Shown here: in pieces, positions 1-64,000 of the stretch
How positions within the stretch are numbered: the stretch's first letter is position 1
How the letters are laid out: each line of letters begins with the position of its first letter
Sequence record: NC_027349.1
Strand: one strand, 5' to 3'
DNA: 64,000 bases
Source of the DNA: Escherichia phage HY01
Notes under the pieces: generated by a model
The model's input: only the letters and a program-made list of their open reading frames with translations
Told to the model about the DNA's origin: nothing
Databases searched by the model: none
Translations under genes and position numbers: made by a program

Positions 1-569
1 ACTTCCAGGATCCGATTGATATTCGTGGTGCTCGCTGGGCAGGTGAATCCTTTAAAGCTCTGTTGTTCCAGATTGACAAAGAAGCAGTTGAAATTGCTCG
101 TCAGACCGGTCGCGGCGAAGGTAACTTCATTATCGCTTCCCGTAACGTAGTTAACGTTCTGGCTTCAGTTGATACTGGCATTTCTTATGCTGCACAGGGT
201 CTGGCTACCGGCTTTAACACTGATACTACCAAGTCAGTATTTGCTGGTGTTCTGGGTGGTAAATACCGTGTATATATCGACCAGTATGCTAAACAGGATT
301 ATTTCACTGTAGGTTATAAAGGTCCGAACGAAATGGATGCTGGTATTTACTACGCTCCATATGTAGCTCTGACTCCGCTGCGTGGTTCCGATCCGAAGAA
401 CTTCCAACCAGTAATGGGATTCAAAACTCGTTACGGTATCGGTATCAACCCATTTGCAGAATCCGCTGCTCAGGCTCCGGCTTCTCGCATCCAGAGCGGT
501 ATGCCTTCTATTCTGAATAGCCTTGGTAAAAACGCTTACTTCCGCCGTGTATATGTTAAAGGTATCTAA
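1..569 (+). CDS. 23: Major capsid protein gp23, C-terminal part (5' end lies outside the window)
   Basis: Reading frame open from the window start to TAA at 567-569; C-terminal sequence ...GKNAYFRRVYVKGI matches remembered T4 gp23; followed by a hairpin terminator and the gene 24 late promoter. Confidence 0.9.
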   Translation, partial: FQDPIDIRGARWAGESFKALLFQIDKEAVEIARQTGRGEGNFIIASRNVVNVLASVDTGISYAAQGLATGFNTDTTKSVFAGVLGGKYRVYIDQYAKQDYFTVGYKGPNEMDAGIYYAPYVALTPLRGSDPKNFQPVMGFKTRYGIGINPFAESAAQAPASRIQSGMPSILNSLGKNAYFRRVYVKGI

Positions 570-584
570 TCTTTGACGATTTAA

Positions 585-613
585 GGGACCTTCGGGTCCC
601 TTTAGTTGTTTTT
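585..613 (+). terminator. Rho-independent terminator after gene 23 (GGGACC-TTCG-GGTCCC hairpin plus T-run)
   Basis: Perfect 6-bp stem with UUCG tetraloop at 585-600, then T-rich tract. Confidence 0.6.
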
Positions 614-617
614 ATGG

Positions 618-625
618 TATAAATA
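618..625 (+). promoter_or_regulatory. T4-type late promoter (TATAAATA) for gene 24
   Basis: Exact TATAAATA 28 nt upstream of the gene 24 ATG at 653. Confidence 0.55.
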
Positions 626-652
626 AATCATATAAACCAAAAGGAAAGCGCA

Positions 653-1936
653 ATGGCTAAAATCAACGAACTTCTGCGCGAATCAACCACAACGAATAGC
701 AACTCAATCGGTCGCCCAAATCTCGTTGCTTTGACTCGCGCTACCACTAAATTAATATATTCTGACATTGTAGCAACACAAAGAACTAATCAACCTGTTG
801 CTGCTTTTTATGGTATCAAATACCTTAACCCAGATAACGAATTTACGTTTAAAACTGGTGCTACTTACGCTGGCGAAGCTGGATATGTAGACCGAGAACA
901 AATCACAGAATTAACAGAAGAGTCTAAATTAACTCTCAATAAAGGCGATTTATTCAAATATAATAATATCGTTTATAAAGTATTAGAAGATACACCATTT
1001 GCTACCATTGAAGAAAGCGATTTAGAATTAGCTCTTCAGATTGCAATTGTTCTTTTAAAGGTTCGTCTATTTTCTGACGCAGCGTCAACGAGCAAATTTG
1101 AAAGCTCTGATAGCGAAATTGCTGATGCTAGATTCCAGATTAATAAATGGCAAACCGCAGTTAAATCTCGTAAACTTAAAACTGGCATTACGGTTGAATT
1201 AGCACAAGATTTAGAAGCAAATGGATTCGATGCTCCTAATTTCTTGGAAGATTTGCTTGCAACTGAAATGGCAGATGAAATCAATAAAGATATTCTGCAG
1301 TCTTTGATTACAGTATCAAAACGTTATAAAGTTACAGGAATTACTGATACTGGATTCATTGATTTGAGTTATGCATCTGCACCTGAAGCTGGTCGTTCAT
1401 TATACCGAATGGTGTGTGAAATGGTTTCGCATATCCAAAAAGAATCAACTTATACAGCAACGTTCTGTGTTGCTTCAGCTCGTGCTGCTGCGATTCTTGC
1501 TGCATCAGGTTGGTTAAAACATAAACCAGAAGATGACAAATATCTTTCACAAAATGCCTACGGGTTCTTAGCTAATGGTTTACCGCTTTATTGCGATACT
1601 AACAGCCCATTAGATTATGTAATCGTTGGTGTAGTAGAAAATATCGGTGAAAAAGAAATTGTTGGATCAATTTTCTATGCTCCGTATACAGAAGGTCTTG
1701 ACTTAGATGACCCTGAACATGTAGGTGCATTTAAAGTTGTAGTTGATCCAGAAAGTTTGCAGCCATCTATCGGTTTATTGGTTAGATATGCTTTATCTGC
1801 AAATCCTTACACTGTAGCAAAAGATGAAAAAGAAGCAAGAATAATTGATGGTGGAGACATGGATAAAATGGCGGGTCGTTCAGATTTGTCTGTTTTATTA
1901 GGTGTTAAACTGCCAAAAATTATCGTTGATGAATAA
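653..1936 (+). CDS. 24: Capsid vertex protein gp24
   Basis: 427-aa ORF beginning MAKINELLRE...; paralogue of gp23 in the canonical position downstream of 23. Confidence 0.9.
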   Translation: MAKINELLRESTTTNSNSIGRPNLVALTRATTKLIYSDIVATQRTNQPVAAFYGIKYLNPDNEFTFKTGATYAGEAGYVDREQITELTEESKLTLNKGDLFKYNNIVYKVLEDTPFATIEESDLELALQIAIVLLKVRLFSDAASTSKFESSDSEIADARFQINKWQTAVKSRKLKTGITVELAQDLEANGFDAPNFLEDLLATEMADEINKDILQSLITVSKRYKVTGITDTGFIDLSYASAPEAGRSLYRMVCEMVSHIQKESTYTATFCVASARAAAILAASGWLKHKPEDDKYLSQNAYGFLANGLPLYCDTNSPLDYVIVGVVENIGEKEIVGSIFYAPYTEGLDLDDPEHVGAFKVVVDPESLQPSIGLLVRYALSANPYTVAKDEKEARIIDGGDMDKMAGRSDLSVLLGVKLPKIIVDE

Positions 1937-1942
1937 AACAAA

Positions 1943-1967
1943 GGGACCGAAAGGTCCCTTTTTATTT
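1943..1967. terminator. Bidirectional hairpin terminator between gene 24 and rnlB
   Basis: GGGACCGAAAGGTCCC hairpin (1943-1958) flanked by an A-run on one side and a T-run on the other. Confidence 0.55.
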
Positions 1968-2970
1968 AACTTACCAATTCAATCCAAGCCGGACGAAGTA
2001 CATCTTGTACCATTTTAACTAATTCCTTCTTAATCAAAGAAGGATTATCCGCTTGAGTTAGAGTAATACCTTCACGAGAAGTTTCTTCCAAAATATCTTG
2101 AACAGTTAGTCCCATCACCTTTCCAAAATCTTTTGGACCAATTTCGCCAATTTTAGAAATAACGTTATTTACTCGGTTCAGTGTAACGTAGCAAGCTAAA
2201 ATTCCCAGCAATTTATTATCAGCTTCTGACAACTCAACTTTAGCTTTAATAGGTTTATCAGACTTTTTCTTTTCACTAAATTTAGAGTTCTTGCATTTGA
2301 TGGCTACGCGATTGCCATTAGGCATCCAAGAAGGATAACAAGGTTTTAATACATATCCTTCAGCGGTAAATACTTCGCCTTTTGCTTCGGCATTCCAAAC
2401 GCATTTATTTGCATCAACTAATCCAGCATGGTCTACTGTAAAATTATAATCTTGGACAACAGAATCTAAATCGTTTGGCAATTTAATAAGCTCTTCAAAT
2501 TTACCGCGACCTAAAAGTGGAGCCATTTTAAATTTAAATGTATTACAGAATGATTCCATCATATAATCATCGACATAAGTCACATCACCGCTTTCGGTAG
2601 TAACAATAATGTCAAATACATAAAAATCTTTATCGCCATAATCGACATTCTTCTGAATGCCAGGTCCAGCAAATTCACCGAAGACTTGATAAGATACAAC
2701 TGCTGAAGTTTCCATAATATCTTGTACTGCTTTAATGGAATCAGCGTAATTCTTTAGAATAATTTCATACCCAAAGAAATCTTCAGCAGGAAGAATAGGA
2801 CCAGTACGTTTAGCACAAGTTGCTTTATCGCGTTCAATAATCAGTGAGAAATTTGTGCCATGAATCTTTTCACGAGCTACCCATTCGCCACCAGTCAATC
2901 CTAAACTGTAGAGTTTTTCAATGAATTTAGAATTGTAATGATTTTCAAGACTGCTATACTTTTTAAACAT
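1966..2970 (-). CDS. rnlB: RNA ligase 2 (Rnl2)
   Basis: 334 aa; nucleotidyltransferase motif I KIHGTN present; matches remembered T4 Rnl2 length and N-terminus. Confidence 0.9.
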
Positions 2971-2979
2971 AATTAATCC

Positions 2980-3258
2980 TCAAAATGTAATTTCTAACCA
3001 ATCACCATCACGCTGATCACTATTGACTTTAAAGCTAAATCCTTCTTTTCTCAGCCAATCACCAATTTCTTCAGTAATCAATTTATCGCGAGCAGTACAA
3101 TAATAACTAAAATATGTTTTACCTTGTTCAGCTGCTTTATTAGCAAGTTCCGAAAAATCTTTAATAAAACACTCTAGTTTAAACTGTTTACTTTTAAGTG
3201 CTTTTTCGCGTAATTGATTAGCGAAAGATTCATTTTCATAAAGATCATACTGTTCCAT
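2980..3258 (-). CDS. Hypothetical protein (position of T4 24.2)
   Basis: 92-aa ORF with ATG start, coupled to neighbouring ORFs. Confidence 0.6.
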   Translation of the reverse strand: MEQYDLYENESFANQLREKALKSKQFKLECFIKDFSELANKAAEQGKTYFSYYCTARDKLITEEIGDWLRKEGFSFKVNSDQRDGDWLEITF

Positions 3259-3460
3259 TTTTCACCTTTTTATTAATATGTCTTTTTCTATAGACAACTT
3301 TTTCTCGAGTCTCAAATTTATTCTTAGCAGTCATAGCTCGAGCCCATAATACAGCCACTTCTTTCGCCTGCAAGTTCAATTCACGAGCAATTTCAATGAA
3401 TGACTTTCCAGACTCATGAAGAGTAAACACCACAACCTCAGTTCTCATAATCAATCTCAT
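3245..3460 (-). CDS. Hypothetical small protein with helix-turn-helix-like segment (position of T4 24.3)
   Basis: 71-aa ORF; KSFIEIARELNLQAKEV resembles an HTH; alternative in-frame ATG at 3448. Confidence 0.5.
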   Translation of the reverse strand: MRLIMRTEVVVFTLHESGKSFIEIARELNLQAKEVAVLWARAMTAKNKFETREKVVYRKRHINKKVKNGTV

Positions 3461-3519
3461 GTTATCGAGTTGATGCCATTATATACAACGTTTTCTGATT
3501 GTGTTTTGCGTGCTTTCAA

Positions 3520-3543
3520 AATGAAGAAAGGGGCCGAAGCCCC
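3520..3543 (-). terminator. Hairpin terminator downstream of hoc (GGGGC-CGAA-GCCCC)
   Basis: Stem-loop at 3530-3543 followed on the minus strand by a U-rich tract. Confidence 0.5.
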
Positions 3544-3548
3544 TGATA

Positions 3549-4679
3549 TTATGGATAGGTATAGATGATACCAGTTTCTAAAGCAGTTTTATGAATGATG
3601 TATCCATTACGCGATTCTTGAACATCAACTTCTGGATAGTCTTTCATCATCTTCTGAAGAGTGTAACGATGCAAGTAGTACTTACTATCTGGGTCGTCAG
3701 TTTTCCAGTCTTTACCTTCTTCAGTCATTTTTTGGATTTCATCCATAACCCACCAACCGCACCAGATATAAGCTGAAGTACGATGTGGAAGAGGATGAAC
3801 ATAAGGTAATTCACCTTCTGGTTCCGGAGCAACTTTATCAGTTACCTGAACTTGACCTTCTGCTGTGATAGTTTTGCTATCATAATCAGTAGCGGTAACA
3901 GTTGCAGTAACTTCAATAGTTTGACTTCCAACAGATGAGGTATCGACAGTATATACGTTAGTTGACCCTTCTACAGGAGAAGAATCTTTCTTCCACGAGT
4001 AAGTAATTTGTGCTGCCTCAGGTGCGCCAGTAACATTAGCAGTAAATGTAGCCGAAGCATCTTGCTGAACATTAATAGAAGGAGGAGTCAATGTAACCTG
4101 TGGATTCATTGTCTTCTTATTAACAGTCAGTGATACTTCATTAGAAGTAACGCTCAGTGCATCATAATCTGCCGCGGTTACTTGAGCTACACACTTAATT
4201 TTTTTAACTCCGCTTGTAGTAGGAGTGTAATTGAATGTAGCACTAGTTGCTTCGCTCACAGGAGAACCATCTACATGCCACTGATACGTAGCAGATGCGC
4301 CTGATGGTTGAGAAGCTAAGGCAGCAGTAAATTGAACTGGGGTTCCAATTACTCCAGCAGCAGGACTAGCAGGAGTTACAGCTAAGGTAGTTGTCTGTGT
4401 CTTGTTTTGAACTGTGATAGTTGTAGTAGCTTCTGCTGTTTCAGCATCAGTATCTGGAACTGTGTTTGTTGCAACTACTTTAATAGTCTTTTGACCAGCA
4501 GGTCCTTTTAGTACATAACTAAAAGTTGCTTCAGTTCCATCTTGCGGAACATCGTCTACAGTCCAAGCATAGGTAATAGTTCCACCTCCAGTTTCACCAC
4601 TGGGTGTAGCAGTAAACTGCTGAGTCTGATCTATAACTCCAGTAGGGGTTTTAGGAGTTATATCAACTGTAAAAGCCAT
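3549..4679 (-). CDS. hoc: Hoc, highly immunogenic outer capsid decoration protein (Ig-like repeats)
   Basis: 376 aa, T/S/V-rich repetitive Ig-like sequence, C-terminal capsid-binding region; same length as T4 Hoc. Confidence 0.85.
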   Translation of the reverse strand: MAFTVDITPKTPTGVIDQTQQFTATPSGETGGGTITYAWTVDDVPQDGTEATFSYVLKGPAGQKTIKVVATNTVPDTDAETAEATTTITVQNKTQTTTLAVTPASPAAGVIGTPVQFTAALASQPSGASATYQWHVDGSPVSEATSATFNYTPTTSGVKKIKCVAQVTAADYDALSVTSNEVSLTVNKKTMNPQVTLTPPSINVQQDASATFTANVTGAPEAAQITYSWKKDSSPVEGSTNVYTVDTSSVGSQTIEVTATVTATDYDSKTITAEGQVQVTDKVAPEPEGELPYVHPLPHRTSAYIWCGWWVMDEIQKMTEEGKDWKTDDPDSKYYLHRYTLQKMMKDYPEVDVQESRNGYIIHKTALETGIIYTYP

Positions 4680-4688
4680 AAGTTATCC

Positions 4689-5369
4689 TTATTTTAATGT
4701 TACGAAAGAAGAGTTGCGTGTTTCACGAATTAGAACTGATCCGTCACGGTTAATGTAGTAAATTAAGCTAAATAAAGTTTGGTGTGCCGACGCGTGTTCA
4801 AAACTAGTTGGGTGAGATTTCCAATCCGGAGTTTCAGCAATCCACTGGTAAATCCACCAAGGAACAGTGCAGAATCCTGGATTTTTTCCAATCAGCTGAA
4901 GATTCGGACTAAAGTTTTCCGGAAGAGTAAATACAGACGGCTTTTCAGATTCAATAATCTCAGCTACGGCCTGCTCGAATTTTTCTTCAACAAAAGGAGT
5001 ATCTTCAATCAAAACATCGGTATTTTCAGGAATTTTATCCTTTTCTACTACTTCAATTTTAATGTCAGATTTAACCGGAGAATCAATCAGAAGTGCTGCT
5101 TCTGGATTGACTTCTTCATCGTCATATTTTAATCCTTCTGCAGCATCAGCAGCATTAATTAAGTCTTTAATAGATAACCCATCAGTCTCTGGCATAGGTT
5201 CACTAGCGAGCTTCTGGAGGGCTTCTTCAATATCAACAACGATATTATCAAAAGATTTATTCTTTTTGACCTTTATACCAAACTGTTCAGCATATTCAGC
5301 TAATTTAGCTTTAGCTTCTTTATTATCATCAAGAGCCTTCAGCTCTGCAATATAATCTTTATCTATCAT
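4689..5369 (-). CDS. inh: Inh, inhibitor of prohead protease gp21
   Basis: 226-aa ORF in the conserved position between hoc and uvsW. Confidence 0.75.
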   Translation of the reverse strand: MIDKDYIAELKALDDNKEAKAKLAEYAEQFGIKVKKNKSFDNIVVDIEEALQKLASEPMPETDGLSIKDLINAADAAEGLKYDDEEVNPEAALLIDSPVKSDIKIEVVEKDKIPENTDVLIEDTPFVEEKFEQAVAEIIESEKPSVFTLPENFSPNLQLIGKNPGFCTVPWWIYQWIAETPDWKSHPTSFEHASAHQTLFSLIYYINRDGSVLIRETRNSSFVTLK

Positions 5370-5382
5370 AATATTTCCTCAG

Positions 5383-5390
5383 TATAAATA
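5383..5390 (+). promoter_or_regulatory. Late promoter TATAAATA upstream of uvsW
   Basis: Exact TATAAATA 30 nt upstream of the uvsW ATG. Confidence 0.55.
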
Positions 5391-5419
5391 TAGATATATT
5401 TATTACATGGTATTTAGAC

Positions 5420-6931
5420 ATGACTGACATTAAAGTACATTTTTATGATTTTAGTCACGTGAGAATTGATTGTGAAGAAAGTACATTTCATGAACTCCGT
5501 GATTTCTTTAGCTTTGAAGCTGATGGGTATCGTTTTAATCCGAAGTACAAATATGGTCATTGGGATGGGCGAATCCGTCTTTTAGATTATAATCGACTTC
5601 TTCCATTCGGCTTAGTCGGGCAAATTAAAAAGTTCTGTGATAACTTTGGCTATAAAGCCTGGATTGACCCGCAGATTAACGAAAAAGAAGAATTATCAAG
5701 AAAAGATTTTGATGAATGGCTTTCTAAATTAGAAATCTATTCAGGAAATAAAAGAATTGAACCGCACTGGTATCAAAAAGATGCAGTGTTCGAAGGATTA
5801 GTTAATCGTCGTAGAATTCTTAATCTTCCAACATCCGCAGGTAAATCTTTAATTCAAGCTTTGCTTGCACGTTATTATTTGGAAAATTATGAAGGTAAAA
5901 TTCTTATCATTGTTCCAACAACTGCTCTGACAACTCAGATGGCTGATGACTTTGTTGACTATCGTTTATTCAGTCATGCAATGATAAAGAAAATCGGTGG
6001 TGGAGCATCAAAAGATGATAAATATAAAAATGATGCACCAGTAATTGTTGGTACATGGCAAACTGTAGTAAAACAACCAAAAGAATGGTTCTCGCAGTTT
6101 GGAATGATGATGAACGATGAATGCCATCTTGCCACAGGAAAAAGTATTTCATCTATCATATCAGGTTTAAATAACTGCATGTTCAAATTTGGTCTATCGG
6201 GTTCATTACGTGATGGCAAAGCTAATATCATGCAGTATGTTGGAATGTTTGGTGAAATATTTAAGCCAGTAACGACTTCTAAATTAATGGAAGATGGACA
6301 AGTAACTGAGTTAAAAATTAATAGTATTTTTCTTCGCTATCCTGATGAGTTCACTACTAAATTAAAGGGAAAAACTTACCAAGAAGAAATAAAAATTATT
6401 ACTGGGCTCAGTAAAAGAAATAAATGGATCGCTAAATTAGCTATTAAGCTTGCGCAAAAAGATGAAAACGCTTTTGTCATGTTTAAACATGTATCACATG
6501 GTAAAGCTATTTTCGATTTAATTAAAAATGAATACGATAAAGTTTATTACGTATCAGGGGAAGTTGATACCGAAACCCGCAATGTAATGAAAACCTTAGC
6601 TGAAAATGGTAAAGGAATAATTATAGTAGCTAGTTATGGTGTATTTTCTACTGGTATTTCAGTTAAAAATCTGCATCATGTTGTTTTAGCGCACGGTGTT
6701 AAATCTAAAATTATTGTATTGCAAACAATAGGTCGCGTATTACGTAAGCATGGTTCTAAAACAATCGCAACAGTCTGGGACCTCATAGATGATTGCGGTG
6801 TTAAGCCAAAATCTGCTAATACGAAAAAGAAATACGTTCATTTGAACTATCTTTTAAAACACGGCATTGATCGTATTCAGCGCTACGCAGATGAAAAATT
6901 TAATTACGTAATGAAAACAGTTAATTTATAA
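5420..6931 (+). CDS. uvsW: UvsW, SF2 DNA/RNA helicase for recombination and repair
   Basis: 503 aa; Walker A PTSAGKS and DECH box; near-identical to remembered T4 UvsW. Confidence 0.95.
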   Translation: MTDIKVHFYDFSHVRIDCEESTFHELRDFFSFEADGYRFNPKYKYGHWDGRIRLLDYNRLLPFGLVGQIKKFCDNFGYKAWIDPQINEKEELSRKDFDEWLSKLEIYSGNKRIEPHWYQKDAVFEGLVNRRRILNLPTSAGKSLIQALLARYYLENYEGKILIIVPTTALTTQMADDFVDYRLFSHAMIKKIGGGASKDDKYKNDAPVIVGTWQTVVKQPKEWFSQFGMMMNDECHLATGKSISSIISGLNNCMFKFGLSGSLRDGKANIMQYVGMFGEIFKPVTTSKLMEDGQVTELKINSIFLRYPDEFTTKLKGKTYQEEIKIITGLSKRNKWIAKLAIKLAQKDENAFVMFKHVSHGKAIFDLIKNEYDKVYYVSGEVDTETRNVMKTLAENGKGIIIVASYGVFSTGISVKNLHHVVLAHGVKSKIIVLQTIGRVLRKHGSKTIATVWDLIDDCGVKPKSANTKKKYVHLNYLLKHGIDRIQRYADEKFNYVMKTVNL

Positions 6932-6956
6932 GGGCTTCGGCCCTTTGGAGAAAAAG

Positions 6957-7187
6957 ATGTTACTAGAATTTAAACAATTTCTTTATGAAGCTTCTATTGA
7001 TGAATTTATGGGTAAAATTGCATCATGCCAAACATTAGAAGGTCTAGAAGAACTTGAAGCTTATTATAAGAAAAGAGTTAAAGAAACTGAATTAAAAGAT
7101 ACTGATGACATCTCTGTGAGAGATGCTTTGGCAGGAAAAAGAGCTGAATTAGAAGATTCAGACGATGAAGTAGAAGAAAGCTTTTAA
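6957..7187 (+). CDS. uvsW.1: UvsW.1 small acidic protein
   Basis: Track start at 6945 is TTG; in-frame ATG at 6957 with GGAG Shine-Dalgarno gives 76 aa, the T4 UvsW.1 length. Confidence 0.8.
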   Translation: MLLEFKQFLYEASIDEFMGKIASCQTLEGLEELEAYYKKRVKETELKDTDDISVRDALAGKRAELEDSDDEVEESF

Positions 7188-7242
7188 ATTAAAAAAGGCC
7201 CAACCAAAAAGGAAGGGCCAAAACTATAGACTAAAGGTCACA

Positions 7243-7410
7243 CTATAGCAAAAGTTGTGTTTCATTTAATTGTTCTTCCGAACTTTCTGAAACTGGTAGT
7301 TCTTTAATGTAATTATAACAAGGCCCAGGATGTACAGGACCTTTGTCTGTTTCAACAACCAATGCAGAATCGATTGGAGTTTTACAGACAACACAAATCT
7401 TATCTGACAT
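7243..7410 (-). CDS. uvsY.-2: Small Cys-containing protein (position of T4 uvsY.-2), 55 aa
   Basis: Not in the ORF track (<60 aa); hand translation MSDKICVVCKTPIDSALVVETDKGPVHPGPCYNY... with AGGAG Shine-Dalgarno 7 nt upstream. Confidence 0.6.
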   Translation of the reverse strand: MSDKICVVCKTPIDSALVVETDKGPVHPGPCYNYIKELPVSESSEEQLNETQLLL

Positions 7411-7438
7411 GATTGTCTCCTCTAAATTATATATCTAT

Positions 7439-7663
7439 TTATATAACTCTCATATGCATATCAATGCCCATATCTTTAGAATAAAAATATTCATCAAGAT
7501 ATCCGGCAAATTTTCCTTTAATATAAAGGACATCTTCACCGCATGGATGGTCGGCCAGGATACGAATATCCTGACGCTTGAGATTATACTTTTTCATTAA
7601 GAATTGAATTTCCGTTTCGAATTCTTCTTCATAATTAAAAGCATCATCAATGCTATATTTCAT
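7439..7663 (-). CDS. uvsY.-1: Hypothetical protein (position of T4 uvsY.-1)
   Basis: 74-aa ORF, stop overlaps the uvsY start region. Confidence 0.65.
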   Translation of the reverse strand: MKYSIDDAFNYEEEFETEIQFLMKKYNLKRQDIRILADHPCGEDVLYIKGKFAGYLDEYFYSKDMGIDMHMRVI

Positions 7664-8076
7664 TATTTTCCAGCCTCAAATGCTCGCATGTCTTGAATAT
7701 GCTTAATAGCAAATCCACGTGATTTTATAGCATCAAGAGCTCCGCTACAGAAATCCAATAAAATTCCCCAATATTGTAATGAAGTATCAACTTTTAAAAC
7801 ATCCTTATCAGCTGATAGAACTGTCTTCATTTCTGATTTCTCATAACGATCCATACTAAATTCATCACCATCTCCTCGTCCCGAGTAGTAGTCTAATTTA
7901 GCTTTAAGAGCAACTTTTTTCTGTGCGTCAATTCTAAGCATTTCCTTTTTAATACTTGAATGCTTATTAAGCCATTTACTATATAACATCACATTATTAG
8001 CTGCTTCATACTGTAATTTAGTCGAATCTATAAACACATCTTTCTTCAATTCTTCTTGAAGATCTTCTAATTTCAT
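7663..8076 (-). CDS. uvsY: UvsY recombination mediator
   Basis: 137 aa, same as T4 UvsY; N-terminus MKLEDLQEELKKD. Confidence 0.9.
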   Translation of the reverse strand: MKLEDLQEELKKDVFIDSTKLQYEAANNVMLYSKWLNKHSSIKKEMLRIDAQKKVALKAKLDYYSGRGDGDEFSMDRYEKSEMKTVLSADKDVLKVDTSLQYWGILLDFCSGALDAIKSRGFAIKHIQDMRAFEAGK

Positions 8077-8116
8077 ATTGTTCTCTATTCAATTGTTATT
8101 GGATGGACTTAGATTC

Positions 8117-8142
8117 ATTATACCACGTTTATACGTGAAGCA
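8117..8142 (-). promoter_or_regulatory. MotA-dependent middle promoter for uvsY (MotA box TGCTTCA, 13-nt spacer, TATAAT)
   Basis: Minus-strand reading aaTGCTTCA-N13-TATAAT with the box centred about -30 relative to the -10 element. Confidence 0.5.
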
Positions 8143-8541
8143 TTATACTCTATTACTGGAAGCCAGCTGTAGTTTTATCTGCTCAATATCATCAGGGTTA
8201 TCGATGACCGAAAAGCGTATTTCTACTATCAGAGTATAATCATCATAAACTGGTATTACATTAACTGCTAATTTATCAATACGTGGCTCGTAGTTTCTTA
8301 CTGCGCTTTCAATGTTACGCTCAACAGTATCAGCAGTAAGAGGAGTCATATTCTCAAAAAGCTGATCAGATAAATCGCATCCAAATTCTGGGTCAAATGG
8401 CCTTGACCCTTTTCTGGTTGTAATAATTCCTAAAAGACTATTTTTAATTGACCTTAATCCAAGAGACCTGGAAACGTCTTTGTCCCAATCCATTTTCATT
8501 TCTGGGTCAATGTCAGAATAAAGCTTATTAATATTTGCCAT
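8143..8541 (-). CDS. 25: Baseplate wedge protein gp25
   Basis: 132 aa, conserved position and length. Confidence 0.85.
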   Translation of the reverse strand: MANINKLYSDIDPEMKMDWDKDVSRSLGLRSIKNSLLGIITTRKGSRPFDPEFGCDLSDQLFENMTPLTADTVERNIESAVRNYEPRIDKLAVNVIPVYDDYTLIVEIRFSVIDNPDDIEQIKLQLASSNRV

Positions 8542-9167
8542 TACAATAGCTCAAAGAATTCTTTGAGTCCTCTTATTACATGAGCGTGAGTTTTTCCACA
8601 CTCTGGACACTTAATTGGAACAGCCAAATAAACAGTAGGCTTTAAAAGCATATCTTTTATAGCTACAATATCTGACTCTGTGATGATAGAATATAAATCT
8701 TCCAGTTCTTTTTCATTTAAGTCTTCAACTGGAATGCTTTCACCGTTAGCATGAATCGTTTCTATACATGATACTATCATGTGGGCTATATTTTTATCAT
8801 CAAAAATTTTAGGGTAATGGAACTTAATTTTAATGTCACCCAGTGTATACCAGAGGTCTTCTGGTGCATCTATTTGTGTATGTAATAGATTTATATGAGT
8901 TGGTATTTCAGTTCCACAGGTGCACTTCCAGGAGTTTTCGTGATTAACTTCTCCAAGAGAATGTGCCCATAAATGAATCAGCAGTAGTTCTGATTCTTGG
9001 CGGTTTAAATCTTTTGCATTTGTGCAGTCTTTAATTAGCTTTTTAACGATCTCTTCTACTGAACCGTTCTTTTTAGCAGTAATAAGTTCTAGATATTCTT
9101 TAAGAGTAAATGCGCGACAGTTGATTATTTTAGAACCAACTCTCACATCAAATTTGTATTCATACAT
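8541..9167 (-). CDS. 26: Baseplate hub protein gp26
   Basis: 208 aa, conserved position and length. Confidence 0.8.
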
Positions 9168-9188
9168 ATTTAGCTCCTTTATTTATCA

Positions 9189-9200
9189 TATTTATAAATA
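9189..9200. promoter_or_regulatory. Overlapping divergent late promoters (TATTTATAAATA) for genes 26 and 51
   Basis: TATAAATA on the plus strand at 9193-9200 and on the minus strand at 9189-9196 share a palindromic core. Confidence 0.5.
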
Positions 9201-9217
9201 GAATAAAAGGAGCATCT

Positions 9218-9967
9218 ATGGCAAACATTATTCGTTGTAAATTACCAGATGGTGTTCATCGTTTTAAACCATTTACGGTAGAAGATTATCGAGATTTTTT
9301 GTTAGTTCGAAACGATATAGAACATCGGTCACCACAAGAACAAAAAGAAATAATTGCTGATTTAATTGCCGATTATTTTGGAGACTATCCGAAGACTTGG
9401 CAACCATTTATATTTTTACAGGTATTTGTAGGGTCAATAGGCAAAACTAAAGTACCGGTCACATTTGTATGCCCAAAATGTAAAAAAGAAAAGACAGTTC
9501 CATTTGAAATATATCAAAAAGAATTAAAGGAACCTATTTTTGACGTAGCTAATGTTAGAATTAAATTAAATTTTCCTTCTGAGTTTTATGAAAATAAAGC
9601 AAAGATGATTACTGAAAATATTCATTCTGTTCAAGTAGATGAAATATGGTATGATTGGAAGGAAATTAGTGAATCAAGTCAAATAGAACTTGTTGACGCC
9701 ATTGAGATAGAAACATTAGAAAAAATTCTCGATGCAATGAATCCTATTAATTTAACACTGCATATGTCGTGTTGTAATAAGTATGTAAAAAAATACACTG
9801 ATATAGTAGATGTGTTTAAGCTATTAGTTAATCCAGATGAGATATTTACTTTTTATCAAATTAATCACACACTTGTAAAAAGTAATTATAGCTTAAATTC
9901 AATAATGAAAATGATTCCTGCTGAGCGCGGATTCGTATTAAAACTGATTGAGAAGGATAAACAATAA
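9218..9967 (+). CDS. 51: Baseplate hub assembly catalyst gp51
   Basis: 249 aa, conserved position. Confidence 0.8.
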
Positions 9968-11142
9968 TGAGTATGTTGCAACGCCCCGGATATCCAAATC
10001 TCAGCGTTAAATTATTTGAGAGTTATGACGCTTGGAGTAATAATAGATTTGTTGAATTAGCTGCTACTATTACCACATTAACTATGCGGGATTCTCTTTA
10101 TGGTCGAAATGAAGGAATGCTACAGTTTTATGATTCTAAAAATATCCATACAAAAATGGATGGGAACGAAATAATTCAGATTTCTGTAGCTAATGCAAAC
10201 TATATTAATAATGTTAAAACAAGAATTTATGGATGTAAGCATTTTTCTGTATCTGTAGATTCAAAGGGCGATAACATCATTGCTATTGAATTGGGAACTA
10301 TTCATTCCATAGAAAATCTTAAATTTGGCAGACCGTTTTTCTCTGATGTAGGTGAATCTATAAAGGAAATGCTTGGCGTCATTTACCAGGATCGCACATT
10401 ATTAACTCCAGCGATAAATGCTATAAATGCTTATGTTCCTGATATTCCGTGGACTAGTACATTTGAAAACTATTTGTCATATGTCAGAGAAGTTGCTCTA
10501 GCTGTAGGAAGTGACAAATTTGTGTTTGTGTGGCAAGACATCATGGGAGTTAACATGATGGACTATGATATGATGATAAATCAAGAACCATATCCAATGA
10601 TTGTTGGTGAGCCATCTTTAATAGGTCAATTCATCCAAGAATTAAAATATCCATTAGCATATGATTTCGTTTGGTTGACTAAATCGAATCCTCACAAACG
10701 TGACCCAATGAAAAATGCTACTATCTATGCTCATTCATTTTTAGATTCTTCATTGCCAATGATTACTACAGGAAAGGGCGAAAACTCTATTGTAGTGTCA
10801 AGGTCAGGTGCTTATTCTGAAATGACTTATAGGAATGGCTATGAAGAAGCTATTCGTCTTCAAACTATGGCGCAATATGACGGCTATGCTAAATGTTCTA
10901 CTGTCGGTAATTTTAACTTAACCCCTGGCGTTAAAATTATTTTTAATGATAGTAAAAACCAATTTAAAACAGAATTTTACGTTGATGAAGTCATCCATGA
11001 ATTATCAAATAATAATTCAGTAACTCATCTATATATGTTCACTAATGCAACGAAACTGGAAACAATAGACCCAGTTAAGGTTAAAAATGAATTTAAATCT
11101 GATACTACCACTGAAGAAAGTAGTTCTTCCAATAAGCAATAA
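9967..11142 (+). CDS. 27: Baseplate hub protein gp27
   Basis: 391 aa, conserved length and position. Confidence 0.85.
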
Positions 11143-11620
11143 AGAAGTTTCTATTCCTAAAATGGGTCTTAAACATTATAACATTTTAAAAGATGTTAAA
11201 GGACCCGATGAAAATTTAAAACTTTTGATCGATTCTATTTGTCCAAATTTATCACCGGCAGAAGTTGATTTCGTTTCTATTCATTTATTGGAATTTAATG
11301 GAAAGATTAAATCTCGTAAAGAAATAGATGGTTATACTTATGACATTAATGATGTTTATGTATGCCAAAGATTGGAATTTCAATACCAAGGAAATACATT
11401 TTATTTTAGACCTCCTGGAAAATTTGAACAATTTTTAACTGTGAGCGATATGTTATCCAAATGCTTGCTTAAGGTCAATGATGAAGTTAAAGAAATTAAT
11501 TTTCTTGAGATGCCAGCATTCGTTTTAAAATGGGCAAATGATATTTCTACAACTTTAGCAATTCCTGGCCCTAATGGTCCAATAACTGGAATTGGTAATA
11601 TTATTGGATTATTTGAATGA
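11087..11620 (+). CDS. 28: Baseplate hub distal protein gp28
   Basis: 177 aa; start overlaps the 3' end of gene 27 by 56 nt. Confidence 0.8.
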
Positions 11621-13389
11621 AAAAGCCACAAGAAATGCAAACGATGCGTAGAAAAGTTATTTCAGATAATAAACCAACACAGGAAGCGGCTAAATCCGCT
11701 TCTAATACTTTATCTGGACTTAACGATATATCTACGAAATTGGATGATGCTCAAGCTGCTTCTGAATTAATTGCTCAAACTGTCGAAGAAAAATCGAATG
11801 AAATAATTGGAGCAATTGACAATGTAGAAAGCGCAGTGAGTGATACTACTGCTGGTTCTGAGTTAATTGCTGAAACTGTTGAAATTGGCAATAATATTAA
11901 TAAAGAAATCGGCGAATCGCTCGGGAGCAAATTAGATAAATTAACGAGTTTACTAGAGCAAAAAATTCAGACAGCTGGAATTCAACAGACTGGAACTAGT
12001 TTAGCCACGGTTGAAAGCGCTATTCCTGTTAAAGTTGTTGAGGACGATACAGCTGAATCTGTGGGTCCTTTATTACCGGCTCCTGAAGCAGTTAATAATG
12101 ATCCTGATGCTGATTTTTTCCCTACCCCTCAGCCAGTTGAACCCAAACAAGAATCGCCAGAAGAAAAACAGAAAAAAGAAGCATTTAATTTAAAATTATC
12201 TCAAGCTTTAGATAAATTAACAAAGACTGTTGATTTTGGATTTAAAAAATCCATTTCAATTACTGATAAAATATCAAGTATGTTATTTAAGTATACTGTC
12301 AGTGCTGCTATTGAAGCCGCTAAAATGACTGCAATGATATTGGCTGTTGTTGTTGGAATAGATCTGCTGATGGTTCACTTTAAATATTGGTCAGATAAAT
12401 TTTCGCAGGCTTGGGATTTGTTTAGTACAGACTTTACTAAATTCTCTAGCGAAACCGGAACATGGGGTCCTTTATTACAGAGCATCTTTAGTTCTATTGA
12501 TGAAATTAAAAAATTCTGGGAAGAGGGAGATTGGGGCGGTTTGACGGTAGCTATTGTAGAAGGGCTTGGAAAGGTTCTTTATAATTTAGGAGAACTTATT
12601 CAGCTTGGAATGGCTAAATTATCTGCTGCAATTCTTCGAGTCATTCCTGGTATGAAGGATACTGCTGATGAAGTAGAAGGAAGAGCGCTGGAAAATTTCC
12701 AAAATTCTACTGGAGCATCTCTCAATAAAGAAGACCAGGAAAAAGTTGCAAATTATCAAGATAAAAGAATGAACGGAGACCTTGGTCCGATAGCAAAAGG
12801 ATTAGATAAAATTGCTAATTGGAAAACCCGTGCATCTAACTGGATTCGTGGCGTTGATAATAAAGAAGCACTAACTACCGACGAAGAACGTGCAGCAGAA
12901 GAAGAAAAATTAAAGCAACTTTCGCCAGAAGAAAGAAAAAATGCTTTAATGAAGGCTAATGAAGCCCGCGCCGCGATGATTCGTTTTGAAAAATATGCTG
13001 ATTCAGCTGATATGAGTAAAGACTCAACGGTTAAATCAGTTGAAGCTGCCTATGAAGACCTTAAAAAACGGATGGATGACCCGGATTTAAATAATTCACC
13101 GGCAGTTAAAAAAGAACTTGCTGCTAGATTTTCTAAAATTGATGCTACTTATCAAGAGCTCAAGAAAAATCAGCCTAATGCCAAACCTGAAACTTCTGCT
13201 AAATCGCCAGAAGCAAAACAAGTCCAGGTAATAGAAAAGAACAAAGCACAGCAAGCTCCTGTTCAACAAGCATCTCCTTCGATCAATAATACTAATAATG
13301 TTATTAAGAAAAATACTGTCGTTCATAATATGACACCCGTAACGAGCACGACTGCTCCTGGTGTATTTGATGCGACTGGAGTTAATTAA
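11617..13389 (+). CDS. 29: Baseplate hub / tail-length tape-measure protein gp29
   Basis: 590 aa, central hydrophobic segment, conserved position. Confidence 0.85.
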   Translation: MKKPQEMQTMRRKVISDNKPTQEAAKSASNTLSGLNDISTKLDDAQAASELIAQTVEEKSNEIIGAIDNVESAVSDTTAGSELIAETVEIGNNINKEIGESLGSKLDKLTSLLEQKIQTAGIQQTGTSLATVESAIPVKVVEDDTAESVGPLLPAPEAVNNDPDADFFPTPQPVEPKQESPEEKQKKEAFNLKLSQALDKLTKTVDFGFKKSISITDKISSMLFKYTVSAAIEAAKMTAMILAVVVGIDLLMVHFKYWSDKFSQAWDLFSTDFTKFSSETGTWGPLLQSIFSSIDEIKKFWEEGDWGGLTVAIVEGLGKVLYNLGELIQLGMAKLSAAILRVIPGMKDTADEVEGRALENFQNSTGASLNKEDQEKVANYQDKRMNGDLGPIAKGLDKIANWKTRASNWIRGVDNKEALTTDEERAAEEEKLKQLSPEERKNALMKANEARAAMIRFEKYADSADMSKDSTVKSVEAAYEDLKKRMDDPDLNNSPAVKKELAARFSKIDATYQELKKNQPNAKPETSAKSPEAKQVQVIEKNKAQQAPVQQASPSINNTNNVIKKNTVVHNMTPVTSTTAPGVFDATGVN

Positions 13390-13397
13390 GGAATAAT

Positions 13398-14492
13398 ATG
13401 GCAATTGTTAAAGAAATAACTGCTGATTTAATTAAAAAGTCCGGTGAGAAAATTTCAGCCGGACAGAGTACTAAATCAGAAGTAGCAACTAAAACATACA
13501 CTGCCCAGTTTCCAACTGGGCGTGCTAGTGGTAATGACACTACAGGGGACTTCCAGGTAACAGATCTATATAAGAATGGATTATTATTTACTGCATACAA
13601 TATGTCATCTAGGGATTCTGGAAGTCTTAGATCGATGAGATCTAACTACTCTTCTTCATCTTCGAGTATTTTAAGTACAGCTAGAAACACTATTAGTAGT
13701 ACAGTATCAAAACTATCAAATGGATTAATATCAAACAATAATTCAGGAACAATAAGTAAAGCTCCTGTCGCAAACATTCTTTTACCGAGATCTAAATCTG
13801 ACGTTGATACATCATCACATAGATTTAATGATGTTCAAGAAAGTCTTATCAGCAGAGGCGGAGGTACTGCTACTGGTGTGTTAAGTAATATTGCTTCAAC
13901 TGCAGTATTTGGGGCACTGGAAAGTATAACACAAGGTATAATGGCTGATAATAATGAACAGATTTATACGACAGCCAGAAGTATGTATGGTGGTGCTGAG
14001 AATAGAACTAAAGTGTTTACATGGGATTTGACTCCACGTTCAACAGAAGATTTGATGGCTATTATCAATATCTATCAATATTTTAACTATTTTTCTTATG
14101 GTGAAACTGGTAAATCTCAATATGCTGCTGAAATAAAGGGGTATTTAGATGATTGGTATCGTTCTACGTTAATTGAACCTTTATCTCCGGAAGACGCAGC
14201 TAAAAATAAAACACTATTTGAGAAAATGACATCGAGTTTAACTAACGTTCTAGTAGTTTCAAACCCGACAATTTGGATGGTGAAAAACTTTGGTGCAACA
14301 TCTAAGTTTGATGGAAAAACGGAAATATTTGGCCCATGTCAAATACAGAGCATCAGATTTGATAAAACGCCTAATGGTAACTTTAACGGATTAGCTATTG
14401 CTCCAAACCTCCCTAGTACATTTACTCTTGAGATTACTATGAGAGAAATTATCACGTTAAACCGTGCTTCTTTATATGCGGGGACTTTTTAA
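13398..14492 (+). CDS. 48: Baseplate-tail tube junction protein gp48
   Basis: 364 aa, conserved position. Confidence 0.85.
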   Translation: MAIVKEITADLIKKSGEKISAGQSTKSEVATKTYTAQFPTGRASGNDTTGDFQVTDLYKNGLLFTAYNMSSRDSGSLRSMRSNYSSSSSSILSTARNTISSTVSKLSNGLISNNNSGTISKAPVANILLPRSKSDVDTSSHRFNDVQESLISRGGGTATGVLSNIASTAVFGALESITQGIMADNNEQIYTTARSMYGGAENRTKVFTWDLTPRSTEDLMAIINIYQYFNYFSYGETGKSQYAAEIKGYLDDWYRSTLIEPLSPEDAAKNKTLFEKMTSSLTNVLVVSNPTIWMVKNFGATSKFDGKTEIFGPCQIQSIRFDKTPNGNFNGLAIAPNLPSTFTLEITMREIITLNRASLYAGTF

Positions 14493-15457
14493 TGTATTCT
14501 TTAGAGGAATTTAATAATCAAGCAATAAACGCAGATTTCCAGCGTAATAATATGTTTAGCTGCGTTTTTGCGACAACTCCATCAACTAAAAGCTCTTCGT
14601 TGATAAGTTCAATTAGCAACTTTTCTTATAATAACTTGGGCCTAAATTCAGATTGGTTAGGATTGACTCAAGGCGATATTAATCAGGGAATTACCACGCT
14701 AATTACCGCTGGCACACAAAAACTGATAAGAAAATCAGGGGTTAGTAAATATCTTATTGGTGCCATGAGTCAACGTACAGTTCAAAGTTTATTGGGCTCA
14801 TTTACAGTTGGTACATATTTAATTGACTTCTTTAATATGGCATATAATTCATCTGGATTGATGATATACTCTGTAAAAATGCCAGAGAATAGATTATCCT
14901 ATGAAACTGACTGGAACTATAATTCTCCTAATATTCGTATAACTGGGAGAGAATTAGACCCTTTGGTTATTTCATTTAGAATGGATTCAGAAGCTTGTAA
15001 CTATCGTGCGATGCAAGACTGGGTTAACGCTGTTCAAGACCCAGTAACTGGACTGCGTGCTTTGCCACAAGATGTCGAGGCAGATATTCAGGTTAATCTT
15101 CATGCTCGTAATGGATTACCTCATACTGCAGTGATGTTCACCGGATGCATTCCAGTGTCAGTGAGCGCTCCTGAGTTATCATATGATGGAGATAACCAAA
15201 TAACTACATTTGATGTTACTTTTGCGTATAGAGTCATGCAGGCTGGGTCGGTTGATAGACAAGCTGCGCTTGAGTGGCTTGAATCTGCTGCTATAAATGG
15301 CATTCAAAGCGTTCTCGGAAATAGTGGAGGTGTTACTGGATTATCTAATTCGCTTTCACGACTTAGTAGATTAGGGGGAACTGCTGGAAGCATTTCAAAC
15401 ATTAATACTATGACAGGAATTGTCAATTCGCAAAGTAAAATATTAGGAGCAATATAA
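14492..15457 (+). CDS. 54: Baseplate tail-tube initiator gp54
   Basis: 321 aa, conserved position. Confidence 0.85.
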   Translation: MYSLEEFNNQAINADFQRNNMFSCVFATTPSTKSSSLISSISNFSYNNLGLNSDWLGLTQGDINQGITTLITAGTQKLIRKSGVSKYLIGAMSQRTVQSLLGSFTVGTYLIDFFNMAYNSSGLMIYSVKMPENRLSYETDWNYNSPNIRITGRELDPLVISFRMDSEACNYRAMQDWVNAVQDPVTGLRALPQDVEADIQVNLHARNGLPHTAVMFTGCIPVSVSAPELSYDGDNQITTFDVTFAYRVMQAGSVDRQAALEWLESAAINGIQSVLGNSGGVTGLSNSLSRLSRLGGTAGSISNINTMTGIVNSQSKILGAI

Positions 15458-15461
15458 CAAT

Positions 15462-15491
15462 GGGGACCGAAAGGTCCCCATATTTTTATTT
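15462..15491 (+). terminator. Hairpin terminator after gene 54 (GGGGACC-GAAA-GGTCCCC plus T-run)
   Basis: Perfect 7-bp stem with GAAA loop followed by ATATTTTTATTT. Confidence 0.6.
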
Positions 15492-15776
15492 ACGGAATGA
15501 AATAAAAGCAGCAACTGAAGCAACTAAACTGTCTTCAATATAAACTTCAATTTTTACCGGAGCTTCTGACTCAAATTTACCTGTTACTACACCTTGGAAA
15601 ATGCTTTCAGTCTGTTCTGGCTTTGAAAAATTTTCAGAAGGAAAAATTCCGAACTTTTTATCTGTTCCAAAAATTTTGATAAATTCATCATAAACTGCTT
15701 CATTAAAAGCGTTATCAGCAGGAATAACGCCTTCAACTACAAGTTCTTGACCTAAAAAGCGTAAAGAAGATTTCAT
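15486..15776 (-). CDS. Hypothetical early protein (position of T4 alt.-3)
   Basis: 96-aa ORF with GAGG Shine-Dalgarno, directly downstream of an early promoter. Confidence 0.6.
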   Translation of the reverse strand: MKSSLRFLGQELVVEGVIPADNAFNEAVYDEFIKIFGTDKKFGIFPSENFSKPEQTESIFQGVVTGKFESEAPVKIEVYIEDSLVASVAAFISFRK

Positions 15777-15807
15777 TTTGTGTTCCTCATGTTATGTCAG
15801 TAAGATT

Positions 15808-15837
15808 ATTATAACACAACACGAGGGACTTGTAAAC
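15808..15837 (-). promoter_or_regulatory. T4-type early promoter (GTTTAC-N18-TATAAT)
   Basis: Minus-strand GTTTAC at 15837-15832 and TATAAT at 15813-15808; part of a ~55-bp repeat also found upstream of alc. Confidence 0.55.
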
Positions 15838-17894
15838 TACATCTTGAACTTTTTAGACATTCCGTTGATGTTAACCAAAGAAGCCAAGATTTGAGAAACT
15901 TCGTTTTCCTCTTCTTTTGATTCTTCTACAAGGAATTGATTAAACCCAGCCATTGGACGAACTTCACCAGTTTCCATTAGATGATCGCCATCATATACCG
16001 ATTCTTCTAATTGTTCAGAAGGAGGAACGATTGTGCCTTCAATTAGATACTTGTTATAAGCAGTTTCTTTCATCATGTACGTGCTTACTTTATTAATCTT
16101 CAACAAAATTCCACGCGGTAGAATAACTTCAGCTTCTGATGGAAATCCCGATAAATGACCTGGAACGATAACTTTGATTCGCTCAGCCCCTTTAATTACC
16201 ATACCTACGCTAGTTTCAGCATCTTCATTCGCATAAGCAGAATGACTGCCCATATGCATTAAATCTTCAGCATCAACAGAACCTTCTCCTTCACCAGAAA
16301 ATACTGCGCCGGAATCATCTAGAGCCATATAGTTTTTACCATGCTCACCGAAGATATTTGGTTTAAGCGATGTTGATACGAAGTTCTTGAAATAGAACAT
16401 TTTATTTTCAATATTATGGCGTAAAGTTTTAAAAGTAACTTCTTGTCCACGATAAAGCGTAGTTCCTGGAGGAAGAACTGAACCTTTGGCAAAGGCAGAA
16501 TCCAGCGTCTCGATGTGTTTAATAGCTCGTTCCATATATTCTTCACGGGTAGAATCTGGTTTACCCAAGAGGAACGAGTTCATTTCAACATATGAATCTG
16601 CACAATAATCTTCAATTACATCAGACTCAGCCTGAGTCAGTCCTTTTGGAGTTACTTCGGTGCTTGCGTATTCATATGCCTGAGCAGCAGATTCATTAAT
16701 CAATTTATAAATGCCATTCATGACAAATTGAATAATAGCTACCTTTTCGTCTGGCGTGGCTTTAGAACCTTTAACTAAATCATTGATAATTTTCTTAATA
16801 ACATCAAAGCTATTAGAAATATTAATGTCAGCGAGATCGCTCAAAATTTTATCGGTTTTATAATCAAAGAATTCTTTATTCTTTAAATATTCTTGAGAAC
16901 CTTGATGTGTTATATCGCTCTGCAGTCTGATAGACGGATCACGTAAACGTGCATGGGCCAATGCAATATGATTTCGGAAGCTTTCTAGTTCATAATCGTT
17001 AGATTTAAAACGAGAAGCACTTCTCATACCACCGATAGCTCCTTTACCGAAGTTTGAACCAATCTGAATAACGCCAGAGTTCATTGGTCCTTCTGCTTTA
17101 TATACCGGAACTTTAGATTCAAACTCTTGATATTTCTTAGCGGCAAAGCTATCACCCTGAAGCGAAGCATCGACAGTAGAATATTGAGCTTGCGCTGCTA
17201 ATCGACGACTAATTTTAGTTTTCTGAATAACAGCTTGATCCGTGCGCTTATCATTTTCTAAAGCAATAGAAGCGGCAACAGCAACAGCTTTAGGAACAGC
17301 ATTACCTGTTTTAACATCTACATAAACATCACCAACCTTTGATTCAACTTTTGTGAATAACTCAGTTGAAATAGGAGGTACACCTGGAATGTCTTCTAAA
17401 TTAGCATTTTTACGGTAAACCATAATATATGCGTACTTTTTATCGTAATCCCAGATTTCCTTTAAAAGAACATATCGACCTGCTCCTTTAGTACGTACTA
17501 AACGGTCGGCAATAACTTGCATTTGACGAGCTGCACCATTTGTTTTACTCTTTAGTACGCGGAATAAGCATGCGTCAATTTTGTATTGTTTCATTGTCTG
17601 AAGAGCAGTATCAAAAACCGCATTAATGACACCAATTGGATTTCCACCCAAGTTTTTAAGTTTAACTAATGATAGTTTCTCATTAACACCTATCATTACG
17701 ATATGCATCATTTTATCGCCTGGCTTAACGTTTTTATTTGTATCACCGCCAGAGGTGTATGTACAAAATCTAAATCCAGGAAGCACGCTTTCTTCACCGG
17801 CTTGAATAGCAAAAATTTGAGGTATTTTATGCTTAGGATTTAAGTTAACAACCGGCGCCGAAGCGCCGTCAAATAATTCTGTAATAAGTTCCAT
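15837..17894 (-). CDS. Alt-like ADP-ribosyltransferase paralogue
   Basis: 685 aa; N-terminal ~200 aa closely parallel Alt (MELITELFD...); C-terminal domain has R (YRGQ), STS (FVSTSL) and EAEVILPRG motifs; start 3 nt after the alt stop. Confidence 0.75.
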   Translation of the reverse strand: MELITELFDGASAPVVNLNPKHKIPQIFAIQAGEESVLPGFRFCTYTSGGDTNKNVKPGDKMMHIVMIGVNEKLSLVKLKNLGGNPIGVINAVFDTALQTMKQYKIDACLFRVLKSKTNGAARQMQVIADRLVRTKGAGRYVLLKEIWDYDKKYAYIMVYRKNANLEDIPGVPPISTELFTKVESKVGDVYVDVKTGNAVPKAVAVAASIALENDKRTDQAVIQKTKISRRLAAQAQYSTVDASLQGDSFAAKKYQEFESKVPVYKAEGPMNSGVIQIGSNFGKGAIGGMRSASRFKSNDYELESFRNHIALAHARLRDPSIRLQSDITHQGSQEYLKNKEFFDYKTDKILSDLADINISNSFDVIKKIINDLVKGSKATPDEKVAIIQFVMNGIYKLINESAAQAYEYASTEVTPKGLTQAESDVIEDYCADSYVEMNSFLLGKPDSTREEYMERAIKHIETLDSAFAKGSVLPPGTTLYRGQEVTFKTLRHNIENKMFYFKNFVSTSLKPNIFGEHGKNYMALDDSGAVFSGEGEGSVDAEDLMHMGSHSAYANEDAETSVGMVIKGAERIKVIVPGHLSGFPSEAEVILPRGILLKINKVSTYMMKETAYNKYLIEGTIVPPSEQLEESVYDGDHLMETGEVRPMAGFNQFLVEESKEEENEVSQILASLVNINGMSKKFKM

Positions 17895-17897
17895 GAT

Positions 17898-19991
17898 TTA
17901 TCCTTGAACGAACTTGTAAGGCATGTTTGTAATATCTATGCAAGACGCAATAATTCCGAGAGATGATTCTGCTTTCTGTTTAACATTTGATGAAACAAAT
18001 GATGCAAAGTCAACTCTGTCTTCTATTTCAATATCACCTGTCATTGCAACTACTTCGCCGGTTTCCATTAAACGGTCACCGTCATAAATTACTGATTCGG
18101 TGAGTTCTTCCGTAGTCATAACTTCAGCTTGAATGAGTTTTGTATTATTAGATGTTGTTCCGTCATTATTAGAAGCATCAGTTATTTTATTAACTTTGAC
18201 CATCAATCCGCGTGGTAGAATAACTTCAGCTTCTGTTGCTATTCCGAGACTTCCTGGATATACAACATTAACTTTATGAGCTCCATCAATTGCCCATCCT
18301 ATTTGAACTTTAACGTATTCAGGATTTTCTTTATACGCTCTTATTTCGTTTGGATTAATAGTTATTCCTTCTTCATTTTTATCAACTGTCAATTCATTAC
18401 GAGCTTCTGGTTCTAAAAGACCAATACCAGCATGTGTAATTCCAAAACGTCCAAAAATGATAGGAGTTAAAGAAGTAGATACAAAATTTCTGAAATAGAA
18501 TACTTTATTTTTAACTAGTGCTTCGTATATAGGAGCAGTCATACTTTGAGCACGATAAACTGTAATGCCTTCTGGTATACGGTCGCCATTTTCAAAAGCT
18601 GAATCTAAGTTATTTATAGCAGATTCAATTTCTTTTTCACTCATTACATCATATCGTTCTGGATTGTAGCGTCCTAAAAGAAGATTATTGATGTCAGTAT
18701 ATCCTGAACCGCAATACTCTCTAATGCCACGCTTTTGTGATGGAGTATATTTAGAACCATCACGGGCAATAGTAATATCAATCATTGGACCTGCACCAAT
18801 TCCAGAAAAACTATAAATCATTCTTTTGAGGAATTTAGTTTTTGCTGCGTTCCAGGAATTTTTAGTTATTTCTTCCCAGACTTCATCTGGCTGTCCTTTA
18901 CGGGTTTTATTATGTTTATCAAGCCAATTATCTTTATATTCTTCAAAGAGTTGATTAACAGCTGCTGCGTATTTCTCTAAACATTTTATTGAAGTAGTTG
19001 GTTCATTTTTAATCGCATTAAGAATTACATCTTTAATTTTTTCAGAAACTTCATTAACCTCACTTTTTGAAAAGAATTTATAATCATAGTGAAGTTCATC
19101 TGCAGTTCCTTCGGCAATAATTTTTGCTGTCTTAGTTTTAGAAGCTAATGAATTAATTCCAAGTTTCATTTCTTCTGCTTCAGGAATTAAAGGAGCTGTA
19201 GCATGTTTATTAAAATTGGCTGCGGTAGATTCATACTTCTGGAATAATTCGCTTTCAAATCTAGAAGATTCTAATGACTGGCTTTGTGCAATTGCTCTAC
19301 GGGAAATTTTAACTTTAACGATTACAGCTTGGTCAGAACGTTTATCATTTTCTTGTGCAATAGATGCTGCAATTGCCTCATTTTTAGTTACTTGAGCTCC
19401 GGTATCTTTATTGATATAAACATCACCGACCTTCGATTCAACTTTAGTAAAGAGCTCGGTACTAATTTCCGGAACTCCTGGAATGTCTTCTAGTGATACA
19501 TTTTTGCGATGTATAAGAATATATGCATACTTTTTATCATAATCCCAGAGTTCCTTAAGAAGGACGTATCTGCCACCTGAACGACTACGGATAAGTCTAT
19601 CAGCAATAACTTGAATTTGTCGAGCTTGACCAGCAGTTTTAGACTTAAGAATACGAAGCATGCAGGCATCAATTTTATACTGACGCATCGTCTGCATTGC
19701 AACAGTAAAAACTGAATTGATGTAATTAATTGGACTTGGACCGAGACCTTTTAATTTAGCAATTGAACCTTTAGCAGTTAGTGTAAAAGGAACAATGTGC
19801 ATCATTTTATCGCCCATCTTTAAATCGCGATTAGTATCACCTCCAGATGTATAGGTACATAAACGAAAGCCTGGTTGTTCAATTGCGTCATCAACATGAA
19901 CTGAAAAAATTTGTGGTATTTTCTTCTTTGGATTTAAGTTTGTAATCGGAAGAGTAGTATCTTCGTCAAATAATTCTGTAATAAGTTCCAT
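17898..19991 (-). CDS. alt: Alt ADP-ribosyltransferase (capsid-packaged RNA polymerase modifier)
   Basis: N-terminus MELITELFDEDTTLPITNL... matches remembered T4 Alt; ART motifs YRAQ / FVSTSL / EAEVILPRG; second ATG chosen as start. Confidence 0.9.
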   Translation of the reverse strand: MELITELFDEDTTLPITNLNPKKKIPQIFSVHVDDAIEQPGFRLCTYTSGGDTNRDLKMGDKMMHIVPFTLTAKGSIAKLKGLGPSPINYINSVFTVAMQTMRQYKIDACMLRILKSKTAGQARQIQVIADRLIRSRSGGRYVLLKELWDYDKKYAYILIHRKNVSLEDIPGVPEISTELFTKVESKVGDVYINKDTGAQVTKNEAIAASIAQENDKRSDQAVIVKVKISRRAIAQSQSLESSRFESELFQKYESTAANFNKHATAPLIPEAEEMKLGINSLASKTKTAKIIAEGTADELHYDYKFFSKSEVNEVSEKIKDVILNAIKNEPTTSIKCLEKYAAAVNQLFEEYKDNWLDKHNKTRKGQPDEVWEEITKNSWNAAKTKFLKRMIYSFSGIGAGPMIDITIARDGSKYTPSQKRGIREYCGSGYTDINNLLLGRYNPERYDVMSEKEIESAINNLDSAFENGDRIPEGITVYRAQSMTAPIYEALVKNKVFYFRNFVSTSLTPIIFGRFGITHAGIGLLEPEARNELTVDKNEEGITINPNEIRAYKENPEYVKVQIGWAIDGAHKVNVVYPGSLGIATEAEVILPRGLMVKVNKITDASNNDGTTSNNTKLIQAEVMTTEELTESVIYDGDRLMETGEVVAMTGDIEIEDRVDFASFVSSNVKQKAESSLGIIASCIDITNMPYKFVQG

Positions 19992-20014
19992 CATATCCTC
20001 TCTAGTGTTTATTC

Positions 20015-20022
20015 TATTTATA
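20015..20022 (-). promoter_or_regulatory. Late promoter (TATAAATA on minus strand) upstream of alt
   Basis: Plus-strand TATTTATA at 20015-20022, about 24 nt upstream of the alt ATG. Confidence 0.5.
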
Positions 20023-20042
20023 AAATTAAAGGCCCGAAGGCC
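20018..20042 (-). terminator. Hairpin (GGCC-CGAA-GGCC) terminator between the 62-aa ORF and alt
   Basis: Stem-loop at 20031-20042 with a U-rich tract on the minus strand; overlaps the late promoter. Confidence 0.4.
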
Positions 20043-20043
20043 T

Positions 20044-20232
20044 TTAATAATCTAGTGGTAAGAGAGTACGGTATATTTCAAACTTTGGCCCTTTTTCATA
20101 GGCATCAAATGTTTCTGTAAATTTATTATAAGCATACGCATCTACAAATTCGAGAATGACTTGCGATACCGAAGTAGAAACATCTCCACCTTCTTTTTGA
20201 GCTATAACAATTGTTTCTAAGTAAGCTTTCAT
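20044..20232 (-). CDS. Hypothetical small protein (position of T4 alt.1)
   Basis: 62-aa ORF, start overlaps the ligase stop. Confidence 0.55.
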   Translation of the reverse strand: MKAYLETIVIAQKEGGDVSTSVSQVILEFVDAYAYNKFTETFDAYEKGPKFEIYRTLLPLDY

Positions 20233-21689
20233 AGACCAGTTACCTCATGAAAATCACCAAATACATCCTCGAATGTATTAGCTTTAGTTTTATCTTCACG
20301 TAAACGAATCACAATCGGAAGAAATAATTTAACGTAATCAGTGCGGCCATCAGATTTTAACCAACCATTGCATTCGCACTCTAGAATTTTTCCAATATAA
20401 TAATTTTGGTTTTCCATAATGCGAGTACGGTCAAGTTCATGCGATTTTACACCGGCTTTATCTTTTAAACCTGAACCAGCATTTACTTTAATTTTTCCAC
20501 ACTCTGATTCAAGAATAAATCCACCTGCTTTAGTAGGGTCTTTACGGTGAGGATAAATTCCTACAATTTTTAAATCAACATCAATTACTTCTTTAAATTT
20601 ATAAAGATTTTTTGAACGAGCATTTTCCCACAATCCATCGGTATTTTTGAGAATAATACCTTCAAGACCTTGGTCAATATACTTTTTATAAATTACCTTA
20701 GCTTCATCTAGGTTATTTACTACTTGGTTTTCAATTAAAATTACTTTATCATATCCTGATGTCATTTGTTCTAGTTTAGAAAACCGTACATCATATTTTA
20801 AACGAAACGCCGGAAGACCGTATATTTCTACTAACGGGACATAATCCCAGACCTGAAACTTCATACATTGAGCTTCTTTTTCTGAAATAGTTCCCTTTAA
20901 AGATTTATTGGCAATTCCATTAGAAGTAGTACGAGATTCCGCTACTTCGGCAAACTCTTTAGCTTTACTGATTTCAGGAGCATCAAAAAGAAAATCTAGG
21001 CCTTCTGGTTCCTTTTTAACTTGCTCATGGTATACCAATTCGCCATCAATTAACACACCTTCTGGATGAATCTGGCGGGCTTCTGCGGTCATTTTGATTA
21101 ATTCTTCTTTAAGAAGATCTAATCCTAGATATTCATTACCAGCTCGTGATAAAAGACGAACATCATCTAATTCATCACCTCTAACTTCAGCAAAACACCG
21201 GGCTCCATCTGCTTTTAACTGTGCAAAGGCTGGAAATTTGATATTCTTACTAATGCCTTTTTCATCATAAGAACTTGCCAGCATTTGAGGTTGTTCAGGA
21301 ATTAAACCTGGCCAAACTTTATTTGCAATAGATACCGAAGCACCGCATTCGAGGTCTCGCATCATAACTCGACGCAAAACTTCAACATCATCCTTTTTAC
21401 CATCAGTGATATATCCAGTTAATTCCTCAATTGCAGCATTTCCAGTCAATTTCCGAGTAGCTAACGTGAATTCAATGAAGTCAAGCATATCGGTAATAGT
21501 CAGCATTCCAAAACTCTGAGTAGCAATACCAGGTTTAGGCCATTTCTTGATATAATACTGTAACCCACGAGAATAAGTCAGACGATATACTCGTTTAAGC
21601 AATTCGTTATCTTTATTCCTTTCAAGAATTGCTTGCTTCTGCTTAGTTGATCCAATAGATGCTATTTCATTCAGAATTTTAAGAATCAT
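20229..21689 (-). CDS. 30: ATP-dependent DNA ligase gp30
   Basis: 486 aa; adenylation motif KADGAR; N-terminus MILKILNEIASIGSTKQKQAIL matches remembered T4 ligase. Confidence 0.95.
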   Translation of the reverse strand: MILKILNEIASIGSTKQKQAILERNKDNELLKRVYRLTYSRGLQYYIKKWPKPGIATQSFGMLTITDMLDFIEFTLATRKLTGNAAIEELTGYITDGKKDDVEVLRRVMMRDLECGASVSIANKVWPGLIPEQPQMLASSYDEKGISKNIKFPAFAQLKADGARCFAEVRGDELDDVRLLSRAGNEYLGLDLLKEELIKMTAEARQIHPEGVLIDGELVYHEQVKKEPEGLDFLFDAPEISKAKEFAEVAESRTTSNGIANKSLKGTISEKEAQCMKFQVWDYVPLVEIYGLPAFRLKYDVRFSKLEQMTSGYDKVILIENQVVNNLDEAKVIYKKYIDQGLEGIILKNTDGLWENARSKNLYKFKEVIDVDLKIVGIYPHRKDPTKAGGFILESECGKIKVNAGSGLKDKAGVKSHELDRTRIMENQNYYIGKILECECNGWLKSDGRTDYVKLFLPIVIRLREDKTKANTFEDVFGDFHEVTGL

Positions 21690-21955
21690 TGTTCATCCTT
21701 CAGAGTTTGATTTACATTTCTATTATAAATCAATTCATCATTAAGCTCAGGCAAAGACCTGTGATATGTAGTTCTAACTTTATTTCCTTGCATCCAATGC
21801 TTGATATAAATGAAACCTTGCTCTACACATTTTTTAAAAATTCGTTCGTCTTTTTGAGCTCGGAATTCTGGATTGCATCTAAAAAATTGATTTACGTGAC
21901 CGTAATCACGTGTAGTATTACCTTCATTTTCATAAATAGTGTGAACGACAAACAT
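21686..21955 (-). CDS. Hypothetical protein (position of T4 30.1)
   Basis: 89-aa ORF coupled to ligase. Confidence 0.6.
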   Translation of the reverse strand: MFVVHTIYENEGNTTRDYGHVNQFFRCNPEFRAQKDERIFKKCVEQGFIYIKHWMQGNKVRTTYHRSLPELNDELIYNRNVNQTLKDEQ

Positions 21956-22818
21956 TAGAATGCTCCTTGGAAAATATTATCACCACTAGTAAATCTATTA
22001 AAATACCCTGCATCACCAGGCTTAGTATAACTCCACGTATGGAATGGATTCATATGATACGGGTGTGTATAATATGGATTATATGGATGTGTATAATATG
22101 GATTATACGGATTAAATCCAGGAGTTCTCCAGGTAGTGTTCCAAGGAAAAGAATCGGTTTTAACCATCTTCTCAATTACATCTTTTATAGCTTTTTCACT
22201 ATCAAAACTTTCTTTATTTTCCTTCGGTGAAAAAAGCTTATTTTCTACATCATTCCATGTATAAACTCGCTGAGCGGTTTTTGGAATATTATCACGCTCT
22301 CCTCGAGCCATCCAATAAACAGGAACATTTAATATTTCACTCGCGTGGTCGCAGTGGTGAGCGAGATCGTCAATATAACAAATTACGTTATATTTCTCTT
22401 TTGCCTTTTTGAACAACTCTTCTTTTGAAGAATCATGACCACACATCATTACTTCTGAGAAGGCACCAGGAAAAAGAGCATTCAAATTAAATTGACGATT
22501 TAATAGAGCATCAATAGAATCACCCAATGCTGTAACAGCTACAAAATTATAATCTTCTTTTAATTTGTTAATTACACACAGGGCATCTTTATATGGAGAC
22601 AAGTAACGAATAAAATCTGATCGATTGTATTTTTCAATTAACTTGACACCAAGTTCTTCATCACAATTAAAGAGTTTACCTGGAGAAATAAATTTCTCAT
22701 CTTGGATCATTTTTAAAATATGTTCTAACGGAAGATTATATTTCTGAGCAAAATAAGGAAGACCTGATTGCCAGCTTAAACATACTCCATCAATATCAGT
22801 TAAAATAGTAGGCTTCAT
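21955..22818 (-). CDS. HAD-superfamily phosphatase-like protein with C-terminal NPYYTHPY tandem repeat (position of T4 30.2)
   Basis: 287 aa; HAD motif I DIDGV near the N-terminus, DD motif later; 24-bp tandem duplication near the 3' end. Confidence 0.65.
   Translation of the reverse strand: MKPTILTDIDGVCLSWQSGLPYFAQKYNLPLEHILKMIQDEKFISPGKLFNCDEELGVKLIEKYNRSDFIRYLSPYKDALCVINKLKEDYNFVAVTALGDSIDALLNRQFNLNALFPGAFSEVMMCGHDSSKEELFKKAKEKYNVICYIDDLAHHCDHASEILNVPVYWMARGERDNIPKTAQRVYTWNDVENKLFSPKENKESFDSEKAIKDVIEKMVKTDSFPWNTTWRTPGFNPYNPYYTHPYNPYYTHPYHMNPFHTWSYTKPGDAGYFNRFTSGDNIFQGAF
22065..22112. repeat. Tandem 24-bp direct repeat (2 copies) inside the HAD-like gene
   Basis: gtgtataatatggattata(t/c)ggat repeated back-to-back; encodes the NPYYTHPY duplication on the minus strand. 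Confidence 0.7.
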
Positions 22819-23273
22819 AGAGAGTCTCTTAATAGGTTTAACACATCAATAAATTCAGCTTCAGTTAGTATTGTATCATCTTTTGTTAGACCACTAGCCA
22901 TGCTGTGCTTCAAAACTTTTCCTTTCGAGGCTTGTAATGCATCGCGAAAGCCCCTGTTTTGGAACGCTGCTTCAAAATATGCATTTGTGTATAGCTCTTT
23001 CCACGCCGGGGAGTATCTTGAAAACGGAACTCCAAGCCAGAACAATGTGCCACGGTCCTGAGCTCTTGCATAAGCTCGTCCAGCTTTTTGTGCGTCCAAC
23101 CCGGACATCCCAAATATACGTCTTTGCTGTTCAACATTTTTCACCTTACATCCTTGGAGGAATCCTTCGAGACCTCCAAATTGGATACCATCCATAACGA
23201 AAGGCCATTGGGCAAAATTGCTTAATGCACATGATGGCCATCTAAAATTGCTTCTAATCTCTAACTCAGACAT
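22815..23273 (-). CDS. NADAR-like (YbiA-type) domain protein (position of T4 30.3)
   Basis: Track start at 23279 is TTG; ATG at 23273 gives 152 aa; LSNFAQWPFVMDGIQF resembles the NADAR/DUF1768 N-terminal signature, from memory. Confidence 0.55.
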   Translation of the reverse strand: MSELEIRSNFRWPSCALSNFAQWPFVMDGIQFGGLEGFLQGCKVKNVEQQRRIFGMSGLDAQKAGRAYARAQDRGTLFWLGVPFSRYSPAWKELYTNAYFEAAFQNRGFRDALQASKGKVLKHSMASGLTKDDTILTEAEFIDVLNLLRDSL

Positions 23274-23472
23274 TTTCAATACTTATAATTTCAACATCAG
23301 CCCAATGACCATAGCAAGGAAGACGAAATTCAACTGGCCAGTTAGGGTCCTTTTCTAATATAATAGACTTAACTTGTGGTTCTTCATGTTCATCGGTATA
23401 CGGACCTTTATACGTTACTTTATATGTGACCTTAATGTACTGAATTCCAAAAATCTTATTAATTATATTCAT
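23266..23472 (-). CDS. Hypothetical small protein
   Basis: 68-aa ORF, ATG start, coupled. Confidence 0.5.
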   Translation of the reverse strand: MNIINKIFGIQYIKVTYKVTYKGPYTDEHEEPQVKSIILEKDPNWPVEFRLPCYGHWADVEIISIENV

Positions 23473-23666
23473 ACTAATTCCTTTAATCCATAGATAGGAG
23501 ATAATTCATCACCCATACGAAGGTCTTCATTTCCATCTACCCAGGAAACAATATAAGCTTCTTTTATTTGAACGTCTCTCCATTTAAATGCAGGCAAAAC
23601 CTTAGAAATTAATCCAGGTATACCGACTCCCTTTAATTCAACAGTTTGACCTAAAAAGAATTTCAT
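23469..23666 (-). CDS. Hypothetical small protein
   Basis: 65-aa ORF, ATG start, coupled. Confidence 0.5.
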   Translation of the reverse strand: MKFFLGQTVELKGVGIPGLISKVLPAFKWRDVQIKEAYIVSWVDGNEDLRMGDELSPIYGLKELV

Positions 23667-23953
23667 TAGAACCTCATCTGAAAACCATGCGATTTAACAT
23701 TACCACCACCAATGTCAGAAATATTAATTTCACGCGCAATTGAAGGGTCAATGTCAATTTCACGGTTGAGTTTAGTGATAGCTAGAGTATCACGCCCATT
23801 TACAGTACGGAACTCTAAAGGGCAGACTACATTGACGTAGTTTTTAATCGATTCACTGGTAGGCTGCAAATGAACAGGAAGGTCTTTAGGCGCCTTTGAG
23901 AAAACCACTTCACAGAAATTTTTGCGGGTATCAAAATAAGTAGTCATAAACAT
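23666..23953 (-). CDS. Hypothetical protein
   Basis: Track start is TTG; ATG at 23953 with GAGGA Shine-Dalgarno 7 nt upstream gives 95 aa. Confidence 0.55.
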   Translation of the reverse strand: MFMTTYFDTRKNFCEVVFSKAPKDLPVHLQPTSESIKNYVNVVCPLEFRTVNGRDTLAITKLNREIDIDPSIAREINISDIGGGNVKSHGFQMRF

Positions 23954-23993
23954 AGTATTTTCCTCAGTAAGGGGCCGAAGCCCCTGTTTTATT

Positions 23994-24359
23994 TTAAATA
24001 TCAAATTCGTTAAGAACTACATCAAAGATTGCTTCAAGATGCTCAGGTTTAGCTCTGTTACTCAAAATATGACGAATCCAAGTTTTAACCAGAAGCTTAC
24101 GATTGACGCCATTCCAGCAAGGATGAGTACCTAAATCACGTTGACGGAAATCATCATCCAGAGCGATTTTGAAGTTGGAGCCTTCCATTGTGATTGAAAC
24201 CGTGATGCCATTTTCAAATCGCATATAAACGTAGTTAGGAGTCATATACTGTTCAATTTCGCATACTGATCCATTTTGATGTTTCCAAAGGCAAATAGTA
24301 TCAATAGAACCTGCAATACCATTAGAAACATATTTACGTTCAAAGTTGATGTAGTTCAT
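23994..24359 (-). CDS. Hypothetical protein
   Basis: Track start is TTG; ATG at 24359 with GGAGA Shine-Dalgarno gives 121 aa. Confidence 0.55.
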   Translation of the reverse strand: MNYINFERKYVSNGIAGSIDTICLWKHQNGSVCEIEQYMTPNYVYMRFENGITVSITMEGSNFKIALDDDFRQRDLGTHPCWNGVNRKLLVKTWIRHILSNRAKPEHLEAIFDVVLNEFDI

Positions 24360-24426
24360 TTTATTCTCCAAGATGTTTAATTGCGGTACAGGTATATAAT
24401 ATCATATCCTGTACCAAAGTAAACAA

Positions 24427-24759
24427 TTATTTTACTACTTTCCAATGCTTCATGTCAAGTTTGCCAACTTTTTTCATCTTCTCAATTAAGCGTTCAGCAC
24501 GTTGGCGAGCTGTAACATAATACCATTCACCTAATTCATTTTGTTCAATTTTTCCAACGATTACTGTATTCAATTCATAAATCCAACCAGTAAAGAAATT
24601 ATGAACTTGAATTGTAAAGGTGAAATCTGTTCCCATACCTTCTGTTGTTTCTACTTCAATAATATCACCTTCAACTGCCATTAAGAACCACATAGTTTCA
24701 TCATATTTACCATTGAAGCATTTAGTTTTAACTGTAGCGTTCAGATTAATCGTTTTCAT
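24427..24759 (-). CDS. Hypothetical protein
   Basis: 110-aa ORF with AGGAGAA Shine-Dalgarno, immediately downstream of an early promoter. Confidence 0.6.
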   Translation of the reverse strand: MKTINLNATVKTKCFNGKYDETMWFLMAVEGDIIEVETTEGMGTDFTFTIQVHNFFTGWIYELNTVIVGKIEQNELGEWYYVTARQRAERLIEKMKKVGKLDMKHWKVVK

Positions 24760-24786
24760 TTTATTCTCCTTTGTTTGTGTAAGATA

Positions 24787-24816
24787 ATACTATCACAAAG
24801 GAACTATACTGTAAAC
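24787..24816 (-). promoter_or_regulatory. T4-type early promoter (GTTTAC-N18-TAGTAT)
   Basis: Minus-strand GTTTAC at 24816-24811 with a -10-like hexamer 18 nt downstream. Confidence 0.45.
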
Positions 24817-24837
24817 AACTTTGTGCAATCTTTGGAA

Positions 24838-24865
24838 AATAAAAAAGGACTCCCGAAGGAGTCCT
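24838..24865 (-). terminator. Hairpin terminator (GGACTCC-CGAA-GGAGTCC)
   Basis: Perfect stem with tetraloop and a U-run on the minus strand, directly after the 24870 ORF stop. Confidence 0.55.
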
Positions 24866-24869
24866 CAAC

Positions 24870-25088
24870 TTATGCTTTCTGCTTACCAAAACGAGAAGCA
24901 TCATCTCGAAGAACCGCACGTGCTCGGCGCATGATCTTCTCAACAGTTTGATTGATACGAGAGTTCGACCCACGCTTGTAACCAGCGCGTTTAGAATCAC
25001 CAACTTTCTTTTCAACTGCTTTCTTTGCTTTAGCTTGTTTTGCCATTATAAATTCTCTTTTAAATGAAAATGCAGGACTTATTGGCAT
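24870..25088 (-). CDS. Small highly basic protein (Lys/Arg-rich; possible nucleic-acid binder)
   Basis: 72-aa ORF with ATG at 25088; alternative ATG at 25046 would give 58 aa; start not resolved. Confidence 0.5.
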   Translation of the reverse strand: MPISPAFSFKREFIMAKQAKAKKAVEKKVGDSKRAGYKRGSNSRINQTVEKIMRRARAVLRDDASRFGKQKA

Positions 25089-25165
25089 TGCCTGCGCAAG
25101 CCCTCAAGGGGAACATAGGTTTTGTATATTTACCGACAGGATAACCATAAACCTCGTCAACATAA

Positions 25166-25414
25166 TTACTTCAGTGTTACCACAAAGTGACGAACTGCTT
25201 TTCGTGCAGCAGAAGCCAGAGGCTTAGCATACTTAAGTTCATCTTTTTCCTGAAGCTCAGCGGCTAATGCAGTTTGAGCAGGATTCAGATGTTTGAAATA
25301 ACGCAGGATTTCAAGAGCTTCGGCTTCAACATCAATAGATGCGCCATAGTTTTCGTGACCATTATTCCATGCGTTTCGTTGCAGTTCAAGAGCGTGTTGT
25401 AATTGTTTAATCAT
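25166..25414 (-). CDS. rIII: rIII lysis-inhibition accessory protein
   Basis: 82 aa, position between the 30.x cluster and gene 31, length as T4 rIII. Confidence 0.75.
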   Translation of the reverse strand: MIKQLQHALELQRNAWNNGHENYGASIDVEAEALEILRYFKHLNPAQTALAAELQEKDELKYAKPLASAARKAVRHFVVTLK

Positions 25415-25561
25415 TTAAAAATTCTCGTTAGAGATTAAAACTCGGTAGTCACGTTCTTCTGAATTTCATCTTCTTTCGACAGATCTCTCAGTTGTAGACT
25501 ACCACATAGAATTGTTCGGTTAACTTATTATTCCGACACCCAATTCATATTATTATTTATA

Positions 25562-25900
25562 TCACTTATAAAGACATGGAATAGCTTTATAGTGACAGGT
25601 AACGAATTTTTGTTTAATTTCTTTTGGCTGCTTAAGACCCAGAGCTACAAAAGGATGCGGAACGTTTCGAATTTGACCAACTGGCAGAGAAGTCAAATCA
25701 CCAACTTCGCAGAAACCTTCAGGAACATCAGGACCAACAGAGTGAATTACACACAGTTCAGGAACTTCACCTTGAACACGTTTACCGATAATAAGTCCTG
25801 ATTCTGTAACTTCTTCATCACCGGCTTGTGCAGGTTCAGAAACTAAAATAACATATTCACCGACAGCACGAATTGGTAGTAGCTGTTGTACTTCAGACAT
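25562..25900 (-). CDS. 31: gp31 head-assembly co-chaperonin (GroES analogue)
   Basis: 112 aa; [41 protein letters not shown]... matches remembered T4 gp31. Confidence 0.95.
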
Positions 25901-25930
25901 CGTTTTTCCTTTTTGTTAACAGATGAATTA

Positions 25931-25955
25931 ATAATAACAAATAATTCTTAAAGCA
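25931..25955 (-). promoter_or_regulatory. MotA-dependent middle promoter for gene 31 (aaaTGCTTTA-N12-TATTAT)
   Basis: MotA-box consensus and a -10 hexamer at the expected spacing upstream of the gene 31 Shine-Dalgarno. Confidence 0.5.
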
Positions 25956-25956
25956 T

Positions 25957-26265
25957 TTATTTACCAATAAATTGAAGCAAATGCTCAACTTTCATACCAT
26001 TAACAGAAATCAATTTGTCAATAGAAAAACCTCGCCATACACCAAGCTCAACATCAAATACTGGAATCATATCAGTAGATTCTTTCCGAGTAGATTCAGT
26101 CAATTTACCGGTTTGCATGGTTGGCATAAAGTCTGCATCACGAGTACCTTTCATAATACGAATAGTACCATCAGACTTTTCAAAAACCACGTTTGAAATA
26201 CCCATGGACAATTTAGTTTTCAAAATTTCACGAATTGCTACTTTCTGTTCAGTCGTCAGTTTCAT
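25957..26265 (-). CDS. Hypothetical protein (position of T4 31.1)
   Basis: 102-aa ORF. Confidence 0.6.
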   Translation of the reverse strand: MKLTTEQKVAIREILKTKLSMGISNVVFEKSDGTIRIMKGTRDADFMPTMQTGKLTESTRKESTDMIPVFDVELGVWRGFSIDKLISVNGMKVEHLLQFIGK

Positions 26266-26502
26266 TTATTTACCTATCACAGTTTTAATATGAGTTGTTC
26301 CACGTTCTTTAAGAGTGGAAAGCAATTTTTGGCATTTTTCTAAATCAGATTTCCAACTATACGGTCTATCAATACAAACCCAGTTTGACTTATAATACTG
26401 CTTCCATTTAGAGAAAAAATACTTCTTATACTCTACAGCAAATGAAATGTTCTCGTTGGAATAAGAACTAATTGCTGTGAGTTGTACCAAACGAAATTTC
26501 AT
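26266..26502 (-). CDS. Hypothetical protein (position of T4 31.2)
   Basis: 78-aa ORF. Confidence 0.55.
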   Translation of the reverse strand: MKFRLVQLTAISSYSNENISFAVEYKKYFFSKWKQYYKSNWVCIDRPYSWKSDLEKCQKLLSTLKERGTTHIKTVIGK

Positions 26503-27083
26503 TATTCACCACAGAATTCGTTGATATTTTCCCAATTTAACTTATTCAAGTTTTTCTTAGGAACATTAAACACTTCAATACCCGCATTTCGCAGAATATC
26601 ATCCCATCCAGGTTTATTTTTATCGTATGTTTCGCAATAAACCAGCTTTTTAATTCCAGATTGAGCTATCGCTTTTGCACAATCCTGGCAAGGAGAAAGT
26701 GTTACATACATAGTAGCACCTTCAATTGAAGAACCGTTTCGTGCAGCAAACAAAATTGCATTTAGTTCAGCATGAATTTCATTTTTAGACGACCATTCAG
26801 AGTGAGCGCTACGGTGTTCTTTCGCCAAGACAAAACGATCAGTTGAACCAAACGATACACATTCGGATTTATGACCTTGAATGATAGTATGTTTAGGTTT
26901 ATTCAACAACCAACCTTGCTCAGCAGCATAATCACAACAGTTCACACCACCTGCCGGAGAACCGTTATATCCAGTAGAAATAATACGTCCATTCTTTTCA
27001 ATTACTGCTCCTACCTTCCAGGAGCAACATTTGGATTCTTGTGATACTAAATATGCAATTTGAAGTACTGTACTCGCTTTCAT
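26502..27083 (-). CDS. cd: dCMP deaminase
   Basis: 193 aa; zinc-binding deaminase motifs HAE and PCQDC; matches T4 Cd length. Confidence 0.9.
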   Translation of the reverse strand: MKASTVLQIAYLVSQESKCCSWKVGAVIEKNGRIISTGYNGSPAGGVNCCDYAAEQGWLLNKPKHTIIQGHKSECVSFGSTDRFVLAKEHRSAHSEWSSKNEIHAELNAILFAARNGSSIEGATMYVTLSPCQDCAKAIAQSGIKKLVYCETYDKNKPGWDDILRNAGIEVFNVPKKNLNKLNWENINEFCGE

Positions 27084-27418
27084 TTCATAATCACCAGATA
27101 AGCAGATTTAGCAGTTTCAACACGATAAATTTCGTGACGAAGTTTAGTTATACTTTTAATAACAGAACTAATTATATTCTGCCCGTCTTTAAAGCGGTTT
27201 TTCTTATCAATAAAAATTGCACCAGCCATCTTTTTGTGAAGCTCAACCGGATACTTCGTCACAATAATAGCATCATACACAGAAGGATGAATACTGTTCA
27301 CCAGAGTATCATTCATTAAAGTTATTCTAATGAACTGTGCTGTGTCAGAGTCAAGCGCTCTATGATCGCCAGTATCATTTTCAAGACAATTATCAATTAT
27401 ATCAGTTAAATTCATCAT
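27080..27418 (-). CDS. Hypothetical protein (cd.1 position)
   Basis: 112-aa ORF. Confidence 0.55.
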   Translation of the reverse strand: MMNLTDIIDNCLENDTGDHRALDSDTAQFIRITLMNDTLVNSIHPSVYDAIIVTKYPVELHKKMAGAIFIDKKNRFKDGQNIISSVIKSITKLRHEIYRVETAKSAYLVIMK

Positions 27419-27651
27419 AGTACGCCATACACCCTTTGTGCTTCAACTAATCCATCAAAATCCAGTTTAAGATGTGTTATTTGGTCACCATCACCTGGAT
27501 TCACAATTACTAATACTGAACGAGGAGTTTCGGTAATAACACGAACCGATGTTTCAGGAAATCGTTCAGAAACCTTATTTACCAATTCTTGAGCAAATAG
27601 TTTAACTTTTTCTTGGAATTCTTTAACAGTAATTGGTTTTTCACTTAGCAT
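27415..27651 (-). CDS. Hypothetical protein (cd.2 position)
   Basis: 78-aa ORF. Confidence 0.55.
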   Translation of the reverse strand: MLSEKPITVKEFQEKVKLFAQELVNKVSERFPETSVRVITETPRSVLVIVNPGDGDQITHLKLDFDGLVEAQRVYGVL

Positions 27652-28172
27652 GTTGATCCCAGCTCCTTACTTTCAACGTTTTTAACTAATTTGACAGAAA
27701 CTAATTCAGCATCTTGAGTAATCATTACCGGACCTTCTTCATACTCTTCAAGATATTCTAGAGCTTTCTTTTTAGCTTCTTCCTTCGTATCAGTTTGAGC
27801 ATAGATATAGAACATACAACCAGTAATACCTACTACTTTCCACTTAATTTCTTTATCAGTTTTAATTTCAAATTTACTGACAGAACCATCTTTTTGAACT
27901 TCTTCGAAAAAAGAATATTCTAGCATATAAGCAATTGAAAATAACGGACTAACTTTATAGGATTCACCCATTACATCAACAGCTTTATACCAGCAATCAT
28001 CAATTTCGCGTTTAATGCTAATAACATTTTTCGCAGGATCTATTTTTACTTTAAATGAATTTTCCCCAATAAACTGGGCAATTCGTTTATTAGCCCCGCA
28101 AGTTTCATTAAAAATATCTTTATATCCAGCTTTAAAGCGATAAACCTTATCTTCTTCAAACCATTCGCTCAT
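27645..28172 (-). CDS. Hypothetical protein (cd.3 position)
   Basis: 175-aa ORF with Shine-Dalgarno, downstream of an early promoter. Confidence 0.6.
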   Translation of the reverse strand: MSEWFEEDKVYRFKAGYKDIFNETCGANKRIAQFIGENSFKVKIDPAKNVISIKREIDDCWYKAVDVMGESYKVSPLFSIAYMLEYSFFEEVQKDGSVSKFEIKTDKEIKWKVVGITGCMFYIYAQTDTKEEAKKKALEYLEEYEEGPVMITQDAELVSVKLVKNVESKELGSTC

Positions 28173-28202
28173 TTCAATTTCCTCATTTGTTTTGGTAGAG
28201 CT

Positions 28203-28232
28203 ATAATATCACAACTCTACCGTAAAGTAAAC
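28203..28232 (-). promoter_or_regulatory. T4-type early promoter (GTTTAC-N18-TATTAT)
   Basis: Minus-strand GTTTAC at 28232-28227 and TATTAT at 28208-28203. Confidence 0.45.
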
Positions 28233-28234
28233 TA

Positions 28235-28510
28235 TTAAATTGCTTTGAATTCTGATGTCTGTGATTCAAAACGAATATCGCCTTTGATGACTAGCTCAGC
28301 ATCAAGACCGAATACGACAATGATATGCGCGGAACCTGGATACAGCGTAATAGCAATAGAATCCACCTGGTCTGGAAGCAAAGTGTTCAATACATGAGTC
28401 ACTTGAGCATGAATTCGAAGCTCAGCTGCATTATCAAGCTTTTCAAACATGTTATTAGCGATAATTTGACTAAACACTACTTCTACGATTTTAGAATAAG
28501 TCGGAAACAT
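28235..28510 (-). CDS. Hypothetical protein
   Basis: 91-aa ORF. Confidence 0.5.
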   Translation of the reverse strand: MFPTYSKIVEVVFSQIIANNMFEKLDNAAELRIHAQVTHVLNTLLPDQVDSIAITLYPGSAHIIVVFGLDAELVIKGDIRFESQTSEFKAI

Positions 28511-28512
28511 AT

Positions 28513-28713
28513 TTACCTCACATAATTTTCTTCAAGCCAATCAATAACATCCAACGCATTATCAAAAGTTGAACCATCTACTTTGTCTTCTGTTTCATAA
28601 TCAAGAACATCTAAACCCACTCTTCCATCAACAATAGGCCATAAACAAAATAGATATTTCTTTTCTTTTTCAATTTTATCACAAAGTCGATAAATCTTTT
28701 CTATGTTATTCAT
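28513..28713 (-). CDS. Hypothetical protein
   Basis: 66-aa ORF. Confidence 0.5.
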   Translation of the reverse strand: MNNIEKIYRLCDKIEKEKKYLFCLWPIVDGRVGLDVLDYETEDKVDGSTFDNALDVIDWLEENYVR

Positions 28714-28902
28714 AAGTTTTCCATGGTAAAGGCAGTTTAGTTTTCTTTACTGTTAGTTCAACATCAGGATTCTTTTCTCTTAATTTAAGACATTCCTCCC
28801 AAGCCCTAATTTCACTAGTGAATACACAAAATTGCCCATTACTAGTACCAACTAAACCGCTATTTACAATAACAATAGCCCAAGTTTCATGATGCAAAGC
28901 CA

Positions 28903-28903
<1 letters not shown>
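28706..28903 (-). CDS. Hypothetical protein
   Basis: 65-aa ORF coupled to pseT. Confidence 0.5.
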
Positions 28904-30124
<1,221 letters not shown>

Positions 30125-30128
<4 letters not shown>

Positions 30129-30355
30129 TTATTTTTCTCAACCAATGATTGAATATAATCATGCAGGTCTTTAGATGCTTTACCCCACTTATTTTGATAT
30201 TCATTTTTAAGATTAGCCCGAGATTGAGCTAATAAAACATCATTAGTTGGAGGTAAAGATTCTAATCTTTGAATCTGACGTCCATAAATCATTGCAGCCA
30301 TCTCAGATTCATAAATCAATCCTTTGAGATGTTCAAATTGATGCCATGAAATCAT
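30125..30355 (-). CDS. Hypothetical protein
   Basis: 76-aa ORF. Confidence 0.5.
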
Positions 30356-30651
30356 TTACATTTATCCTCTTTTAGCTCTTGACGATAATAACATATCATA
30401 GTTTTTTGGTCATGTACATATCGTTTTACATCATTAAGCCAAATACGAAATTCCTGGGAATCTTCAAATGGCATACCGACCCAAGCTTTACCATCAATAA
30501 CTTTAACTTGCCAAGAAAGTTTAGCTTCATCGTATGACTTTATTTGTACTGGCCAATTAGGATGAACTGTTTCTTTCTTTACTTCTAGAGGCTTTGTCGA
30601 ACAACCAACTAGAAGACCAATAGATAATATTACTGCTGATAGTTTAATCAT
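30352..30651 (-). CDS. pseT.2: Outer-membrane lipoprotein, o-spanin (Rz1 equivalent)
   Basis: 99 aa; signal peptide with lipobox LVGC; start overlaps the stop of the upstream TM/coiled-coil ORF, a typical spanin pair. Confidence 0.65.
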   Translation of the reverse strand: MIKLSAVILSIGLLVGCSTKPLEVKKETVHPNWPVQIKSYDEAKLSWQVKVIDGKAWVGMPFEDSQEFRIWLNDVKRYVHDQKTMICYYRQELKEDKCK

Positions 30652-31001
30652 TTAGAAAGGTCCTGGATGTCTTCTGCGAACTTGTTGAAGGAGTTGTTGA
30701 TTTGTTTTTCAACCAATCCTGGCTTATGAGCCACCACATCCGCCTTCTTTGCATCTTTGCGCAGTTTTTCATTTTCACGCTCAATAGCAGCAATTGCCTC
30801 ACGATTTTTATTATTCATCGCATCAATATAATTATACTGAATTCGCAAATTATTTAATGCTAAAGCGTTTTCATTGGCCGTTTTTGTAATTTCTACAACA
30901 GACGTTTCTAATCTTTCAATTTTATTTTTTAAAATTAAAGAAGTTCCGCCCAATGCAATTACAATTAATAACAAGCCTGTTGTCGTATTACTTAATTGCA
31001 T
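30648..31001 (-). CDS. pseT.3: Inner-membrane spanin component, i-spanin (Rz equivalent)
   Basis: 117 aa; N-terminal TM helix (LLLIVIALGGTSLIL) then coiled-coil-like sequence; adjacent to the lipoprotein ORF. Confidence 0.6.
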   Translation of the reverse strand: MQLSNTTTGLLLIVIALGGTSLILKNKIERLETSVVEITKTANENALALNNLRIQYNYIDAMNNKNREAIAAIERENEKLRKDAKKADVVAHKPGLVEKQINNSFNKFAEDIQDLSK

Positions 31002-31495
31002 AAAGTTTTAATAACCTCTATAATATCGTCTTGAGAAAGACCGTTAATTAAAATATGATGTTCAGCCGGAGATTTAGAAATTTTAAAGCATGCCTCAACA
31101 TCTTCTGCCATATCCGATGCGCTACGATTTGGATTACTAATTCCAAGACGATGTTTTCCCGTTAAAGGATTAACGATGATATAGCATTTACAGTTATTAA
31201 TATGAACATTAGGTTGAGTCTGATTAATGAATACATCACAATCATATTTCGCAAGCTGATTTTCTAAAAAGACTTTCATCTCCTCAACTGCATCAGGAAG
31301 CATATCACGGGCTTGCTCAAGACGACGATTTCGATATTCTTTAATGGTCGTTTTCCGCTTGACTTGCTTAGCTAAATCTTTCTTAAGATCGGTGATATAT
31401 CCAACTCGACGATTTCCTTTAAATACAGAAATCCCATCTGTAGTATCACCGTATGCTTCAACGACCATCTCAGTAGTAATAAGCTGCAAATCCAT
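30992..31495 (-). CDS. alc: Alc, terminates transcription on cytosine-containing DNA
   Basis: 167 aa, same as T4 Alc; directly downstream of an early promoter. Confidence 0.8.
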   Translation of the reverse strand: MDLQLITTEMVVEAYGDTTDGISVFKGNRRVGYITDLKKDLAKQVKRKTTIKEYRNRRLEQARDMLPDAVEEMKVFLENQLAKYDCDVFINQTQPNVHINNCKCYIIVNPLTGKHRLGISNPNRSASDMAEDVEACFKISKSPAEHHILINGLSQDDIIEVIKTLCN

Positions 31496-31526
31496 TATAA
31501 AGTCCTCATGTTATGTCAGTAAGACT

Positions 31527-31556
31527 ACTATAACACAACACGAGGGACTTGTAAAC
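31527..31556 (-). promoter_or_regulatory. T4-type early promoter for alc (GTTTAC-N18-TATAGT)
   Basis: Part of a ~55-bp near-identical copy of the promoter/leader at 15783-15837. Confidence 0.55.
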
Positions 31557-31559
31557 AGC

Positions 31560-33147
<1,588 letters not shown>

Positions 33148-33150
33148 AAT

Positions 33151-33169
33151 AAAATGGGCCTTGCGGCCC
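33151..33169 (-). terminator. Hairpin (GGGCC-TTGC-GGCCC) after nrdB
   Basis: Perfect 5-bp GC stem with a U-rich tract on the minus strand. Confidence 0.4.
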
Positions 33170-33174
33170 ACTCC

Positions 33175-34353
33175 TTAAAAATATTTTTTAAAACTCATCA
33201 TAACTTTATCATCAACATCATTATCAATCTGTGCTACAAGATAAGATGACAGTTCTACTTCTTGTGGCGCGGATTGAACATTATCAGAATTAAGGTATTC
33301 ACGAATCCAAGGATACGGGTGTTTAACCGGAGCATCGGTAATTGGGCATGGAAGACCACACTGTTTCATACGAGATACAGTTAAGTAATCAATAAAGCTC
33401 CACATGCTATTTGTATTTAATCCAGGAACATCGCCATCTTTAAATAAATGAACTGCCCAGTCTTTTTCTTGACGGTTAACTTCCATGAAAATATCAACTG
33501 CTTCTTGTTCACACTCTTGAGCAATTTTAACCCATTCATCACCGTCAGTGCCAAGTTGAAGTTGACGAATAATATATTGAGTGCCTTTAAGATGAAGTTG
33601 TTCATCACGTGCAATGAACTTCATAATCTTGGCATTACCTTCCATGATTTCCATGTTCTTATGGAAGTTAAAGGTACATGCGAAAGATACATAAAAACGA
33701 ATAGCTTCCAATGCATTGATTACATGGAGGCAAAGATAAAGAGATTTCATTAGTGCTCGTTTAGCTTCGGCTTCTTGTTTAATAGCTCGATTTAAACGAA
33801 AATCAGCATCAGGAGATTCTTTAGCTAGTTCTACAAATTCTTTAGCATTTTCCCATTCACGGGTCTTCTTAAGAACATCATCGTAATAGCGACCAATGGA
33901 CTCAGCGCGTTTCATAATATCTTCATCTAATACAATCTCATCAAATACCTTTGACGGATCAGTATAAAGATTTCGCATGATATGGGTATATGAACGGCTG
34001 TGAATAGTTTCACTAAAAGTCCATGTAGCAACCCACGTATCAAGGCTTGGGTCTGAAATTAACGACATAAGTACAGCAGACGGTGCACGACCCTGAATGC
34101 TATCCAAAAGTGATTGATACTTCAGGTTATTAGTAAAAATATCTTGCTGATACTGAGGAAGCTTGTTAAATTGTGCAGCATCCATCATTAAGTTTACTTC
34201 TTCAGGACGCCAGAAAAATGACAACTGCTTTTCGGTTAAATCTTCAAAAACTTTATGACGTTGAATATCATAACGCGCAATACCAAGACCTGATCCGAAG
34301 AACATAGGTTCTTTTAAAACATCAACTGGATTTGTATTAAAAACTGTGCTCAT
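33175..34353 (-). CDS. nrdB: Ribonucleotide reductase small subunit NrdB (uninterrupted, no intron)
   Basis: 392-aa continuous ORF MSTVFNTNPVDVL... with ATG start; no intervening sequence. Confidence 0.9.
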   Translation of the reverse strand: MSTVFNTNPVDVLKEPMFFGSGLGIARYDIQRHKVFEDLTEKQLSFFWRPEEVNLMMDAAQFNKLPQYQQDIFTNNLKYQSLLDSIQGRAPSAVLMSLISDPSLDTWVATWTFSETIHSRSYTHIMRNLYTDPSKVFDEIVLDEDIMKRAESIGRYYDDVLKKTREWENAKEFVELAKESPDADFRLNRAIKQEAEAKRALMKSLYLCLHVINALEAIRFYVSFACTFNFHKNMEIMEGNAKIMKFIARDEQLHLKGTQYIIRQLQLGTDGDEWVKIAQECEQEAVDIFMEVNRQEKDWAVHLFKDGDVPGLNTNSMWSFIDYLTVSRMKQCGLPCPITDAPVKHPYPWIREYLNSDNVQSAPQEVELSSYLVAQIDNDVDDKVMMSFKKYF

Positions 34354-34404
34354 AAATTTTCCGCTTAGTTAATAGATAGTGACTCGTCCGTGAGTCAAAT
34401 TATA

Positions 34405-35394
34405 TCATAATTTACAGGATGAACAATCTTCAGCTTTTGGAGTTTCTATTTCATAATCATCAGTACCAGAACCGTCGCGGGTATTATGATAATAGAAATT
34501 TTTTCCGCCAAAATACCAAAAGTACAAAAGGTCATCAATCATTACAGACATTGGAACCTTTCCTTTTGGAAAAATCTGCGGGTCATAATATGTATTCGCT
34601 GAAGCTGATTGACATACCCATTTCAGCATAATAGCTACCTGCGTAAGATAAGGTTTATTACCTTTCTTAGCTAATTTCCATGTATAATCATAGAGGTCTA
34701 TGTTATGTTCAATATTGGGCACGACTTGATTAAAGGAACCCTCTTTTGATTCTTTAACCGAGACTGGTCCACGTGGAGGCTCGATGCCGTTTGTACTGTT
34801 AGAAACTTGGGAAGATGACTCACATGGCATAAGTGCTGATAATGTGCTATTACGGATGCCAAAGAGCTTAAGGTCTTCCCGCAGCTCCGACCAGTCACAA
34901 ACGTATTTTGGAGCTGCGATTTGGTCAATCTTTTTATTGTACCAGTCGATAGGTAATTCGCCTCGAGACCAACGAGTGTCTGAATAATATTCGCAAGGTC
35001 CTTTTTCTTTGGCGAGCTTAATGGATGCTTTAATGAGCCCATACTGTAATCTCTCAAATAGTTCATGTGTTAAATCGTTAGCATCTTCATAAGAAGCAAA
35101 GTTACTTGCCAGCCAAGCTGCATAGTTAGTAACACCTACGCCAAGGTTTCGACGCTTTTTAGCTTTTTCTGCTTCAGGAACTGGATATCCTTGGTAATCC
35201 AAAAGATTATCAAGAGCGCGAACTTGAACTTCTGCCAATTCATTAATTTTATCTTGGTCTTGCCAATCGAAGTTATCTAGCACAAATGCAGAGAGAGTGC
35301 AGAGGCCCACTTCACCTTTGTTTTCAATAACTTGTATTGTTGTATACTCATCATCTTCGTAAAATTCATCTACAAATTCATAATCAATATTCAT
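34405..35394 (-). CDS. nrdA: Ribonucleotide reductase large subunit, C-terminal fragment (NrdA-b)
   Basis: 329-aa ORF with its own ATG; after a ~25-aa non-conserved lead, aligns to class Ia NrdA from GEVGLCTLSAF to the C-terminal CSSCKL. Confidence 0.85.
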   Translation of the reverse strand: MNIDYEFVDEFYEDDEYTTIQVIENKGEVGLCTLSAFVLDNFDWQDQDKINELAEVQVRALDNLLDYQGYPVPEAEKAKKRRNLGVGVTNYAAWLASNFASYEDANDLTHELFERLQYGLIKASIKLAKEKGPCEYYSDTRWSRGELPIDWYNKKIDQIAAPKYVCDWSELREDLKLFGIRNSTLSALMPCESSSQVSNSTNGIEPPRGPVSVKESKEGSFNQVVPNIEHNIDLYDYTWKLAKKGNKPYLTQVAIMLKWVCQSASANTYYDPQIFPKGKVPMSVMIDDLLYFWYFGGKNFYYHNTRDGSGTDDYEIETPKAEDCSSCKL

Positions 35395-36094
35395 TTAATT
35401 CTTCTACCTTTTTTCGAGATATTCCTAGAGCTTTAGATGCTCGATGTATTGATTGATATTCTATACCGTTTATTTTTACAGCAATTAAGTTATGGGGTTT
35501 TAATCCCTTTGGATGAGGTTTACTGACGTATTCTTGATTATCGTTTTCAGAGATATTATCAAGCTTTCGACACTTAAAGCCTTTATGTTGAGACCTTTTG
35601 CCTTTGCATACGGCCGACATTGCCGAAGCATTGAGTGAATGTAGTTCGCAAAATTCTCTTAGGCCTTTATGGATTTCTTCATGACCGTCCGGGAAAGTAA
35701 ATACCCAAGTTGTTTGAAGTTTTTCTCTATGCTCGTCAGTTACCGGAATACCTTTGTTCCAAGCTGGTTTGCCTTTATTATTTTCAGATACAGAAATAGC
35801 CAATTTTCTTCTAAGCCACCCATGGCGTTTATTGGTGTTCTTTCGTTCAATATTATCTTCAGAATAAACACACATCATATTAGCGGCAAATACCAATTTA
35901 TGATTATCTGGATATATCTTTACTAATAATTGATGAGCTATGTAATGCTCTTCGGGTGTCAAATCTACCAGGTTTTCCTTTGTATCAGAACCACCAATAC
36001 ACAGAGGTATAATATGGTGTGATTCGGTATAGCAATCTAATTTTCTGTTCTTAGCTTTAGAAATAAGGTTATTGTAAATTTTAGAATAATCCAT
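35384..36094 (-). CDS. HNH homing endonuclease (MobE-like) inserted within nrdA
   Basis: 236 aa; HNH motif ESHHIIPLCIGGSDTKENLVDLTPEEHYIAH; GAGGA Shine-Dalgarno; stop overlaps the NrdA-b start by 11 nt. Confidence 0.85.
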   Translation of the reverse strand: MDYSKIYNNLISKAKNRKLDCYTESHHIIPLCIGGSDTKENLVDLTPEEHYIAHQLLVKIYPDNHKLVFAANMMCVYSEDNIERKNTNKRHGWLRRKLAISVSENNKGKPAWNKGIPVTDEHREKLQTTWVFTFPDGHEEIHKGLREFCELHSLNASAMSAVCKGKRSQHKGFKCRKLDNISENDNQEYVSKPHPKGLKPHNLIAVKINGIEYQSIHRASKALGISRKKVEELNEY

Positions 36095-36139
36095 AACTTT
36101 TCCTCTTGTTATGGATTATTTATTAACGGTCTGTGTACT

Positions 36140-37573
36140 TTATTTGCTTTGAATTATACCGCCAGGATTAGCTTCATAAAACTTAGCTACATCCGACTTC
36201 TTAATTTTGATTAAACGGGTTTGTTGGCTATTCACATCATTTGTTGGAATAGCAATTTCACAGCACAAATTACTCTGACGAATAGGTGCTTTTTCACGAA
36301 TAAACGGAGTATAGTTATTCGTATTATCAATGAACTGCACATAAATCCTTGCTGTTCCTGATCGTTCAGTCATGAGTAGTTCAAACAGTTCACGTGCTTT
36401 AATACGCTTTTTACGAATATTAGGGTCTTTTTCTGCGGCTTCGTATAATTCACGGAAACGGTCTTGGTCTTTAAAATAAGAATAATAAAGCTCGCCACCC
36501 ATTTCATGCGGACTGAACAAAGTAATGTAGTCGTTCTTTCCAAAACGTTCCATCATCAAATCATTCAGCTGGACGCCATAATCCATATGACGGATACGGT
36601 TTTCTTCTACGCCTTTGTTATTTTTCAAAACGAGAAGATTTTCAACTTCCAAATGCCAAATAGGATAATAAGCAGTAGCAGCGCCGCCACGAATTCCGCC
36701 CTGTGAACACGATTTAACAGCAGTCTGAAAATGTTTCCAAAAAGGAATAACACCAGTATGACGCACTTCACCTGTGCCAATCTTAGAACCTTCGGCACGA
36801 ATCATACCAACGTTAATACCAATTCCAGCGCGTTTGGAGATATATTCAACAATTGAAGCAGAAGCCTTATTGATAGACTTCAGCGAATCACCTGCCTCAA
36901 TAACAACACATGAACTAAACTGCCGAGTTGGAGTACGACAACCAGCCATAATAGGAGTTGGCAATGAAATCTGTCGAGTAGATACTGCTTCATAAAAACG
37001 AATAACATGTTTTAATCTATCAACAGGTTCATCTTGATGCAATGCCATTCCAATAGTCATAAATGCAAACTGTGGAGTTTCATAAATTTGACCGGTGGTT
37101 TTATCTTTAACTAGATATTTTTCTTTTAATTGCATCGCCCCGGAATAAGTAAATTCCATATCCCGCTCGTGCTTAATTTTTGATTCTAAAAATGTAATTT
37201 CTTCTGCTGAATATTTTGACAACAGTTCAGGGTCGTATTTACCTTCATTTACACAGTAAGAAATATGGTCAATAAATGAACGTGGTTCATACTGACCGTA
37301 AACATGCTTACGAAGAGCGAACATTAAACAGCGCGCAGCTACGTATTGATAATCAGGCTCTTCAACTGAAATAGAATTCGCAGCAGCCTTAATTACAATA
37401 GTTTGAATGTCATCAGTGGTCATTCCATCACGGAGATATGATTTAATATTTTCATATAATTCATAAGGATCTACAGATGTTCCTTCAGCTGCCCAAGATA
37501 AAACTTTAATAATTTTTTGCGGGTCAAAGCTTTGAGAAACACCACTACTTTTGATAACATTAATTAATTGCAT
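36140..37573 (-). CDS. nrdA: Ribonucleotide reductase large subunit, N-terminal fragment (NrdA-a)
   Basis: 477-aa ORF; aligns to NrdA through the active-site loop SNLCCEIAIPTNDVNS, then ~28 aa of unrelated tail before the stop. Confidence 0.85.
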   Translation of the reverse strand: MQLINVIKSSGVSQSFDPQKIIKVLSWAAEGTSVDPYELYENIKSYLRDGMTTDDIQTIVIKAAANSISVEEPDYQYVAARCLMFALRKHVYGQYEPRSFIDHISYCVNEGKYDPELLSKYSAEEITFLESKIKHERDMEFTYSGAMQLKEKYLVKDKTTGQIYETPQFAFMTIGMALHQDEPVDRLKHVIRFYEAVSTRQISLPTPIMAGCRTPTRQFSSCVVIEAGDSLKSINKASASIVEYISKRAGIGINVGMIRAEGSKIGTGEVRHTGVIPFWKHFQTAVKSCSQGGIRGGAATAYYPIWHLEVENLLVLKNNKGVEENRIRHMDYGVQLNDLMMERFGKNDYITLFSPHEMGGELYYSYFKDQDRFRELYEAAEKDPNIRKKRIKARELFELLMTERSGTARIYVQFIDNTNNYTPFIREKAPIRQSNLCCEIAIPTNDVNSQQTRLIKIKKSDVAKFYEANPGGIIQSK

Positions 37574-37890
37574 AAGTCCTCAACTTGAAAATCGTCTTTA
37601 AACAATCGGTTAACTATATGAGCTATTATATCACCATGACACGGCTTTGGTTTACATGTGCATCCTAGCCTCATTCCACGTAAAGGTTCTAAATGTGCTT
37701 TAGTTATTTCTCCGGATTTAATTCGACGTATAAAATCTTTTTTGAATAATTCAATGGCAGCCTCCCGGCTGCCAGCATCTTTACCGACGTAATTTCCCCA
37801 AAATGTACCACGGTGAATATTAACATCAAAGTCGGATTTATATTTATTCACTACTTGGCATAGACGGCCCGCGCGGTGATAATTCGTCAT
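37564..37890 (-). CDS. Hypothetical protein (nrdA.1 position)
   Basis: 108-aa ORF. Confidence 0.6.
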
Positions 37891-38107
37891 ATTGTTTTTC
37901 CGTTAAAACAGTAATATCATAATAACAATCTGAAGAAGTTTTAACCGTAGAAATTTTATTATCAAAATACTCACGAGTCATTTTATGAGTATAATATTTT
38001 TTGCCATAAATTATAATAGGCTGATTTGGTCCTGGAACTTCTAACTCGCTTGGGTTAGGAAGTGTAAAAAGAACTACACCAGAAGTATCTTTAAATCGTA
38101 AAATCAT
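37844..38107 (-). CDS. Hypothetical protein (nrdA.2 position)
   Basis: 87-aa ORF. Confidence 0.55.
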
Positions 38108-38130
38108 ATATCCTCACAATTAATAATTAA

Positions 38131-38991
38131 TTACACCGCCATTTTTCCTTTAATAGGAGGGTGAGATACATAGTTGTTAAGAACAAAATTATGCGGCTTT
38201 GCGAATTGACTCAACCAAAATACCTGTGATTCTGTGTCCCATTCATCAAATTCATCTGGAAATTTTAATTGTAATTCGCATAAATCCATAGGTTCACGAC
38301 GTAAAATTTCTTTACATTGTTCTACGTGATTCATATAGATATGAGTATTACCACCAGAAAATATCAAATCTCCTGGAATAAGATTACACATCTTAGCTAC
38401 AATATGAACTAATGCAGCATATGATGCAATGTTGAATGGCAAGCCCAAGAACACGTCAACACTTCTTTGATACCACTGCAAATCCAAATAGCCATTACGC
38501 ACATTAAACTGATAGAACATATGACAAGGCGGTAATGCCATATATTTAAGTTCAGCTGGATTCCATGCAGAAACAATTTGACGCCTATCATTCGGCAGTT
38601 TTTTAATACGATCAATAACTTCTATAATTTGGTCTACACCGCCAAAATCACGCCATTGTTTTCCATAAATTGGACCAAGTTCACCACTATGATATCCTAA
38701 ATCTTTTGCTTGATTTTCGTAATTTTCATCCCAGACTGTTTTGCCTTGAATTAATGAATCATGTTGAATTAATCGTAAATCATTGACATTTGTGCTTCCC
38801 GATAAAAACCATATTAGCTCAGCAATGCAAGCTTTCCAGGCGAGCTTCTTAGTTGTTACTGCAGGAAAACCTTTAGTTAAATCCCAGCGTAATTTAGTAC
38901 CGAACAAAGCAATTGTTCCTGTGCCCGTTCGGTCATCGGTTTCATAGCCATTTTCAAAAATGTCTTTAATTAAATCTTGGTATTGTTTCAT
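38131..38991 (-). CDS. td: Thymidylate synthase (uninterrupted, no intron)
   Basis: 286-aa continuous ORF with catalytic PCH motif (ALPPCHMFYQF); no intron. Confidence 0.95.
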   Translation of the reverse strand: MKQYQDLIKDIFENGYETDDRTGTGTIALFGTKLRWDLTKGFPAVTTKKLAWKACIAELIWFLSGSTNVNDLRLIQHDSLIQGKTVWDENYENQAKDLGYHSGELGPIYGKQWRDFGGVDQIIEVIDRIKKLPNDRRQIVSAWNPAELKYMALPPCHMFYQFNVRNGYLDLQWYQRSVDVFLGLPFNIASYAALVHIVAKMCNLIPGDLIFSGGNTHIYMNHVEQCKEILRREPMDLCELQLKFPDEFDEWDTESQVFWLSQFAKPHNFVLNNYVSHPPIKGKMAV

Positions 38992-39036
38992 TTAGTACCT
39001 TATATAAATTATAATACATTTTATGAAGCTAAATAA

Positions 39037-39384
39037 TCAATACGGTTTAGCATCAAATTTTCTTTCAATTTCAGGCGTGAAATATAATTCTTTACCACGC
39101 TTGGAAAAGCGACCAATAATATGATAATTATTCTCATCAAACGTGATATTGCCAATATCCATAGCTTTCAACCAAATATCGATATTTCTATCCAGTTTTA
39201 TATCAAAATTCCAATACGGAGAACTATTACCGAAAATACTGCAAGCGGATTCAGTGAAACAACTGCTATAAATCTTGTCTTTAGGAACTACTAATTGATA
39301 GACGCCTTTAATAAACTGAGGACCCTGCCATTTTGGCTGTTTCGCGCCTTTTTCTAATAGAATAGGGTAATAATTAAAGTTCAT
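39037..39384 (-). CDS. Hypothetical protein inserted between frd and td
   Basis: 115-aa ORF with ATG start and no recognisable motif; occupies a junction that is a 4-nt ATGA overlap in T4 as I recall it. Confidence 0.55.
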   Translation of the reverse strand: MNFNYYPILLEKGAKQPKWQGPQFIKGVYQLVVPKDKIYSSCFTESACSIFGNSSPYWNFDIKLDRNIDIWLKAMDIGNITFDENNYHIIGRFSKRGKELYFTPEIERKFDAKPY

Positions 39385-39404
39385 ATTTTCTGCCGCGCGT
39401 TATT

Positions 39405-39992
<588 letters not shown>

Positions 39993-40247
39993 TCAAAACC
40001 CCCTTTCAATAAACCATTCAGTGGCTTTATTAGCATCAAAGAATAATTCTTCATATGTCTTTTCTTTGTTTTCAAAAACTGTCACACAAACACGTTGACA
40101 GTCTCCGCAGTATTCTTCTGACATGCTCAAAGCGTCAGAAAACATTTCATTAAATTCATTTAAATCAGGATTATGTAATGCATTAAAAATTGCATAATCG
40201 AATTCATCATTCATAAATTCAAATACAAAAATCATATTACCTCCCAC
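39993..40247 (-). CDS. Hypothetical protein (frd.1 position)
   Basis: 84-aa ORF. Confidence 0.55.
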   Translation of the reverse strand: MGGNMIFVFEFMNDEFDYAIFNALHNPDLNEFNEMFSDALSMSEEYCGDCQRVCVTVFENKEKTYEELFFDANKATEWFIERGF

Positions 40248-40591
40248 TGAAAAGGGTCAGAAGCATATCCGCTAGCTTTAATCATTTTAACTAAAGTTAC
40301 CATGCCTTTGTTAACTGCTTGCGCAATTTCATTAAAAACTTCATCACTATCATCGTAAAGGTCATTAAAAAGTTCTAACACGTTCTTCTGAACTTTTAAT
40401 TTACGGCCGACAATTTCGCCTACAGTAAATTCGTTTCCGCCAAATCCAGCGTAAAATGTAATTACACCCATTAACTGGCTTTCGCGAGAATCTATGTCAT
40501 GTGATAAATTAATAAAAGCCGTCCCAGGCGCGGTTTTAAGTCGACAACGAATTCTTACTTGGATAATTCCAGTTATATGAATGTCAGACAT
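40232..40591 (-). CDS. Hypothetical protein (frd.2 position)
   Basis: 119-aa ORF. Confidence 0.55.
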   Translation of the reverse strand: MSDIHITGIIQVRIRCRLKTAPGTAFINLSHDIDSRESQLMGVITFYAGFGGNEFTVGEIVGRKLKVQKNVLELFNDLYDDSDEVFNEIAQAVNKGMVTLVKMIKASGYASDPFQWEVI

Positions 40592-40601
40592 AATATTTTC
40601 C

Positions 40602-40844
40602 TCAAACAGACTTTTTCACAATTTTCCAATCAGCTTTAAACTGTTCAACGTCAGAATGATAAATCCAAAATCCTGCGCTTTCTCCATCCTCATAAAGAGG
40701 GCATCCATCGCATTCATCTTCCCATCCCATATCACGTAAAAGATGTTCAGCTTTTTCAACAAGTTCAGAATCTTTACCAATGATATTAAAATACCATTTA
40801 CCTCTAACTTCTGAATCTTTAATGCTCTGGCGTTGTAATCTCAT
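40602..40844 (-). CDS. Hypothetical protein (frd.3 position)
   Basis: 80-aa ORF with Shine-Dalgarno, downstream of an early promoter. Confidence 0.55.
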   Translation of the reverse strand: MRLQRQSIKDSEVRGKWYFNIIGKDSELVEKAEHLLRDMGWEDECDGCPLYEDGESAGFWIYHSDVEQFKADWKIVKKSV

Positions 40845-40869
40845 TTTATTCTCCTTAGTTGATAGGGTA

Positions 40870-40899
40870 ATAGTATCACACTACTACCCTGTTGTAAAC
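40870..40899 (-). promoter_or_regulatory. T4-type early promoter (GTTTAC-N18-TACTAT)
   Basis: Member of the conserved GATAGGGTAA...GTAAAC cassette family. Confidence 0.45.
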
Positions 40900-41300
40900 T
40901 ACTTTTTGAAAGTTTTTCGCAAAAGTTCAATGATTTCATCTACATTGTTTTCGTCTACAATGCAGTGAATTTTTGTTACGCCAGAAATCTTGTCTTCGAC
41001 TTCATCTTCTTCAGAAGTCGGTTCTTTATACTCGCGGAAACAATAAAACTCTTCTTCACTAAGTTCAAAATAATCATCACCCATGCCATCATCATTATAG
41101 ATTTCGCCATTAGCACAAATGATTTCAGTTACATAATCAAAGCCATCTAAATTTGATATTGATTTAACTTCAAACCAACCACCATTTTCTTGAATGATGC
41201 CGACCATATTAGCATTTGATGAACTAATATCAATGAAAGATTTAATACGATGTGGATTTAACTCATATTTTTTGCCGATTTCCATTTTGATTTTCCTCAT
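40899..41300 (-). CDS. Hypothetical acidic protein
   Basis: 133-aa ORF with GAGGA Shine-Dalgarno; Asp/Glu-rich C-terminal half. Confidence 0.55.
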   Translation of the reverse strand: MRKIKMEIGKKYELNPHRIKSFIDISSSNANMVGIIQENGGWFEVKSISNLDGFDYVTEIICANGEIYNDDGMGDDYFELSEEEFYCFREYKEPTSEEDEVEDKISGVTKIHCIVDENNVDEIIELLRKTFKK

Positions 41301-41330
41301 TTTGATAGGGGCTTGATAGCCCCTTAATAA

Positions 41331-41558
41331 TTATTGTTCAATCAGTCCCATGTAAAATTCTACATCTTCAGAATCCATACCATCACAATATTCATTAGCC
41401 ATAAAGCGGGTGAGGTCTTCAAGAGGGCCTTCAATAACGATTTGAATACTCCAAAACTTAGAATCTTGCACGCTTGTGATACTAAGTTCAGGATAATGAT
41501 TACGAATAATTTCTTCAATATATTCAAAATCAACGATGTCAATATCAACTTTAGCCAT
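41331..41558 (-). CDS. Hypothetical acidic small protein
   Basis: Start moved to ATG at 41558 (AGAGGAAAA Shine-Dalgarno), 75 aa; strongly acidic. Confidence 0.5.
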
Positions 41559-41601
41559 ATTGTTTTCCTCTTTAATCATCAGCAGTATTGCCGATAGTTG
41601 T

Positions 41602-41631
41602 ATAGTACCATAGTCCTTGTGGTATGTAAAC
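41602..41631 (-). promoter_or_regulatory. T4-type early promoter (GTTTAC-N18-TACTAT)
   Basis: Cassette nearly identical to those at 58292-58321 and 61936-61965. Confidence 0.5.
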
Positions 41632-41650
41632 TGTTTTGTGAAAAAATTTT

Positions 41651-41680
41651 AAAATAAAAAAGGGGACCTCTAGGGTCCCC
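41651..41680 (-). terminator. Rho-independent terminator after gene 32 (GGGGACC-CTAGA-GGTCCCC)
   Basis: 7-bp GC-rich stem followed on the minus strand by TTTTTTATTTT. Confidence 0.6.
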
Positions 41681-41702
41681 AATTAATTAGTAATATAATC
41701 TA

Positions 41703-42611
41703 TTAAAGGTCATTCAAAAGGTCATCCAGGTCCGTGTCATCAGCACTAGATGAACTGCCAGAGCTTGAGCTCATAAAATCATCTTCAGTTTTTGTTTTGA
41801 AGTCATCAACATTAAATGCATCCAAATCATCAGCAACTTTATCGGCTTTCTTAGCGGCAGTTGCTGCGGCACCACCCATAGCAGCAGTTCCCATAACTTG
41901 ACTGAACTTAGTGCTCAGTTCTTCAAACGATTTGAATTTATCTTTAGAAGTCATTTCAGAAAGGTCAACCATTTGTTCGAACAGTTCTTTCTGGAAAGAT
42001 TCATCATCAATGTTTGGAATCGCAGATTGATTCAGGAATTTAGATTCGTCGTAGTTACTAAAACCAGAAACTTGTTTAACTTTCAGTACAAAGTTAGCAC
42101 CTTCCCACGGACAAGTTACATCAACCGGAGTTTCACCCATTTCAACATCAACTGCAATCATTGCATTGATTTTATCCCAGATTTTCTTACCGAAACGGTA
42201 TTTAAATACTTTACCTTCATTTTCTGGAGCAGCTGGGTCTTTTACTACAAGAATGTTAGCCCAGTAAGAAGTTTTACGTTTAACAAGACCGTACTCTTTA
42301 TTGTCAGTATTATACAAATCATTTTTACTGATGTACTGACATACTGGGCAAGAATCGTAATCACCGTAGGTAGATGAGCATGTTTCGATATACCATTTAC
42401 CATTTTTCTTGAAACCGTGATTTACAAGAAGTGCGAATGGTGCTTGTTCATCATTTTTAGACGGAAGAAAACGAATTACTGCTTGACCGTTACCCGCATT
42501 ATCGAGTTTCAGTTTCCACTCGCCTTTATCTTCAGAAGAAAAACCACCTTTATTTCCAGCCAGTTTAGCCATTTGTGCAGCGAGTTCAGCAGTAGATTTA
42601 CGTTTAAACAT
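41703..42611 (-). CDS. 32: Single-stranded DNA-binding protein gp32
   Basis: 302 aa; zinc-site region [14 protein letters not shown]; acidic C-terminal tail; matches remembered T4 gp32. Confidence 0.95.
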
Positions 42612-42661
42612 TTTTATTTCCTTTTTAATTTAATTAACAGTTGGTGCTATGACACTTTACC

Positions 42662-43294
42662 TCATAGCTGGCATAATTCACAATACTCTGGGTCTTCGAG
42701 AGGTATCCAACCTGAGTTGAAATACTTTACCATCGATTTAGCAGTTGTATCAGTTATATTTATATTACCTTTAACTCTTCGCCATCCAGGAGTTTTACCG
42801 TACAGATTAGAGGATAATAATAACACATAATTCTCGTAAGCAATATGAGATAATTTCCAAGACTCTATATTAGCTCGTGATGTTTTCCAAGGTCTAAAAT
42901 CGTCACGGTTCATATAATTAGCCAATCTCATATGCTCTCTAACTTCCGGGTCTTTGGCTGGATGAGTTTCACCACTCACACCAAATCCGCCGCCAGCATA
43001 TACCAGATTAAAATAGTCTGGATTATCTCTGGCATTTACTTCAAGTTGGTATTTTCGCTCTGCTTCAATAACATCCAAATCATCATCAATTTGAATTATT
43101 TTAACGCTCGGTTTTTGAAGCATTACCGCATTTAAAAATCTTTTTTGTTTACACGAACTCCAGTATTCCTTTCCGGAAGAGTCATATATTATTCCATTCT
43201 CAAATGAGCAATTTAATTTACTGCCGATATAGTAGTACGGCGGAGTCTTATTTTTGACACGGTCTTCAAATGTAAACCAATATACTATATTCAT
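42662..43294 (-). CDS. GIY-YIG homing endonuclease (SegG-like) between genes 32 and 59
   Basis: 210 aa; N-terminal IVY...YYYIGS GIY-YIG-type motif; occupies the T4 segG position. Confidence 0.65.
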   Translation of the reverse strand: MNIVYWFTFEDRVKNKTPPYYYIGSKLNCSFENGIIYDSSGKEYWSSCKQKRFLNAVMLQKPSVKIIQIDDDLDVIEAERKYQLEVNARDNPDYFNLVYAGGGFGVSGETHPAKDPEVREHMRLANYMNRDDFRPWKTSRANIESWKLSHIAYENYVLLLSSNLYGKTPGWRRVKGNINITDTTAKSMVKYFNSGWIPLEDPEYCELCQL

Positions 43295-43295
43295 A

Positions 43296-43949
43296 TTAAT
43301 ACTTACAGGATTTCACAGTTTCAATGAAAACACTTTTAGCTTTCTGTGAATCAATATTTAAAATTTTTCTATAAGCTTTTAACTTTATAGAATAATTATT
43401 CCAGACTAAATTATCAGTCTGTTCATCATGTTTATCAATTATATTTAAAAACGAATCAAGCAAGATAAACGTCTCAAACGAAATTATATTCGATTGAAGT
43501 AGTTTAAAAATATAACTTGATTGAACTTTTGGATTATACTCAAAGATTTCTTTAAAAGCAGAAACTTCAACTTTTTTACTAAAATAATAAATGTTGCGAA
43601 TATCTTCTTCAAACTTAAATTTAATTTGCTTTAAGCGTCCGATATATTCACGATAAAACACAAGTGCATCAGCGTCAGAGATGTCACCAATCCAAGCATC
43701 TTGGTTAGCAACAAGATTGCTTATAAAGATTAAAGCAAGTTCCTTTAATTTATATTTTTCTGATAACTTCTGGAAAAAATACTTATCCCTTCGCTTTTGA
43801 TAAGCGGCATCAGACACCCGCATGCACCAATTATACTTAATTACATCATACTTTCCATTCATATGTTGTTTTATCATTAAGTATAATTTATAAACTGATT
43901 TACCATCAATGTATCTTTCACCACCAGCAGGCATGCGGAGTTTAATCAT
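43296..43949 (-). CDS. 59: gp59 helicase loader
   Basis: 217 aa as in T4; conserved position. Confidence 0.85.
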   Translation of the reverse strand: MIKLRMPAGGERYIDGKSVYKLYLMIKQHMNGKYDVIKYNWCMRVSDAAYQKRRDKYFFQKLSEKYKLKELALIFISNLVANQDAWIGDISDADALVFYREYIGRLKQIKFKFEEDIRNIYYFSKKVEVSAFKEIFEYNPKVQSSYIFKLLQSNIISFETFILLDSFLNIIDKHDEQTDNLVWNNYSIKLKAYRKILNIDSQKAKSVFIETVKSCKY

Positions 43950-44284
43950 AGTAGAAAATCTAATGTATTAGTTTTTTCACAACGAACAACAGAAGGACGT
44001 AAAAGATTTTCGTCAATAGCTTCTGACTGAATTTTTTCAATTATACCCGAAGGAATAAATTTAGCAAATTGAGTTTCAGGAATAGAATTTTCTTCTAAGA
44101 ATGCTGTTGTAGCTTCAAGATAACTCATTCCAAACTCTTCTACCATTTTTTCAATGATAAATCCATTTTCTTGACGATCAAGAAGCTTTGCAATTTCATC
44201 CTTTTCTTTCTTAATTGAAAGTTCTTTTTCTGAAAGACCGGTCTCATCGACCGGACGAATATCATTTAGAGAAAACTGTGTCAT
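43946..44284 (-). CDS. 33: gp33 late-transcription co-activator
   Basis: Track start is TTG; ATG at 44284 gives 112 aa starting MTQFSLNDIRPVDETGL, as T4 gp33. Confidence 0.85.
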   Translation of the reverse strand: MTQFSLNDIRPVDETGLSEKELSIKKEKDEIAKLLDRQENGFIIEKMVEEFGMSYLEATTAFLEENSIPETQFAKFIPSGIIEKIQSEAIDENLLRPSVVRCEKTNTLDFLL

Positions 44285-44531
44285 AAAGTTCAACTACCTC
44301 TTCGGTTTCAGCTTCAAACACATCACGGTTATCTTTATGATACAAAGCTAACAGACGATTAAACATCTTTCCATCAACACCAAGTTCATCTTTGGCGCGA
44401 ATTCGAATATCTTTAATCAATTCATTATAACCAGAAATTTTCAGTTTATGATCAGATGCTTCTTTGATAAATTTAGCTAAGTCTTCGCCATGGATAGCTT
44501 CATCAAATTCAACCATTTCTTTTTTAGCCAT
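44262..44531 (-). CDS. dsbA: DsbA double-stranded DNA-binding protein
   Basis: 89 aa in the conserved position between rnh and 33. Confidence 0.75.
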   Translation of the reverse strand: MAKKEMVEFDEAIHGEDLAKFIKEASDHKLKISGYNELIKDIRIRAKDELGVDGKMFNRLLALYHKDNRDVFEAETEEVVELYDTVFSK

Positions 44532-44539
44532 TATTCACC

Positions 44540-45457
44540 TCAAAATTCATTAATGCTATTAGTTAATTTAGAAAGACCCGCTTTTACAAAATATGAATAA
44601 ATTTTGCCACGCGGTGGTAATTTATATGAATTATAGTAATTCACAATGTTTGAAGCAATATTATCAGGAATATAATCAAAATCAATTAGAACTAAATTTT
44701 CTTTATATCGATTATATTCAGATTCAGTGAGAAGCACCTTAGCTTGCTCACGGTCATTAGCAATAGCTTCAACAATAGATGTTTTCATTGAAGGAGTTCG
44801 TTCACCTTCAACTCTGGTAAACCAAAAGTCAGATCGTACTTTAACTGAAGCGACGTTATCCTTTTTATCACCTTTAAGAATTTTAGTCATACAGTCAATT
44901 TCAGCAGAACCGCTTTTAATTTTAACCCATTTCTTGTGCATCGGTGACCATTGCTTAACATTTGGGTATTTGTGAAGTTGAGTAAAGTCACCATCCGACG
45001 AAATGATTAAAATCTTATGTCCTTCTAAAGAGAACTTTTTAACAAGAACAGCAATGTGGTCATCTGCTTCATACTTATCAATATCCATAACAATGTATGG
45101 CATATAAGCTTTCAATTCATCTATAACTTTATGGCTGGATTCAAAATAACCTTCCCAGTCCCAAGTAGATTCTTCTCGTGCTTTTCCACGGTTTTTCTTA
45201 TAGTAATAAGCGAAATCACGGCGCCAATATCCTGATTTTGCGTTATCGATACACAGTACAATTTTAGTGTATCCAAGAGTTTTTGCTTTTTTGACATTAA
45301 ACTTAATTGAGTTCAATATCAAATGACGAACCATTGATAAATTAATTTTTTCTTTATCTGGAAAGTTTACTAGAGCAGTCGAAAGTGCAATTTGACTAAA
45401 GTCAATTAAGCAAATTCCTTCTTTGTAATCTTCATCCAGCATCATTTCTAAATCCAT
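44540..45457 (-). CDS. rnh: RNase H (5'-3' exonuclease, FEN family)
   Basis: Track start is TTG; ATG at 45457 gives 305 aa starting MDLEMMLDEDYKEGICLIDF, as T4 RNase H. Confidence 0.9.
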   Translation of the reverse strand: MDLEMMLDEDYKEGICLIDFSQIALSTALVNFPDKEKINLSMVRHLILNSIKFNVKKAKTLGYTKIVLCIDNAKSGYWRRDFAYYYKKNRGKAREESTWDWEGYFESSHKVIDELKAYMPYIVMDIDKYEADDHIAVLVKKFSLEGHKILIISSDGDFTQLHKYPNVKQWSPMHKKWVKIKSGSAEIDCMTKILKGDKKDNVASVKVRSDFWFTRVEGERTPSMKTSIVEAIANDREQAKVLLTESEYNRYKENLVLIDFDYIPDNIASNIVNYYNSYKLPPRGKIYSYFVKAGLSKLTNSINEF

Positions 45458-45519
45458 ATGAACCTCGTTCAATTAGTGAGATTTCTATTATATACTATCC
45501 AAATCTTAAAGTAAACAAG

Positions 45520-45527
45520 TATAAATA
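45520..45527 (+). promoter_or_regulatory. Late promoter TATAAATA for gene 34
   Basis: Exact TATAAATA 35 nt upstream of the gene 34 ATG. Confidence 0.55.
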
Positions 45528-45561
45528 CTTATTATTGAAAACACAATAGGAGCCCGGGAGA

Positions 45562-48500
45562 ATGGCCGAGATTAAAAGAAAGTTCAGAGCAGAAGATGGT
45601 CTGGACGCAGGTGGCGATAAAATAATCAACGTAGCTTTAGCTGATCGTGCCGTAGGAACTGACGGTGTTAACGTTGATTACCTAATTCAAGAAAACACAG
45701 TTCAACAATATGATCCAACTCGTGGATATTTAAAAGATTTTGTAATCATTTATGATAACCGCTTTTGGGCTGCTATAAATGATATTCCAAAACCAGCAGG
45801 AGCTTTTAATAGTGTACGCTGGAGAGCATTACGTACTGATGCTAATTGGACAACTGTTTCATCAGGACCTTATCAATTAAAGTCAGGCGAATCAATTTCA
45901 GTTGATACTGCAGCTGGTAATGACATTACATTTACTTTGCCATCTTCTCCAATTGATGGAGATACTATCGTTCTTCAAGATATTGGTGGAAAACCTGGTG
46001 TTAACCAAGTTTTAATTGTAGCTCCAGTGCAAAGTATTGTAAACTTCAGAGGCGAACAAGTACGTTCAGTACTAATGACTCATCCAAAATCGCAGATAGT
46101 TTTAATTTTTAGTAATCGTCTGTGGCAAATGTATGTTGCTGATTATAGCAGAGAAGCTGTGGTTGTGACGCCGGCAAGTCTTTATCAAGCGCAATCTAAC
46201 GATTTTATCGTGCGCAGATTTACTTCAGCCGCGGCGATTAATATTAAACTTCCGAGATTTGCTAATCACGGCGATATTATTAATTTCGTCGATTTGGACA
46301 AATTAAATCCACTTTATCATACAATTGTTACTACATACGATGAAACGACTTCAGTACAAGAAGTTGGAACTCATTCCATTGAAGGCCGTACATCGATTGA
46401 TGGTTTCTTAATGTATGATGATAATGAAAAATTGTGGAGATTGTTTGACGGGGATAGTAAAGCACGTTTACGTATTATAACAACTAATTCAAATATTCGT
46501 CCAAATGAAGAAGTTATGGTATTTGGAGCGAATAACGGAACAACTCAAACAATTGAACTTCAGCTTCCAACCGATATTTCCACTGGTGATACTGTTAAAA
46601 TTTCCATGAATTATATGAGAAAAGGACAAACAGTTAAAATCAAAGCTGCCGGTGAAGATAAAATTGCTTCTTCAGTTCAATTGCTGCAATTCCCAAAACG
46701 TTCAGAATATCCACCTGAAGCTGAATGGGTGACTGCACAGGAATTAGTTTTTAACGGTGAAACTAATTATGTTCCAGTTTTACAACTTGCTTATATCGAA
46801 GATTCTGACGGAAAATACTGGGTTGTACAGCAAAACGTTCCAACAGTTGAAAGAGTCGATTCTTTAAATAATTCTACTAGAGCAAGATTAGGCGTAATTG
46901 CTTTAGCTACACAAGCTCAAGCTAACGTCGATTTAGAAAATTCTCCACAAAAAGAATTAGCAATTACCCCAGAAACATTAGCTAACCGTACTGCTACAGA
47001 AACTCGTAGAGGTATCGCAAGAATAGCAACTACCGCCCAAGTGAATCAGGATACTACATTCTCTTTTGCTGACGATATTATCATCACTCCTAAAAAGCTG
47101 AATGAAAGAACTGCTACAGAAACTCGTAGAGGTGTTGCTGAAATTGCTACGCAACAAGAAACTAATACAGGTACTGATGATACTACGATCATCACTCCTA
47201 AAAAGCTTCAAGCTCGTCAGGGTTCTGAATCATTATCTGGTATTGTAACCTTTGTATCTACCGCAGGAGCTACTCCAGCTTCTAGTCGTGAATTAAATGG
47301 TACAAATGTTTACAATAAAAACACTAATAATTTAGTTGTTTCGCCTAAAGCTCTGGATCAGTATAAAGCTACTCCAACACAACAAGGCGCAGTAATTTTA
47401 GCAGTTGAAAGTGAAGTAATTGCTGGACAGAGCCAAGAAGGATGGGCAAATGCGGTTGTAACACCAGAAACGTTACATAAAAAGACATCAACTGATGGAA
47501 GAATTGGTTTAATTGAAATTGCTACGCAAAGTGAAGTTAATACAGGAACTGATTATACTCGCGCAGTCACTCCTAAAACTTTAAATGACCGTAAAGCAAC
47601 TGAAAGTTTAAGTGGTATAGCTGAAATTGCTACGCAAGTTGAATTCGACGCAGGCGTCGACGATACTCGTATCTCTACACCATTAAAAATTAAAACCAGA
47701 TTTAATAGTACTGATCGTACTTCTGTTGTTGCTCTATCTGGATTAGTTGAATCAGGAACTCTCTGGGACCATTATACCCTTAATATTCTTGAAGCAAATG
47801 AGACTCAGCGTGGTACACTTCGTGTAGCTACACAAGTTGAAGCTGCTGCAGGAACATTAGATAATGTTTTAATAACTCCTAAAAAGCTTTTAGGTACTAA
47901 ATCTACTGAAGCACAGGAAGGTGTTATTAAAGTTGCAACTCAGTCTGAAACTGTAGTTGGAACGTCAGCAAATACTGCTGTATCTCCAAAAAATTTAAAA
48001 TGGATTGTACAGAGTGAACCTACTTGGGCAGCTACTACTCTGGTAAGAGGTTTTGTTAAAACTTCATCTGGTTCAATTACATTCGTTGGTAATGATACAG
48101 TTGGTTCAACACAGTCATTAGAATTATACGAGAAAAATAGCTATGCAGTATCACCATATGAATTAAACCGTGTATTAGCAAATTATTTGCCGTTAAAAGC
48201 AAAAGCCGTAGATAGTAATTTACTGGATGGTCTAGATTCATCTCAGTTCATTCGTAGGGATATTGCACAAACGGTTAATGGTTCACTAACCTTAACCCAA
48301 CAAACGAATCTGAGTGCCCCTCTTGTATCATCTAGTACTGCTACGTTTGGTGGATCAGTTTCAGCAAATAGTACACTAACCATTTCTAATACTGATGGAA
48401 CAGCAACTCGTCTGATTTTTGAGAAAGGACCTCAAACTGGAACGAACCCGGCTCAAACGATGACAGTCAGCGTGTGGGGGAATCAATTTAGTGGGGAATC

Positions 48501-49434
48501 AAACACAACACGTTCTACCGTATTTGAAGTTAGTGATGAAACATCTTATCACTTTTATTCTCAACGCGATAAAGATGGTAATATAGCATTTAGCATTAAT
48601 GGTACTGTAATGCCAATAAATGTGAATGCTTTAGGTTCTTTGAACGCGAACGGCGTTGCAACATTCGGTAGTTCAGTTACTGCTAATGGCGAATTTATCA
48701 GTAAATCGTCGAATGCTTTTAGAGCAATAAACGGTGATTATGGATTCTTTATTCGTAATGATGCTGCTAACACCTATTTTATGCTTACTGCATCTGGCGA
48801 TCAGACTGGTGGATTTAATGGATTACGTCCATTATCAATTAATAATCAATCTGGTCAAGTAACGATTGGTGAAAGCTTAATCATTGCCAAAGGTGCTACT
48901 ATAACTTCAGGTGGTTTAACTGTCAACTCGAGAATTCGTTCTCAGGGTACTAAAACCTCTGATTTATATACTCGTGCGCCGACATCTGATACTGTAGGAT
49001 TCTGGTCAATCGATATTAATGATTCAGCCACTTATAACCAGTTCCCGGGTTATTTTAAGATGGTTGAAAAAACTAATGAAGTGACTGGACTTCCATACTT
49101 AGAACGTGGCGAAGAAGTTAAATCTCCTGGTACATTGACTCAGTTTGGTAACACACTCGATTCGCTTTACCAAGATTGGATTACTTATCCAACGACCCCA
49201 GAAGCACGCACCACTCGCTGGACACGCACATGGCAGAAAACCAAAAACTCTTGGTCAAGTTTTGTTCAGGTATTTGATGGGGGTAACCCTCCTCAACCGT
49301 CTGATATCGGTGCTTTACCATCTGATAATGCTATAATGGGGAATCTTACTATTCGCGATTTCTTACGAATTGGTAATGTTCGCATTATTCCTGACCCAGT
49401 GAATAAAACGGTTAAATTTGAATGGGTTGAATAA
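45562..49434 (+). CDS. 34: Long tail fibre proximal subunit gp34
   Basis: 1290 aa; N-terminus MAEIKRKFRAEDGLDAGGDKIINVALAD matches remembered T4 gp34. Confidence 0.95.
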   Translation: MAEIKRKFRAEDGLDAGGDKIINVALADRAVGTDGVNVDYLIQENTVQQYDPTRGYLKDFVIIYDNRFWAAINDIPKPAGAFNSVRWRALRTDANWTTVSSGPYQLKSGESISVDTAAGNDITFTLPSSPIDGDTIVLQDIGGKPGVNQVLIVAPVQSIVNFRGEQVRSVLMTHPKSQIVLIFSNRLWQMYVADYSREAVVVTPASLYQAQSNDFIVRRFTSAAAINIKLPRFANHGDIINFVDLDKLNPLYHTIVTTYDETTSVQEVGTHSIEGRTSIDGFLMYDDNEKLWRLFDGDSKARLRIITTNSNIRPNEEVMVFGANNGTTQTIELQLPTDISTGDTVKISMNYMRKGQTVKIKAAGEDKIASSVQLLQFPKRSEYPPEAEWVTAQELVFNGETNYVPVLQLAYIEDSDGKYWVVQQNVPTVERVDSLNNSTRARLGVIALATQAQANVDLENSPQKELAITPETLANRTATETRRGIARIATTAQVNQDTTFSFADDIIITPKKLNERTATETRRGVAEIATQQETNTGTDDTTIITPKKLQARQGSESLSGIVTFVSTAGATPASSRELNGTNVYNKNTNNLVVSPKALDQYKATPTQQGAVILAVESEVIAGQSQEGWANAVVTPETLHKKTSTDGRIGLIEIATQSEVNTGTDYTRAVTPKTLNDRKATESLSGIAEIATQVEFDAGVDDTRISTPLKIKTRFNSTDRTSVVALSGLVESGTLWDHYTLNILEANETQRGTLRVATQVEAAAGTLDNVLITPKKLLGTKSTEAQEGVIKVATQSETVVGTSANTAVSPKNLKWIVQSEPTWAATTLVRGFVKTSSGSITFVGNDTVGSTQSLELYEKNSYAVSPYELNRVLANYLPLKAKAVDSNLLDGLDSSQFIRRDIAQTVNGSLTLTQQTNLSAPLVSSSTATFGGSVSANSTLTISNTDGTATRLIFEKGPQTGTNPAQTMTVSVWGNQFSGESNTTRSTVFEVSDETSYHFYSQRDKDGNIAFSINGTVMPINVNALGSLNANGVATFGSSVTANGEFISKSSNAFRAINGDYGFFIRNDAANTYFMLTASGDQTGGFNGLRPLSINNQSGQVTIGESLIIAKGATITSGGLTVNSRIRSQGTKTSDLYTRAPTSDTVGFWSIDINDSATYNQFPGYFKMVEKTNEVTGLPYLERGEEVKSPGTLTQFGNTLDSLYQDWITYPTTPEARTTRWTRTWQKTKNSWSSFVQVFDGGNPPQPSDIGALPSDNAIMGNLTIRDFLRIGNVRIIPDPVNKTVKFEWVE
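46950..48005 (+). repeat. Array of degenerate ~40-aa tail-fibre repeats within gene 34 (approximate bounds)
   Basis: Recurring (I/V)(T/S)PK(K/T)L...(A/S)TE(T/S)xxGxxx(I/V)AT units, about 8 copies in the translation. Confidence 0.6.
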
Positions 49435-49442
49435 GAGGTATT

Positions 49443-50558
49443 ATGGAAAAATTTATGGCAGAGTTTGGACAAGGATATGTCCAAACGCCATTTTTATCGG
49501 AAAGTAATTCAGTAAGATATAAAATAAGCATAGCGGGTTCTTGCCCGCTTTCTACAGCAGGACCATATGTCAAATTTCAGGATAATCCTATCGGAAGTCA
49601 AACATTTAACGCAGGTCTTCATTTAAGAGTTTTTGACCCTTCTACGGGAACATTAGTTGATAGTAAGTCATATGCTTTTTCGACATCAAATGATACTACG
49701 TCAGCTGCTTTTGTTAGCTTCATGAACTCTTTGACGAATAATAGACTTGTTGCTATATTAACTAGCGGAAAGGTTAATTTTCCTCCTGAAGTAGTATCTT
49801 GGCTAAGAGCCGTGGGAACGTCTGCTTTTCCATCTGATTCTATATTGTCAAGATTTGACGTATCATATGCTGCTTTTTACACTTCTTCTAAAAGAGCTAT
49901 TGCATTAGAACATGTTAAATTAAGTAATAGAAAAAGCACAGATGATTATCAAACTATTTTAGATGTTGTATTTGACAGTTTAGAAGACGTTGGAGCTACA
50001 GGATTTCCTAAAAGAACATATGAAAGCGTCGAGCAATTTATGTCAGCGGTCGGTGGAACTAATAACGAAATTGCACGTTTACCAACTTCATCCGCGATAA
50101 GTAAATTATCTGATTATAATTTAATTCCTGGCGATGTTCTTTATCTTAAAGCACAGCTATATGCTGATGCCGATTTACTTGCGCTTGGAACTACAAATAT
50201 ATCTATCCGTTTTTATGATGAATCGAATGGATATATTTCTTCAACACATGCTGAGTTTACTGGACAAGCTGGGTCATGGGAATTAAAGGAAGACTATGTA
50301 GTTATTCCAGAAACCGCAGCGGGATTTACAATATATGCACAAAGAACTGCTCAAGCTGGTCAAGGCGGCATGAGAAATTTAAGCTTTTCTGAAGTATCAA
50401 GAAATGGCGGAATTTCAAAACCTGCCGAATTTGGCGTCAATGGTATTCGAGTTAATTATGTCTGTGAATCTGCTTCACCTCCGGATATAATGGTACTTCC
50501 TACGCAAGCATCGTCTAAAACTGGTAAAGTGTTTGGACAAGAATTTAGAGAAGTTTAA
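49443..50558 (+). CDS. 35: Long tail fibre hinge protein gp35
   Basis: 371-aa ORF between 34 and 36. Confidence 0.85.
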   Translation: MEKFMAEFGQGYVQTPFLSESNSVRYKISIAGSCPLSTAGPYVKFQDNPIGSQTFNAGLHLRVFDPSTGTLVDSKSYAFSTSNDTTSAAFVSFMNSLTNNRLVAILTSGKVNFPPEVVSWLRAVGTSAFPSDSILSRFDVSYAAFYTSSKRAIALEHVKLSNRKSTDDYQTILDVVFDSLEDVGATGFPKRTYESVEQFMSAVGGTNNEIARLPTSSAISKLSDYNLIPGDVLYLKAQLYADADLLALGTTNISIRFYDESNGYISSTHAEFTGQAGSWELKEDYVVIPETAAGFTIYAQRTAQAGQGGMRNLSFSEVSRNGGISKPAEFGVNGIRVNYVCESASPPDIMVLPTQASSKTGKVFGQEFREV

Positions 50559-50563
50559 ATTGA

Positions 50564-50590
50564 GGGAGCCTTCGGGTTCCCTTTTTCTTT
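50564..50590 (+). terminator. Hairpin terminator after gene 35 (GGGAGCC-TTCG-GGTTCCC plus T-run)
   Basis: Stem with one mismatch and UUCG loop followed by TTTTTCTTT; overlaps the late promoter of gene 36. Confidence 0.5.
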
Positions 50591-50597
50591 ATAAATA
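50590..50597 (+). promoter_or_regulatory. Late promoter TATAAATA for gene 36
   Basis: Exact TATAAATA 24 nt upstream of the gene 36 ATG. Confidence 0.55.
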
Positions 50598-50620
50598 CTA
50601 TTAAAATAAAGGGGCATACA

Positions 50621-51277
50621 ATGGCTGATTTAAAAGTAGGTTCAACAACTGGAGGCTCTGTCATTTGGCATCAAGGAAATTTTCCATTGAATCCAGCCGG
50701 TGACGATGTACTCTACAAATCATTTAAAATATATTCAGAATATAATAAACCACAGGCAGCTGATAACGATTTCGTTTCTAAAGCTAATGGTGGTACGTAT
50801 TTAAATAAAGTAATTTTTAATAAAGGAATGACTGTTCCTGGTGCAGGGTCAGGTGACAATGGTATTTTTGCTGGTCCTGGTGATAATGCCACGTATGATA
50901 CTACAAATATGGATATTGTTTCGTGGTATGGTATTGGTTTTAAATCATCACAAGGAACAGCAGGTAGAACTGTAGTAATTAACACACGAAATGGAGATAT
51001 TAGCTCAAAGGGTGTAATTGAAGCATCACAAATACGCGCAACTTCATTATCACCAGTAAATAATTATGACCTTACACGGAAAGATTATGTTGATGGAGCA
51101 ATAAATATCGTTACAGCAAACGCAAACTCTAGAGTATTACGCTCTGGAGACACTATGACAGGAAATTTAACTGCGCCAAACCTTTTTTCACAGAATCCTG
51201 CATCTCAACCCTCGCATGTTCCACGATTTGATCAAATTGTTATTAAGGATTCTGTTCAAGATTTCGGCTATTATTAA
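50621..51277 (+). CDS. 36: Long tail fibre distal connector gp36
   Basis: 218-aa ORF in the conserved position. Confidence 0.85.
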   Translation: MADLKVGSTTGGSVIWHQGNFPLNPAGDDVLYKSFKIYSEYNKPQAADNDFVSKANGGTYLNKVIFNKGMTVPGAGSGDNGIFAGPGDNATYDTTNMDIVSWYGIGFKSSQGTAGRTVVINTRNGDISSKGVIEASQIRATSLSPVNNYDLTRKDYVDGAINIVTANANSRVLRSGDTMTGNLTAPNLFSQNPASQPSHVPRFDQIVIKDSVQDFGYY

Positions 51278-51285
51278 GAGGACTT

Positions 51286-54835
<3,550 letters not shown>

Positions 54836-54865
54836 TTTGAATAAATATCCTTAAAAGGAGGGTCT

Positions 54866-55522
54866 ATGGCAGCACCTAGAATATCATTTTCGCCCTCTGA
54901 TATTCTGTTGGGTGTTCTAGATCGCTTGTTCAAAGATAACGCTACCGGGAAGGTTCTTGCTTCCCGGGTAGCTGTCGTAATTCTTTTGTTTATAATGGCG
55001 ATTGTTTGGTATAGGGGAGATAGTTTCTTTGAGTACTATAAGCAATCAAAGTATGAAACATACCGTGAAATTATTGAAAAGGAAAGAAATGCACGCTTTG
55101 AATCTGTCGCCCTGGAACAACTCCAGATAGTTCATATATCATCTGAGGCAGACTTTAGTGCGGTGTATTCTTTCCGCCCTAAAAACTTAAACTATTTTGT
55201 TGATATTATAGCATACGAAGGAAAATTACCTTCAACAATAAGTGAAAAATCACTTGGAGGATATCCTGTTGATAAAACTATGGATGAATATGCAGTTCAT
55301 TTAAATGGACGTCATTATTATTCCAACTCAAAATTTGCTTTTTTACCAACTAAAAAGCCTACTCCCGAAATAAATTACATGTACAGTTGTCCATATTTCA
55401 ATTTGGATAATATCTATGCTGGAACAATAACCATGTACTGGTATAGAAATGATCATATAAGTAATGACCGCCTTGAATCAATATGTGCTCAGGCGGCCAG
55501 AATATTAGGAAGGGCTAAATAA
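54866..55522 (+). CDS. t: Holin T
   Basis: 218 aa; N-terminal TM segment VAVVILLFIMAIVW and large periplasmic domain; matches T4 T length. Confidence 0.9.
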   Translation: MAAPRISFSPSDILLGVLDRLFKDNATGKVLASRVAVVILLFIMAIVWYRGDSFFEYYKQSKYETYREIIEKERNARFESVALEQLQIVHISSEADFSAVYSFRPKNLNYFVDIIAYEGKLPSTISEKSLGGYPVDKTMDEYAVHLNGRHYYSNSKFAFLPTKKPTPEINYMYSCPYFNLDNIYAGTITMYWYRNDHISNDRLESICAQAARILGRAK

Positions 55523-55795
55523 TTATTTGTTTGTATACATCTCTAGATATCGATATACACCCTCAAAACCCTCGTTGAATTCGTCGATGAGGGTTTTCTT
55601 ATCTTCTTGAGTTAATTCAGAAACAATTTTACGGAATGAATTCTGATTTAACTTTCTACCTTCATGCGTTACTCCAATCTCATTCAGAAATGCAATAAAA
55701 TTAGCACGATTCTCAACAATATCTTCTCTGGAAAATTTAATCAAAATAGACGCAACAGTAATAATTTCACGAACTGTATCAATATTTTTATTCAT
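55523..55795 (-). CDS. asiA: AsiA anti-sigma-70 factor
   Basis: 90 aa; MNKNIDTVREIITVASILIKFSREDIVENRANFIAFLNEIG matches remembered T4 AsiA. Confidence 0.95.
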   Translation of the reverse strand: MNKNIDTVREIITVASILIKFSREDIVENRANFIAFLNEIGVTHEGRKLNQNSFRKIVSELTQEDKKTLIDEFNEGFEGVYRYLEMYTNK

Positions 55796-55807
55796 TAACT
55801 ATACCAC

Positions 55808-55960
55808 TCAATTAGTTGACTTTACTATAATATCATCAGACGCTTGATTTGTAAACTGGTCTGTGGTATTTTCTTCAAAAATTTTTTCTACGAATTCCTT
55901 GAACGACTTACGTTCCTGAGCTATATTATGCTCGATTACTTTTTCAAGATTATGACTCAT
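55808..55960 (-). CDS. Hypothetical 50-aa protein between arn and asiA
   Basis: Not in the track; hand-translated MSHNLEKVIEHNIAQERKSFKEFVEKIFEENTTDQFTNQASDDIIVKSTN; ATG overlaps the arn stop (ATGA); contains the asiA early promoter. Confidence 0.4.
   Translation of the reverse strand: MSHNLEKVIEHNIAQERKSFKEFVEKIFEENTTDQFTNQASDDIIVKSTN
55827..55856 (-). promoter_or_regulatory. T4-type early promoter for asiA (GTTTAC-N18-TATTAT)
   Basis: Minus-strand GTTTAC at 55856-55851 and TATTAT at 55832-55827. Confidence 0.45.
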
Positions 55961-56235
55961 TCGAAATAATCTTCAATTTCATAATCAAGAACATAAATCA
56001 TTATAGTTTTTAATACATCATCAATACTTTTTCCTGGAGCTGGAATTACGTAAAAATATCCCGCCTTTGAGGTATCTTTATAAGTTCCAACCAAGAAATC
56101 ATTATTTTCAAGATGCAGTTCTTCAACCAATTCATTAACAATTGAGTGGTATAAATTTGGTAGAAACTTATATAGCTTTTCTAAAATATCAATTTTGATT
56201 GTATATTGAACCACAGATTGAGAATCAATAATCAT
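55957..56235 (-). CDS. arn: Arn, anti-restriction (McrBC inhibitor) acidic protein
   Basis: 92 aa, acidic; position next to asiA; length as T4 Arn. Confidence 0.75.
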   Translation of the reverse strand: MIIDSQSVVQYTIKIDILEKLYKFLPNLYHSIVNELVEELHLENNDFLVGTYKDTSKAGYFYVIPAPGKSIDDVLKTIMIYVLDYEIEDYFE

Positions 56236-56318
56236 AGACCTTCCCCTTATGTTTCTGTTTGCGATTAGATTCTTTGAACGCTTTCCTTTTATCCTTATGG
56301 ACAGAAGCTCTATTAAAA

Positions 56319-56537
56319 TTATGTTTTGCGACTAAATTGTTCATAATGCTGAATTACCTCTCTTAAACATTTGCATGTGAATGAAAACTTTTTAGCTACA
56401 CCACATTCAAATATATGTTCTCTTAAATCACGTGTATCAGTATATCCCATCTCAACAATAAAATGCCGTATTAGATTTTTATCTTTATCATTGAGAGAAT
56501 TAAAATAATCGGATTTTGAATTAATTTCCCTGGCCAA
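56319..56537 (-). CDS. Hypothetical protein with Cys cluster
   Basis: 72-aa ORF; ECGVAKKFSFTCKC. Confidence 0.5.
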   Translation of the reverse strand: MAREINSKSDYFNSLNDKDKNLIRHFIVEMGYTDTRDLREHIFECGVAKKFSFTCKCLREVIQHYEQFSRKT

Positions 56538-56817
56538 ATTGAATCACCTTCAGTTGACGTTTTAGTTCTTTTATCATTTCTTCGTTCATCGCAATATAAA
56601 GATCACGTAAAGCAGGTTTTAGCATTCCATTTACTGGAGAACTAAATGGACATACATAATCTTTTCCTACAAGCTTTTTAGTTAATTCCATGTCACAAAA
56701 CTGAAATGCTGGTTCATTGGCATAAATTCCCCAATTAGTTGACATCATTTTATTGGCATATTCCAATGCCTGGATTTGATTCATAATTCCATCAATTTGA
56801 AACTTTTTAATATTCAT
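56521..56817 (-). CDS. Hypothetical protein
   Basis: 98-aa ORF. Confidence 0.5.
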   Translation of the reverse strand: MNIKKFQIDGIMNQIQALEYANKMMSTNWGIYANEPAFQFCDMELTKKLVGKDYVCPFSSPVNGMLKPALRDLYIAMNEEMIKELKRQLKVIQFGQGN

Positions 56818-57278
56818 TAGTAAAGGTCCTCAGAGTAAAGTTCTTTTTCACTACCACCGCGTTCAATACGTACTTGTCCAGCGTAAGTTGCAATAATCAT
56901 TGCTTCTTCACGTGTCCAATAATTACTATATTGGTCAATAAACCCTTGATCATCATCACAAACTTGCTGAGTAACTAATTGAGGTTTAACTACATCTAAA
57001 ACTTCGGCCATGTCTTTAGAATAATGACGAGCACCCGGAATAATAAGAGTTCGTCCATCTTTTAATCTAAAACGGTTGGCTGCGCAAACAATCCGTCGTT
57101 GATACTTTTGGTTTTCATCCCAGTATGCGGTCTGCCAACAGATTTCAGGAACTTCTTTCAGAATATCTTCTTCTGTACATTTATAACCATGTGCTTTAAA
57201 TTTTTGAACAAGACTTTCTGGAGTCTCACGAGATAAAGGAACATTCAGCATTTTTAAACGATTAATAAATGGATTCAT
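56817..57278 (-). CDS. Hypothetical protein
   Basis: 153-aa ORF. Confidence 0.55.
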
Positions 57279-57604
57279 TTAAACCATCCTTTAATACGTT
57301 GCCACAAAGTTTTCTGTTGAGCTTTGTTAACACCAATTGAGCGAATAACTGGTTGAGATTCCTGGAATTCTTTATAATCAGCAAGGTAAATTTCGTAAGC
57401 TGAATCCGTAAAGGAACTTATAGCTGCCATGAAATTATTGCGAATACCTACTGGAGCATCTTTACTTTCGCGAATAATCATGTATTTACCGGTCTTAATC
57501 TTTACGATAGTTCCAAGATAAGCTCCATGATACCAGATGTCCCATCCCTCTTGAGTAGGTTCTGCGCAACGACGAAGTTCATTAACAATTTCTAACTTGT
57601 TCAT
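57275..57604 (-). CDS. Hypothetical protein
   Basis: 109-aa ORF. Confidence 0.55.
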
Positions 57605-57614
57605 TATTTATTCC

Positions 57615-58250
57615 TCACAGTTCAGATGCTACAGTAATTACAGCTTCAATGTTTTCTGCTGAACGTTTAATGTCAAGATACACATTACCGTTTTTAGCGA
57701 TTTTACATGACATTCCGATATCAGTAAATTTCTGAATATGATGTTCCATCATTTTGTATCCAAAAATTCGCATATTTCCATTGTTGTTAATTTCAAAATT
57801 ACGAATTCCGTGAGTGCGTTTTTCTAAAATAGCAAGATAGTTACTACGATAAGTTTCAACCTTTTTAAGAACAAATCCATTTTCATCTAAAAGTTTTAAC
57901 ATGAAGTCTTTATCTTCTTCCATATCAGAAGTAATCTCACGAGCTTTACGAGTTGCTCGTTTTTTCAGCAGTTCAGGAGCGTTTTCCTGTGCATATAAAG
58001 TTGCTGCGTTTGAAATAATATCTTGCGCTTCGCCTGTGATGATTAATCCATCACCTGATTTCTCTACCAGGCCTTTTTTAATCAATACCCCAATATTACT
58101 ATTAACTACTGCGTTACCTAAATCTGGATGCACCTCACGAACTTCTGCGGCTGTAATGAAATCTTTCTTAGCAATAGTAATTAAAATCGCAGCAGTTTTT
58201 TCATTCAGAACATCGTTAGAAGCTTTGATGATGTAAGTTACTTTAGACAT
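57615..58250 (-). CDS. motA: MotA middle-promoter transcription activator
   Basis: 211 aa; MSKVTYIIKASNDVLNEKTAAILITIAKKDFITAAEVREVHPDL matches remembered T4 MotA. Confidence 0.95.
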   Translation of the reverse strand: MSKVTYIIKASNDVLNEKTAAILITIAKKDFITAAEVREVHPDLGNAVVNSNIGVLIKKGLVEKSGDGLIITGEAQDIISNAATLYAQENAPELLKKRATRKAREITSDMEEDKDFMLKLLDENGFVLKKVETYRSNYLAILEKRTHGIRNFEINNNGNMRIFGYKMMEHHIQKFTDIGMSCKIAKNGNVYLDIKRSAENIEAVITVASEL

Positions 58251-58291
58251 TTTCTAATCTCCGTAATTCTATATCAGTAGTTGATAGTTGT

Positions 58292-58321
58292 ATAGTACCA
58301 CAGTATGCTTTGGTTGTAAAC
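58292..58321 (-). promoter_or_regulatory. T4-type early promoter for motA (GTTTAC-N18-TACTAT)
   Basis: Cassette immediately downstream of a terminator, upstream of motA. Confidence 0.5.
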
Positions 58322-58342
58322 CGTTTTGTGAAAAAATTTTTG

Positions 58343-58372
58343 AAATAAAAAAGGGAGAGCCTCAGCTCTCCC
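58343..58372 (-). terminator. Rho-independent terminator (GGGAGAGC-CTCA-GCTCTCCC plus U-run)
   Basis: Perfect 8-bp stem; minus-strand T-run follows. Confidence 0.6.
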
Positions 58373-58377
58373 TAAAA

Positions 58378-58527
58378 TTACTGCATGACTGTGATAACTG
58401 TCATGATAACACGTTGAATTCCGAACGCAAGAAGACCTCCTGCTACGGCAGGAACAACACCTAAACCCGCCAGTAAAATGCTACCAGATACTAATGCAGC
58501 GCTTGTAATACCTATGAATGGACTCAT
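58378..58527 (-). CDS. Small hydrophobic membrane peptide (49 aa)
   Basis: Not in the track; hand-translated MSPFIGITSAALVSGSILLAGLGVVPAVAGGLLAFGIQRVIMTVITVMQ; ATG overlaps the gene 52 stop (ATGA). Confidence 0.45.
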   Translation of the reverse strand: MSPFIGITSAALVSGSILLAGLGVVPAVAGGLLAFGIQRVIMTVITVMQ

Positions 58528-59852
58528 TTGATTTCCTCTAAATCTTTGGTGTATTCTGTAACTACATCAGTAGTTTTCCAATATTCGTTTTCTTCTTTTT
58601 TAGCTTTAGCTTCTTCAGCAAGTTTCTTTGCTTCGTCGGAAGTCATATGAAAAATGTTCATTCCAACTAGTTTATCAACATAAGAAGAATACATATCAAT
58701 TTTAGAAAGTTCTTCGGTCAGTTCTTTACGAGTTTTACCTTGTACAACAATTTCACCTGAAATTACTTTCTTAATGAAATGTGCCTTGGCAAAGGCTAAA
58801 CGAAATGCTGATTCAGTTTCTTTGATTTTGTTATCAATTCGTTTTTGGACATAAGTTTTACGAACATCAACGAAGTCTTTGATTAAATCAACTACGTTAT
58901 CGTAAACTTGTAGTTTTCCTTTCTCATTAATAACGGTAATATTCTGGGAACGACGCTCAATCAACCCGAAGTCTTTCATAATTTTTGCATGGCGTTCTTC
59001 TTCGTTATCGCTTAAGGAATATTCTTTACGGAATTTAACTTTGAAGCCAAAACCATGCTCACCACAAGCATCATCCCATGTAATGAAGCCTTTATCTTCA
59101 AGTGGGTCTAAGATTTTACTCACATAAGTTTCACGATCATACTTATACGGAATCTCAGTGATATGCATTTGAGTTCGTGAAGTAAACTTATATGTTCCAC
59201 GAATTTCATATTGCCCATCAATTTCAACGACTTCACCACGAAATTCTGGGAATTCTACCTTCGGTTTAGTTACTTTCTTTCCTTGAAGAGCTTGCAGTAC
59301 AGCTTTCTTAACAGAAGAAACACTATGAGGAAGAATGTAAGTTGCATAACCAGTTGCAATACCGGAAACGCCATTAAGAAGAACAGTAGGAATAATAGGC
59401 AAATAGAAAGCAGGCGGAATGTGTTCTTTATCTTGATGTACCGGAGCATATTCAGTATCTTTATATACGTTATAGAAATTTTTACTTACACGAGCAAAAA
59501 TATAACGACTTGCTGCTGCTTTTTGAACGGTACGAGAACCAAAGTTTCCTTGACCATCTAACAGAGGAAAGTTATTATTCCAAGTGTTAGCCATCAAAGC
59601 ACCTGCGTCTTGCGCAGATTTTTCACCATGATGATATCCAAGGTCCGCTACACCACCTGCAATAGAAGCGAGTTTATGAAATTTATCTTTATTTCCTCGT
59701 GCCAAATCAAGAGCTCGAGCAATAACAAATCGTTGAACTGGCTTAAATCCGTCAATCATATTTGGGATAGCACGATTTTCAACCGTGTACATAGCATAAG
59801 CCAGTGCTTCATTATCAATGATACTTTTTAAATCGCGATTATTCAGTTGCAT
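58524..59852 (-). CDS. 52: DNA topoisomerase II medium subunit gp52
   Basis: 442 aa; MQLNNRDLKSIIDNEALAYAMYTVENRAIPNMIDGFKPVQRF matches remembered T4 gp52. Confidence 0.95.
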   Translation of the reverse strand: MQLNNRDLKSIIDNEALAYAMYTVENRAIPNMIDGFKPVQRFVIARALDLARGNKDKFHKLASIAGGVADLGYHHGEKSAQDAGALMANTWNNNFPLLDGQGNFGSRTVQKAAASRYIFARVSKNFYNVYKDTEYAPVHQDKEHIPPAFYLPIIPTVLLNGVSGIATGYATYILPHSVSSVKKAVLQALQGKKVTKPKVEFPEFRGEVVEIDGQYEIRGTYKFTSRTQMHITEIPYKYDRETYVSKILDPLEDKGFITWDDACGEHGFGFKVKFRKEYSLSDNEEERHAKIMKDFGLIERRSQNITVINEKGKLQVYDNVVDLIKDFVDVRKTYVQKRIDNKIKETESAFRLAFAKAHFIKKVISGEIVVQGKTRKELTEELSKIDMYSSYVDKLVGMNIFHMTSDEAKKLAEEAKAKKEENEYWKTTDVVTEYTKDLEEIK

Positions 59853-59856
59853 AAAT

Positions 59857-59997
59857 TTACCATACTAGTGAATGTAGTGCCATAATAACATCAGAAATGA
59901 AAAGCACGACTTGAATTAATCCGAACATTACTCCATAATATAGTGCTACCAATAAAGTAGCAAGGGCTAATGAATAGCCCAAGATTTTCTTAATCAT
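59857..59997 (-). CDS. Small hydrophobic membrane peptide (46 aa; 52.1 or ac region)
   Basis: Not in the track; hand-translated MIKKILGYSLALATLLVALYYGVMFGLIQVVLFISDVIMALHSLVW. Confidence 0.45.
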   Translation of the reverse strand: MIKKILGYSLALATLLVALYYGVMFGLIQVVLFISDVIMALHSLVW

Positions 59998-60148
59998 TAG
60001 TAGATAACAACACAAATGTTAAATATGCACACATACCCTGGGCTAAAGCTTGTGAAAACACGCTGCTAGCATCGATACAGATAGTTAAAACACATGCTAC
60101 TATCCAACAAATAAATGAAATAACTCCTAATAATTTTGCAATATTCAT
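59990..60148 (-). CDS. Small hydrophobic membrane peptide (52 aa; candidate ac)
   Basis: Not in the track; hand-translated MNIAKLLGVISFICWIVACVLTICIDASSVFSQALAQGMCAYLTFVLLSTND with GAGGA Shine-Dalgarno. Confidence 0.45.
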   Translation of the reverse strand: MNIAKLLGVISFICWIVACVLTICIDASSVFSQALAQGMCAYLTFVLLSTND

Positions 60149-60155
60149 ATTTTCC

Positions 60156-60236
60156 TCACTGGCGTCCGAAGACGCCTTTAGTTTTAAGATTGTTACGATA
60201 GAACTGCATCACATGTTCGTTATGGAAATTACTCAT
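60156..60236 (-). CDS. stp: Stp peptide (26 aa), activator of the host PrrC anticodon nuclease
   Basis: Not in the track; hand-translated [26 protein letters not shown], identical to the T4 Stp sequence as I recall it; ATG overlaps the ndd stop. Confidence 0.8.
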
Positions 60237-60691
60237 TAATATGCCTGCAAAACAAATTTAAAGTTATCAGCTAACATACGGTTCATTTCTTCAAGTGTTT
60301 GATACTCAGAATGATGATTACGAGTAAACGCTAAAGCTAACTGACCTTTTCCAAATCCTGTCGTCAGAGGTTTCATCTTAGAAGCAGGAAGATAAAATAC
60401 TGTGTATGGAACATTGTTATTTGCAATAGTACGCGCAAGCTGAGACCGACGCTGACGAATATGACTTAGAACTGCACTGAATCCTTGCTTAGAACGCTGA
60501 TTACCTACATAAAACCGCGCAGATACACACGGACTATCAAATGGACCACCAAATTTGCTCACTAAAAAGTAAAATCCAGGGTTAGACAAAATGTCTTTAT
60601 GTGGAGTTCCAAAAACCCATTCACCACCCTTGATTGTACCAATAACAGTTGCGCCTGCATTATTCAAATCAGTAACAGTCATATATTTCAT
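60236..60691 (-). CDS. ndd: Ndd nucleoid disruption protein
   Basis: 151 aa as in T4 Ndd; conserved position upstream of stp. Confidence 0.85.
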
Positions 60692-61082
60692 GTTAATTTC
60701 CTCTAATTATTTTCTACTCCAAGGCCGCATGAATACATACGGCCGATAAATTAATCGTCGCAGTCGACACTTAATTCCCAGAATTCTTCTACAGTATAAG
60801 TTTCAGTATCATTTTCAATACAGAAACGTTCATTACTGTTATTTGCTAAAGTAGCATTAACTGTCATTTTCTCGCTGGTGCTCTTAAGAGGCGAAATACG
60901 AATTAACTGATCACCACTATCTAAGCAGAAAATTTCACCAACTTTTACATCTTTAAAAACTTTTCATAATTCACCTCAAGGAGTATAAAATCCAAATGCA
61001 GTTGTTGACCATCCCATCCAATATGGGAAATTTGCACCAATGTAAAACATAAGAATATAAAACCAACCGCTCAACAAATTCA

Positions 61083-61280
61083 TCATTTTACACCATTCCA
61101 AATTATTTCAACTACGGATTTTAAACCATTTTGATGAATATCCATTCCGACTACCGCCATCAAATAGATTCCAACTACAACTGAACCTAAGGCAAAAATC
61201 AGCATGAAAATGAATAAAGCCGGAAAAATATTATCGAAAAACCATTCAATAAATGTAAAAGCACTGCGTTTACGCTTCAT
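61083..61280 (-). CDS. Small membrane protein (65 aa)
   Basis: Track start is TTG; ATG at 61280 with GAGGAAAA Shine-Dalgarno; one predicted TM helix. Confidence 0.5.
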   Translation of the reverse strand: MKRKRSAFTFIEWFFDNIFPALFIFMLIFALGSVVVGIYLMAVVGMDIHQNGLKSVVEIIWNGVK

Positions 61281-61287
61281 ATTTTCC

Positions 61288-61401
61288 TCACATAAATCCA
61301 AAGTAAGCGTTTAATACATCAATCATTAAAACGATTGGGAATATACTCAAAACTATTAGTATTATAACTACATTCCATATAGCTTTAATAATCTTTTTCA
61401 T
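61288..61401 (-). CDS. Small membrane peptide (37 aa)
   Basis: Upstream part of the track ORF overlaps a promoter; ATG at 61401 with GGAGG Shine-Dalgarno gives MKKIIKAIWNVVIILIVLSIFPIVLMIDVLNAYFGFM. Confidence 0.5.
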   Translation of the reverse strand: MKKIIKAIWNVVIILIVLSIFPIVLMIDVLNAYFGFM

Positions 61402-61429
61402 TTTCTGTTCCTCCGTAGTTGATAGGGTA

Positions 61430-61459
61430 ATAATACCACGGAAGAACAGTCTTGTAAAC
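61430..61459 (-). promoter_or_regulatory. T4-type early promoter (GTTTAC-N18-TATTAT)
   Basis: Cassette family member; followed by GGAGG and the ATG at 61401. Confidence 0.45.
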
Positions 61460-61466
61460 AACTTTT

Positions 61467-61565
61467 TTAAAAATATTCGTAATAAATGTGAATACCAACT
61501 ACTACCGCTGAAACCTGTGCAACCCACCACGCACAAGCAATAAGTACAGAATTCAAAATTTTCAT
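61467..61565 (-). CDS. Hydrophobic micro-protein (32 aa)
   Basis: Not in the track; hand-translated MKILNSVLIACAWWVAQVSAVVVGIHIYYEYF with GAGG Shine-Dalgarno; ATG overlaps the preceding ORF stop. Confidence 0.35.
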   Translation of the reverse strand: MKILNSVLIACAWWVAQVSAVVVGIHIYYEYF

Positions 61566-61648
61566 AATAACCTCATTACAAAAGTAAATGTTAAACAAAT
61601 TAATGGAATACTAATTAACCAAACGAAACACCACCATAGTGAACTCAT
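61562..61648 (-). CDS. Hydrophobic micro-protein (28 aa)
   Basis: Not in the track; hand-translated MSSLWWCFVWLISIPLICLTFTFVMRLL; ATG overlaps the stop of the 87-aa ORF (ATGA). Confidence 0.3.
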   Translation of the reverse strand: MSSLWWCFVWLISIPLICLTFTFVMRLL

Positions 61649-61908
61649 AACTCAATCTCAGCGATTTTCATTTCATTACTATTAATAGCCGCTTTAAGAC
61701 TATCTGAAAGAATTACATCCCAGTGGTCATTCATATGACCATTAATTAAGCGTGTAATTTCTTCGGGAGTTGAAAAATAAGGCGTATCAGACTCCCAATG
61801 CGATAATCCTAAGCGAGTATAAATCATACCTTCATCATCGCTAGAATATTCAACTGACACAAACTCATCAGTTATTTTATGTTTAGCGTAATAAAATTTA
61901 AATTTCAT
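61645..61908 (-). CDS. Hypothetical protein (87 aa)
   Basis: ORF with GGAGG Shine-Dalgarno directly downstream of an early promoter. Confidence 0.55.
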   Translation of the reverse strand: MKFKFYYAKHKITDEFVSVEYSSDDEGMIYTRLGLSHWESDTPYFSTPEEITRLINGHMNDHWDVILSDSLKAAINSNEMKIAEIEL

Positions 61909-61935
61909 TTTCCGCTCCTCCGTAGCTGATAGAGT

Positions 61936-61965
61936 ATAGTACCACGGTCCTTGTGGTATGTAAAC
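61936..61965 (-). promoter_or_regulatory. T4-type early promoter (GTTTAC-N18-TACTAT)
   Basis: Cassette nearly identical to 41602-41631 and 58292-58321. Confidence 0.5.
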
Positions 61966-61981
61966 TGTTTTGTGAAAATTT

Positions 61982-62539
61982 TTAAATGGAAAGATACCAT
62001 CCGTTGTAGTTGCTTTTTCTTACAACCTTACGAAGGTCTTCTCTATCACCGATGAACTTCGGAGTGTACTGGATGACACCTGGATGAATTTCTTTAGTGT
62101 TGAATATAATTATACAGTCAGCGACTTGATGATTCAGAATGGGCCCTAGATTTATTCCAGAACCGTATGGATACTCTCCGCTGCATCCGGTTGTTACCGA
62201 AATCCAACGTGAGTCAGTTTGATGTGTTTTGACTTCTACACGAAGCCCGCAGTATTTTGGATGTGCCAATACATCCCATGCGTATGTATACGGGTCATTA
62301 ACATCCTCTTGGCCTTTGTTAACATATCCGCTTAGCCAATCTGCTACAAAAAACTCTGCGTACACCGCGATACGGCATCTTTCGATAACTTCTGCTTTAT
62401 CCTGATTTGGATTTTGTTTTAAAGAGTATCTTGCTGTATCAGCAATTTTGACCTTCATTTCACTAGTCAAGTCACTGTTCGATAGGGTAAATGTCGGAAT
62501 CTGAAATAGTCTCTGTAAACCCGGATTCGTTTTCTGCAT
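61982..62539 (-). CDS. denB: Endonuclease IV
   Basis: 185 aa as in T4 EndoIV; conserved position next to rIIB. Confidence 0.8.
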   Translation of the reverse strand: MQKTNPGLQRLFQIPTFTLSNSDLTSEMKVKIADTARYSLKQNPNQDKAEVIERCRIAVYAEFFVADWLSGYVNKGQEDVNDPYTYAWDVLAHPKYCGLRVEVKTHQTDSRWISVTTGCSGEYPYGSGINLGPILNHQVADCIIIFNTKEIHPGVIQYTPKFIGDREDLRKVVRKSNYNGWYLSI

Positions 62540-62801
62540 TTAGACTTTCCTTTTTACCGCTGAGATAAGCGTTATATACTTTAAGAGTGCCGTAATAAAT
62601 TCGGTCATTTTCATCTAAAGACTCACGGTCAAGTTCATCGAGTTCCTTTTTATCCATGACTATAATATCATTGCAGTAAAGAAACCCAAGTTTTTCGTGA
62701 CCAAACTCAAATTTATTGCAGTACACAATATTAGCGTGATGATTTCCGTGTAGATTAATCTCTTTTATGTCGGAATCACTGATATTCATATAATAAATCA
62801 T
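62472..62801 (-). CDS. Hypothetical protein (denB.1 position)
   Basis: Track start is TTG and runs through a terminator-like hairpin; ATG at 62801 gives 109 aa; 3' end overlaps the denB start by 68 nt; alternative ATG at 62789. Confidence 0.45.
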   Translation of the reverse strand: MIYYMNISDSDIKEINLHGNHHANIVYCNKFEFGHEKLGFLYCNDIIVMDKKELDELDRESLDENDRIYYGTLKVYNAYLSGKKESLNAENESGFTETISDSDIYPIEQ

Positions 62802-62838
62802 AATTTCTCTTAAAACAAAAGGGCCGAAGCCCCTCATT

Positions 62839-63033
62839 TTATTTGAATTGTGCAATTCTTTTTTCTAAACAATCTGCGTAAGATTTCATTGAGATGAACT
62901 GTGAAAGCAGTAATTCTTGTTCAACTTCATTAATCGTTAGAAACTTTGTGCTTTCTAAAAATTTGCTCAGTGCATTAATTTTGAGCATTAATTGATCGTA
63001 TTCTTCTTTTACTCGTGCTTGATAACCTAACAT
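62839..63033 (-). CDS. Hypothetical small protein
   Basis: 64-aa ORF between rIIB and a GGGCCGAAGCCCC hairpin. Confidence 0.5.
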   Translation of the reverse strand: MLGYQARVKEEYDQLMLKINALSKFLESTKFLTINEVEQELLLSQFISMKSYADCLEKRIAQFK

Positions 63034-63061
63034 AATTTTCCTTAGTTAAGGGCCGAAGCCC

Positions 63062-64000
63062 TTATTTAAATTGTTCAGTAACGTCTTCAACTACTTCGTA
63101 TTGACAGGTACGCATTTTAGCATCGTTGTAATCAATCGGAATTGATACTACATCGCGAGGATGTACTTTAACTTTTACAACTCGGCTGGTTGAACTGCCA
63201 AAGTGACGAATATAAGATTTAGAACACACATGCAGACCACGAGAACAAGTTTGTGTATCATCGTCATTCACACGAGTACGTGGCATTTTAACTACTTTAC
63301 CAGGACTGTTATCAAAGGTGTTTGAGTGACAGTCAAAGTAGTTGTCACGAACTACTTTCCAAGCATAGAAGTAACCATCTTCTGTAATTTCAATATCGTT
63401 TGCTACCAAGAAATCAAAGAGTCGAGATACCGCTTTCTGGCTTGGGTTTTCCAGCAGATTTTCCAAGAACGGAAAATAAAACTCAAAGTTTTCACCTTTT
63501 TCCATCGAATCGAGAATACGATCAACTAAACCAGATCGTAATTCGATATTTTGATAGAACAAGCTTCCGCCTTCAATTCGAACATCGCCGGAAATATATT
63601 TTTCAACAGCGCGACGAACATTAATTTTTTGTGCCGCTTCTTCCAACTTATCTGCTACAAGCAGATTAAGAATTTCCTGGAAGTTTGAATGAGTATTAGG
63701 AGTTGCGTTATAAGTTACACCGTCAACAGTAATTGAAATGAATTTTTTAGATGCATTCCAAATAATGTCAGATTTAGCAACTGGAGCAATAACTGCATCG
63801 CTATTAACTTTAACTGTAATATCACCGCTAATAGTAACTTTAGAGCGTTTAGCTTCTTCAGCATTTTTCAAAACACGACGAATTGTGTCAACCGATACAC
63901 CTTGCCAATCAGCCAATTCCTGTTGGGTGTAATTACCGCTTGAATACAATTTAACAATTTCAGCTTGTTCGTTTTTGGTCAGGCATTTAATATTGTACAT
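63062..64000 (-). CDS. rIIB: rIIB membrane-associated rapid-lysis protein
   Basis: 312 aa, MYNIKCLTKNEQAEIVKLYSSGNYTQQELADWQGVSVDTIRRVLK matches remembered T4 rIIB; ATG is the last three bases of the window. Confidence 0.9.
   Translation of the reverse strand: MYNIKCLTKNEQAEIVKLYSSGNYTQQELADWQGVSVDTIRRVLKNAEEAKRSKVTISGDITVKVNSDAVIAPVAKSDIIWNASKKFISITVDGVTYNATPNTHSNFQEILNLLVADKLEEAAQKINVRRAVEKYISGDVRIEGGSLFYQNIELRSGLVDRILDSMEKGENFEFYFPFLENLLENPSQKAVSRLFDFLVANDIEITEDGYFYAWKVVRDNYFDCHSNTFDNSPGKVVKMPRTRVNDDDTQTCSRGLHVCSKSYIRHFGSSTSRVVKVKVHPRDVVSIPIDYNDAKMRTCQYEVVEDVTEQFK

Follow-up and report, generated by a model that had tools for sequence, protein, structure and literature searches.

An early-promoter cassette shared by alc and alt.-3 in a T4-like phage carries a predicted hairpin that may gate translation

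Two near-identical early-promoter cassettes were found upstream of the genes alt.-3 and alc in the 64,000-nt stretch of Escherichia phage HY01 DNA analysed here (NC_027349.1, referred to below as the window). Our comparisons of sequences and predicted RNA folds lead us to favor, with moderate confidence, a single explanation for the pair, in which each cassette combines an early promoter with a hairpin that would occlude the Shine-Dalgarno sequence on transcripts started farther upstream, and in which the cassette at alt.-3 arose by gene conversion from that at alc.

The initial annotation had described two 55-bp stretches differing at three positions, and this was confirmed. A search of the window with the 55-mer, allowing up to 3 mismatches, returned exactly two sites (0 and 3 mismatches; 52 of 55 positions identical), both on the minus strand and with no third copy, and no match was obtained in 100 dinucleotide-preserving shuffles of the window, which rejects chance as the source of the pair. 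The same pair was recovered by repeat finding as family D9 (52/54 identical, spacing 15719). Genes here are encoded on the minus strand, so the cassettes are to be read as the reverse complement of the plus-strand coordinates; the sites originally given for them are correct, but their orientation needed correction. The elements of the two cassettes and of the surrounding units are as follows.

15783–15837, minus strand: cassette copy 1, from the stop codon of the second alt-like gene (TAG, 15837–15839) to alt.-3
15831–15836, minus strand: copy 1 -35 hexamer TTTACA from the promoter scan (GTTTAC at 15832–15837)
15814–15826, minus strand: copy 1 5' arm CCUCGUGUUGUGU, inside the promoter spacer
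15808–15813, minus strand: copy 1 -10 hexamer TATAAT, with a putative start near 15801 (A) placed by spacing only
15785–15797, minus strand: copy 1 3' arm ACAUAACAUGAGG, including the Shine-Dalgarno GAGG (15785–15788)
15486–15776, minus strand: alt.-3, 96 aa, Pfam DUF5498, the gene served by copy 1
15460–15481, both strands: bidirectional terminator-like hairpin after alt.-3, closing the unit
20015–20022, minus strand: late-promoter motif TATAAATA, following closely on a terminator hairpin, with the alt ATG about 20 nt farther on
31502–31556, minus strand: cassette copy 2, from the rnlA (gene 63) stop (TAA, 31560–31562) to alc
31550–31555, minus strand: copy 2 -35 hexamer TTTACA from the promoter scan
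31533–31545, minus strand: copy 2 5' arm CCUCGUGUUGUGU
31527–31532, minus strand: copy 2 -10 hexamer TATAGT, with a putative start near 31520 (A) placed by spacing only
31504–31516, minus strand: copy 2 3' arm ACAUAACAUGAGG, including the Shine-Dalgarno GAGG (31504–31507)
30992–31495, minus strand: alc, 167 aa, Pfam ALC (PF17527), the gene served by copy 2

Each cassette fills the whole intergenic gap. The alt-like TAG overlaps GTTTAC in copy 1, the rnlA TAA lies 3 nt ahead of GTTTAC in copy 2, and in both the ATG follows 8–9 nt past GAGG. Read from 15837 down to 15783, copy 1 consists of GTTTAC AAGTCCCTCGTGTTGTGT TATAAT AATCTTACTGACATAACAT GAGGA A, and copy 2 (31556 down to 31502) departs from it at three sites, with TATAGT, AGT and a final C. 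The first base of the -35 GTTTAC is also the first of the identity, which stops one base past GAGGA and has unrelated flanks on either side. Pfam matches to DUF5498 and PF17527 agreed with the downstream genes named originally, a 96-aa ORF and alc. The segment 14000–34000 of the window matches Escherichia phage PEC04 (KR233165.1, genus Tequatrovirus) at 100%.

An early promoter, a leader and a Shine-Dalgarno sequence had been claimed for each copy, and the promoter scans support this, with TTTACA-17-TATAAT in copy 1 (11/12) and TTTACA-17-TATAGT in copy 2 (10/12), both with an extended -10 TG. Of the features expected of a T4-type sigma-70 early promoter, the -35 element, the 17±1 nt spacer, TAnnnT and TGn are found in both. 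The T4 early "uber" promoters of the UP/-35/TGn/-10 type (Hinton 2010, PMC2988021) have the same GTTTAC/TTTACA, 17-nt spacer, TGn and TAnnnT, and like the two cassettes they stand directly ahead of immediate-early genes. By eye, an AAAAA is found upstream of the -35 element of copy 1 at about -49 to -53, within the alt coding sequence, and an A/T-rich stretch is found in copy 2 only past about -56. No promoter feature is annotated at either site in the T4 GenBank and RefSeq records, and a search of the accessible literature gave no transcript 5' ends, structure probing or translation results for the two sites, nor any genome-wide set of T4 transcription starts.

An extended consensus, reaching past the -35 and -10 boxes, is common to T4 early promoters (PMC2988021). 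The 12 early promoters of GTTTAC type that the window has on its minus strand were compared in one 55-nt frame: the two cassettes agree at 52 of 55 positions, the runner-up pair at 40 and typical pairs at 30–36. The cassette pair is therefore a clear outlier even among T4 early promoters, in agreement with the earlier proposal that the identity exceeds the needs of a promoter. Membership in the early-promoter class alone accounts neither for the identity of spacer and leader nor for the complementarity between them. That proposal had missed a hairpin of 13–17 bp, which would place a second constraint on the same spacer and leader.

The hairpin is formed by a 13-bp inverted repeat in each cassette, in which CCUCGUGUUGUGU in the promoter spacer is complementary to ACAUAACAUGAGG in the leader, two of the pairs being G.U. 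In copy 2, at alc, further pairing (AAGUCC / GGACUU) with a single bulged C can lengthen the stem on its outer side to about 17 bp. Within the loop are the -10 box and the putative start, and the 3' arm ends in GAGG. Read-through RNA across copy 1 is predicted to fold at -24.9 kcal/mol (z -5.1) and that across copy 2 at -27.0 kcal/mol (z -3.6), with 0 of 200 shuffles as stable in either case and with all four Shine-Dalgarno bases (4/4) paired with the spacer. Because the 5' arm lies within the promoter spacer, upstream of the -10 box, RNA initiated at the promoter would lack this arm and could not form the hairpin; the predicted leaders, starting about 7 nt past the -10 box, fold at only -2.2 and -4.1 kcal/mol, no better than shuffles.

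The stems do not resemble intrinsic terminators. A U-tract after the stem is absent in both copies, as it is in all nine genera described below, the downstream sequence being A-rich (tails AACACAAAAUG and CUUUAUAAUG), and the terminator scan called no terminator-like site at either cassette; on these two grounds this reading is disfavored. A known RNA family was rejected as well, as an Rfam search gave no family match at either cassette at E ≤ 1.

Conservation of the arrangement at alc was examined in rnlA-alc spacers taken from phages whose Alc proteins are 33–60% identical. A GTTTAC-type promoter before alc, with a spacer that pairs with the leader and Shine-Dalgarno sequence, was found in nine genera: Tequatrovirus, Dhakavirus (VR5, WG01, UGJNEcP4), Marfavirus, Gelderlandvirus (Melville), Karamvirus (EnC15), Jiaodavirus (KPN6), Bragavirus (SdyM006), Winklervirus (Vettismorki) and Roskildevirus (FBB1). 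The arm pairs are unlike between genera, for example AUCUCCGUUU / AAACGGAGAU, CCUCGUUUGUU / AACAAACGAGG and ACCUCUCAUUUUU / GAAAAUGAGAGGU. Because a MAFFT alignment of the cross-genus alc cassettes left the stems out of register, covariation was assessed by a matrix of spacer-by-leader duplex energies with a permutation test, using 10 phages from the nine genera (two of them from Dhakavirus, with WG01 left out). Spacers paired with leaders of their own genome gave a mean of -19.3 kcal/mol, versus -10.7 kcal/mol for pairs across genomes, and none of 20,000 permutations reached the observed own-pair mean.

Two exceptions at alc indicate that the putative gate is not universal, since their hairpins fall short of the Shine-Dalgarno sequence: in Mosigvirus (RB69, NHEP10) the hairpin is confined to the spacer, and in Providencia phage PSTCR6 it encloses the -10 box but not the Shine-Dalgarno sequence. 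In Gaprivervirus an additional ORF stands between rnlA and alc, and more distant phages also are without the arrangement. The additional small ORF of Gaprivervirus is annotated as similar to Alc (VR26 locus 14796–15029, vB_EcoM_RZ locus 1–237) and is accompanied by a promoter-like region of its own and by a GGGG...CCCC hairpin resembling a terminator; alc itself has no promoter directly upstream.

Within Tequatrovirus, the alleles sampled came from genome, IMG/VR and metagenome sequences. Eight of the 13 stem pairs are invariant, four vary on one side with pairing kept (C-G to U.G, G.U to A-U, A-U to G.U and G-C to G.U), and the outermost is broken in one sequence. No double compensatory changes were seen within the genus, only one-sided ones; the same was true of the few loci returned by the pattern scans (five in each IMG/VR scan and 10 in the metagenome scan), and only six close relatives of Alc were found in IMG/VR. 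As G.U pairs correspond to C.A mismatches on the other strand, the variation fits an RNA structure on the sense strand, although on its own it is weak evidence for the hairpin.

The history of the two copies was examined by comparing both loci across phages. A blastn search with the 67-nt cassette against 50,697 phage records matched 998 places in 501 records, about two per genome and all T4-like; the presence of two copies per genome across these 501 records rejects an assembly artefact. T4 has both copies, before alt.-3 and alc, with a difference at a single base, and in the genome, IMG/VR and metagenome sample the modal alt.-3 allele and the modal alc allele are identical at 54 of 54 positions. 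Outside Tequatrovirus the alt.-3 locus looks different. In six other genera (RB69, Melville, VR5, Marfa, VR26, EnC15) the GTTTAC promoter is present at alt.-3, but the spacer has no more than a short hairpin of its own, of the CAC...GUG type, and the Shine-Dalgarno sequence is free; duplex energies of spacer and leader at alt.-3 are -20.7 to -23.5 kcal/mol for Tequatrovirus versus -5.3 to -8.2 kcal/mol for those six genera. The layout that pairs with the Shine-Dalgarno sequence is found at alc in nine genera but at alt.-3 in Tequatrovirus alone, and the cassette at alt.-3 therefore most likely arose from that at alc by conversion.

In the sequence of events that we propose, the gate would be ancestral at alc, and the alc cassette would have overwritten the spacer and leader of alt.-3 in the Tequatrovirus ancestor by gene conversion. 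The tract would have been bounded by motifs already common to both cassettes, GTTTACA and ...ACATGAGGA; the alt.-3 cassettes of the other genera carry GTTTACA at their start and ...ACATGAGGA at the end of their leader, which are the exact boundaries of identity in the window and in PEC04. Drift since then would amount to 0–3 substitutions between the copies, mostly pairing-preserving. A separate conversion is directly visible in Dhakavirus sequences. VR5, WG01 and UGJNEcP4 have one and the same cassette at alt.-3, while the alc leader of VR5 is unlike those of WG01 and UGJNEcP4 and has 32 nt identical to VR5's own alt.-3 leader, indicating a recent event in the opposite direction, from alt.-3 to alc. 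Taken together, the two events suggest that conversion between these cassettes occurred at least twice, in opposite directions.

The initial annotation had suggested recent gene conversion or a cassette able to seed recombination. Conversion is supported by the unlike alt.-3 spacers outside Tequatrovirus and by VR5, but "recent" has to be taken as earlier than the radiation of the whole genus, because both copies are present in about 500 genomes. Ongoing homogenization within Tequatrovirus is unsupported, as the alt.-3 variant GTTCCTTATG is found in PST, ECML-134 and Sf21, whose alc copies are consensus. Conversions between the copies are indicated; no indel, mini-circle or rearrangement between them was seen in related genomes, the 20-kb region being collinear in 447 records. 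The essential genes 30 and 31 lie between the copies, so that a deletion between these direct repeats would remove both.

Outside Tequatrovirus, the closest match among cassettes is between other pairs, with 50 of 62 positions identical in Melville and in Marfa. Because the most similar pairs differ between genera, exchange between early-promoter cassettes looks like a general property rather than one peculiar to alc and alt.-3. The locus coordinates of these pairs are 5986/6931 in Melville, 7116/8602 in Marfa and 7159/8149 in EnC15, and the cassettes at Melville 5986 and EnC15 7159 have an 11-bp stem, CUCCGUUGUAU / AUACAACGGAG, that sequesters the Shine-Dalgarno sequence.

From the precedent of the T4 genes e, soc, 49 and I-TevI, we infer that the hairpin serves as a gate on translation. 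Transcripts started at the cassette's own promoter, at about 15801 and 31520, would begin with an unstructured leader of about 25 nt in which GAGG is free, and alt.-3 and alc would be translated right after infection. Transcripts started upstream would hold both arms and fold in vivo into the hairpin of 13–17 bp, burying the Shine-Dalgarno sequence and blocking the 30S subunit. Such read-through RNA would reach alt.-3 in late alt transcripts and would reach alc in early or middle transcripts through nrdA, nrdB, denA and rnlA. Translation of both genes would be tied to the early promoter and would end when early promoters shut off, limiting synthesis of Alc and Alt.-3 to the immediate-early period. 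One point against the gate is that the outer part of the stem might be opened to some extent by ribosomes that terminate 0–3 nt ahead of GTTTAC.

Sources for such read-through are predicted at both loci. The motif TATAAATA at 20015–20022 is the likely origin of late read-through RNA into copy 1; a late motif before alt fits the packaging of Alt in the phage head (PMC2988021), and since no minus-strand terminator-like site lies between this promoter and copy 1, late alt transcripts should run into alt.-3. Upstream of alc are the early promoters at 40899 and 41631 and the mapped T4 middle promoters PnrdA, PnrdB and PI-TevIII (PMC2988021, Table 1), and only weak, chance-level terminator matches are found between these promoters and alc. 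A sequence upstream of rnlA (32700–32745, minus strand), GATGCTTCCA-N12-TGgTACTAT, resembles a MotA-box middle promoter for rnlA; it is absent from the published table of T4 middle promoters and, if active, would be a further source of read-through into alc.

In the T4 genes e, soc, 49 and I-TevI, a promoter inside an inhibitory hairpin gives rise to short, translatable transcripts, and a review of post-transcriptional control in T4 gives only these four genes, together with seg/mob genes, as structure-gated (PMC3014915). The cassettes described here would share with them a Shine-Dalgarno sequence held in a helix on long transcripts (predicted in our case), transcripts from the gene's own promoter that lack the 5' arm, and conservation of the structure in related phages. 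The embedded promoter of the four T4 genes is a late one, and a late gene is kept silent on early transcripts, whereas at alc and alt.-3 an early promoter is embedded and an early gene would be silent on later read-through, a mirror image of the known arrangement. Since it is an early sigma-70 promoter that is embedded, not the late TATAAATA, the cassettes are better regarded as a variant than as strict members of this type. A wider reading, in which the early-promoter cassettes of Tevenvirinae form a family of "transcribe-here-or-stay-silent" gates, genes such as alc are held to the immediate-early burst, and conversion can carry this logic as a whole to an unrelated gene, is put forward tentatively, as possible with the balance slightly against it.

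The cassettes also belong to a described class, the promoter-early stem-loop (PeSL) cassettes of T4-type phages (Arbiol et al. 2010, PMC2839356; Comeau et al. 2014, PMC4122927). A PeSL is intergenic, comprises a stop codon, an early promoter with an overlapping stem-loop, a Shine-Dalgarno sequence and an ATG, is repeated in the genome, and was proposed as a linker for homologous recombination, so that the idea of seeding is already published; the papers give TTTACW-N17-TAYWAT as the T4/PST early-promoter consensus and refer to analogous elements at T-even internal-protein loci (Repoila et al. 1994, cited therein). Both cassettes have this structure, running from stop codon to ATG with an early promoter that fits the consensus, a stem of 13–17 bp and the -10 box in the loop. 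Further likenesses are that the cassette is repeated, that its copies appear to exchange sequence by homologous recombination, and that copy 1 lies beside a plastic locus, the extra alt paralogs numbering none in PST, a partial one in T4, one in PEC04 and two in WG01. There are two differences. The published role of PeSLs is termination or attenuation (PMC2839356, PMC4122927), whereas occlusion of the Shine-Dalgarno sequence is proposed here; the 2010 paper (PMC2839356) does not mention translation or the ribosome in its text, nor are alc and alt.-3 named in that of the 2014 paper (PMC4122927). The recombination described for PeSLs consists of insertion, deletion and mini-circles between nearby elements, whereas the copies here are 13.7–15.7 kb apart across essential genes and the outcome would be conversion, not rearrangement.

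The published role raises the alternative that the stem-loop is a PeSL-type terminator or attenuator that insulates the downstream early gene and has no specific role in translation. When Arbiol et al. 2010 (PMC2839356) inserted the stem-loop of a PeSL upstream of lacZ, behind a promoter, expression fell about as much as with rrnB T1, and stem-loops between or overlapping the -35 and -10 boxes are described there; the stems here are also strong (-21 to -27 kcal/mol). Yet the lacZ read-out is blind to the difference between termination and Shine-Dalgarno occlusion, the stems lack a U-tract and are followed by A-rich sequence, the terminator scan was empty, and the 3' arm always ends on the Shine-Dalgarno sequence, for which a terminator offers no reason; we regard this alternative as unlikely. 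Another possibility, to which we assign a still smaller chance, is that the hairpin is an element of RNA processing or stability, either protecting the 3' end of the alt or rnlA message or serving as an RNase III-type cleavage site between the cistrons. A stem of 13–17 bp directly past the upstream stop codon in both copies would suit such a role, and T4 mRNAs are heavily processed (PMC3014915). A 3'-protective hairpin need not take in the downstream Shine-Dalgarno sequence, however, and it does so in nine genera, and no Rfam family was matched. Typical RNase III substrates are longer than a stem of 13–17 bp, which counts against a cleavage site.

It is also conceivable, if very improbable, that the inverted repeat acts in DNA, as the site of a dimeric regulator of early promoters, as a cruciform or as a recombination hotspot, with the identity of the copies reflecting a shared site. 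Nearly all of the 12 early promoters compared in the window have some inverted repeat, the mechanism by which T4 early promoters are shut off is unknown (PMC2988021), and a recombination protein that binds the stem-loop was a speculation of Arbiol et al. (PMC2839356). Against this, the arms are wholly unlike between promoters and between genera, so that they could not be read by any one sequence-specific protein, and pairing at the two G.U positions and after the pair-preserving transitions holds in the sense RNA alone, the other strand having C.A mismatches there. Least credible, with hardly any probability in our judgment, is that no conversion took place and that two strong promoters converged under selection for promoter strength alone. 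The extended consensus of T4 early promoters (PMC2988021) and the 36–40 shared positions of 55 reached by other promoter pairs in the window lend it something, but here 52–54 of 54–55 positions are identical, across the whole spacer and 19 nt of leader, versus 30–40 of 55 elsewhere; moreover, the spacer found at alt.-3 in six other genera is a different one, and in VR5 a conversion is seen directly.

The cassette class and its recombinogenic nature are already published. In the searchable literature, older subscription work aside, no description was found of occlusion of the Shine-Dalgarno sequence by a promoter spacer, of deep conservation of the hairpin at alc, or of the direction of copying from alc to alt.-3. 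The pair provides a concrete, dated case in which regulatory sequence moved between unrelated genes of T4-like phages by conversion and not by gene shuffling. With the proposed gate, alc, and by copying alt.-3, would be added to the few T4 genes in which RNA structure couples translation to one particular promoter, and if the gate works, it would partly explain why synthesis of immediate-early proteins stops despite continued middle and late transcription from upstream. Our analysis also raises the possibility that, among the PeSL stem-loops reported to be terminators, some affect translation. For annotation and phage engineering, the whole intergenic spacer of about 60 bp may be functional, and altering the promoter spacer would be predicted to alter translation. 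The cassettes amount to a neat, testable point of regulation within the most thoroughly studied family of phages, not to a new kind of system.

Several other features of the window and of related genomes were noted. The number of alt paralogs beside copy 1 (window 15837–19991; T4 locus 5066–7503) is not constant: PST and ECML-134 have one, T4 has one and the fragments alt.-1 and alt.-2, PEC04, Sf21 and VR5 have two, and WG01 has three. The repeat families D1, D7, D11 and D16 are paralogous alt sequences. The last 14 nt ahead of copy 1 are the same, save for one A/G difference, in all Tequatrovirus genomes examined.

Two further minus-strand cassettes have the same architecture with unrelated sequence. 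In that at 61459 (-35 start), CUGUUCUUCCGUGG pairs with CUACGGAGGAACAG at -22.7 kcal/mol and 5/5 Shine-Dalgarno bases are paired; in that at 24816, before a gene 30.8 homologue, UCCUUUGU pairs with ACAAAGGA. Just upstream of the latter early promoter, a weak Rfam match to the Rhizobiales sRNA Atu_C8 (24831–24914, minus strand; 31.4 bits versus a gathering threshold of 50, E = 0.006) is most likely due to chance. The stems of the cassettes at 40899, 28232 and 24424 enclose only the -10 box, and those at 41631 and 61965 are confined to the spacer.

Two early-promoter repeat families with 70–80% similarity were also found, D2 (41593–41666, 58283–58356 and 61927–62000) and D3 (40851–40922, 58273–58344 and 61411–61482), in which the similarity reaches upstream of the -35 box into A/T-rich sequence and does not extend down into the leader. 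Finally, two families of GC-rich hairpins with near-identical copies and GNRA-like loops, GGGGCCGAAGCCCC and GGGACCGAAAGGTCCC (repeat families D6, D10 and D12), recur at 3524–3552, 23957–23994, 62806–62843 and 63035–63072, and at 1943–1989 and 15463–15509; they are probably shared intrinsic terminators.

Follow-up and report, generated by a model that had tools for sequence, protein, structure and literature searches.

A conserved second Alt-type ADP-ribosyltransferase gene in tandem with alt in a T4-like phage

Two adjoining minus-strand open reading frames in a 64,000-nucleotide stretch of Escherichia phage HY01 (NC_027349.1; the window) encode Alt-A (17898-19991) and Alt-B (15837-17894), and comparison of their sequences identifies them as paralogous arginine-type (R-S-ExE) mono-ADP-ribosyltransferases (ARTs) of the T4 Alt family. 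On balance, we infer that Alt-B is packaged, active and directed at a target of its own, and so would represent a second late-made, head-packaged and injected arginine ADP-ribosyltransferase. The window matches Escherichia phage PEC04 at 100% identity, and in the comparisons below PEC04 denotes the window sequence. Both proteins are already labelled Alt-like ADP-ribosyltransferases in GenBank and RefSeq, alignments to 278 phage records extend over 80% or more of the two-gene region, and tandem alt duplication has been in the literature since 2006. The pair comprises the known injected virion enzyme Alt and a full-length sister gene, annotated in hundreds of T4-like phages; the tandem arrangement reported in an initial annotation is real, if mostly ordinary, being already annotated and published. 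What is new here is the recognition of T4 alt.-1/alt.-2 as the wreck of Alt-B, the conservation of Alt-B and the selection upon it, its possession of both cleavage motifs of the prohead protease gp21, and the existence of two effector alleles of Alt-A. Annotated pairs include those of T2 and T6; in the model phage T4 the second member is broken.

Table 1. Features of the alt region, in window coordinates
Feature	Position	Strand	Basis or remark
alt.1, 62 aa	20044..20232	-	ORF; Pfam Phage_blade 1.9e-29; last gene of the early/middle unit after gene 30 ligase
UUCG-tetraloop hairpin AUUAAAGGCC-UUCG-GGCCUUUAAU	20025..20048	-	Terminator-like; separates alt.1 from the alt genes
T4-type late promoter motif TATAAATA	20015..20022	-	Starts at -31, 24 nt upstream of ATG 19991
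Alt-A, 697 aa, positional orthologue of T4 alt	17898..19991	-	N-domain 1-238, helical middle, ART domain, C-terminal propeptide after LTE632
Second exact TATAAATA, inside alt-A	18611..18618	-	717 nt upstream of Alt-B ATG
Shine-Dalgarno AAGGA for Alt-B	17901..17905	-	Within last two codons of alt-A
Alt-B, 685 aa, full-length Alt paralogue	15837..17894	-	Named alt.-2 in ime09 and T6 records, altb in JS10
Glu6 of MELITE/LFD, predicted N-terminal gp21 site of Alt-B	17877..17879	-	Motif same as T4 Alt ITE-6
Alt-B N-terminal alpha/beta domain, residues 11-238, PF26846 Tevenvirinae_ADPRT	17181..17864	-	Precomputed Pfam assignment
Alt-B ART domain, residues 416-625	16020..16649	-	R482 codon 16449-16451; S507-T-S509 16368-16376; E587-A-E589 16128-16136
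Glu631 of QLEE/SVYDGD, predicted C-terminal gp21 site of Alt-B	16002..16004	-	Aligns with T4 Alt LTE-619/SV
Strong early promoter, TTTACA, 17-nt spacer, TGTTATAAT	15808..15836	-	11/12 matches and extended -10; directly after Alt-B stop codon
alt.-3, 96 aa, DUF5498	15486..15776	-	ORF and Pfam; early gene outside the alt late unit
Bidirectional terminator hairpin	15460..15481	.	Between alt.-3 and convergent gene 54

Both reading frames match Pfam ADPrib_exo_Tox (1.6e-37 for Alt-A, 3.2e-20 for Alt-B) and, end to end, PHROG 802 'Alt-like' (1e-271 and 8e-256), and they have a common architecture consisting of an N-terminal alpha/beta domain that is nearly confined to the Alt family, a helical linker, a C3/VIP2-like ART domain and two short terminal peptides delimited by L/I-x-E motifs, at which gp21 cleaves T4 Alt. 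The catalytic signature (R, S-T-S, E-x-E), which the initial annotation had recognized in both, is present as YR480AQ, FVS505-T-S507L and E587-A-E589VILPRG in Alt-A, and as YR482GQ, FVS507-T-S509L and E587-A-E589VILPRG in Alt-B. These residues are invariant in the family alignment, and mutation of the second Glu of ExE in T4 Alt (E577A in the authors' numbering) abolished activity (PMC11404850). The pairwise alignment that the annotation had proposed gives 41% identity (BLASTP, E = 9e-158). Conservation between the paralogues is highest in the N-domain, but the N-terminal ~200 residues, described as near-identical, are not so: 161/240 positions (67%) agree over residues 1-240, with 68.6% DNA identity over 688 nt. 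Identity is 20% in the helical middle and 36% in the ART domain, where the loops that precede the ExE motif and follow the STS motif are unlike. The Alt-A reading frame spans 17898-19994 and encodes 698 aa from its first ATG or 697 aa from ATG 19991; we favour the latter because GAGG at 19997-20000 lies 5 nt from it and only 2 nt from the upstream ATG, and because T4 Alt begins MELITE.

Alt-A occupies the same genomic slot as T4 Alt (gpalt, NP_049811), the head-packaged NAD+:arginine ADP-ribosyltransferase. T4 Alt shares with the window proteins the four-part architecture, the R/STS/ExE signature (E-M-E, where the PEC04 proteins have E-A-E) and gp21 motifs at both ends, and its locus has the same upstream hairpin and late promoter. 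Alt-A is 70% identical to T4 Alt overall: the N-domains match fully (100%), whereas identity is 31% for the middle, 67% for the ART domain and 92% for the C-terminal part, with ~48% over the whole variable region by tblastn. Alt-B is 67% identical to it in the N-domain and 14-37% in the effector region (helical middle and ART domain). Since the effector of Alt-A is itself only 31-67% identical to that of T4 Alt, neither window protein is the biochemically characterised enzyme, and the upstream gene cannot be read as the canonical Alt with the downstream gene as its divergent copy; the substrates known for T4 Alt are not simply transferable to either PEC04 protein. The Alt-A effector region exists as two very different alleles, the PEC04/T2/T6 type in 312 records and the T4 type in 170, the T4-type cassette being the minority allele.

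Alt-B is under strong purifying selection, with dN/dS of 0.025-0.054 at dS 0.12-0.28 among seven phages, and values of 0.016 for the N-domain and 0.033 for the ART domain. T2 and T6 hold intact 697-aa and 685-aa alt genes. That Alt-B might be a decaying, non-functional duplicate is suggested by its breakage in T4, G8, BGP and sb1, but the gene is intact and without internal stops in 7/7 phages compared, its variable region is at least 95% identical in 399 phage records, dN/dS is ~0.04 at dS up to 0.28 and orthologues are present in Dhakavirus; we regard decay as scarcely credible, the selection analysis having effectively refuted it. T4 alt.-1 and alt.-2 (NP_049810, NP_049809; PHROGs 23015, 15247) correspond to the first ~116 codons of Alt-B at ~96% DNA identity and occupy the same slot, after the same junction, but the T4 gene is shifted in frame by 1 nt near codon 54 and has lost 1.69 kb internally, out of frame, between CTAAAGAGT and CTAAAAAGT. 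The T4 record treats them as a duplicated first part of alt; given the full-length gene in PEC04, T2 and T6, they are a deletion remnant instead. The frameshift-plus-deletion allele is common to T4, vB_EcoM_G8 and vB_Eco_BGP, and Alt-B is split in phage sb1; judged by these alleles, at least some lineages can do without Alt-B.

Tandem full-length alt paralogues (alta and altb) are also found in Dhakavirus JS10 and JS98, with the same stop-3 nt-ATG junction and the same flanking genes, while Dhakavirus QL01 has three tandem alt genes, the third joining a b-like N-terminus to an a-like C-terminus. Among the effector regions, pairing follows orthology: the ART domain of JS10 alta is 94% identical to that of Alt-A, and JS10 altb is 59% identical to Alt-B (both end KFKM), compared with 36% between Alt-A and Alt-B. 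N-domains group by genome, with 65-89% identity within a genome and 42-47% between genera, such that those of Dhakavirus are unlike Tequatrovirus N-domains and closer to the other copy in their own genome. Both alt genes have probably persisted as orthologous pairs from a time before the Tequatrovirus/Dhakavirus split, the N-domain and termini forming a conserved delivery frame in which recombination would swap the effector part within and between genera. The Alt-A ART cassette has 90% DNA identity to JS10 alta (dS 0.43) between saturated flanks, and one Alt-A effector allele appears to have been exchanged with Dhakavirus.

Because the ART domains are so divergent, with differing loops, and the orthologous pairs so long kept, the host protein or set of proteins that Alt-B modifies is most likely not that of Alt-A. 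Single-gene A/B chimeras do occur, and together with the common architecture and catalytic triad, the sufficiency of a single Alt for T4 and the natural isolates that lack Alt-B, they could instead indicate that Alt-B is packaged, is active and shares the targets of Alt-A (RNA polymerase alpha among others), providing a greater dose or a back-up. We consider this quite unlikely, given 36% identity between ART domains and 20% between helical regions, and given A and B lineages that have stayed distinct across genera under strong purifying selection, which is not expected of purely redundant genes.

T4 Alt is cleaved by gp21 at ITE-6 and LTE-619/SV (PMC5694885), and Alt-B retains both motifs, ITE-6 and an L-x-E before SV. 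Residues 632-685 of Alt-B would be a propeptide on this prediction, and in its structure model disorder is confined to residues 1-10 and 630-685, with pLDDT <50 in the latter. The N-domain, for which the AF2 domain model has pLDDT 84 and pTM 0.82, is proposed to be a head-targeting or core-binding module. Through this common domain and the termini, Alt-A and Alt-B would join the scaffolding core, and would then be trimmed by gp21, retained in the head and injected with the DNA. We found no virion proteomics in the literature for any two-alt Tequatrovirus, and the packaging of Alt-B is something that we infer; Alt is also described as a prohead core protein besides an enzyme (PMC11404850; PMC9026906). 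Alt-B might then be made late without being injected, acting in the producing cell, or be mainly a structural core component whose enzyme activity is secondary, but conservation of the N-domain and of both gp21 cleavage motifs, the invariant catalytic residues of the family alignment and the ART-domain dN/dS of 0.033 make this distinctly improbable.

The late promoter that the initial annotation placed at 20015-20022 is indeed there, on the minus strand. It is supported by its conserved position and not by the presence of the motif, since TATAAATA is not enriched in the AT-rich window (11 found, 9.2 expected); sigma-70-like matches in the region are likewise at chance level (17 found, 19.1 expected). 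The motif has the same position upstream of alt-A in T2, T6, SH7, NBG2, 121/2022-2B and SHFML-11, the T4 copy is at -36, and in Dhakavirus (JS10, QL01) it is replaced by the variant CATAAATA. The adjacent hairpin (-13.5 kcal/mol, z = -2.76), overlooked by a simple scan in which maximal stem extension consumed the T-run, is present at each Tequatrovirus and Dhakavirus locus examined, together with the late promoter at all of the Tequatrovirus ones, and is marked as a terminator in the phage G8 record. The junction also agrees with the original description: it reads caAGGAtaaatcATG (stop 17898-17900, 3-nt spacer, ATG 17892-17894), with the Shine-Dalgarno inside alt, and is identical in 7 Tequatrovirus loci, while Dhakavirus junctions all read CAAGGGTAAATAATG, again with stop, 3-nt spacer and ATG. 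Alt-B would be translated by coupling across this spacer.

The late promoter is not, as had been claimed, the only promoter-like element upstream, although the second exact TATAAATA, inside alt-A, is not conserved: it occurs also in T2, T6 and 121/2022-2B but was not found in NBG2, SH7, SHFML-11 or T4, and is therefore probably fortuitous. No MotA-type promoter was found upstream of Alt-B, and no conserved promoter, including an internal late promoter, lies between alt-A and Alt-B among the loci compared. An exact octamer on the correct strand, 717 nt before the Alt-B start and repeated in those three phages, might nevertheless drive Alt-B by itself, so that in PEC04, T2 and T6 the genes would not strictly form one unit; this is unlikely, the octamer being absent from NBG2, whose Alt-A allele is the same, as well as from all T4-type alleles with intact Alt-B (SH7, SHFML-11), being at chance frequency in the window, and facing an invariant coupled junction.

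We favour a single ~4.2-kb message, transcribed late from TATAAATA at 20015-20022, just past the hairpin that would end the early ligase/alt.1 unit. The conserved hairpin and promoter, the invariant junction and the T4 omics data speak for such a unit, T4 alt and its downstream remnants alt.-1 and alt.-2 being of one RNA class and flanked by early genes (alt.1 by RNA, alt.-3 by both RNA and protein). Its lateness is less clear-cut: the T4 omics study classes alt RNA as 'middle', not 'late', so transcript kinetics are not purely late, and the T4 Alt protein is late (PMC9697503). The core of the initial annotation, a late pair of paralogous ARTs of which the second is probably packaged and has another target, is partly supported, and all of the indirect evidence is in line with it. 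Downstream, the early promoter opens a new unit for alt.-3.

ModA and ModB of T4 are proteins of ~200 aa without the N-domain, whereas the architecture of Alt-B is that of a complete Alt. Both fall in one ART clade with Alt, in the same phage group (PMC5512222), and are described as being deployed later in T4 infection without, as Alt is, being injected from the head. Among solved structures, the closest sequence relatives are ARTs of the C3-like and binary-toxin kinds; Vis, C3bot, VIP2, CPILE-a, Certhrax and SpvB have a catalytic domain of the same fold with the same R-S-ExE active site, but these are secreted bacterial toxins of 13-25% identity, without the Tevenvirinae N-domain, gp21 propeptides or virion delivery.

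The initial annotation had placed two tandem Alt-type ADP-ribosyltransferase (ART) genes on the minus strand of the window, and both open reading frames are present as described, as is the 3-nt junction between them with its Shine-Dalgarno sequence (AAGGA) inside the upstream gene. We call the upstream gene, which occupies the position of T4 alt, Alt-A (697 aa), and the downstream gene Alt-B (685 aa); T4 Alt itself is packaged in the phage head and injected. The tandem feature is real, correctly placed and classified, and it has already been annotated and described. The 4.6-kb region around the pair matches Escherichia phage PEC04 (KR233165, Tequatrovirus hy01) at 100% identity and dozens of further Tequatrovirus genomes at 97-98%, being at least 80% covered in 278 records. 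Both ORFs are named 'putative adenosylribosyl-transferase packaged protein' in the PEC04 record and 'Alt-like RNA polymerase ADP-ribosyltransferase' in RefSeq, and the record of phage JS10 annotates alta and altb. T4 alt.-1, alt.-2 and related ORFs were recognized as paralogous duplications of alt, with a full-length duplicate in 44RR (Nolan et al. 2006, PMC1524935), and alt duplication was noted in ZZ1, Ac42, JS98 and Bp7 (Jin et al. 2014, PMC4177764). Our main additions are that T4 is null for Alt-B, that Alt-B is conserved while Alt-A is dimorphic, that the T4 type of Alt-A is the minority type, and that effector cassettes seem to recombine within a conserved frame.

Features of the alt locus in the window, and disrupted or chimeric alt genes in other records
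Feature	Record	Coordinates	Strand	Remark
Gene 30 DNA ligase	window	20229-21689	minus	
alt.1	window	20044-20232	minus	
UUCG-tetraloop hairpin	window	20025-20048	minus	
Late promoter motif TATAAATA	window	20015-20022	minus	
Alt-A	window	17898-19991	minus	
Alt-B	window	15837-17894	minus	
Strong early promoter	window	15808-15836	minus	directly after Alt-B stop codon
alt.-3 (DUF5498)	window	15486-15776	minus	
Bidirectional terminator	window	15460-15481		faces convergent gene 54
Frameshifted, deleted Alt-B	L002 (T4)	5066-5451		
Frameshifted, deleted Alt-B	L012 (vB_EcoM_G8)	4339-4724		
Frameshifted, deleted Alt-B	L013 (vB_Eco_BGP)	4848-5233		
Single chimeric alt	L014 (Logan SRR24155011)	5001-7055		A-type N-terminus, B-type effector
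Single chimeric alt	L015 (Logan SRR19633722)	5001-7061		A-type N-terminus, B-type effector

Alt-B is an uncharacterised member of a well-known, annotated gene family and not a new kind of system. It lies on the early-gene strand between gene 30/alt.1 and alt.-3/gene 54, the position typical of the T4 Alt family. PHROG 802 matches Alt-A and Alt-B from end to end, and both match Pfam ADPrib_exo_Tox (PF03496; 3.2e-20 for Alt-B, 1.6e-37 for Alt-A). The catalytic motifs reported initially are found in both proteins; in Alt-B the ART signature consists of R482, S507-T-S509 and E587-x-E589, and the R, S-T-S and E-x-E residues are invariant across a 20-sequence alignment. The N-domain (approximately residues 1-238) carries PF26846 (Tevenvirinae_ADPRT, ~240 aa), precomputed for the Alt-B cluster. 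The N-terminal ~200 aa of the two proteins had been described as near-identical, which overstates the likeness: pairwise alignment gives 67% protein identity (161/240) and 68.6% DNA identity, and the Alt-B N-domain is 67% identical to those of both T4 Alt and PEC04 Alt-A. This is nevertheless far above the 20% of the helical middle and the 36% of the ART domain, which together form the effector region. Early ARTs of the ModA/ModB type are short (about 200 aa) and single-domain, whereas Alt-B has 685 aa with an N-domain and propeptides, and lacks an early promoter upstream; we therefore rejected its assignment to that type. The T4 enzymes ModA and ModB are deployed later in the infection cycle and are not head-injected (PMC5512222, PMC9503650). 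In comparative reviews Alt belongs to the Alt/VIP2 R-S-E clade and has a conserved late context beside baseplate genes (PMC5512222, PMC9503650), and the enzyme assayed so far is of the T4 type only (PMC5512222, PMC11404850). The E-x-E motif reads E-A-E in both PEC04 proteins (16128-16136 and 18225-18233 in the window) and E-M-E in T4 Alt (residues 574-576). By count on NP_049811 its second Glu in T4 Alt is E576, while the inactive T4 mutant is named E577A (PMC11404850), which looks like a numbering offset of one.

The two slots differ in their variability. Queried by tblastn, residues 239-631 of Alt-B (its variable region) matched 399 phage records with at least 95% identity, and almost nothing between this group and the ~49%-identical altb of Dhakavirus. 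The corresponding region of Alt-A is dimorphic, comprising a PEC04/T2/T6 type (312 records) and a T4 type present in fewer records (170), with ~48% identity between the two types. No internal stops interrupt Alt-B in the seven phages compared, where dN/dS for the gene ranges from 0.025 to 0.054 and dS from 0.12 to 0.28 (dN/dS by region: N-domain 0.016, middle 0.086, ART domain 0.033, C-terminal peptide 0.027). The open frame, low dN/dS and number of records thus indicate that Alt-B is functional and under constraint, and that its slot varies less than that of Alt-A.

Alt-A is the positional orthologue of T4 alt, but a mosaic one: identity to T4 Alt is 100% in the N-domain and 92% in the C-terminal part, against 31% in the helical middle and 67% in the ART domain, and dS rises from 0.16-0.23 in the flanks to 1.2-1.3 in the centre. 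The downstream slot of T4 holds two small ORFs, alt.-1 and alt.-2, which the T4 record puts down to an old duplication of the initial portion of alt. They correspond instead to the first ~116 codons of Alt-B, at ~96% DNA identity. A 1-nt frameshift breaks them, and further on 1.69 kb have been lost, out of frame, from inside the gene between the near-repeats CTAAAGAGT and CTAAAAAGT; PHROG families based on these two ORFs likewise match Alt-B far better than Alt-A. The natural isolates vB_EcoM_G8, which has a T4-type Alt-A, and vB_Eco_BGP, which has the PEC04 type, share both the frameshift and the deletion junction with T4. Since both lesions occur with either type of Alt-A, they represent one old allele recombined onto both backgrounds and not a laboratory artefact; T4 is thus naturally null for Alt-B, through a deletion allele that it shares with other phages. 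T2 and T6 possess intact genes of 697 and 685 aa, the T6 record remarking on an 'apparent insertion in alt.-2'. Separately, Alt-B of Shigella phage sb1 (5309-7366) is annotated as two ORFs of 177 and 415 aa, which points either to another disruption that arose independently or to an error in sequencing.

Comparison across genera shows effector regions and N-domains following different patterns. Effector regions pair by orthology: the ART domain of PEC04 Alt-A shares 94% identity with that of JS10 alta and Alt-B shares 59% with JS10 altb, and each type has its own C-terminal ending (KFVQG or KFIQG in the A type, KFKM in the B type). N-domains group by genome, with 65-89% identity between copies in one phage and 42-47% across genera. 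The Alt-A ART cassette (18100-18730) is 94% identical in protein and 90% in DNA to alta of JS10, a Dhakavirus, with dS 0.43, while the N-domain and C-terminal flanks show about 47-52% identity and saturated dS; this difference indicates a relatively recent transfer of the cassette between genera. Four database proteins (P0003, P0004, P0005 and P0007) combine B-type effectors with A-type N-terminal sequence that runs to differing crossover points, and clean A/B crossovers are seen near nt 540 and nt 660 in two metagenome contigs. On one of these, the 65-kb L014, no alt gene other than the chimera lies between alt.1 and alt.-3. Taken at face value the contigs imply unequal recombination between paralogous N-domains, but they are possibly artefacts of short-read misassembly. 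In phage QL01 (L005 1096-7356) there are three tandem alt genes, each junction consisting of a stop codon, a 3-nt spacer and ATG; the middle copy joins a b-like N-terminus to an a-like C-terminus, and its effector region shares only 13-40% identity with the other copies. By all of these comparisons (orthologous effectors, genome-wise N-domains, cassette transfer, chimeras and the QL01 array), the alt locus behaves as a recombining array, with exchangeable effector parts within a conserved frame.

The T4-type late promoter octamer TATAAATA described upstream of Alt-A is present, together with a hairpin, and the pair is found at the same position in T4, T2, T6 and four more Tequatroviruses, its Dhakavirus counterpart being a hairpin with the variant CATAAATA. 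It is not the only promoter-like element upstream of Alt-B, as had been supposed, since TATAAATA recurs without mismatch within Alt-A, on the same strand (18611-18618). This copy is absent from NBG2, which has the same Alt-A allele, and from T4-type alleles with intact Alt-B, and the octamer occurs in the AT-rich window at chance frequency (11 found, 9.2 expected). The internal octamer is most likely fortuitous, and we rejected it as Alt-B's own promoter because its position is not conserved. No MotA-type middle promoter was found in the region, including upstream of Alt-B; a single bare MotA-box core inside Alt-B has no matching -10 element. The late-promoter motif is kept upstream of Alt-A, and no separate promoter of Alt-B is conserved. 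In T4 the alt protein appears late (PMC9697503), and a supplementary classification puts alt, alt.-1 and alt.-2 in one RNA class ('middle' in that study's scheme) and alt.1 and alt.-3 among the early genes. These classes fit read-through from alt into the downstream slot, and equally the separate early promoter directly after the Alt-B stop codon.

Mass spectrometry has mapped two sites in T4 Alt for the prohead protease gp21, ITE-6 and LTE-619 (PMC5694885). At the aligned positions Alt-B has MELITE|L and QLEE|SV, so that the trimmed protein is predicted to run from Leu7 (LFDGASAPVVNLNPK) to a C-terminus ending SEQLEE631. An AlphaFold2 model of Alt-B (pLDDT 75, pTM 0.68) comprises an alpha/beta N-domain, a long helical region, the ART domain and disordered ends (1-10 and 630-685), which coincide with the two predicted gp21 motifs. 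A sequence search of solved structures with Alt-B alone gave no match; a profile search retrieved C3-like and binary-toxin ARTs only, and these for the catalytic part only. Literature searches found neither virion proteomics of a Tequatrovirus with two alt genes nor experimental or functional work on the second Alt, the results for JS98 being mostly unrelated matches.

Searched against 1.84 billion proteins, an N-domain profile retrieved only 73 cluster representatives. Ten of these, of unusual length or low score, were scanned, and six contained an ART domain. Four representatives have a C-terminal region that is non-ART and of no known type. At the sequence level the N-domain is nearly confined to Alt-like ARTs. 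Foldseek searches of viral models gave significant but loose matches (TM about 0.5); the matched proteins are large, come from unrelated myoviruses and in some cases bear the names zeta-toxin, ParB or deaminase. We do not adopt the N-domain as a widespread delivery module on such loose matches and so confined a sequence distribution, but treat it as a lead; taken together, the Alt-B model, the processing motifs, the distribution and the structural matches fit, without proving, a role in delivery or core-binding. An acetyltransferase (GNAT) identity was also considered, and we do not adopt it. The conserved K80-x-x-G83 partially resembles the GNAT acetyl-CoA motif Q/R-x-x-G-x-G/A, but the fold resemblance is weak, the motif itself is absent and a permissive Pfam scan of ten N-domains found nothing.

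Late co-expression, packaging and a different target are jointly plausible as putative functions of Alt-B, an idea strengthened by the conserved processing motifs, purifying selection and T4 expression classes. We tentatively suggest, as a possibility falling somewhat short of an even chance, that the T-even alt locus is a small polymorphic-effector array, a conserved head-delivery frame with interchangeable ART cassettes, in which Alt-B is a second injected ART with its own host target. The frame would consist of the N-domain and two gp21-cleaved propeptides, and recombination within homologous N-domains would reshuffle the cassettes, even between genera. Alt-B would be the most conserved cassette, its target possibly a defence or toxin-antitoxin component, and the natural null allele of the model phage T4 would explain why Alt-B was missed. 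Knowledge of injected phage ADP-ribosyltransferases comes nearly all from T4 Alt, and in T4 the gene for another family member, one that is highly conserved and still encoded by most relatives, T2 and T6 included, is disrupted. If Alt-B is injected with a target of its own, natural T-even phages take over the host with one enzyme more than in the textbook account.

Two further observations concern the surroundings of the locus. The early promoter and leader that follow Alt-B (minus strand 15784-15837, GTTTACAAGTCCCTCGTGTTGTGTTATAATAATCTTACTGACATAACATGAGGA) are repeated at 96% identity ~15.7 kb away on the same strand (31503-31556), where the second copy precedes a 167-aa ORF (30992-31495). The pair looks like a repeated early-promoter cassette, and such cassettes have been proposed as mediators of module shuffling in T4-type phages. 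Some megablast records match the region at a third place; within the window the repeated cassette is the sole extra match. Finally, a 154-aa ORF (22815-23279, minus strand) fills a CDS-free stretch of the PEC04 record (13120-13566) at the position of T4 gene 30.3 (152 aa), and is therefore probably an unannotated 30.3 homologue.

What the first reader, a model, noticed from the sequence alone, without database searches (positions are those of the whole stretch)
21955..23273. HAD-like phosphatase and NADAR-like protein adjacent to the Alt genes: possible ADP-ribose processing pair
The ORF at 22815-23273 carries an N-terminal LSNFAQWPFVMDGIQF segment that resembles the NADAR/YbiA family signature, which is linked to ADP-ribose and NAD-derived metabolite processing. 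The neighbouring ORF (21955-22818) has HAD phosphatase motifs (DIDGV, DD). Together with the two ARTs ~2 kb away this could form a writer/eraser or nucleotide-salvage set around ADP-ribosylation. The NADAR assignment is from memory of the motif, not from a search.
Basis: inference. Interest (0 to 1): 0.45.

Follow-up and report, generated by a model that had tools for sequence, protein, structure and literature searches.

The report
Known anti-DarT NADAR beside uncharacterised HAD phosphatase
These are phage T4 genes 30.3 and 30.2: 30.3 is the already characterised enzyme AdfN, which strips ADP-ribose off phage DNA to defeat the bacterial DarTG1 defence, and 30.2 is a conserved but untested HAD-type phosphatase that tracks the DNA ligase gene rather than 30.3 or the Alt toxins.

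Summary
The window is Escherichia phage PEC04, a T4-type phage (100% identity). Both ORFs exist as described.

**ORF 22815-23273 (minus strand) is T4 gp30.3.**
- It is 95% identical to T4 gp30.3 and hits Pfam Phage_30_3 at 1.2e-68.
- It has a NADAR fold; its only convincing structural matches are YbiA, PnNADAR and DarG1.
- The catalytic residues E36, K43 and H123 are present.
- T4 gp30.3 was renamed AdfN. Published work shows it removes ADP-ribose from guanine in DNA and neutralises the host DarTG1 defence.

**ORF 21955-22818 is T4 gp30.2.**
- It is a capped HAD phosphatase. All four catalytic motifs are conserved across 41 homologues.
- Its closest solved relatives by sequence are 5'(3')-deoxyribonucleotidases.
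- Its substrate is unknown, and I found no literature on it.

**The proposed functional set is not supported.**
- The known writer that AdfN opposes is the host enzyme DarT1, not the phage Alt proteins.
- The HAD and NADAR genes are adjacent only in some T4-like lineages. NADAR lies within 8 kb in 37 of 83 HAD loci. In other genomes the two genes sit 54-70 kb apart.
- The HAD gene stays intact where 30.3 is truncated.
- The HAD gene lies next to the DNA ligase gene in 78 of 83 loci.

**Verdict:** both fold calls are correct. The NADAR part is already known. The HAD protein is an ordinary uncharacterised enzyme. The pairing hypothesis is weak.

The parts
22815..23273 (-). Gene 30.3 = adfN, a phage-type NADAR DNA ADP-ribosylglycohydrolase (152 aa, ATG start, stop included)
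   Evidence: Pfam PF08010 hits at 1.2e-68. It is 95% identical to T4 gp30.3 over 152/152 residues. The AF2 model has pLDDT 93.6. The top three Foldseek hits are YbiA 2b3w, PnNADAR 8bau and G. lovleyi NADAR 8bat. The function of the T4 orthologue is shown in PMC11825919.
23166..23168 (-). Codon for E36 of AdfN, a catalytic glutamate
   Evidence: The GAA codon was read. The residue is invariant in 40 homologues. E36A impairs T4 AdfN (PMC11825919).
23145..23147 (-). Codon for K43 of AdfN, the phosphate-binding lysine
   Evidence: The AAG codon was read. The residue is conserved in at least 90% of homologues. K43A impairs T4 AdfN (PMC11825919).
22905..22907 (-). Codon for H123 of AdfN, the histidine in the last strand that marks phage NADARs
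   Evidence: The CAC codon was read. The residue is invariant in 40 homologues. PMC11543638 and PMC11125620 describe His here in phage NADARs, in place of Glu in YbiA-type and Asp in DarG1-type enzymes.
22910..23137 (-). Out-of-frame internal ORF (75 aa), equivalent to T4 30.3'
   Evidence: It is listed. T4 annotates 30.3' as internal translation in another frame within 30.3. I did not test it further.
21955..22818 (-). Gene 30.2: a HAD-superfamily phosphatase with a helical C1 cap and a disordered C-terminal tail (287 aa)
22789..22797 (-). HAD motif I, D8-I-D10 (nucleophile and general acid/base)
   Evidence: The sequence was read. D8, D10 and G11 are invariant in 41 homologues.
22531..22533 (-). 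HAD motif II, T96
   Evidence: T96 is conserved in at least 90% of homologues and A97 is invariant. It sits at the end of strand 91-96 in the model.
22423..22425 (-). HAD motif III, K132
   Evidence: Invariant in 41 homologues.
22366..22371 (-). HAD motif IV, D150-D151 (Mg2+ ligands)
   Evidence: Conserved in at least 90% of homologues. It sits at the end of strand 145-150 in the model.
21958..22146 (-). Low-complexity, Pro/Tyr/Asn-rich C-terminal tail of gp30.2 (about residues 225-287), predicted disordered
   Evidence: pLDDT is 41-55 from residue 221. The tail is variable or absent in homologues.
22057..22112 (.). 24-nt tandem repeat (2.3 copies) that gives the duplicated NPYYTHPY in the tail
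   Evidence: TRF reports period 24 with 90% matches. It accounts for a 10-aa insertion relative to T4.

Best explanation
The two ORFs are T4 genes 30.3 and 30.2. I read them as two separate enzymes that lie side by side because of inherited T4 gene order.

**Gene 30.3 (AdfN).**
- It is a minimal NADAR-fold N-glycosidase.
- When the host toxin DarT1 ADP-ribosylates guanines in phage DNA, AdfN hydrolyses the ribose-guanine bond. This releases ADP-ribose and lets replication continue.
- This is shown experimentally for the T4 protein. I infer it here from 95% identity and intact catalytic residues.

**Gene 30.2.**
- It is a Mg2+-dependent HAD phosphomonoesterase. Asp8 is the nucleophile, Asp10 the acid/base, and Thr96, Lys132 and Asp150/151 complete the site.
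- Its helical cap resembles that of 5'(3')-deoxyribonucleotidases.
- It therefore most likely dephosphorylates a small nucleotide-like substrate in phage nucleotide or DNA metabolism.
- The fold and the catalytic motifs are shown here. The substrate and the role are inferred.

Its most conserved neighbour is the DNA ligase gene, not the NADAR gene or the alt genes.
For: **Identity of the locus**
- The window matches phage PEC04 at 100%.
- The gene order equals T4 alt-alt.1-30-30.1-30.2-30.3.

**NADAR (gp30.3)**
- PF08010 hits at 1.2e-68.
- 18 of 40 homologues also hit Pfam NADAR PF08719, best 1.5e-7.
- A profile of the family hits the YbiA structure at E=0.002.
- The only convincing Foldseek hits are the three NADAR structures.
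- E36, K43 and H123 are conserved.
- The protein is 95% identical to T4 AdfN, including the C-terminal helix.
- Activity and DarTG1 counter-defence are published (PMC11825919, PMC11125620, PMC12945103).

**HAD (gp30.2)**
- All four motifs are invariant or nearly so in 41 homologues.
- The model is confident.
- Foldseek gives 109 hits at E<=0.001, and the 50 hits listed are HAD-fold structures or designs derived from them.
- The family profile's best PDB match is mouse cytosolic deoxyribonucleotidase 2jao, E=0.033. That alignment puts W16, F43 and Y64 opposite aromatic residues of its cap.
- Sub-threshold Pfam hits are to Hydrolase, NT5C and HAD_2.

**Independence of the two genes**
- NADAR lies within 8 kb of the HAD gene in 37 of 83 loci. 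Ligase lies within about 2.3 kb in 78 of 83.
- Only 20 of 79 NADAR loci have a HAD homologue nearby.
- Eight contigs carry both genes 54-69 kb apart.
- The same holds for Aeromonas phage Asswx_1, about 70 kb apart.
- Truncated 30.3 alleles sit next to intact 30.2 (L013; the fragments; RB69 in PMC11825919).
Against: - No enzymology exists for gp30.2, and I found no literature on it. The substrate assignment is therefore an inference.
- The query itself has no Pfam hit at E<=1.
- In Tequatrovirus and its closest relatives, 30.3 and 30.2 are translationally overlapped (ATGA). Both genes are near-universal in Straboviridae (1509 and 1436 phage records). A functional link therefore cannot be excluded.
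- The published finding that AdfN works fully only during T-even infection leaves room for an unknown phage partner (PMC11825919).
- The HAD-ligase linkage could itself be inherited synteny.
Confidence: 0.8

Rival explanations
1. Writer/eraser set. The NADAR reverses ADP-ribosylation written by the neighbouring phage Alt enzymes, and the HAD protein processes the released products.
For: - Two Alt-type ADP-ribosyltransferase genes lie about 2 kb away.
- I found no published test of phage NADAR on arginine-linked ADP-ribose.
Against: - Alt belongs to the exotoxin ART family PF03496. By established knowledge it modifies arginine in proteins.
- Every tested NADAR activity is on nucleobase-linked ADP-ribose (PMC11543638, PMC12945103).
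- The genetic phenotype of adfN is DarTG1 resistance (PMC11825919).
- In many T4-like genomes the NADAR gene is 54-70 kb from the alt/ligase/HAD block.
- The neighbours of a relocated NADAR include no ART or HAD gene.
Confidence: 0.04
2. gp30.2 is the missing T-even-specific helper of AdfN. For example, it could dephosphorylate ADP-ribose-derived products or ADP-ribosylated dGMP salvaged from degraded DNA. The two proteins would then form one anti-DarT module.
For: - The start and stop codons overlap (ATGA), so translation may be coupled.
- 30.3 is always upstream of 30.2 on the same strand whenever both are within 8 kb.
- Both genes are near-universal in Straboviridae.
- AdfN fails outside T-even infection, and the authors propose an unknown phage cofactor (PMC11825919, section read).
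- The gp30.2 cap looks nucleotide-binding.
Against: - Adjacency is lost in roughly half of the HAD loci and in 59 of 79 NADAR loci.
- The HAD gene is retained intact next to truncated NADAR alleles.
- Overlapping stop and start codons are the rule along this whole T4 gene block.
- NADAR hydrolysis needs no phosphatase chemically, and purified AdfN works alone in vitro (PMC11825919, PMC11125620).
- Many other T-even-specific genes are equally eligible as the cofactor.
Confidence: 0.1
3. gp30.2 is a DNA-end 3'-phosphatase that prepares nicks for the adjacent DNA ligase. In that case it acts on a macromolecule, not on a nucleotide.
For: - A ligase gene lies within 0.5-2.3 kb in 78 of 83 loci. The proximity survives a rearranged lineage in which the order is ligase-x-x-HAD beside uvsY/uvsW.
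Against: - gp30.2 has an approximately 80-residue helical cap between motifs I and II. By established HAD classification, such a cap goes with small-molecule substrates, and Pnkp lacks it.
- T4-type phages already encode Pnkp.
- The linkage may be inherited gene order.
Confidence: 0.1

Closest known systems
T4 AdfN (gp30.3), the phage branch of the NADAR superfamily
   Same: - It is 95% identical over the full 152 residues.
- It occupies the same genomic position.
- It has E36, K43, H123 and the C-terminal helix needed for full activity (PMC11825919).
   Different: There are seven substitutions, none at known catalytic positions. The gene is not annotated as a CDS in the PEC04 GenBank record.
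DarG1 antitoxin NADAR (G. lovleyi, 8bat) and E. coli YbiA (2b3w)
   Same: It shares their fold (Foldseek probability 0.99-1.0), the Glu/Lys catalytic pair, and guanine de-ADP-ribosylation chemistry (PMC11543638, PMC11125620).
   Different: - Sequence identity is only 15-17%.
- It is a bare core domain without the N-terminal extension of DarG1.
- It has His in the last strand, in place of Asp (DarG1) or Glu (YbiA).
- It is not encoded next to a DarT toxin.
- The T4 protein does not rescue DarT1 toxicity in uninfected cells (PMC11825919).
Cytosolic and mitochondrial 5'(3')-deoxyribonucleotidases (cdN/mdN, Pfam NT5C) and the S. epidermidis homologue 3bwv
   Same: - gp30.2 shares the HAD core and a helical C1 cap.
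- It shares the DxDGV...[FW]xSGL start of the cap.
- These are the best sequence-profile match (2jao) and among the best fold matches (TM 0.63-0.71 on the target).
   Different: - Identity is 16-21%.
- Pfam NT5C scores stay below the curated cut-off.
- gp30.2 has an extra disordered tail of about 60-90 residues.
- Its substrate is untested.
T5 Dmp (deoxynucleoside-5'-monophosphatase)
   Same: It is a phage-encoded enzyme with a DxDG motif I. It is a possible functional analogue in dNMP handling.
   Different: There is no specific homology. hhalign gives probability 1.8% and aligns only motif I.

Membership tests
NADAR superfamily (phage gp30.3 / AdfN branch) | Significant match to the family sequence model | tested here: met
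   PF08010 Phage_30_3 scores 229.6 bits against a cut-off of 36. 18 of 40 homologues also hit PF08719 NADAR, best 1.5e-7. The family profile hits YbiA 2b3w at E=0.002.
NADAR superfamily (phage gp30.3 / AdfN branch) | YbiA/NADAR alpha+beta fold | tested here: met
   The AF2 model has pLDDT 93.6. The top three Foldseek PDB hits are 2b3w, 8bau and 8bat at probability 0.99-1.0. No other hit exceeds probability 0.08.
NADAR superfamily (phage gp30.3 / AdfN branch) | Catalytic Glu and Lys, plus the branch-specific His in the last strand | tested here: met
   E36 and H123 are invariant. K43 is conserved in at least 90% of 40 homologues. All three are present in the window protein.
NADAR superfamily (phage gp30.3 / AdfN branch) | Hydrolysis of guanine-linked ADP-ribose and DarTG1 counter-defence | not testable with these tools
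   This is shown for the 95%-identical T4 protein (PMC11825919, PMC11125620, PMC12945103). It is inferred here.
HAD superfamily phosphatases | Four catalytic motifs: DxD, S/T, K, DD | tested here: met
   D8, D10 and K132 are invariant. T96, D150 and D151 are conserved in at least 90% of 41 homologues.
HAD superfamily phosphatases | Rossmannoid HAD core fold | tested here: met
HAD superfamily phosphatases | Match to a curated HAD sequence model above threshold | tested here: not met
   The query has no Pfam or NCBIfam hit at E<=1. Homologues reach PF00702, PF13419 and PF06941 only below the curated cut-offs. Superfamily membership therefore rests on the motifs and the fold.
NT5C 5'(3')-deoxyribonucleotidase family | Family-level sequence match | tested here: inconclusive
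   The profile hits 2jao at E=0.033 over residues 5-102. PF06941 is hit by 9 of 41 homologues, best 1.2e-4 and below cut-off.
NT5C 5'(3')-deoxyribonucleotidase family | Aromatic nucleoside-binding residues in the cap | tested here: inconclusive
   W16, F43 and Y64 are invariant or nearly so. They align with aromatic residues of mouse cdN. Their role in cdN is from my own recollection, and I did not find it in the paper library.
NT5C 5'(3')-deoxyribonucleotidase family | dNMP phosphatase activity | not testable with these tools
   I found no biochemical data on gp30.2.
ART/hydrolase (writer-eraser) operon such as DarT-DarG | Conserved linkage of the hydrolase gene to the transferase gene across lineages | tested here: not met
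   The NADAR gene is 54-70 kb from the alt/ligase/HAD block in at least nine genomes. alt is on the opposite strand in several loci.

The most novel reading that the evidence does not exclude
gp30.2 is the unidentified T-even-specific factor that AdfN needs for full activity in vivo. The two overlapping genes would form a two-enzyme anti-DarT1 module: the NADAR removes ADP-ribose from guanine, and the HAD phosphatase clears ADP-ribose-derived or ADP-ribosylated nucleotide by-products from the pool the phage recycles out of host DNA. A related reading is that gp30.2 is a ligase-coupled phosphatase conserved across Straboviridae.
Probability: 0.1. Interest if true: 0.55.

Novelty: already known. 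Interest (0 to 1): 0.15.

Why it matters
The NADAR half adds nothing new. It is an orthologue of a published counter-defence enzyme, which suggests that PEC04, like T4, resists DarTG1.

The useful residue concerns gp30.2.
- It is a near-universal, catalytically intact HAD phosphatase of T4-like phages with no assigned function.
- It is linked to the DNA ligase gene far more consistently than to the NADAR gene.
- It is therefore a cheap biochemical target.
- It is also one of many candidates for the unknown phage factor that AdfN appears to need.

Tried and rejected
- **Single-sequence searches.** Searches of both proteins against PDB sequences gave only noise. Profiles were needed.
- **Curated libraries.** NCBIfam and PADLOC gave nothing for either protein.
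- **T5 Dmp.** I considered it a homologue of gp30.2 and rejected it. hhalign gave probability 1.8% and aligned motif I only. Dmp itself has no Pfam hit.
- **Domain fusions.** I looked for informative fusions among 1429 representative-cluster relatives of gp30.2. The longer proteins showed no extra Pfam domain.
- **Neighbours of a relocated NADAR gene (L137).** There was no ART, HAD or NAD-metabolism domain.
- **Promoters and terminators.** The scan found no more sites than shuffled sequence and nothing between 30.3 and 30.2.
- **Literature on gp30.2.** Searches returned nothing relevant. The T4 core-genome review does not mention 30.2 or 30.3.
- **cdN residue roles.** I could not confirm them in the held library.

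Full report
**What the window is.** The 1.9 kb around the finding is 100% identical to Escherichia phage PEC04 (KR233165.1, Tequatrovirus). It is 96-97% identical to many other T4-type phages. The minus-strand gene order is:
- Alt-like, 15837-17894
- Alt, 17898-19994
- alt.1, 20044-20232
- DNA ligase gp30, 20229-21689
- 30.1, 21686-21955
- 30.2, 21955-22818
- 30.3, 22815-23273
- 30.4 onwards

This is the order annotated in T4. Both Alt paralogues hit the exotoxin ADP-ribosyltransferase family PF03496, at 1.6e-37 and 3.2e-20. The ligase hits PF01068.

**Check of the observation.** Both ORFs, their coordinates and the quoted motifs are real.
- The 152-aa ORF starts at the ATG at 23273 and holds LSNFAQWPFVMDGIQF at residues 17-32.
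- The 287-aa ORF holds DIDGV at residues 8-12 and DD at residues 150-151.
- The 30.3 stop and the 30.2 start overlap as ATGA.
- Such overlaps occur at nearly every junction in this block (30.4/30.3, 30.2/30.1, 30.1/30). The overlap is therefore not a special mark of coupling.

**The 152-aa protein is a NADAR, and a known one.**
- It matches Pfam Phage_30_3 (PF08010) at 1.2e-68.
- In an alignment of 40 homologues, 18 also hit the NADAR model PF08719, best 1.5e-7.
- The family profile finds the E. coli YbiA structure at E=0.002. The LSNF...EGF segment is aligned there.
- An AlphaFold2 model has pLDDT 93.6. Its only convincing Foldseek matches are the three solved NADARs: YbiA 2b3w, Phytophthora NADAR 8bau and Geobacter lovleyi DarG1-type NADAR 8bat.
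- The protein is 95% identical to T4 gp30.3 over its full length.
- It keeps E36 and K43, and also H123, which is invariant in the family.

The literature settles the function of the T4 orthologue.
- Phage NADARs (gp30.3 proteins) are a recognised branch with His in place of the YbiA Glu or the DarG1 Asp (PMC11543638, PMC11125620).
- The T4 enzyme hydrolyses guanine-linked ADP-ribose on DNA in vitro (PMC11125620, PMC12945103).
- Gene 30.3 was renamed adfN. It is necessary and sufficient for T-even resistance to the DarTG1 toxin-antitoxin defence. E36A, K43A and loss of the C-terminal helix weaken it (PMC11825919).
- The PEC04 allele is full length, so I infer the same activity.

**The 287-aa protein is a HAD phosphatase of unknown substrate.**
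- No curated model hits it. There is nothing in Pfam at E<=1 and nothing in NCBIfam.
- It belongs to PHROG 420, "unknown function", at 2.4e-89.
- It has 100 detectable homologues at 39-98% identity, all apparently from T4-like phages.
- Across 41 of them, D8, D10, G11 and K132 are invariant. T96, D150 and D151 are nearly so. These are the four HAD motifs.
- In the AlphaFold2 model, pLDDT is mostly above 90 for residues 1-190 and 41-55 from residue 221.
- About 80 residues of helices lie between motifs I and II, which is a C1 cap. By the established HAD classification, such a cap points to a small-molecule substrate.

The closest solved relatives by sequence are the 5'(3')-deoxyribonucleotidases.
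- The family profile's best PDB hit is mouse cdN 2jao, at a marginal E=0.033.
- Deoxyribonucleotidases give the best target-normalised TM-scores, 0.63-0.71.
- Homologues give sub-threshold hits to Pfam NT5C.
- In the 2jao alignment, the conserved W16, F43 and Y64 fall opposite aromatic cap residues. As far as I recall, these bind the nucleoside in cdN. I could not confirm that in the held papers.

The nucleotide-like substrate is therefore an inference, not a result. A search of 1.84 billion representative proteins finds 1429 related clusters. Most are stand-alone proteins of about 200 aa, with no informative fusions. I found no publication on gp30.2. The PEC04 record already calls it a [quoted passage not shown].

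**Is it a functional set?** I tested linkage in related genomes.
- Among 83 loci carrying a gp30.2 homologue, a NADAR homologue lies within 8 kb in 37. It is always upstream and on the same strand.
- Among 79 loci retrieved through the NADAR gene, only 20 have a gp30.2-like gene within 8 kb.
- Eight viral contigs appear in both sets with the two genes 54-69 kb apart.
- Aeromonas phage Asswx_1 has them about 70 kb apart.
- The neighbours of one relocated NADAR gene carry no ART, HAD or NAD-related domain.
- 30.3 is often truncated in nature while the adjacent 30.2 stays intact. Examples are locus L013, the fragmentary clusters, and RB69 in PMC11825919.
- Both genes are near-universal in Straboviridae, with 1436 and 1509 phage records and matching host-genus profiles. 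Genome-level co-occurrence therefore says little.
- In contrast, a DNA ligase homologue lies 0.5-2.3 kb from the HAD gene in 78 of 83 loci. This includes a rearranged lineage where the order is ligase-88 aa-136 aa-HAD next to uvsY and uvsW.

The HAD gene thus tracks the ligase gene, not the NADAR gene.

**The Alt link.**
- The experimentally established writer opposed by AdfN is the host DarT1. It modifies guanine in DNA.
- Alt enzymes belong to the arginine-specific exotoxin family.
- I found no test of AdfN on Arg-ADP-ribose, so the idea is not formally excluded. It has no positive support, and the alt-NADAR proximity is not conserved.

**What remains open.**
- AdfN from T4 removes ADP-ribose from DNA in vitro. 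It does not rescue DarT1 toxicity in uninfected cells, and it only weakly helps T5 or Bas25.
- The authors suggest an additional T-even protein is needed (PMC11825919).
- gp30.2 is one candidate because of its position, but so are many other T-even-specific genes. The linkage data above argue against an obligate pair. I put this at about 0.1.

**Verdict.**
- The NADAR protein is already known and characterised as AdfN.
- The HAD protein is an ordinary but uncharacterised member of a known superfamily.
- The proposed ADP-ribose processing set around Alt is not supported.
- Interest is low.

Noticed in passing
window 22815-23273 (-): Gene 30.3/adfN has no CDS in the PEC04 GenBank record KR233165.1. 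The record shows a gap between the 30.2 and 30.4 CDSs, although the ORF is intact and 95% identical to T4 AdfN.
   Followed up: yes
window 20229-22818 (-); loci L002-L081, L163-L165: The gp30.2-like HAD gene lies 0.5-2.3 kb from a DNA ligase gene in 78 of 83 loci. This includes a rearranged lineage with the order ligase-x-x-HAD beside uvsY/uvsW. The linkage is tighter than the linkage to the NADAR gene (37 of 83).
   Followed up: partly
window 22057-22112: A 24-nt tandem repeat (2.3 copies, 90% matches) duplicates NPYYTHPY in the disordered tail of gp30.2. It gives a 10-aa insertion relative to T4.
   Followed up: partly
window 21958-22030 (-), C-terminal end of gp30.2: Several homologues from other genera, and T4 itself, share a short tail motif (G-I-E-Y-L-x-x-R/Q-P-T-A/C) near the C-terminus. 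PEC04 has a diverged version (GYFNRFTS) followed by GDNIFQGAF. It may be a docking peptide, but its partner is unknown.
   Followed up: no
window 22910-23137 (-): A 75-aa ORF in another frame inside 30.3 corresponds to T4's annotated 30.3' (internal translation). It is conserved here as an open frame.
   Followed up: no
window 15837-19994 (-): PEC04 carries two full-length Alt-type ART paralogues in tandem. T4 has one alt gene plus the short remnants alt.-1 and alt.-2, which T4's annotation describes as an old partial duplication.
   Followed up: partly
loci L107, L113, L136, L137, L145, L146, L149, L157 versus L067, L041, L081, L017, L021, L035, L024, L023: In eight T4-like contigs the NADAR gene sits 54-69 kb from the ligase/HAD block, among small ORFs without Pfam matches. 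One neighbour has a YadA-anchor-like domain (L137 5570-5947).
   Followed up: partly
clusters P0104-P0118, P0146, P0196; locus L013 7636-8001: Many natural 30.3 alleles are truncated or split (86-126 aa fragments, some fused to neighbouring ORF families). This suggests frequent loss of AdfN where DarTG1 pressure is absent.
   Followed up: no
L163 7258-7524: A Tad2-like (anti-Thoeris sponge family, PF11195) ORF lies a few kb from the ligase/HAD pair in a distant T4-like metagenomic contig.
   Followed up: no
window 24429-24458 (-) and 24845-24866 (-): There is a strong sigma-70-like promoter match (TTGACA-18-TAAAAT, 11 of 12) just upstream of 30.7. A terminator-like hairpin lies about 400 nt further upstream. 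Together they may delimit the early transcription unit that runs through 30.3, 30.2 and the ligase gene. The overall number of such sites is not above the shuffled expectation.
   Followed up: no

Follow-up and report, generated by a model that had tools for sequence, protein, structure and literature searches.

In the nrdA gene of the T4-like coliphage PEC04, we found a 912 bp mobile cassette that carries an HNH homing endonuclease gene (mobE) and separates the gene into two intact pieces. The stretch of DNA analyzed (the window, 64,000 nucleotides) matches Escherichia phage PEC04 (Tequatrovirus) at 100% identity, and the region of interest is its nrd-td-frd-32-59 cluster; every gene named here lies on the minus strand, uvsW excepted. 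Relative to T4, the window lacks segE, the nrdB intron (I-TevIII), the T4-type mobE with nrdB.1, and the td intron (I-TevI), holds segG in common, and has the MobE-family cassette in nrdA as an extra element (an inventory of presence/absence facts that carries no statistical signal). Apart from the nrdA split, the differences from T4 are of an ordinary kind, with mobile endonuclease genes present in one phage and missing from the other. Taking the account as a whole, we consider it likely that PEC04 differs from T4 in its choice of homing-endonuclease elements and that the nrdA cassette works as the one in Aeromonas phage Aeh1 does.

Structure and distribution of the nrdA cassette

The nrdA gene consists of two ORFs of 477 and 329 aa, which jointly span T4 NrdA, with a 236-aa HNH ORF in between, and the GenBank annotation of PEC04 also gives a homing endonuclease flanked by two nrdA CDS. 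The N-terminal piece of the ribonucleotide reductase (RNR) large subunit, nrdA-a (36140..37573, minus strand; Pfam PF03477, PF00317, and PF02867 positions 1-221), contains the ATP-cone and the all-alpha domain; the barrel is represented by its first half, in which the active-site cysteine of NLCCEIAIP lies. In the alignment, this piece is almost identical to T4 NrdA as far as ...PTNDVNS. The C-terminal piece, nrdA-b (34405..35394, minus strand; PF02867 positions 219-523), contains the cysteine of GLCTLSAF and the C-terminal CxxC and aligns with T4 NrdA starting at E..GLCTL. The split falls between the two active-site cysteines: T4 reads ...NDVNS-PDAE-IGLCTL..., whereas PEC04 has ...NDVNS, a 28-aa tail and a stop, then mobE, and then Met, 26 aa, and EVGLCTL....

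Alignment with T4 sets the boundaries of the whole cassette at 35314..36225 (minus strand), comprising the a-tail, a 45-nt spacer, mobE, and the b-tail, in place of 7 nt of T4 (CTGATGC, codons P-D-A). The a-tail (28 codons, QQTRLIKIKKSDVAKFYEANPGGIIQSK, 36143..36226, minus strand) at the C-terminus of NrdA-a has a net charge of +4, is missing from uninterrupted NrdA, and shows no nucleotide differences among six phages. The b-tail (27 codons, MNIDYEFVDEFYEDDEYTTIQVIENKG, 35314..35394, minus strand) at the N-terminus of NrdA-b has a net charge of -8 and differs between the two coliphage clades by just three silent changes and one Q/K change.

The mobE gene (35384..36094, minus strand) encodes 236 aa and shares 11 nt with the start of nrdA-b. 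Its product is 46% identical to T4 MobE over 127 aa and 48% identical to Aeh1 MobE over 229 aa, matches the phrog_655 homing endonuclease (E = 2.8e-60), and has an I-HmuI NUMOD-like domain that exceeds the Pfam cutoff; the Pfam HNH match is weak (17.9 bits, curated cutoff 21.4), and the HH...N...H motif is intact in the alignment with T4 MobE. Judging from the retained HNH motif and DNA-binding domain, the enzyme appears intact. An RNA hairpin with a 13-bp stem (36085..36120, minus strand) has the mobE Shine-Dalgarno sequence AAGAGGAAAA as its loop and the mobE AUG in its 3' arm, and the fold (36070-36170) has an energy of -19.2 kcal/mol (z = -3.9; 1 of 200 shuffles equally stable). Its 5' arm is overlapped by a late-promoter-like box, TAATAAATA (36117-36125, minus strand), which reads AATAAATA where the consensus is TATAAATA. 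The hairpin and the box may regulate mobE, in analogy to endonuclease genes of T4 and to mobE of Aeh1.

Directly 3' of the cassette, nrdA has a recoded patch (35264..35313, minus strand) in which 12 of 51 aligned positions differ from T4 with a single amino acid change (I to V), a substitution excess over the gene background (binomial P ~2e-6). Even among phages whose cassettes are at least 99% identical, this patch varies between 85 and 97%. It probably marks the target of MobE or is a scar left by co-conversion; as to how the 50 recoded bp beside the cassette arose, immunity of the target site, such a scar, and simple recombination are all possible, and the data do not discriminate between them. 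Downstream, nrdA-b and nrdB are separated by a 51-bp spacer (34354..34404, minus strand), the slot of T4 mobE and nrdB.1 being empty. The first-pass annotation had reported a mobile HNH gene inside nrdA, and this insertion is indeed present at 35384-36094 and absent from T4; it had overlooked both the known genes-in-pieces layout of Aeh1 MobE and the empty T4 slot.

An insert at the same nrdA position occurs in 33 phage records. The cassette matches that of Mosigvirus AV111 at 911 and that of ZQ3 at 910 of 912 positions (99.8-99.9%), while the nrdA flanks of PEC04 share just 78-79% identity with those of AV111/ZQ3. Because a near-identical cassette lies amid such divergent flanks, these comparisons indicate a recent transfer between Tequatrovirus and Mosigvirus.

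Intron-less td and nrdB

The td gene (38131..38991, minus strand) is a single intron-less ORF of 286 aa, its 861 nt being the length of spliced T4 td, and in the alignment with T4 nothing is added where the T4 intron inserts (after CDS nt 549; between window positions 38443 and 38442). Likewise, nrdB (33175..34353, minus strand) is a single intron-less ORF of 392 aa, and it follows spliced T4 nrdB without a break through the insertion site (between 33678 and 33677). Comparison around the insertion sites thus bears out the earlier reading that both genes lack the T4 introns. The accompanying proposal that these alleles are potential cleavage targets applies differently to the two genes. The nrdB site matches the T4 exon junction almost completely (just two silent changes, at -5 and -2, in the 18 nt upstream, none in ~70 nt downstream, and the same -14/-16 cleavage positions), whereas the susceptibility of td to I-TevI is uncertain because 17 substitutions are clustered at the homing site.

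These substitutions relative to spliced T4 occupy CDS nt 526-579 (38413..38466, minus strand), over the I-TevI cleavage and binding region; 16 of the 17 are silent and one changes an amino acid, the td background is ~3%, and such clustering was matched in 0 of 20000 permutations. The recoded allele is found in ~32 phage records. It is possible, with a likelihood somewhat short of even, that PEC04 td is a naturally recoded site that I-TevI cleaves poorly or not at all, and not an open target, with nrdB still a good I-TevIII site. The clustering beyond chance with one amino acid change speaks for such resistance, as do the differences from T4 at 6 of the 20 positions that flank the insertion site (-8 to +12), and the almost unchanged nrdB site (-5 and -2 only) agrees with the nrdB half of the proposal. 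Numerous variants of the cleavage motif CNNNG are poor I-TevI substrates, yet the enzyme is notably substitution-tolerant (PMC5009752), and in the change from CAACG (T4) to CAAAG the critical C1 and G5 are retained at the correct distance. Intron-less alleles vary around the site, and among the matches listed no intron-less td record reaches at least 95% identity to the full 96-nt T4 junction, which also favors resistance; however, a short stretch acquired from a diverged td gene would give the same picture, because the td protein is nearly invariant in that stretch.

The segG gene and the inh-uvsW spacer

Between genes 32 and 59, an endonuclease gene is present as the first-pass annotation stated (42662..43294, minus strand). 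It is segG, a free-standing homing endonuclease gene of 210 aa with the same neighbors as in T4; its product (phrog_7504, E = 1.9e-133) is identical to the GIY-YIG protein T4 SegG at 209 of 210 aa, with the same length and flanking genes, a difference that is essentially nil. The GenBank annotation of PEC04 gives segG a shorter 462-bp CDS; the 633-bp ORF is intact. The inh-uvsW spacer (5370..5419, between inh at 4689-5369 and uvsW at 5420-6931) has no ORF in its 50 bp and lacks the segE gene that T4 carries there, in agreement with the earlier description. A TATAAATA box lies within the spacer at 5383-5390.

The positions given earlier for td, nrdB, the HNH and GIY-YIG genes, and this spacer were all correct. 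Of the proposed rearranged landscape, the HNH gene in nrdA, the missing introns of td and nrdB, and the missing segE stand; relocation at 32/59 does not, because the gene there is T4's own SegG at the same locus and nothing has moved. Marker exclusion by both resident endonucleases is plausible: for T4 SegG it has been demonstrated, and for the nrdA MobE we infer it.

Discussion

We observed directly the split anatomy, the homology of MobE and of the tails to Aeh1, the intact ORFs, and the sharp-edged, near-identical cassettes in divergent genomes. Friedrich et al. reportedly described in 2007 a genes-in-pieces RNR in Aeh1, nrdA-a/mobE/nrdA-b. In both phages, nrdA is split between the Cys439- and Cys462-equivalent residues, and Aeh1 nrdA-A is followed by a 46-nt gap and a 237-aa mobE overlapping nrdA-B, compared with 45 nt and 236 aa in PEC04. 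Both tails are homologous to their Aeh1 counterparts (equal scores in 1 of 20000 shuffles for the a-tail and 0 of 20000 for the b-tail), and the opposite charges are kept (PEC04/Aeh1, +4/+6 for the a-tail and -8/-9 for the b-tail). The two systems differ in host and genus (Aeromonas Cinqassovirus, E. coli Tequatrovirus), tail sequence (only ~40-45% identity), genome location of the nrd operon, and the sequence of the hairpin hiding the mobE ribosome-binding site; moreover, the PEC04 copy is one of many near-identical copies in Tequatrovirus and Mosigvirus.

The insertion interrupts the active-site barrel midway, with a catalytic cysteine on either side, and the aerobic RNR of T4 is not an absolute requirement under laboratory conditions; nrdA could be viewed as broken by the HNH insertion into decaying pseudogene halves, with the phage depending on the host or anaerobic (nrdD) RNR. 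We consider this very improbable, since both pieces are full-length, close to T4 NrdA beyond the tails, and free of frameshifts and stops, the split layout is kept in 33 records, two cassette clades, and two genera, tail protein conservation extends to Aeh1, the tails of the coliphage clades differ by three silent changes and one replacement, and the Aeh1 split-RNR holoenzyme is fully active (Crona et al. 2010, PMC3045599). Even less probable is that the insertion is spliced out, as a group I intron with an HNH ORF (cf. T4 nrdB) or as an intein of the split or mini type: the non-mobE flanks of ~130 and ~70 nt approach the ribozyme portion of small phage introns, and fractured genes are known, nrdA among them, in which split inteins flank a free-standing endonuclease gene (PMC2677866), but the flanks are in frame with the nrdA pieces and conserved between PEC04 and Aeh1 as protein, not nucleotide sequence, the non-coding part is only 45 nt, tails of 28 and 27 aa are far below the Hint fold size, the Pfam search gave no intein domain, the junction residues are Ser/Gln and Gly/Glu where inteins need a Cys/Ser start, a terminal His-Asn, and Cys/Ser/Thr at +1, and mass spectrometry found tail peptides in mature Aeh1 proteins. 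An Rfam scan gave no group I intron, an uninformative negative that is not trustworthy against splicing, since the same scan, when run with the stricter gathering threshold, failed to find the introns of T4 td and nrdB.

Other known systems resemble the cassette in part. T4 MobE (Wilson and Edgell 2009, PMC2790892) belongs to the same HNH family, with 46% identity over the N-terminal 127 aa, and the same RNR neighborhood, and in both cases the enzyme would be expected to nick or cut nearby conserved RNR sequence and spread via gene conversion; however, T4 MobE has 141 aa, is intergenic (nrdA/nrdB), and targets the nrdB 5' end, whereas PEC04 MobE is longer, at 236 aa, has an additional NUMOD/I-TevI-like DNA-binding region, lies within nrdA, and brings tail-coding DNA. 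T4 MobA in topoisomerase gene 39/60 (bioRxiv 10.1101/2022.08.31.505936) is likewise a Mob-family HNH gene that splits the catalytic site of an essential enzyme and leaves C- and N-terminal extensions on the two products, but the target gene is another one and PEC04 nrdA has no translational bypass element. Fractured genes (Dassa et al. 2009, PMC2677866) share the order of host-gene half, endonuclease gene, and host-gene half, with nrdA as a target, whereas the PEC04 additions are peptides of 27-28 aa without intein motifs and the halves remain unligated.

The mechanism that we favor, a cassette working as has been shown in Aeh1, is carried over from a homologue whose MobE is only 48% identical to that of PEC04. 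By this analogy, the HNH enzyme would nick or cut nrdA copies that lack the cassette, close to the codons separating the two active-site cysteines, and repair off a co-infecting cassette-bearing genome would bring in the entire unit, leaving nrdA as two separate genes with no splicing at the RNA or protein level. The cassette-borne tails, basic on the NrdA-a C-terminus and acidic on the NrdA-b N-terminus, may allow both polypeptides to form an active (a/b)2 large subunit; for PEC04, RNR activity, tail function with the assembly it would mediate, and MobE cleavage are transferred from Aeh1. If the tails let the NrdA pieces assemble, the insertion would therefore be nearly neutral for the phage. 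By burying the ribosome-binding site and start codon, the hairpin probably restrains early mobE translation, and the late-promoter-like box could yield mobE transcripts without the hairpin 5' arm. What divides the ribonucleotide reductase gene of PEC04 is a selfish endonuclease cassette, in a layout already known from Aeromonas phage Aeh1.

A MobE cassette divides nrdA

Between 33000 and 44000 the window matches Escherichia phage PEC04 (KR233165.1; Tequatrovirus hy01) at 100% identity, and the T4 reference map of the corresponding stretch was used as the basis of comparison. The substantive feature of the region is a MobE cassette that splits nrdA, giving an RNR of the genes-in-pieces type described in Aeromonas phage Aeh1. 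As the first-pass annotation had proposed, an HNH ORF (35384-36094) sits inside nrdA, between two halves, the C-piece (34405-35394) and the N-piece (36140-37573, followed by nrdA.1 and nrdA.2), all on the minus strand. T4 NrdA reads ...NLCCEIAIPTNDVNS-PDAE-IGLCTLSAF... across the split point, and in PEC04 the cassette stands between NLCCEIAIPTNDVNS and EVGLCTLSAF, with the mobE insert between the codons equivalent to Cys439 and Cys462. At the DNA level, 912 bp (35314-36225) are found in place of 7 T4 nt. NrdA-a, the product of the N-piece, carries 28 added residues (QQTRLIKIKKSDVAKFYEANPGGIIQSK) after ...NDVNS and then stops; the 236-aa HNH gene begins 45 nt past this stop; and the C-piece, nrdA-b, begins 11 nt ahead of the HNH stop, with 27 added residues (MNIDYEFVDEFYEDDEYTTIQVIENKG) preceding EVGLCTLSAF.... 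Neither the 28-aa tail (a-tail) nor the 27-aa tail (b-tail) is present in T4 NrdA.

The end of the b-tail (35314-35340; ..TIQVIENKGEV) aligned at 63-76% identity with the native loop of uninterrupted NrdA from other genera (tblastn, rows starting from query residues 19-22). The query was the first 45 aa of NrdA-b, in which the acidic tail was masked by the low-complexity filter, and the output consisted mostly of uninterrupted nrdA. Some of the b-tail may have been taken up from the nrdA of an earlier host.

Comparison with Aeh1 and other readings of the insertion

In the Aeh1 record (L005) nrdA is split at the same place as in PEC04. Previous work showed that the split in Aeh1 falls between two neighbouring strands of the active-site barrel and separates Cys439 from Cys462 (E. 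coli numbering), that the mature proteins contain the tail peptides, and that removing these tails lowered activity about 2000-fold (PMC3045599). Neither RNA nor protein splicing takes place in Aeh1, and the active enzyme is formed from two polypeptides in a tail-dependent manner (PMC3045599). The tails of the two phages share the motifs L-x-K-[IV]-KKS-[DE]-V-x-KF (a-tail) and YED-x-EYTT (b-tail), their local alignment scores exceeded 19999/20000 and 20000/20000 composition-preserving shuffles, respectively, and their net charges in PEC04 and Aeh1 are +4 and +6 for the a-tail and -8 and -9 for the b-tail. The present analysis adds the homology, as judged from these alignments, of the PEC04 tails to those of Aeh1.

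Database searches with the Aeh1 tails gave nothing at the time of Crona et al. (PMC3045599), and a preprint from 2022 cites an unpublished observation of "Aeh1 and several others" with MobE inside nrdA and conserved terminal extensions. Our literature search found no paper describing coliphage copies of the cassette. When IMG/VR was searched with a degenerate DNA pattern encoding YED[D/E]EYTT, the motif of the b-tail, the three matches were Aeh1 and two unrelated proteins, with no new lineages.

Three other readings of the insertion were considered. The two pieces could be the remains of a broken nrdA gene; this is unlikely, given that both halves are intact and conserved and that Aeh1 offers a precedent for a working split enzyme. 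A group I intron within nrdA is also unlikely, because the flanks of mobE are coding and conserved as protein: they continue the nrdA frames as tails shared with Aeh1, and only 45 nt are non-coding. An intein or split intein, which is recognized by Hint-domain blocks, an N-terminal Cys or Ser and a C-terminal His-Asn followed by Cys, Ser or Thr, does not fit, because the tails are too short (27-28 aa), no Pfam intein domain was found and the junctions (S/QQTR and NKG/EV) have the wrong residues.

The MobE protein and its expression

The HNH protein shares 48% identity with Aeh1 MobE over 229 aa (E = 3e-61) and 46% with T4 MobE over the catalytic half (E = 5e-32), and it matches phrog_655, a homing-endonuclease family (E = 2.8e-60). 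Its Pfam HNH match is below threshold (17.9 vs 21.4 bits); the motif SHHIIP...GGSD..ENLV.L...EH (HH...N...H) is intact and aligns residue for residue with T4 MobE. In contrast to PEC04 MobE, T4 MobE (141 aa) has no NUMOD-like / I-TevI-like DNA-binding region. A candidate MobE break region in the recipient nrdA would lie around the NDVNSPDAEIGLCTL codons, and the sole sign, an indirect one, of site-specific nicking or cleavage by the predicted enzyme is the recoded 50-bp patch adjoining the insertion.

A 13-bp hairpin (36085-36120; -19.2 kcal/mol, z = -3.9) is predicted from the 45-nt spacer into the beginning of mobE; its loop is a Shine-Dalgarno sequence and its 3' arm holds the AUG of mobE. 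A TAATAAATA box, one base from the T4 late-promoter consensus, overlaps the 5' arm. T4 endonuclease genes and Aeh1 mobE are models for such control by a hairpin and late transcripts. By analogy with them, early transcripts reading through would keep mobE silent, and late transcripts starting within the 5' arm would free its ribosome-binding site.

Distribution and mobility of the cassette

The insert was found at the same site in 33 phage records, with one group at least 99% identical and another about 91% identical. Between PEC04 and the Mosigvirus phages AV111 and ZQ3, the cassette is identical at 911/912 and 910/912 positions, respectively, whereas the nrdA flanks are only 78-79% identical. 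The stretch of identity extends over 36241-35303, which means that no more than about 16 and 11 nt of nrdA accompany the cassette. The fPS-90 group shows the reverse pattern against PEC04, with a cassette of 91% and flanks of 96-98% identity, and most of the differences cluster in the C-terminal half of MobE. Between the cassette clades, the a-tail has no changes and the b-tail has three silent and one conservative change. Together, these patterns speak against pseudogenes and favour a recent transfer of the entire tail-mobE-tail unit. As comparative evidence, the alignments argue for a horizontally mobile cassette with short flanking tracts, and near-identical copies in two coliphage genera, as read from these comparisons, are a further addition of the present analysis.

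Nearly all divergence between the two coliphage clades lies at about 35480-35765 of mobE, in the linker and DNA-binding half (up to 17/50 nt), and very few differences fall in the catalytic half or in either tail. Phage F2 is a recombinant of the two cassette types. The mobE pattern and F2, as aligned here, suggest domain shuffling. In the record of phage UFV-AREG1 (NC_031030.2, 136991-139941), the sequence contains an N and a duplicated nrdA stretch, in which an uninterrupted T4-like junction (...AATAGTCCTGATGCTGAAATTGGA...) is followed by a cassette-bearing junction; this duplication suggests either a mixed cassette-plus and cassette-minus lysate or misassembly.

Endonuclease genes and introns compared with T4

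Of the T4 elements, segE, the nrdB intron (I-TevIII) and the td intron (I-TevI) are absent from PEC04. The T4 mobE and nrdB.1 pair is missing as well, leaving a nrdA/nrdB spacer of 51 bp, and the MobE homologue inside nrdA is the PEC04 feature in its place. The features that the first-pass annotation described were all borne out, and its interpretation was supported in part. Among these features, td (38131-38991, minus strand) is intron-less, its 861 nt equalling spliced T4 td, with nothing inserted where the T4 intron sits (after CDS nt 549); nrdB (33175-34353, minus strand) is colinear with spliced T4 nrdB across the insertion site; and the inh-uvsW spacer is 50 bp without an ORF, at the position occupied by segE in T4. 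The absence of introns was judged by this colinearity and not by Rfam. An Rfam search of 32500-44500 (E up to 1) gave no match and was uninformative, because the T4 control at gathering threshold missed the known td and nrdB introns too.

The annotation had also counted the endonuclease ORF between genes 32 and 59 as a rearrangement. We rejected this because T4 has segG at the same place. The 210-aa ORF (42662-43294, minus strand) is SegG (T4 gene 32.1), identical to the T4 protein at 209/210 aa, equal in length and flanked in both phages by gene 32 (41703-42611, minus strand) and gene 59 (43296-43949, minus strand); PEC04 and T4 agree at this locus. No Pfam family matched PEC04 SegG at E up to 0.01, its PHROG is a homing endonuclease and the RefSeq T4 note assigns the GIY-YIG family. 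In the GenBank record of PEC04 (L001), segG is a shortened 462-bp CDS (12663-13124); the full 633-bp ORF is intact and has the length of T4 segG. The missing introns and segE and the shared segG reflect the normal variation of T-even phages in which homing elements they carry.

A GIY-YIG protein just downstream of nrdB (32737-33171, minus strand) is not a homing endonuclease but denA (endonuclease II), with the length and position of T4 denA. Beyond td lie an extra ORF, frd and small ORFs. The extra ORF (39037-39384; 115 aa, phrog_1928) has no counterpart on the T4 map, where td and frd overlap, and two ORFs of 84 and 119 aa (39993-40247 and 40232-40591; phrog_3183 and phrog_3566) between frd and frd.1 are likewise without a T4-map counterpart.

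Divergent patches at known or likely endonuclease target sites

Over these genes PEC04 and T4 are about 96-97% identical, and the known or likely endonuclease targets each bear a short, mostly silent and highly divergent patch. In nrdA, 12/51 positions in the 50 nt just 3' of the cassette differ from T4 (P ~2e-6), with only 1/48 on the 5' side. This patch is variable (85-97%) even among phages with at least 99% identical cassettes, and some cassette-free phages have similar versions of it. The td patch (nt 526-579) has 17 substitutions and one amino-acid change (0/20000 permutations), and at the 5' end of uvsW (5426-5520), adjoining the empty segE slot, 23/95 positions differ, almost all silently. 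The nrdB patch (CDS nt 31-150; 34204-34323, minus strand) differs at 31/120 positions and is situated immediately upstream of the tryptophan codon of FFWRPEE, within the T4 MobE nicking region; T4 MobE nicks T2 nrdB there (PMC2790892). A second divergent nrdB patch is located at 33697-33873 (CDS nt about 481-657).

Intron-free alleles had been proposed as targets for the endonucleases of relatives, and this is plausible for nrdB and less clear for td. I-TevIII cuts at -14/-16 (PMC1865063), and between -18 and +60 the PEC04 nrdB site has the sequence of the T4 exon junction except for two substitutions, -5 (T to C) and -2 (G to A), leaving the cut positions unchanged. On this alignment, a functional I-TevIII, such as the RB3 enzyme, could plausibly target nrdB. 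I-TevI needs 5'-CNNNG-3' at positions -27 to -23 relative to the insertion site, where C1 and G5 are the critical bases; it tolerates many substitutions, but many CNNNG variants fail (PMC5009752). PEC04 td has CAAAG at CDS nt 523-527 (T4 CAACG), keeping the critical C and G, but 6/20 positions differ from T4 around the insertion site (-8 to +12). The PEC04 td allele is common to about 32 records and, among the matches listed, no intron-less allele was at least 95% identical to the full T4 td junction.

Further along td, at 38182-38301 (CDS nt 691-810), 69/120 nt differ from T4 between flanks of about 97% identity, with many amino-acid changes (REPKELCELVISGLPYKFRYL... vs REPMDLCELQLKFPDEFDEWD...). 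Its sequence suggests a mosaic segment derived from a different td lineage.

Significance

We presume, with somewhat better than even confidence, that the 912-bp unit is a self-contained "split-and-complement" element, which homes into the same nrdA codons, reassembles the broken enzyme via its own charged tails and is now spreading among coliphages. Ongoing spread is proposed because copies with 99.9% identity occur in genomes with 78% identity in the flanks. This reading covers at least three genera of Straboviridae (Cinqassovirus, Tequatrovirus and Mosigvirus). If true, an endonuclease could reside inside an essential gene by a third route, in addition to introns and inteins, and the clusters of silent changes at nrdA, td, nrdB and uvsW would be traces of a continuing conflict of endonucleases with the sites they target.

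Aeh1's split reductase, long seen as a lone curiosity, is now extended to a family in which the tails travel with the endonuclease, which supports the view that the tails belong to the mobile element and did not arise by chance in a single insertion. The two annotated "nrdA" genes in dozens of coliphage genomes should be read as one functional split gene and not as a pseudogene. Moreover, the near-identical Tequatrovirus and Mosigvirus copies would be a natural experiment on cross-genus homing, and the PEC04-type copy would allow tail-mediated enzyme assembly and the target choice of MobE to be studied in E. coli.
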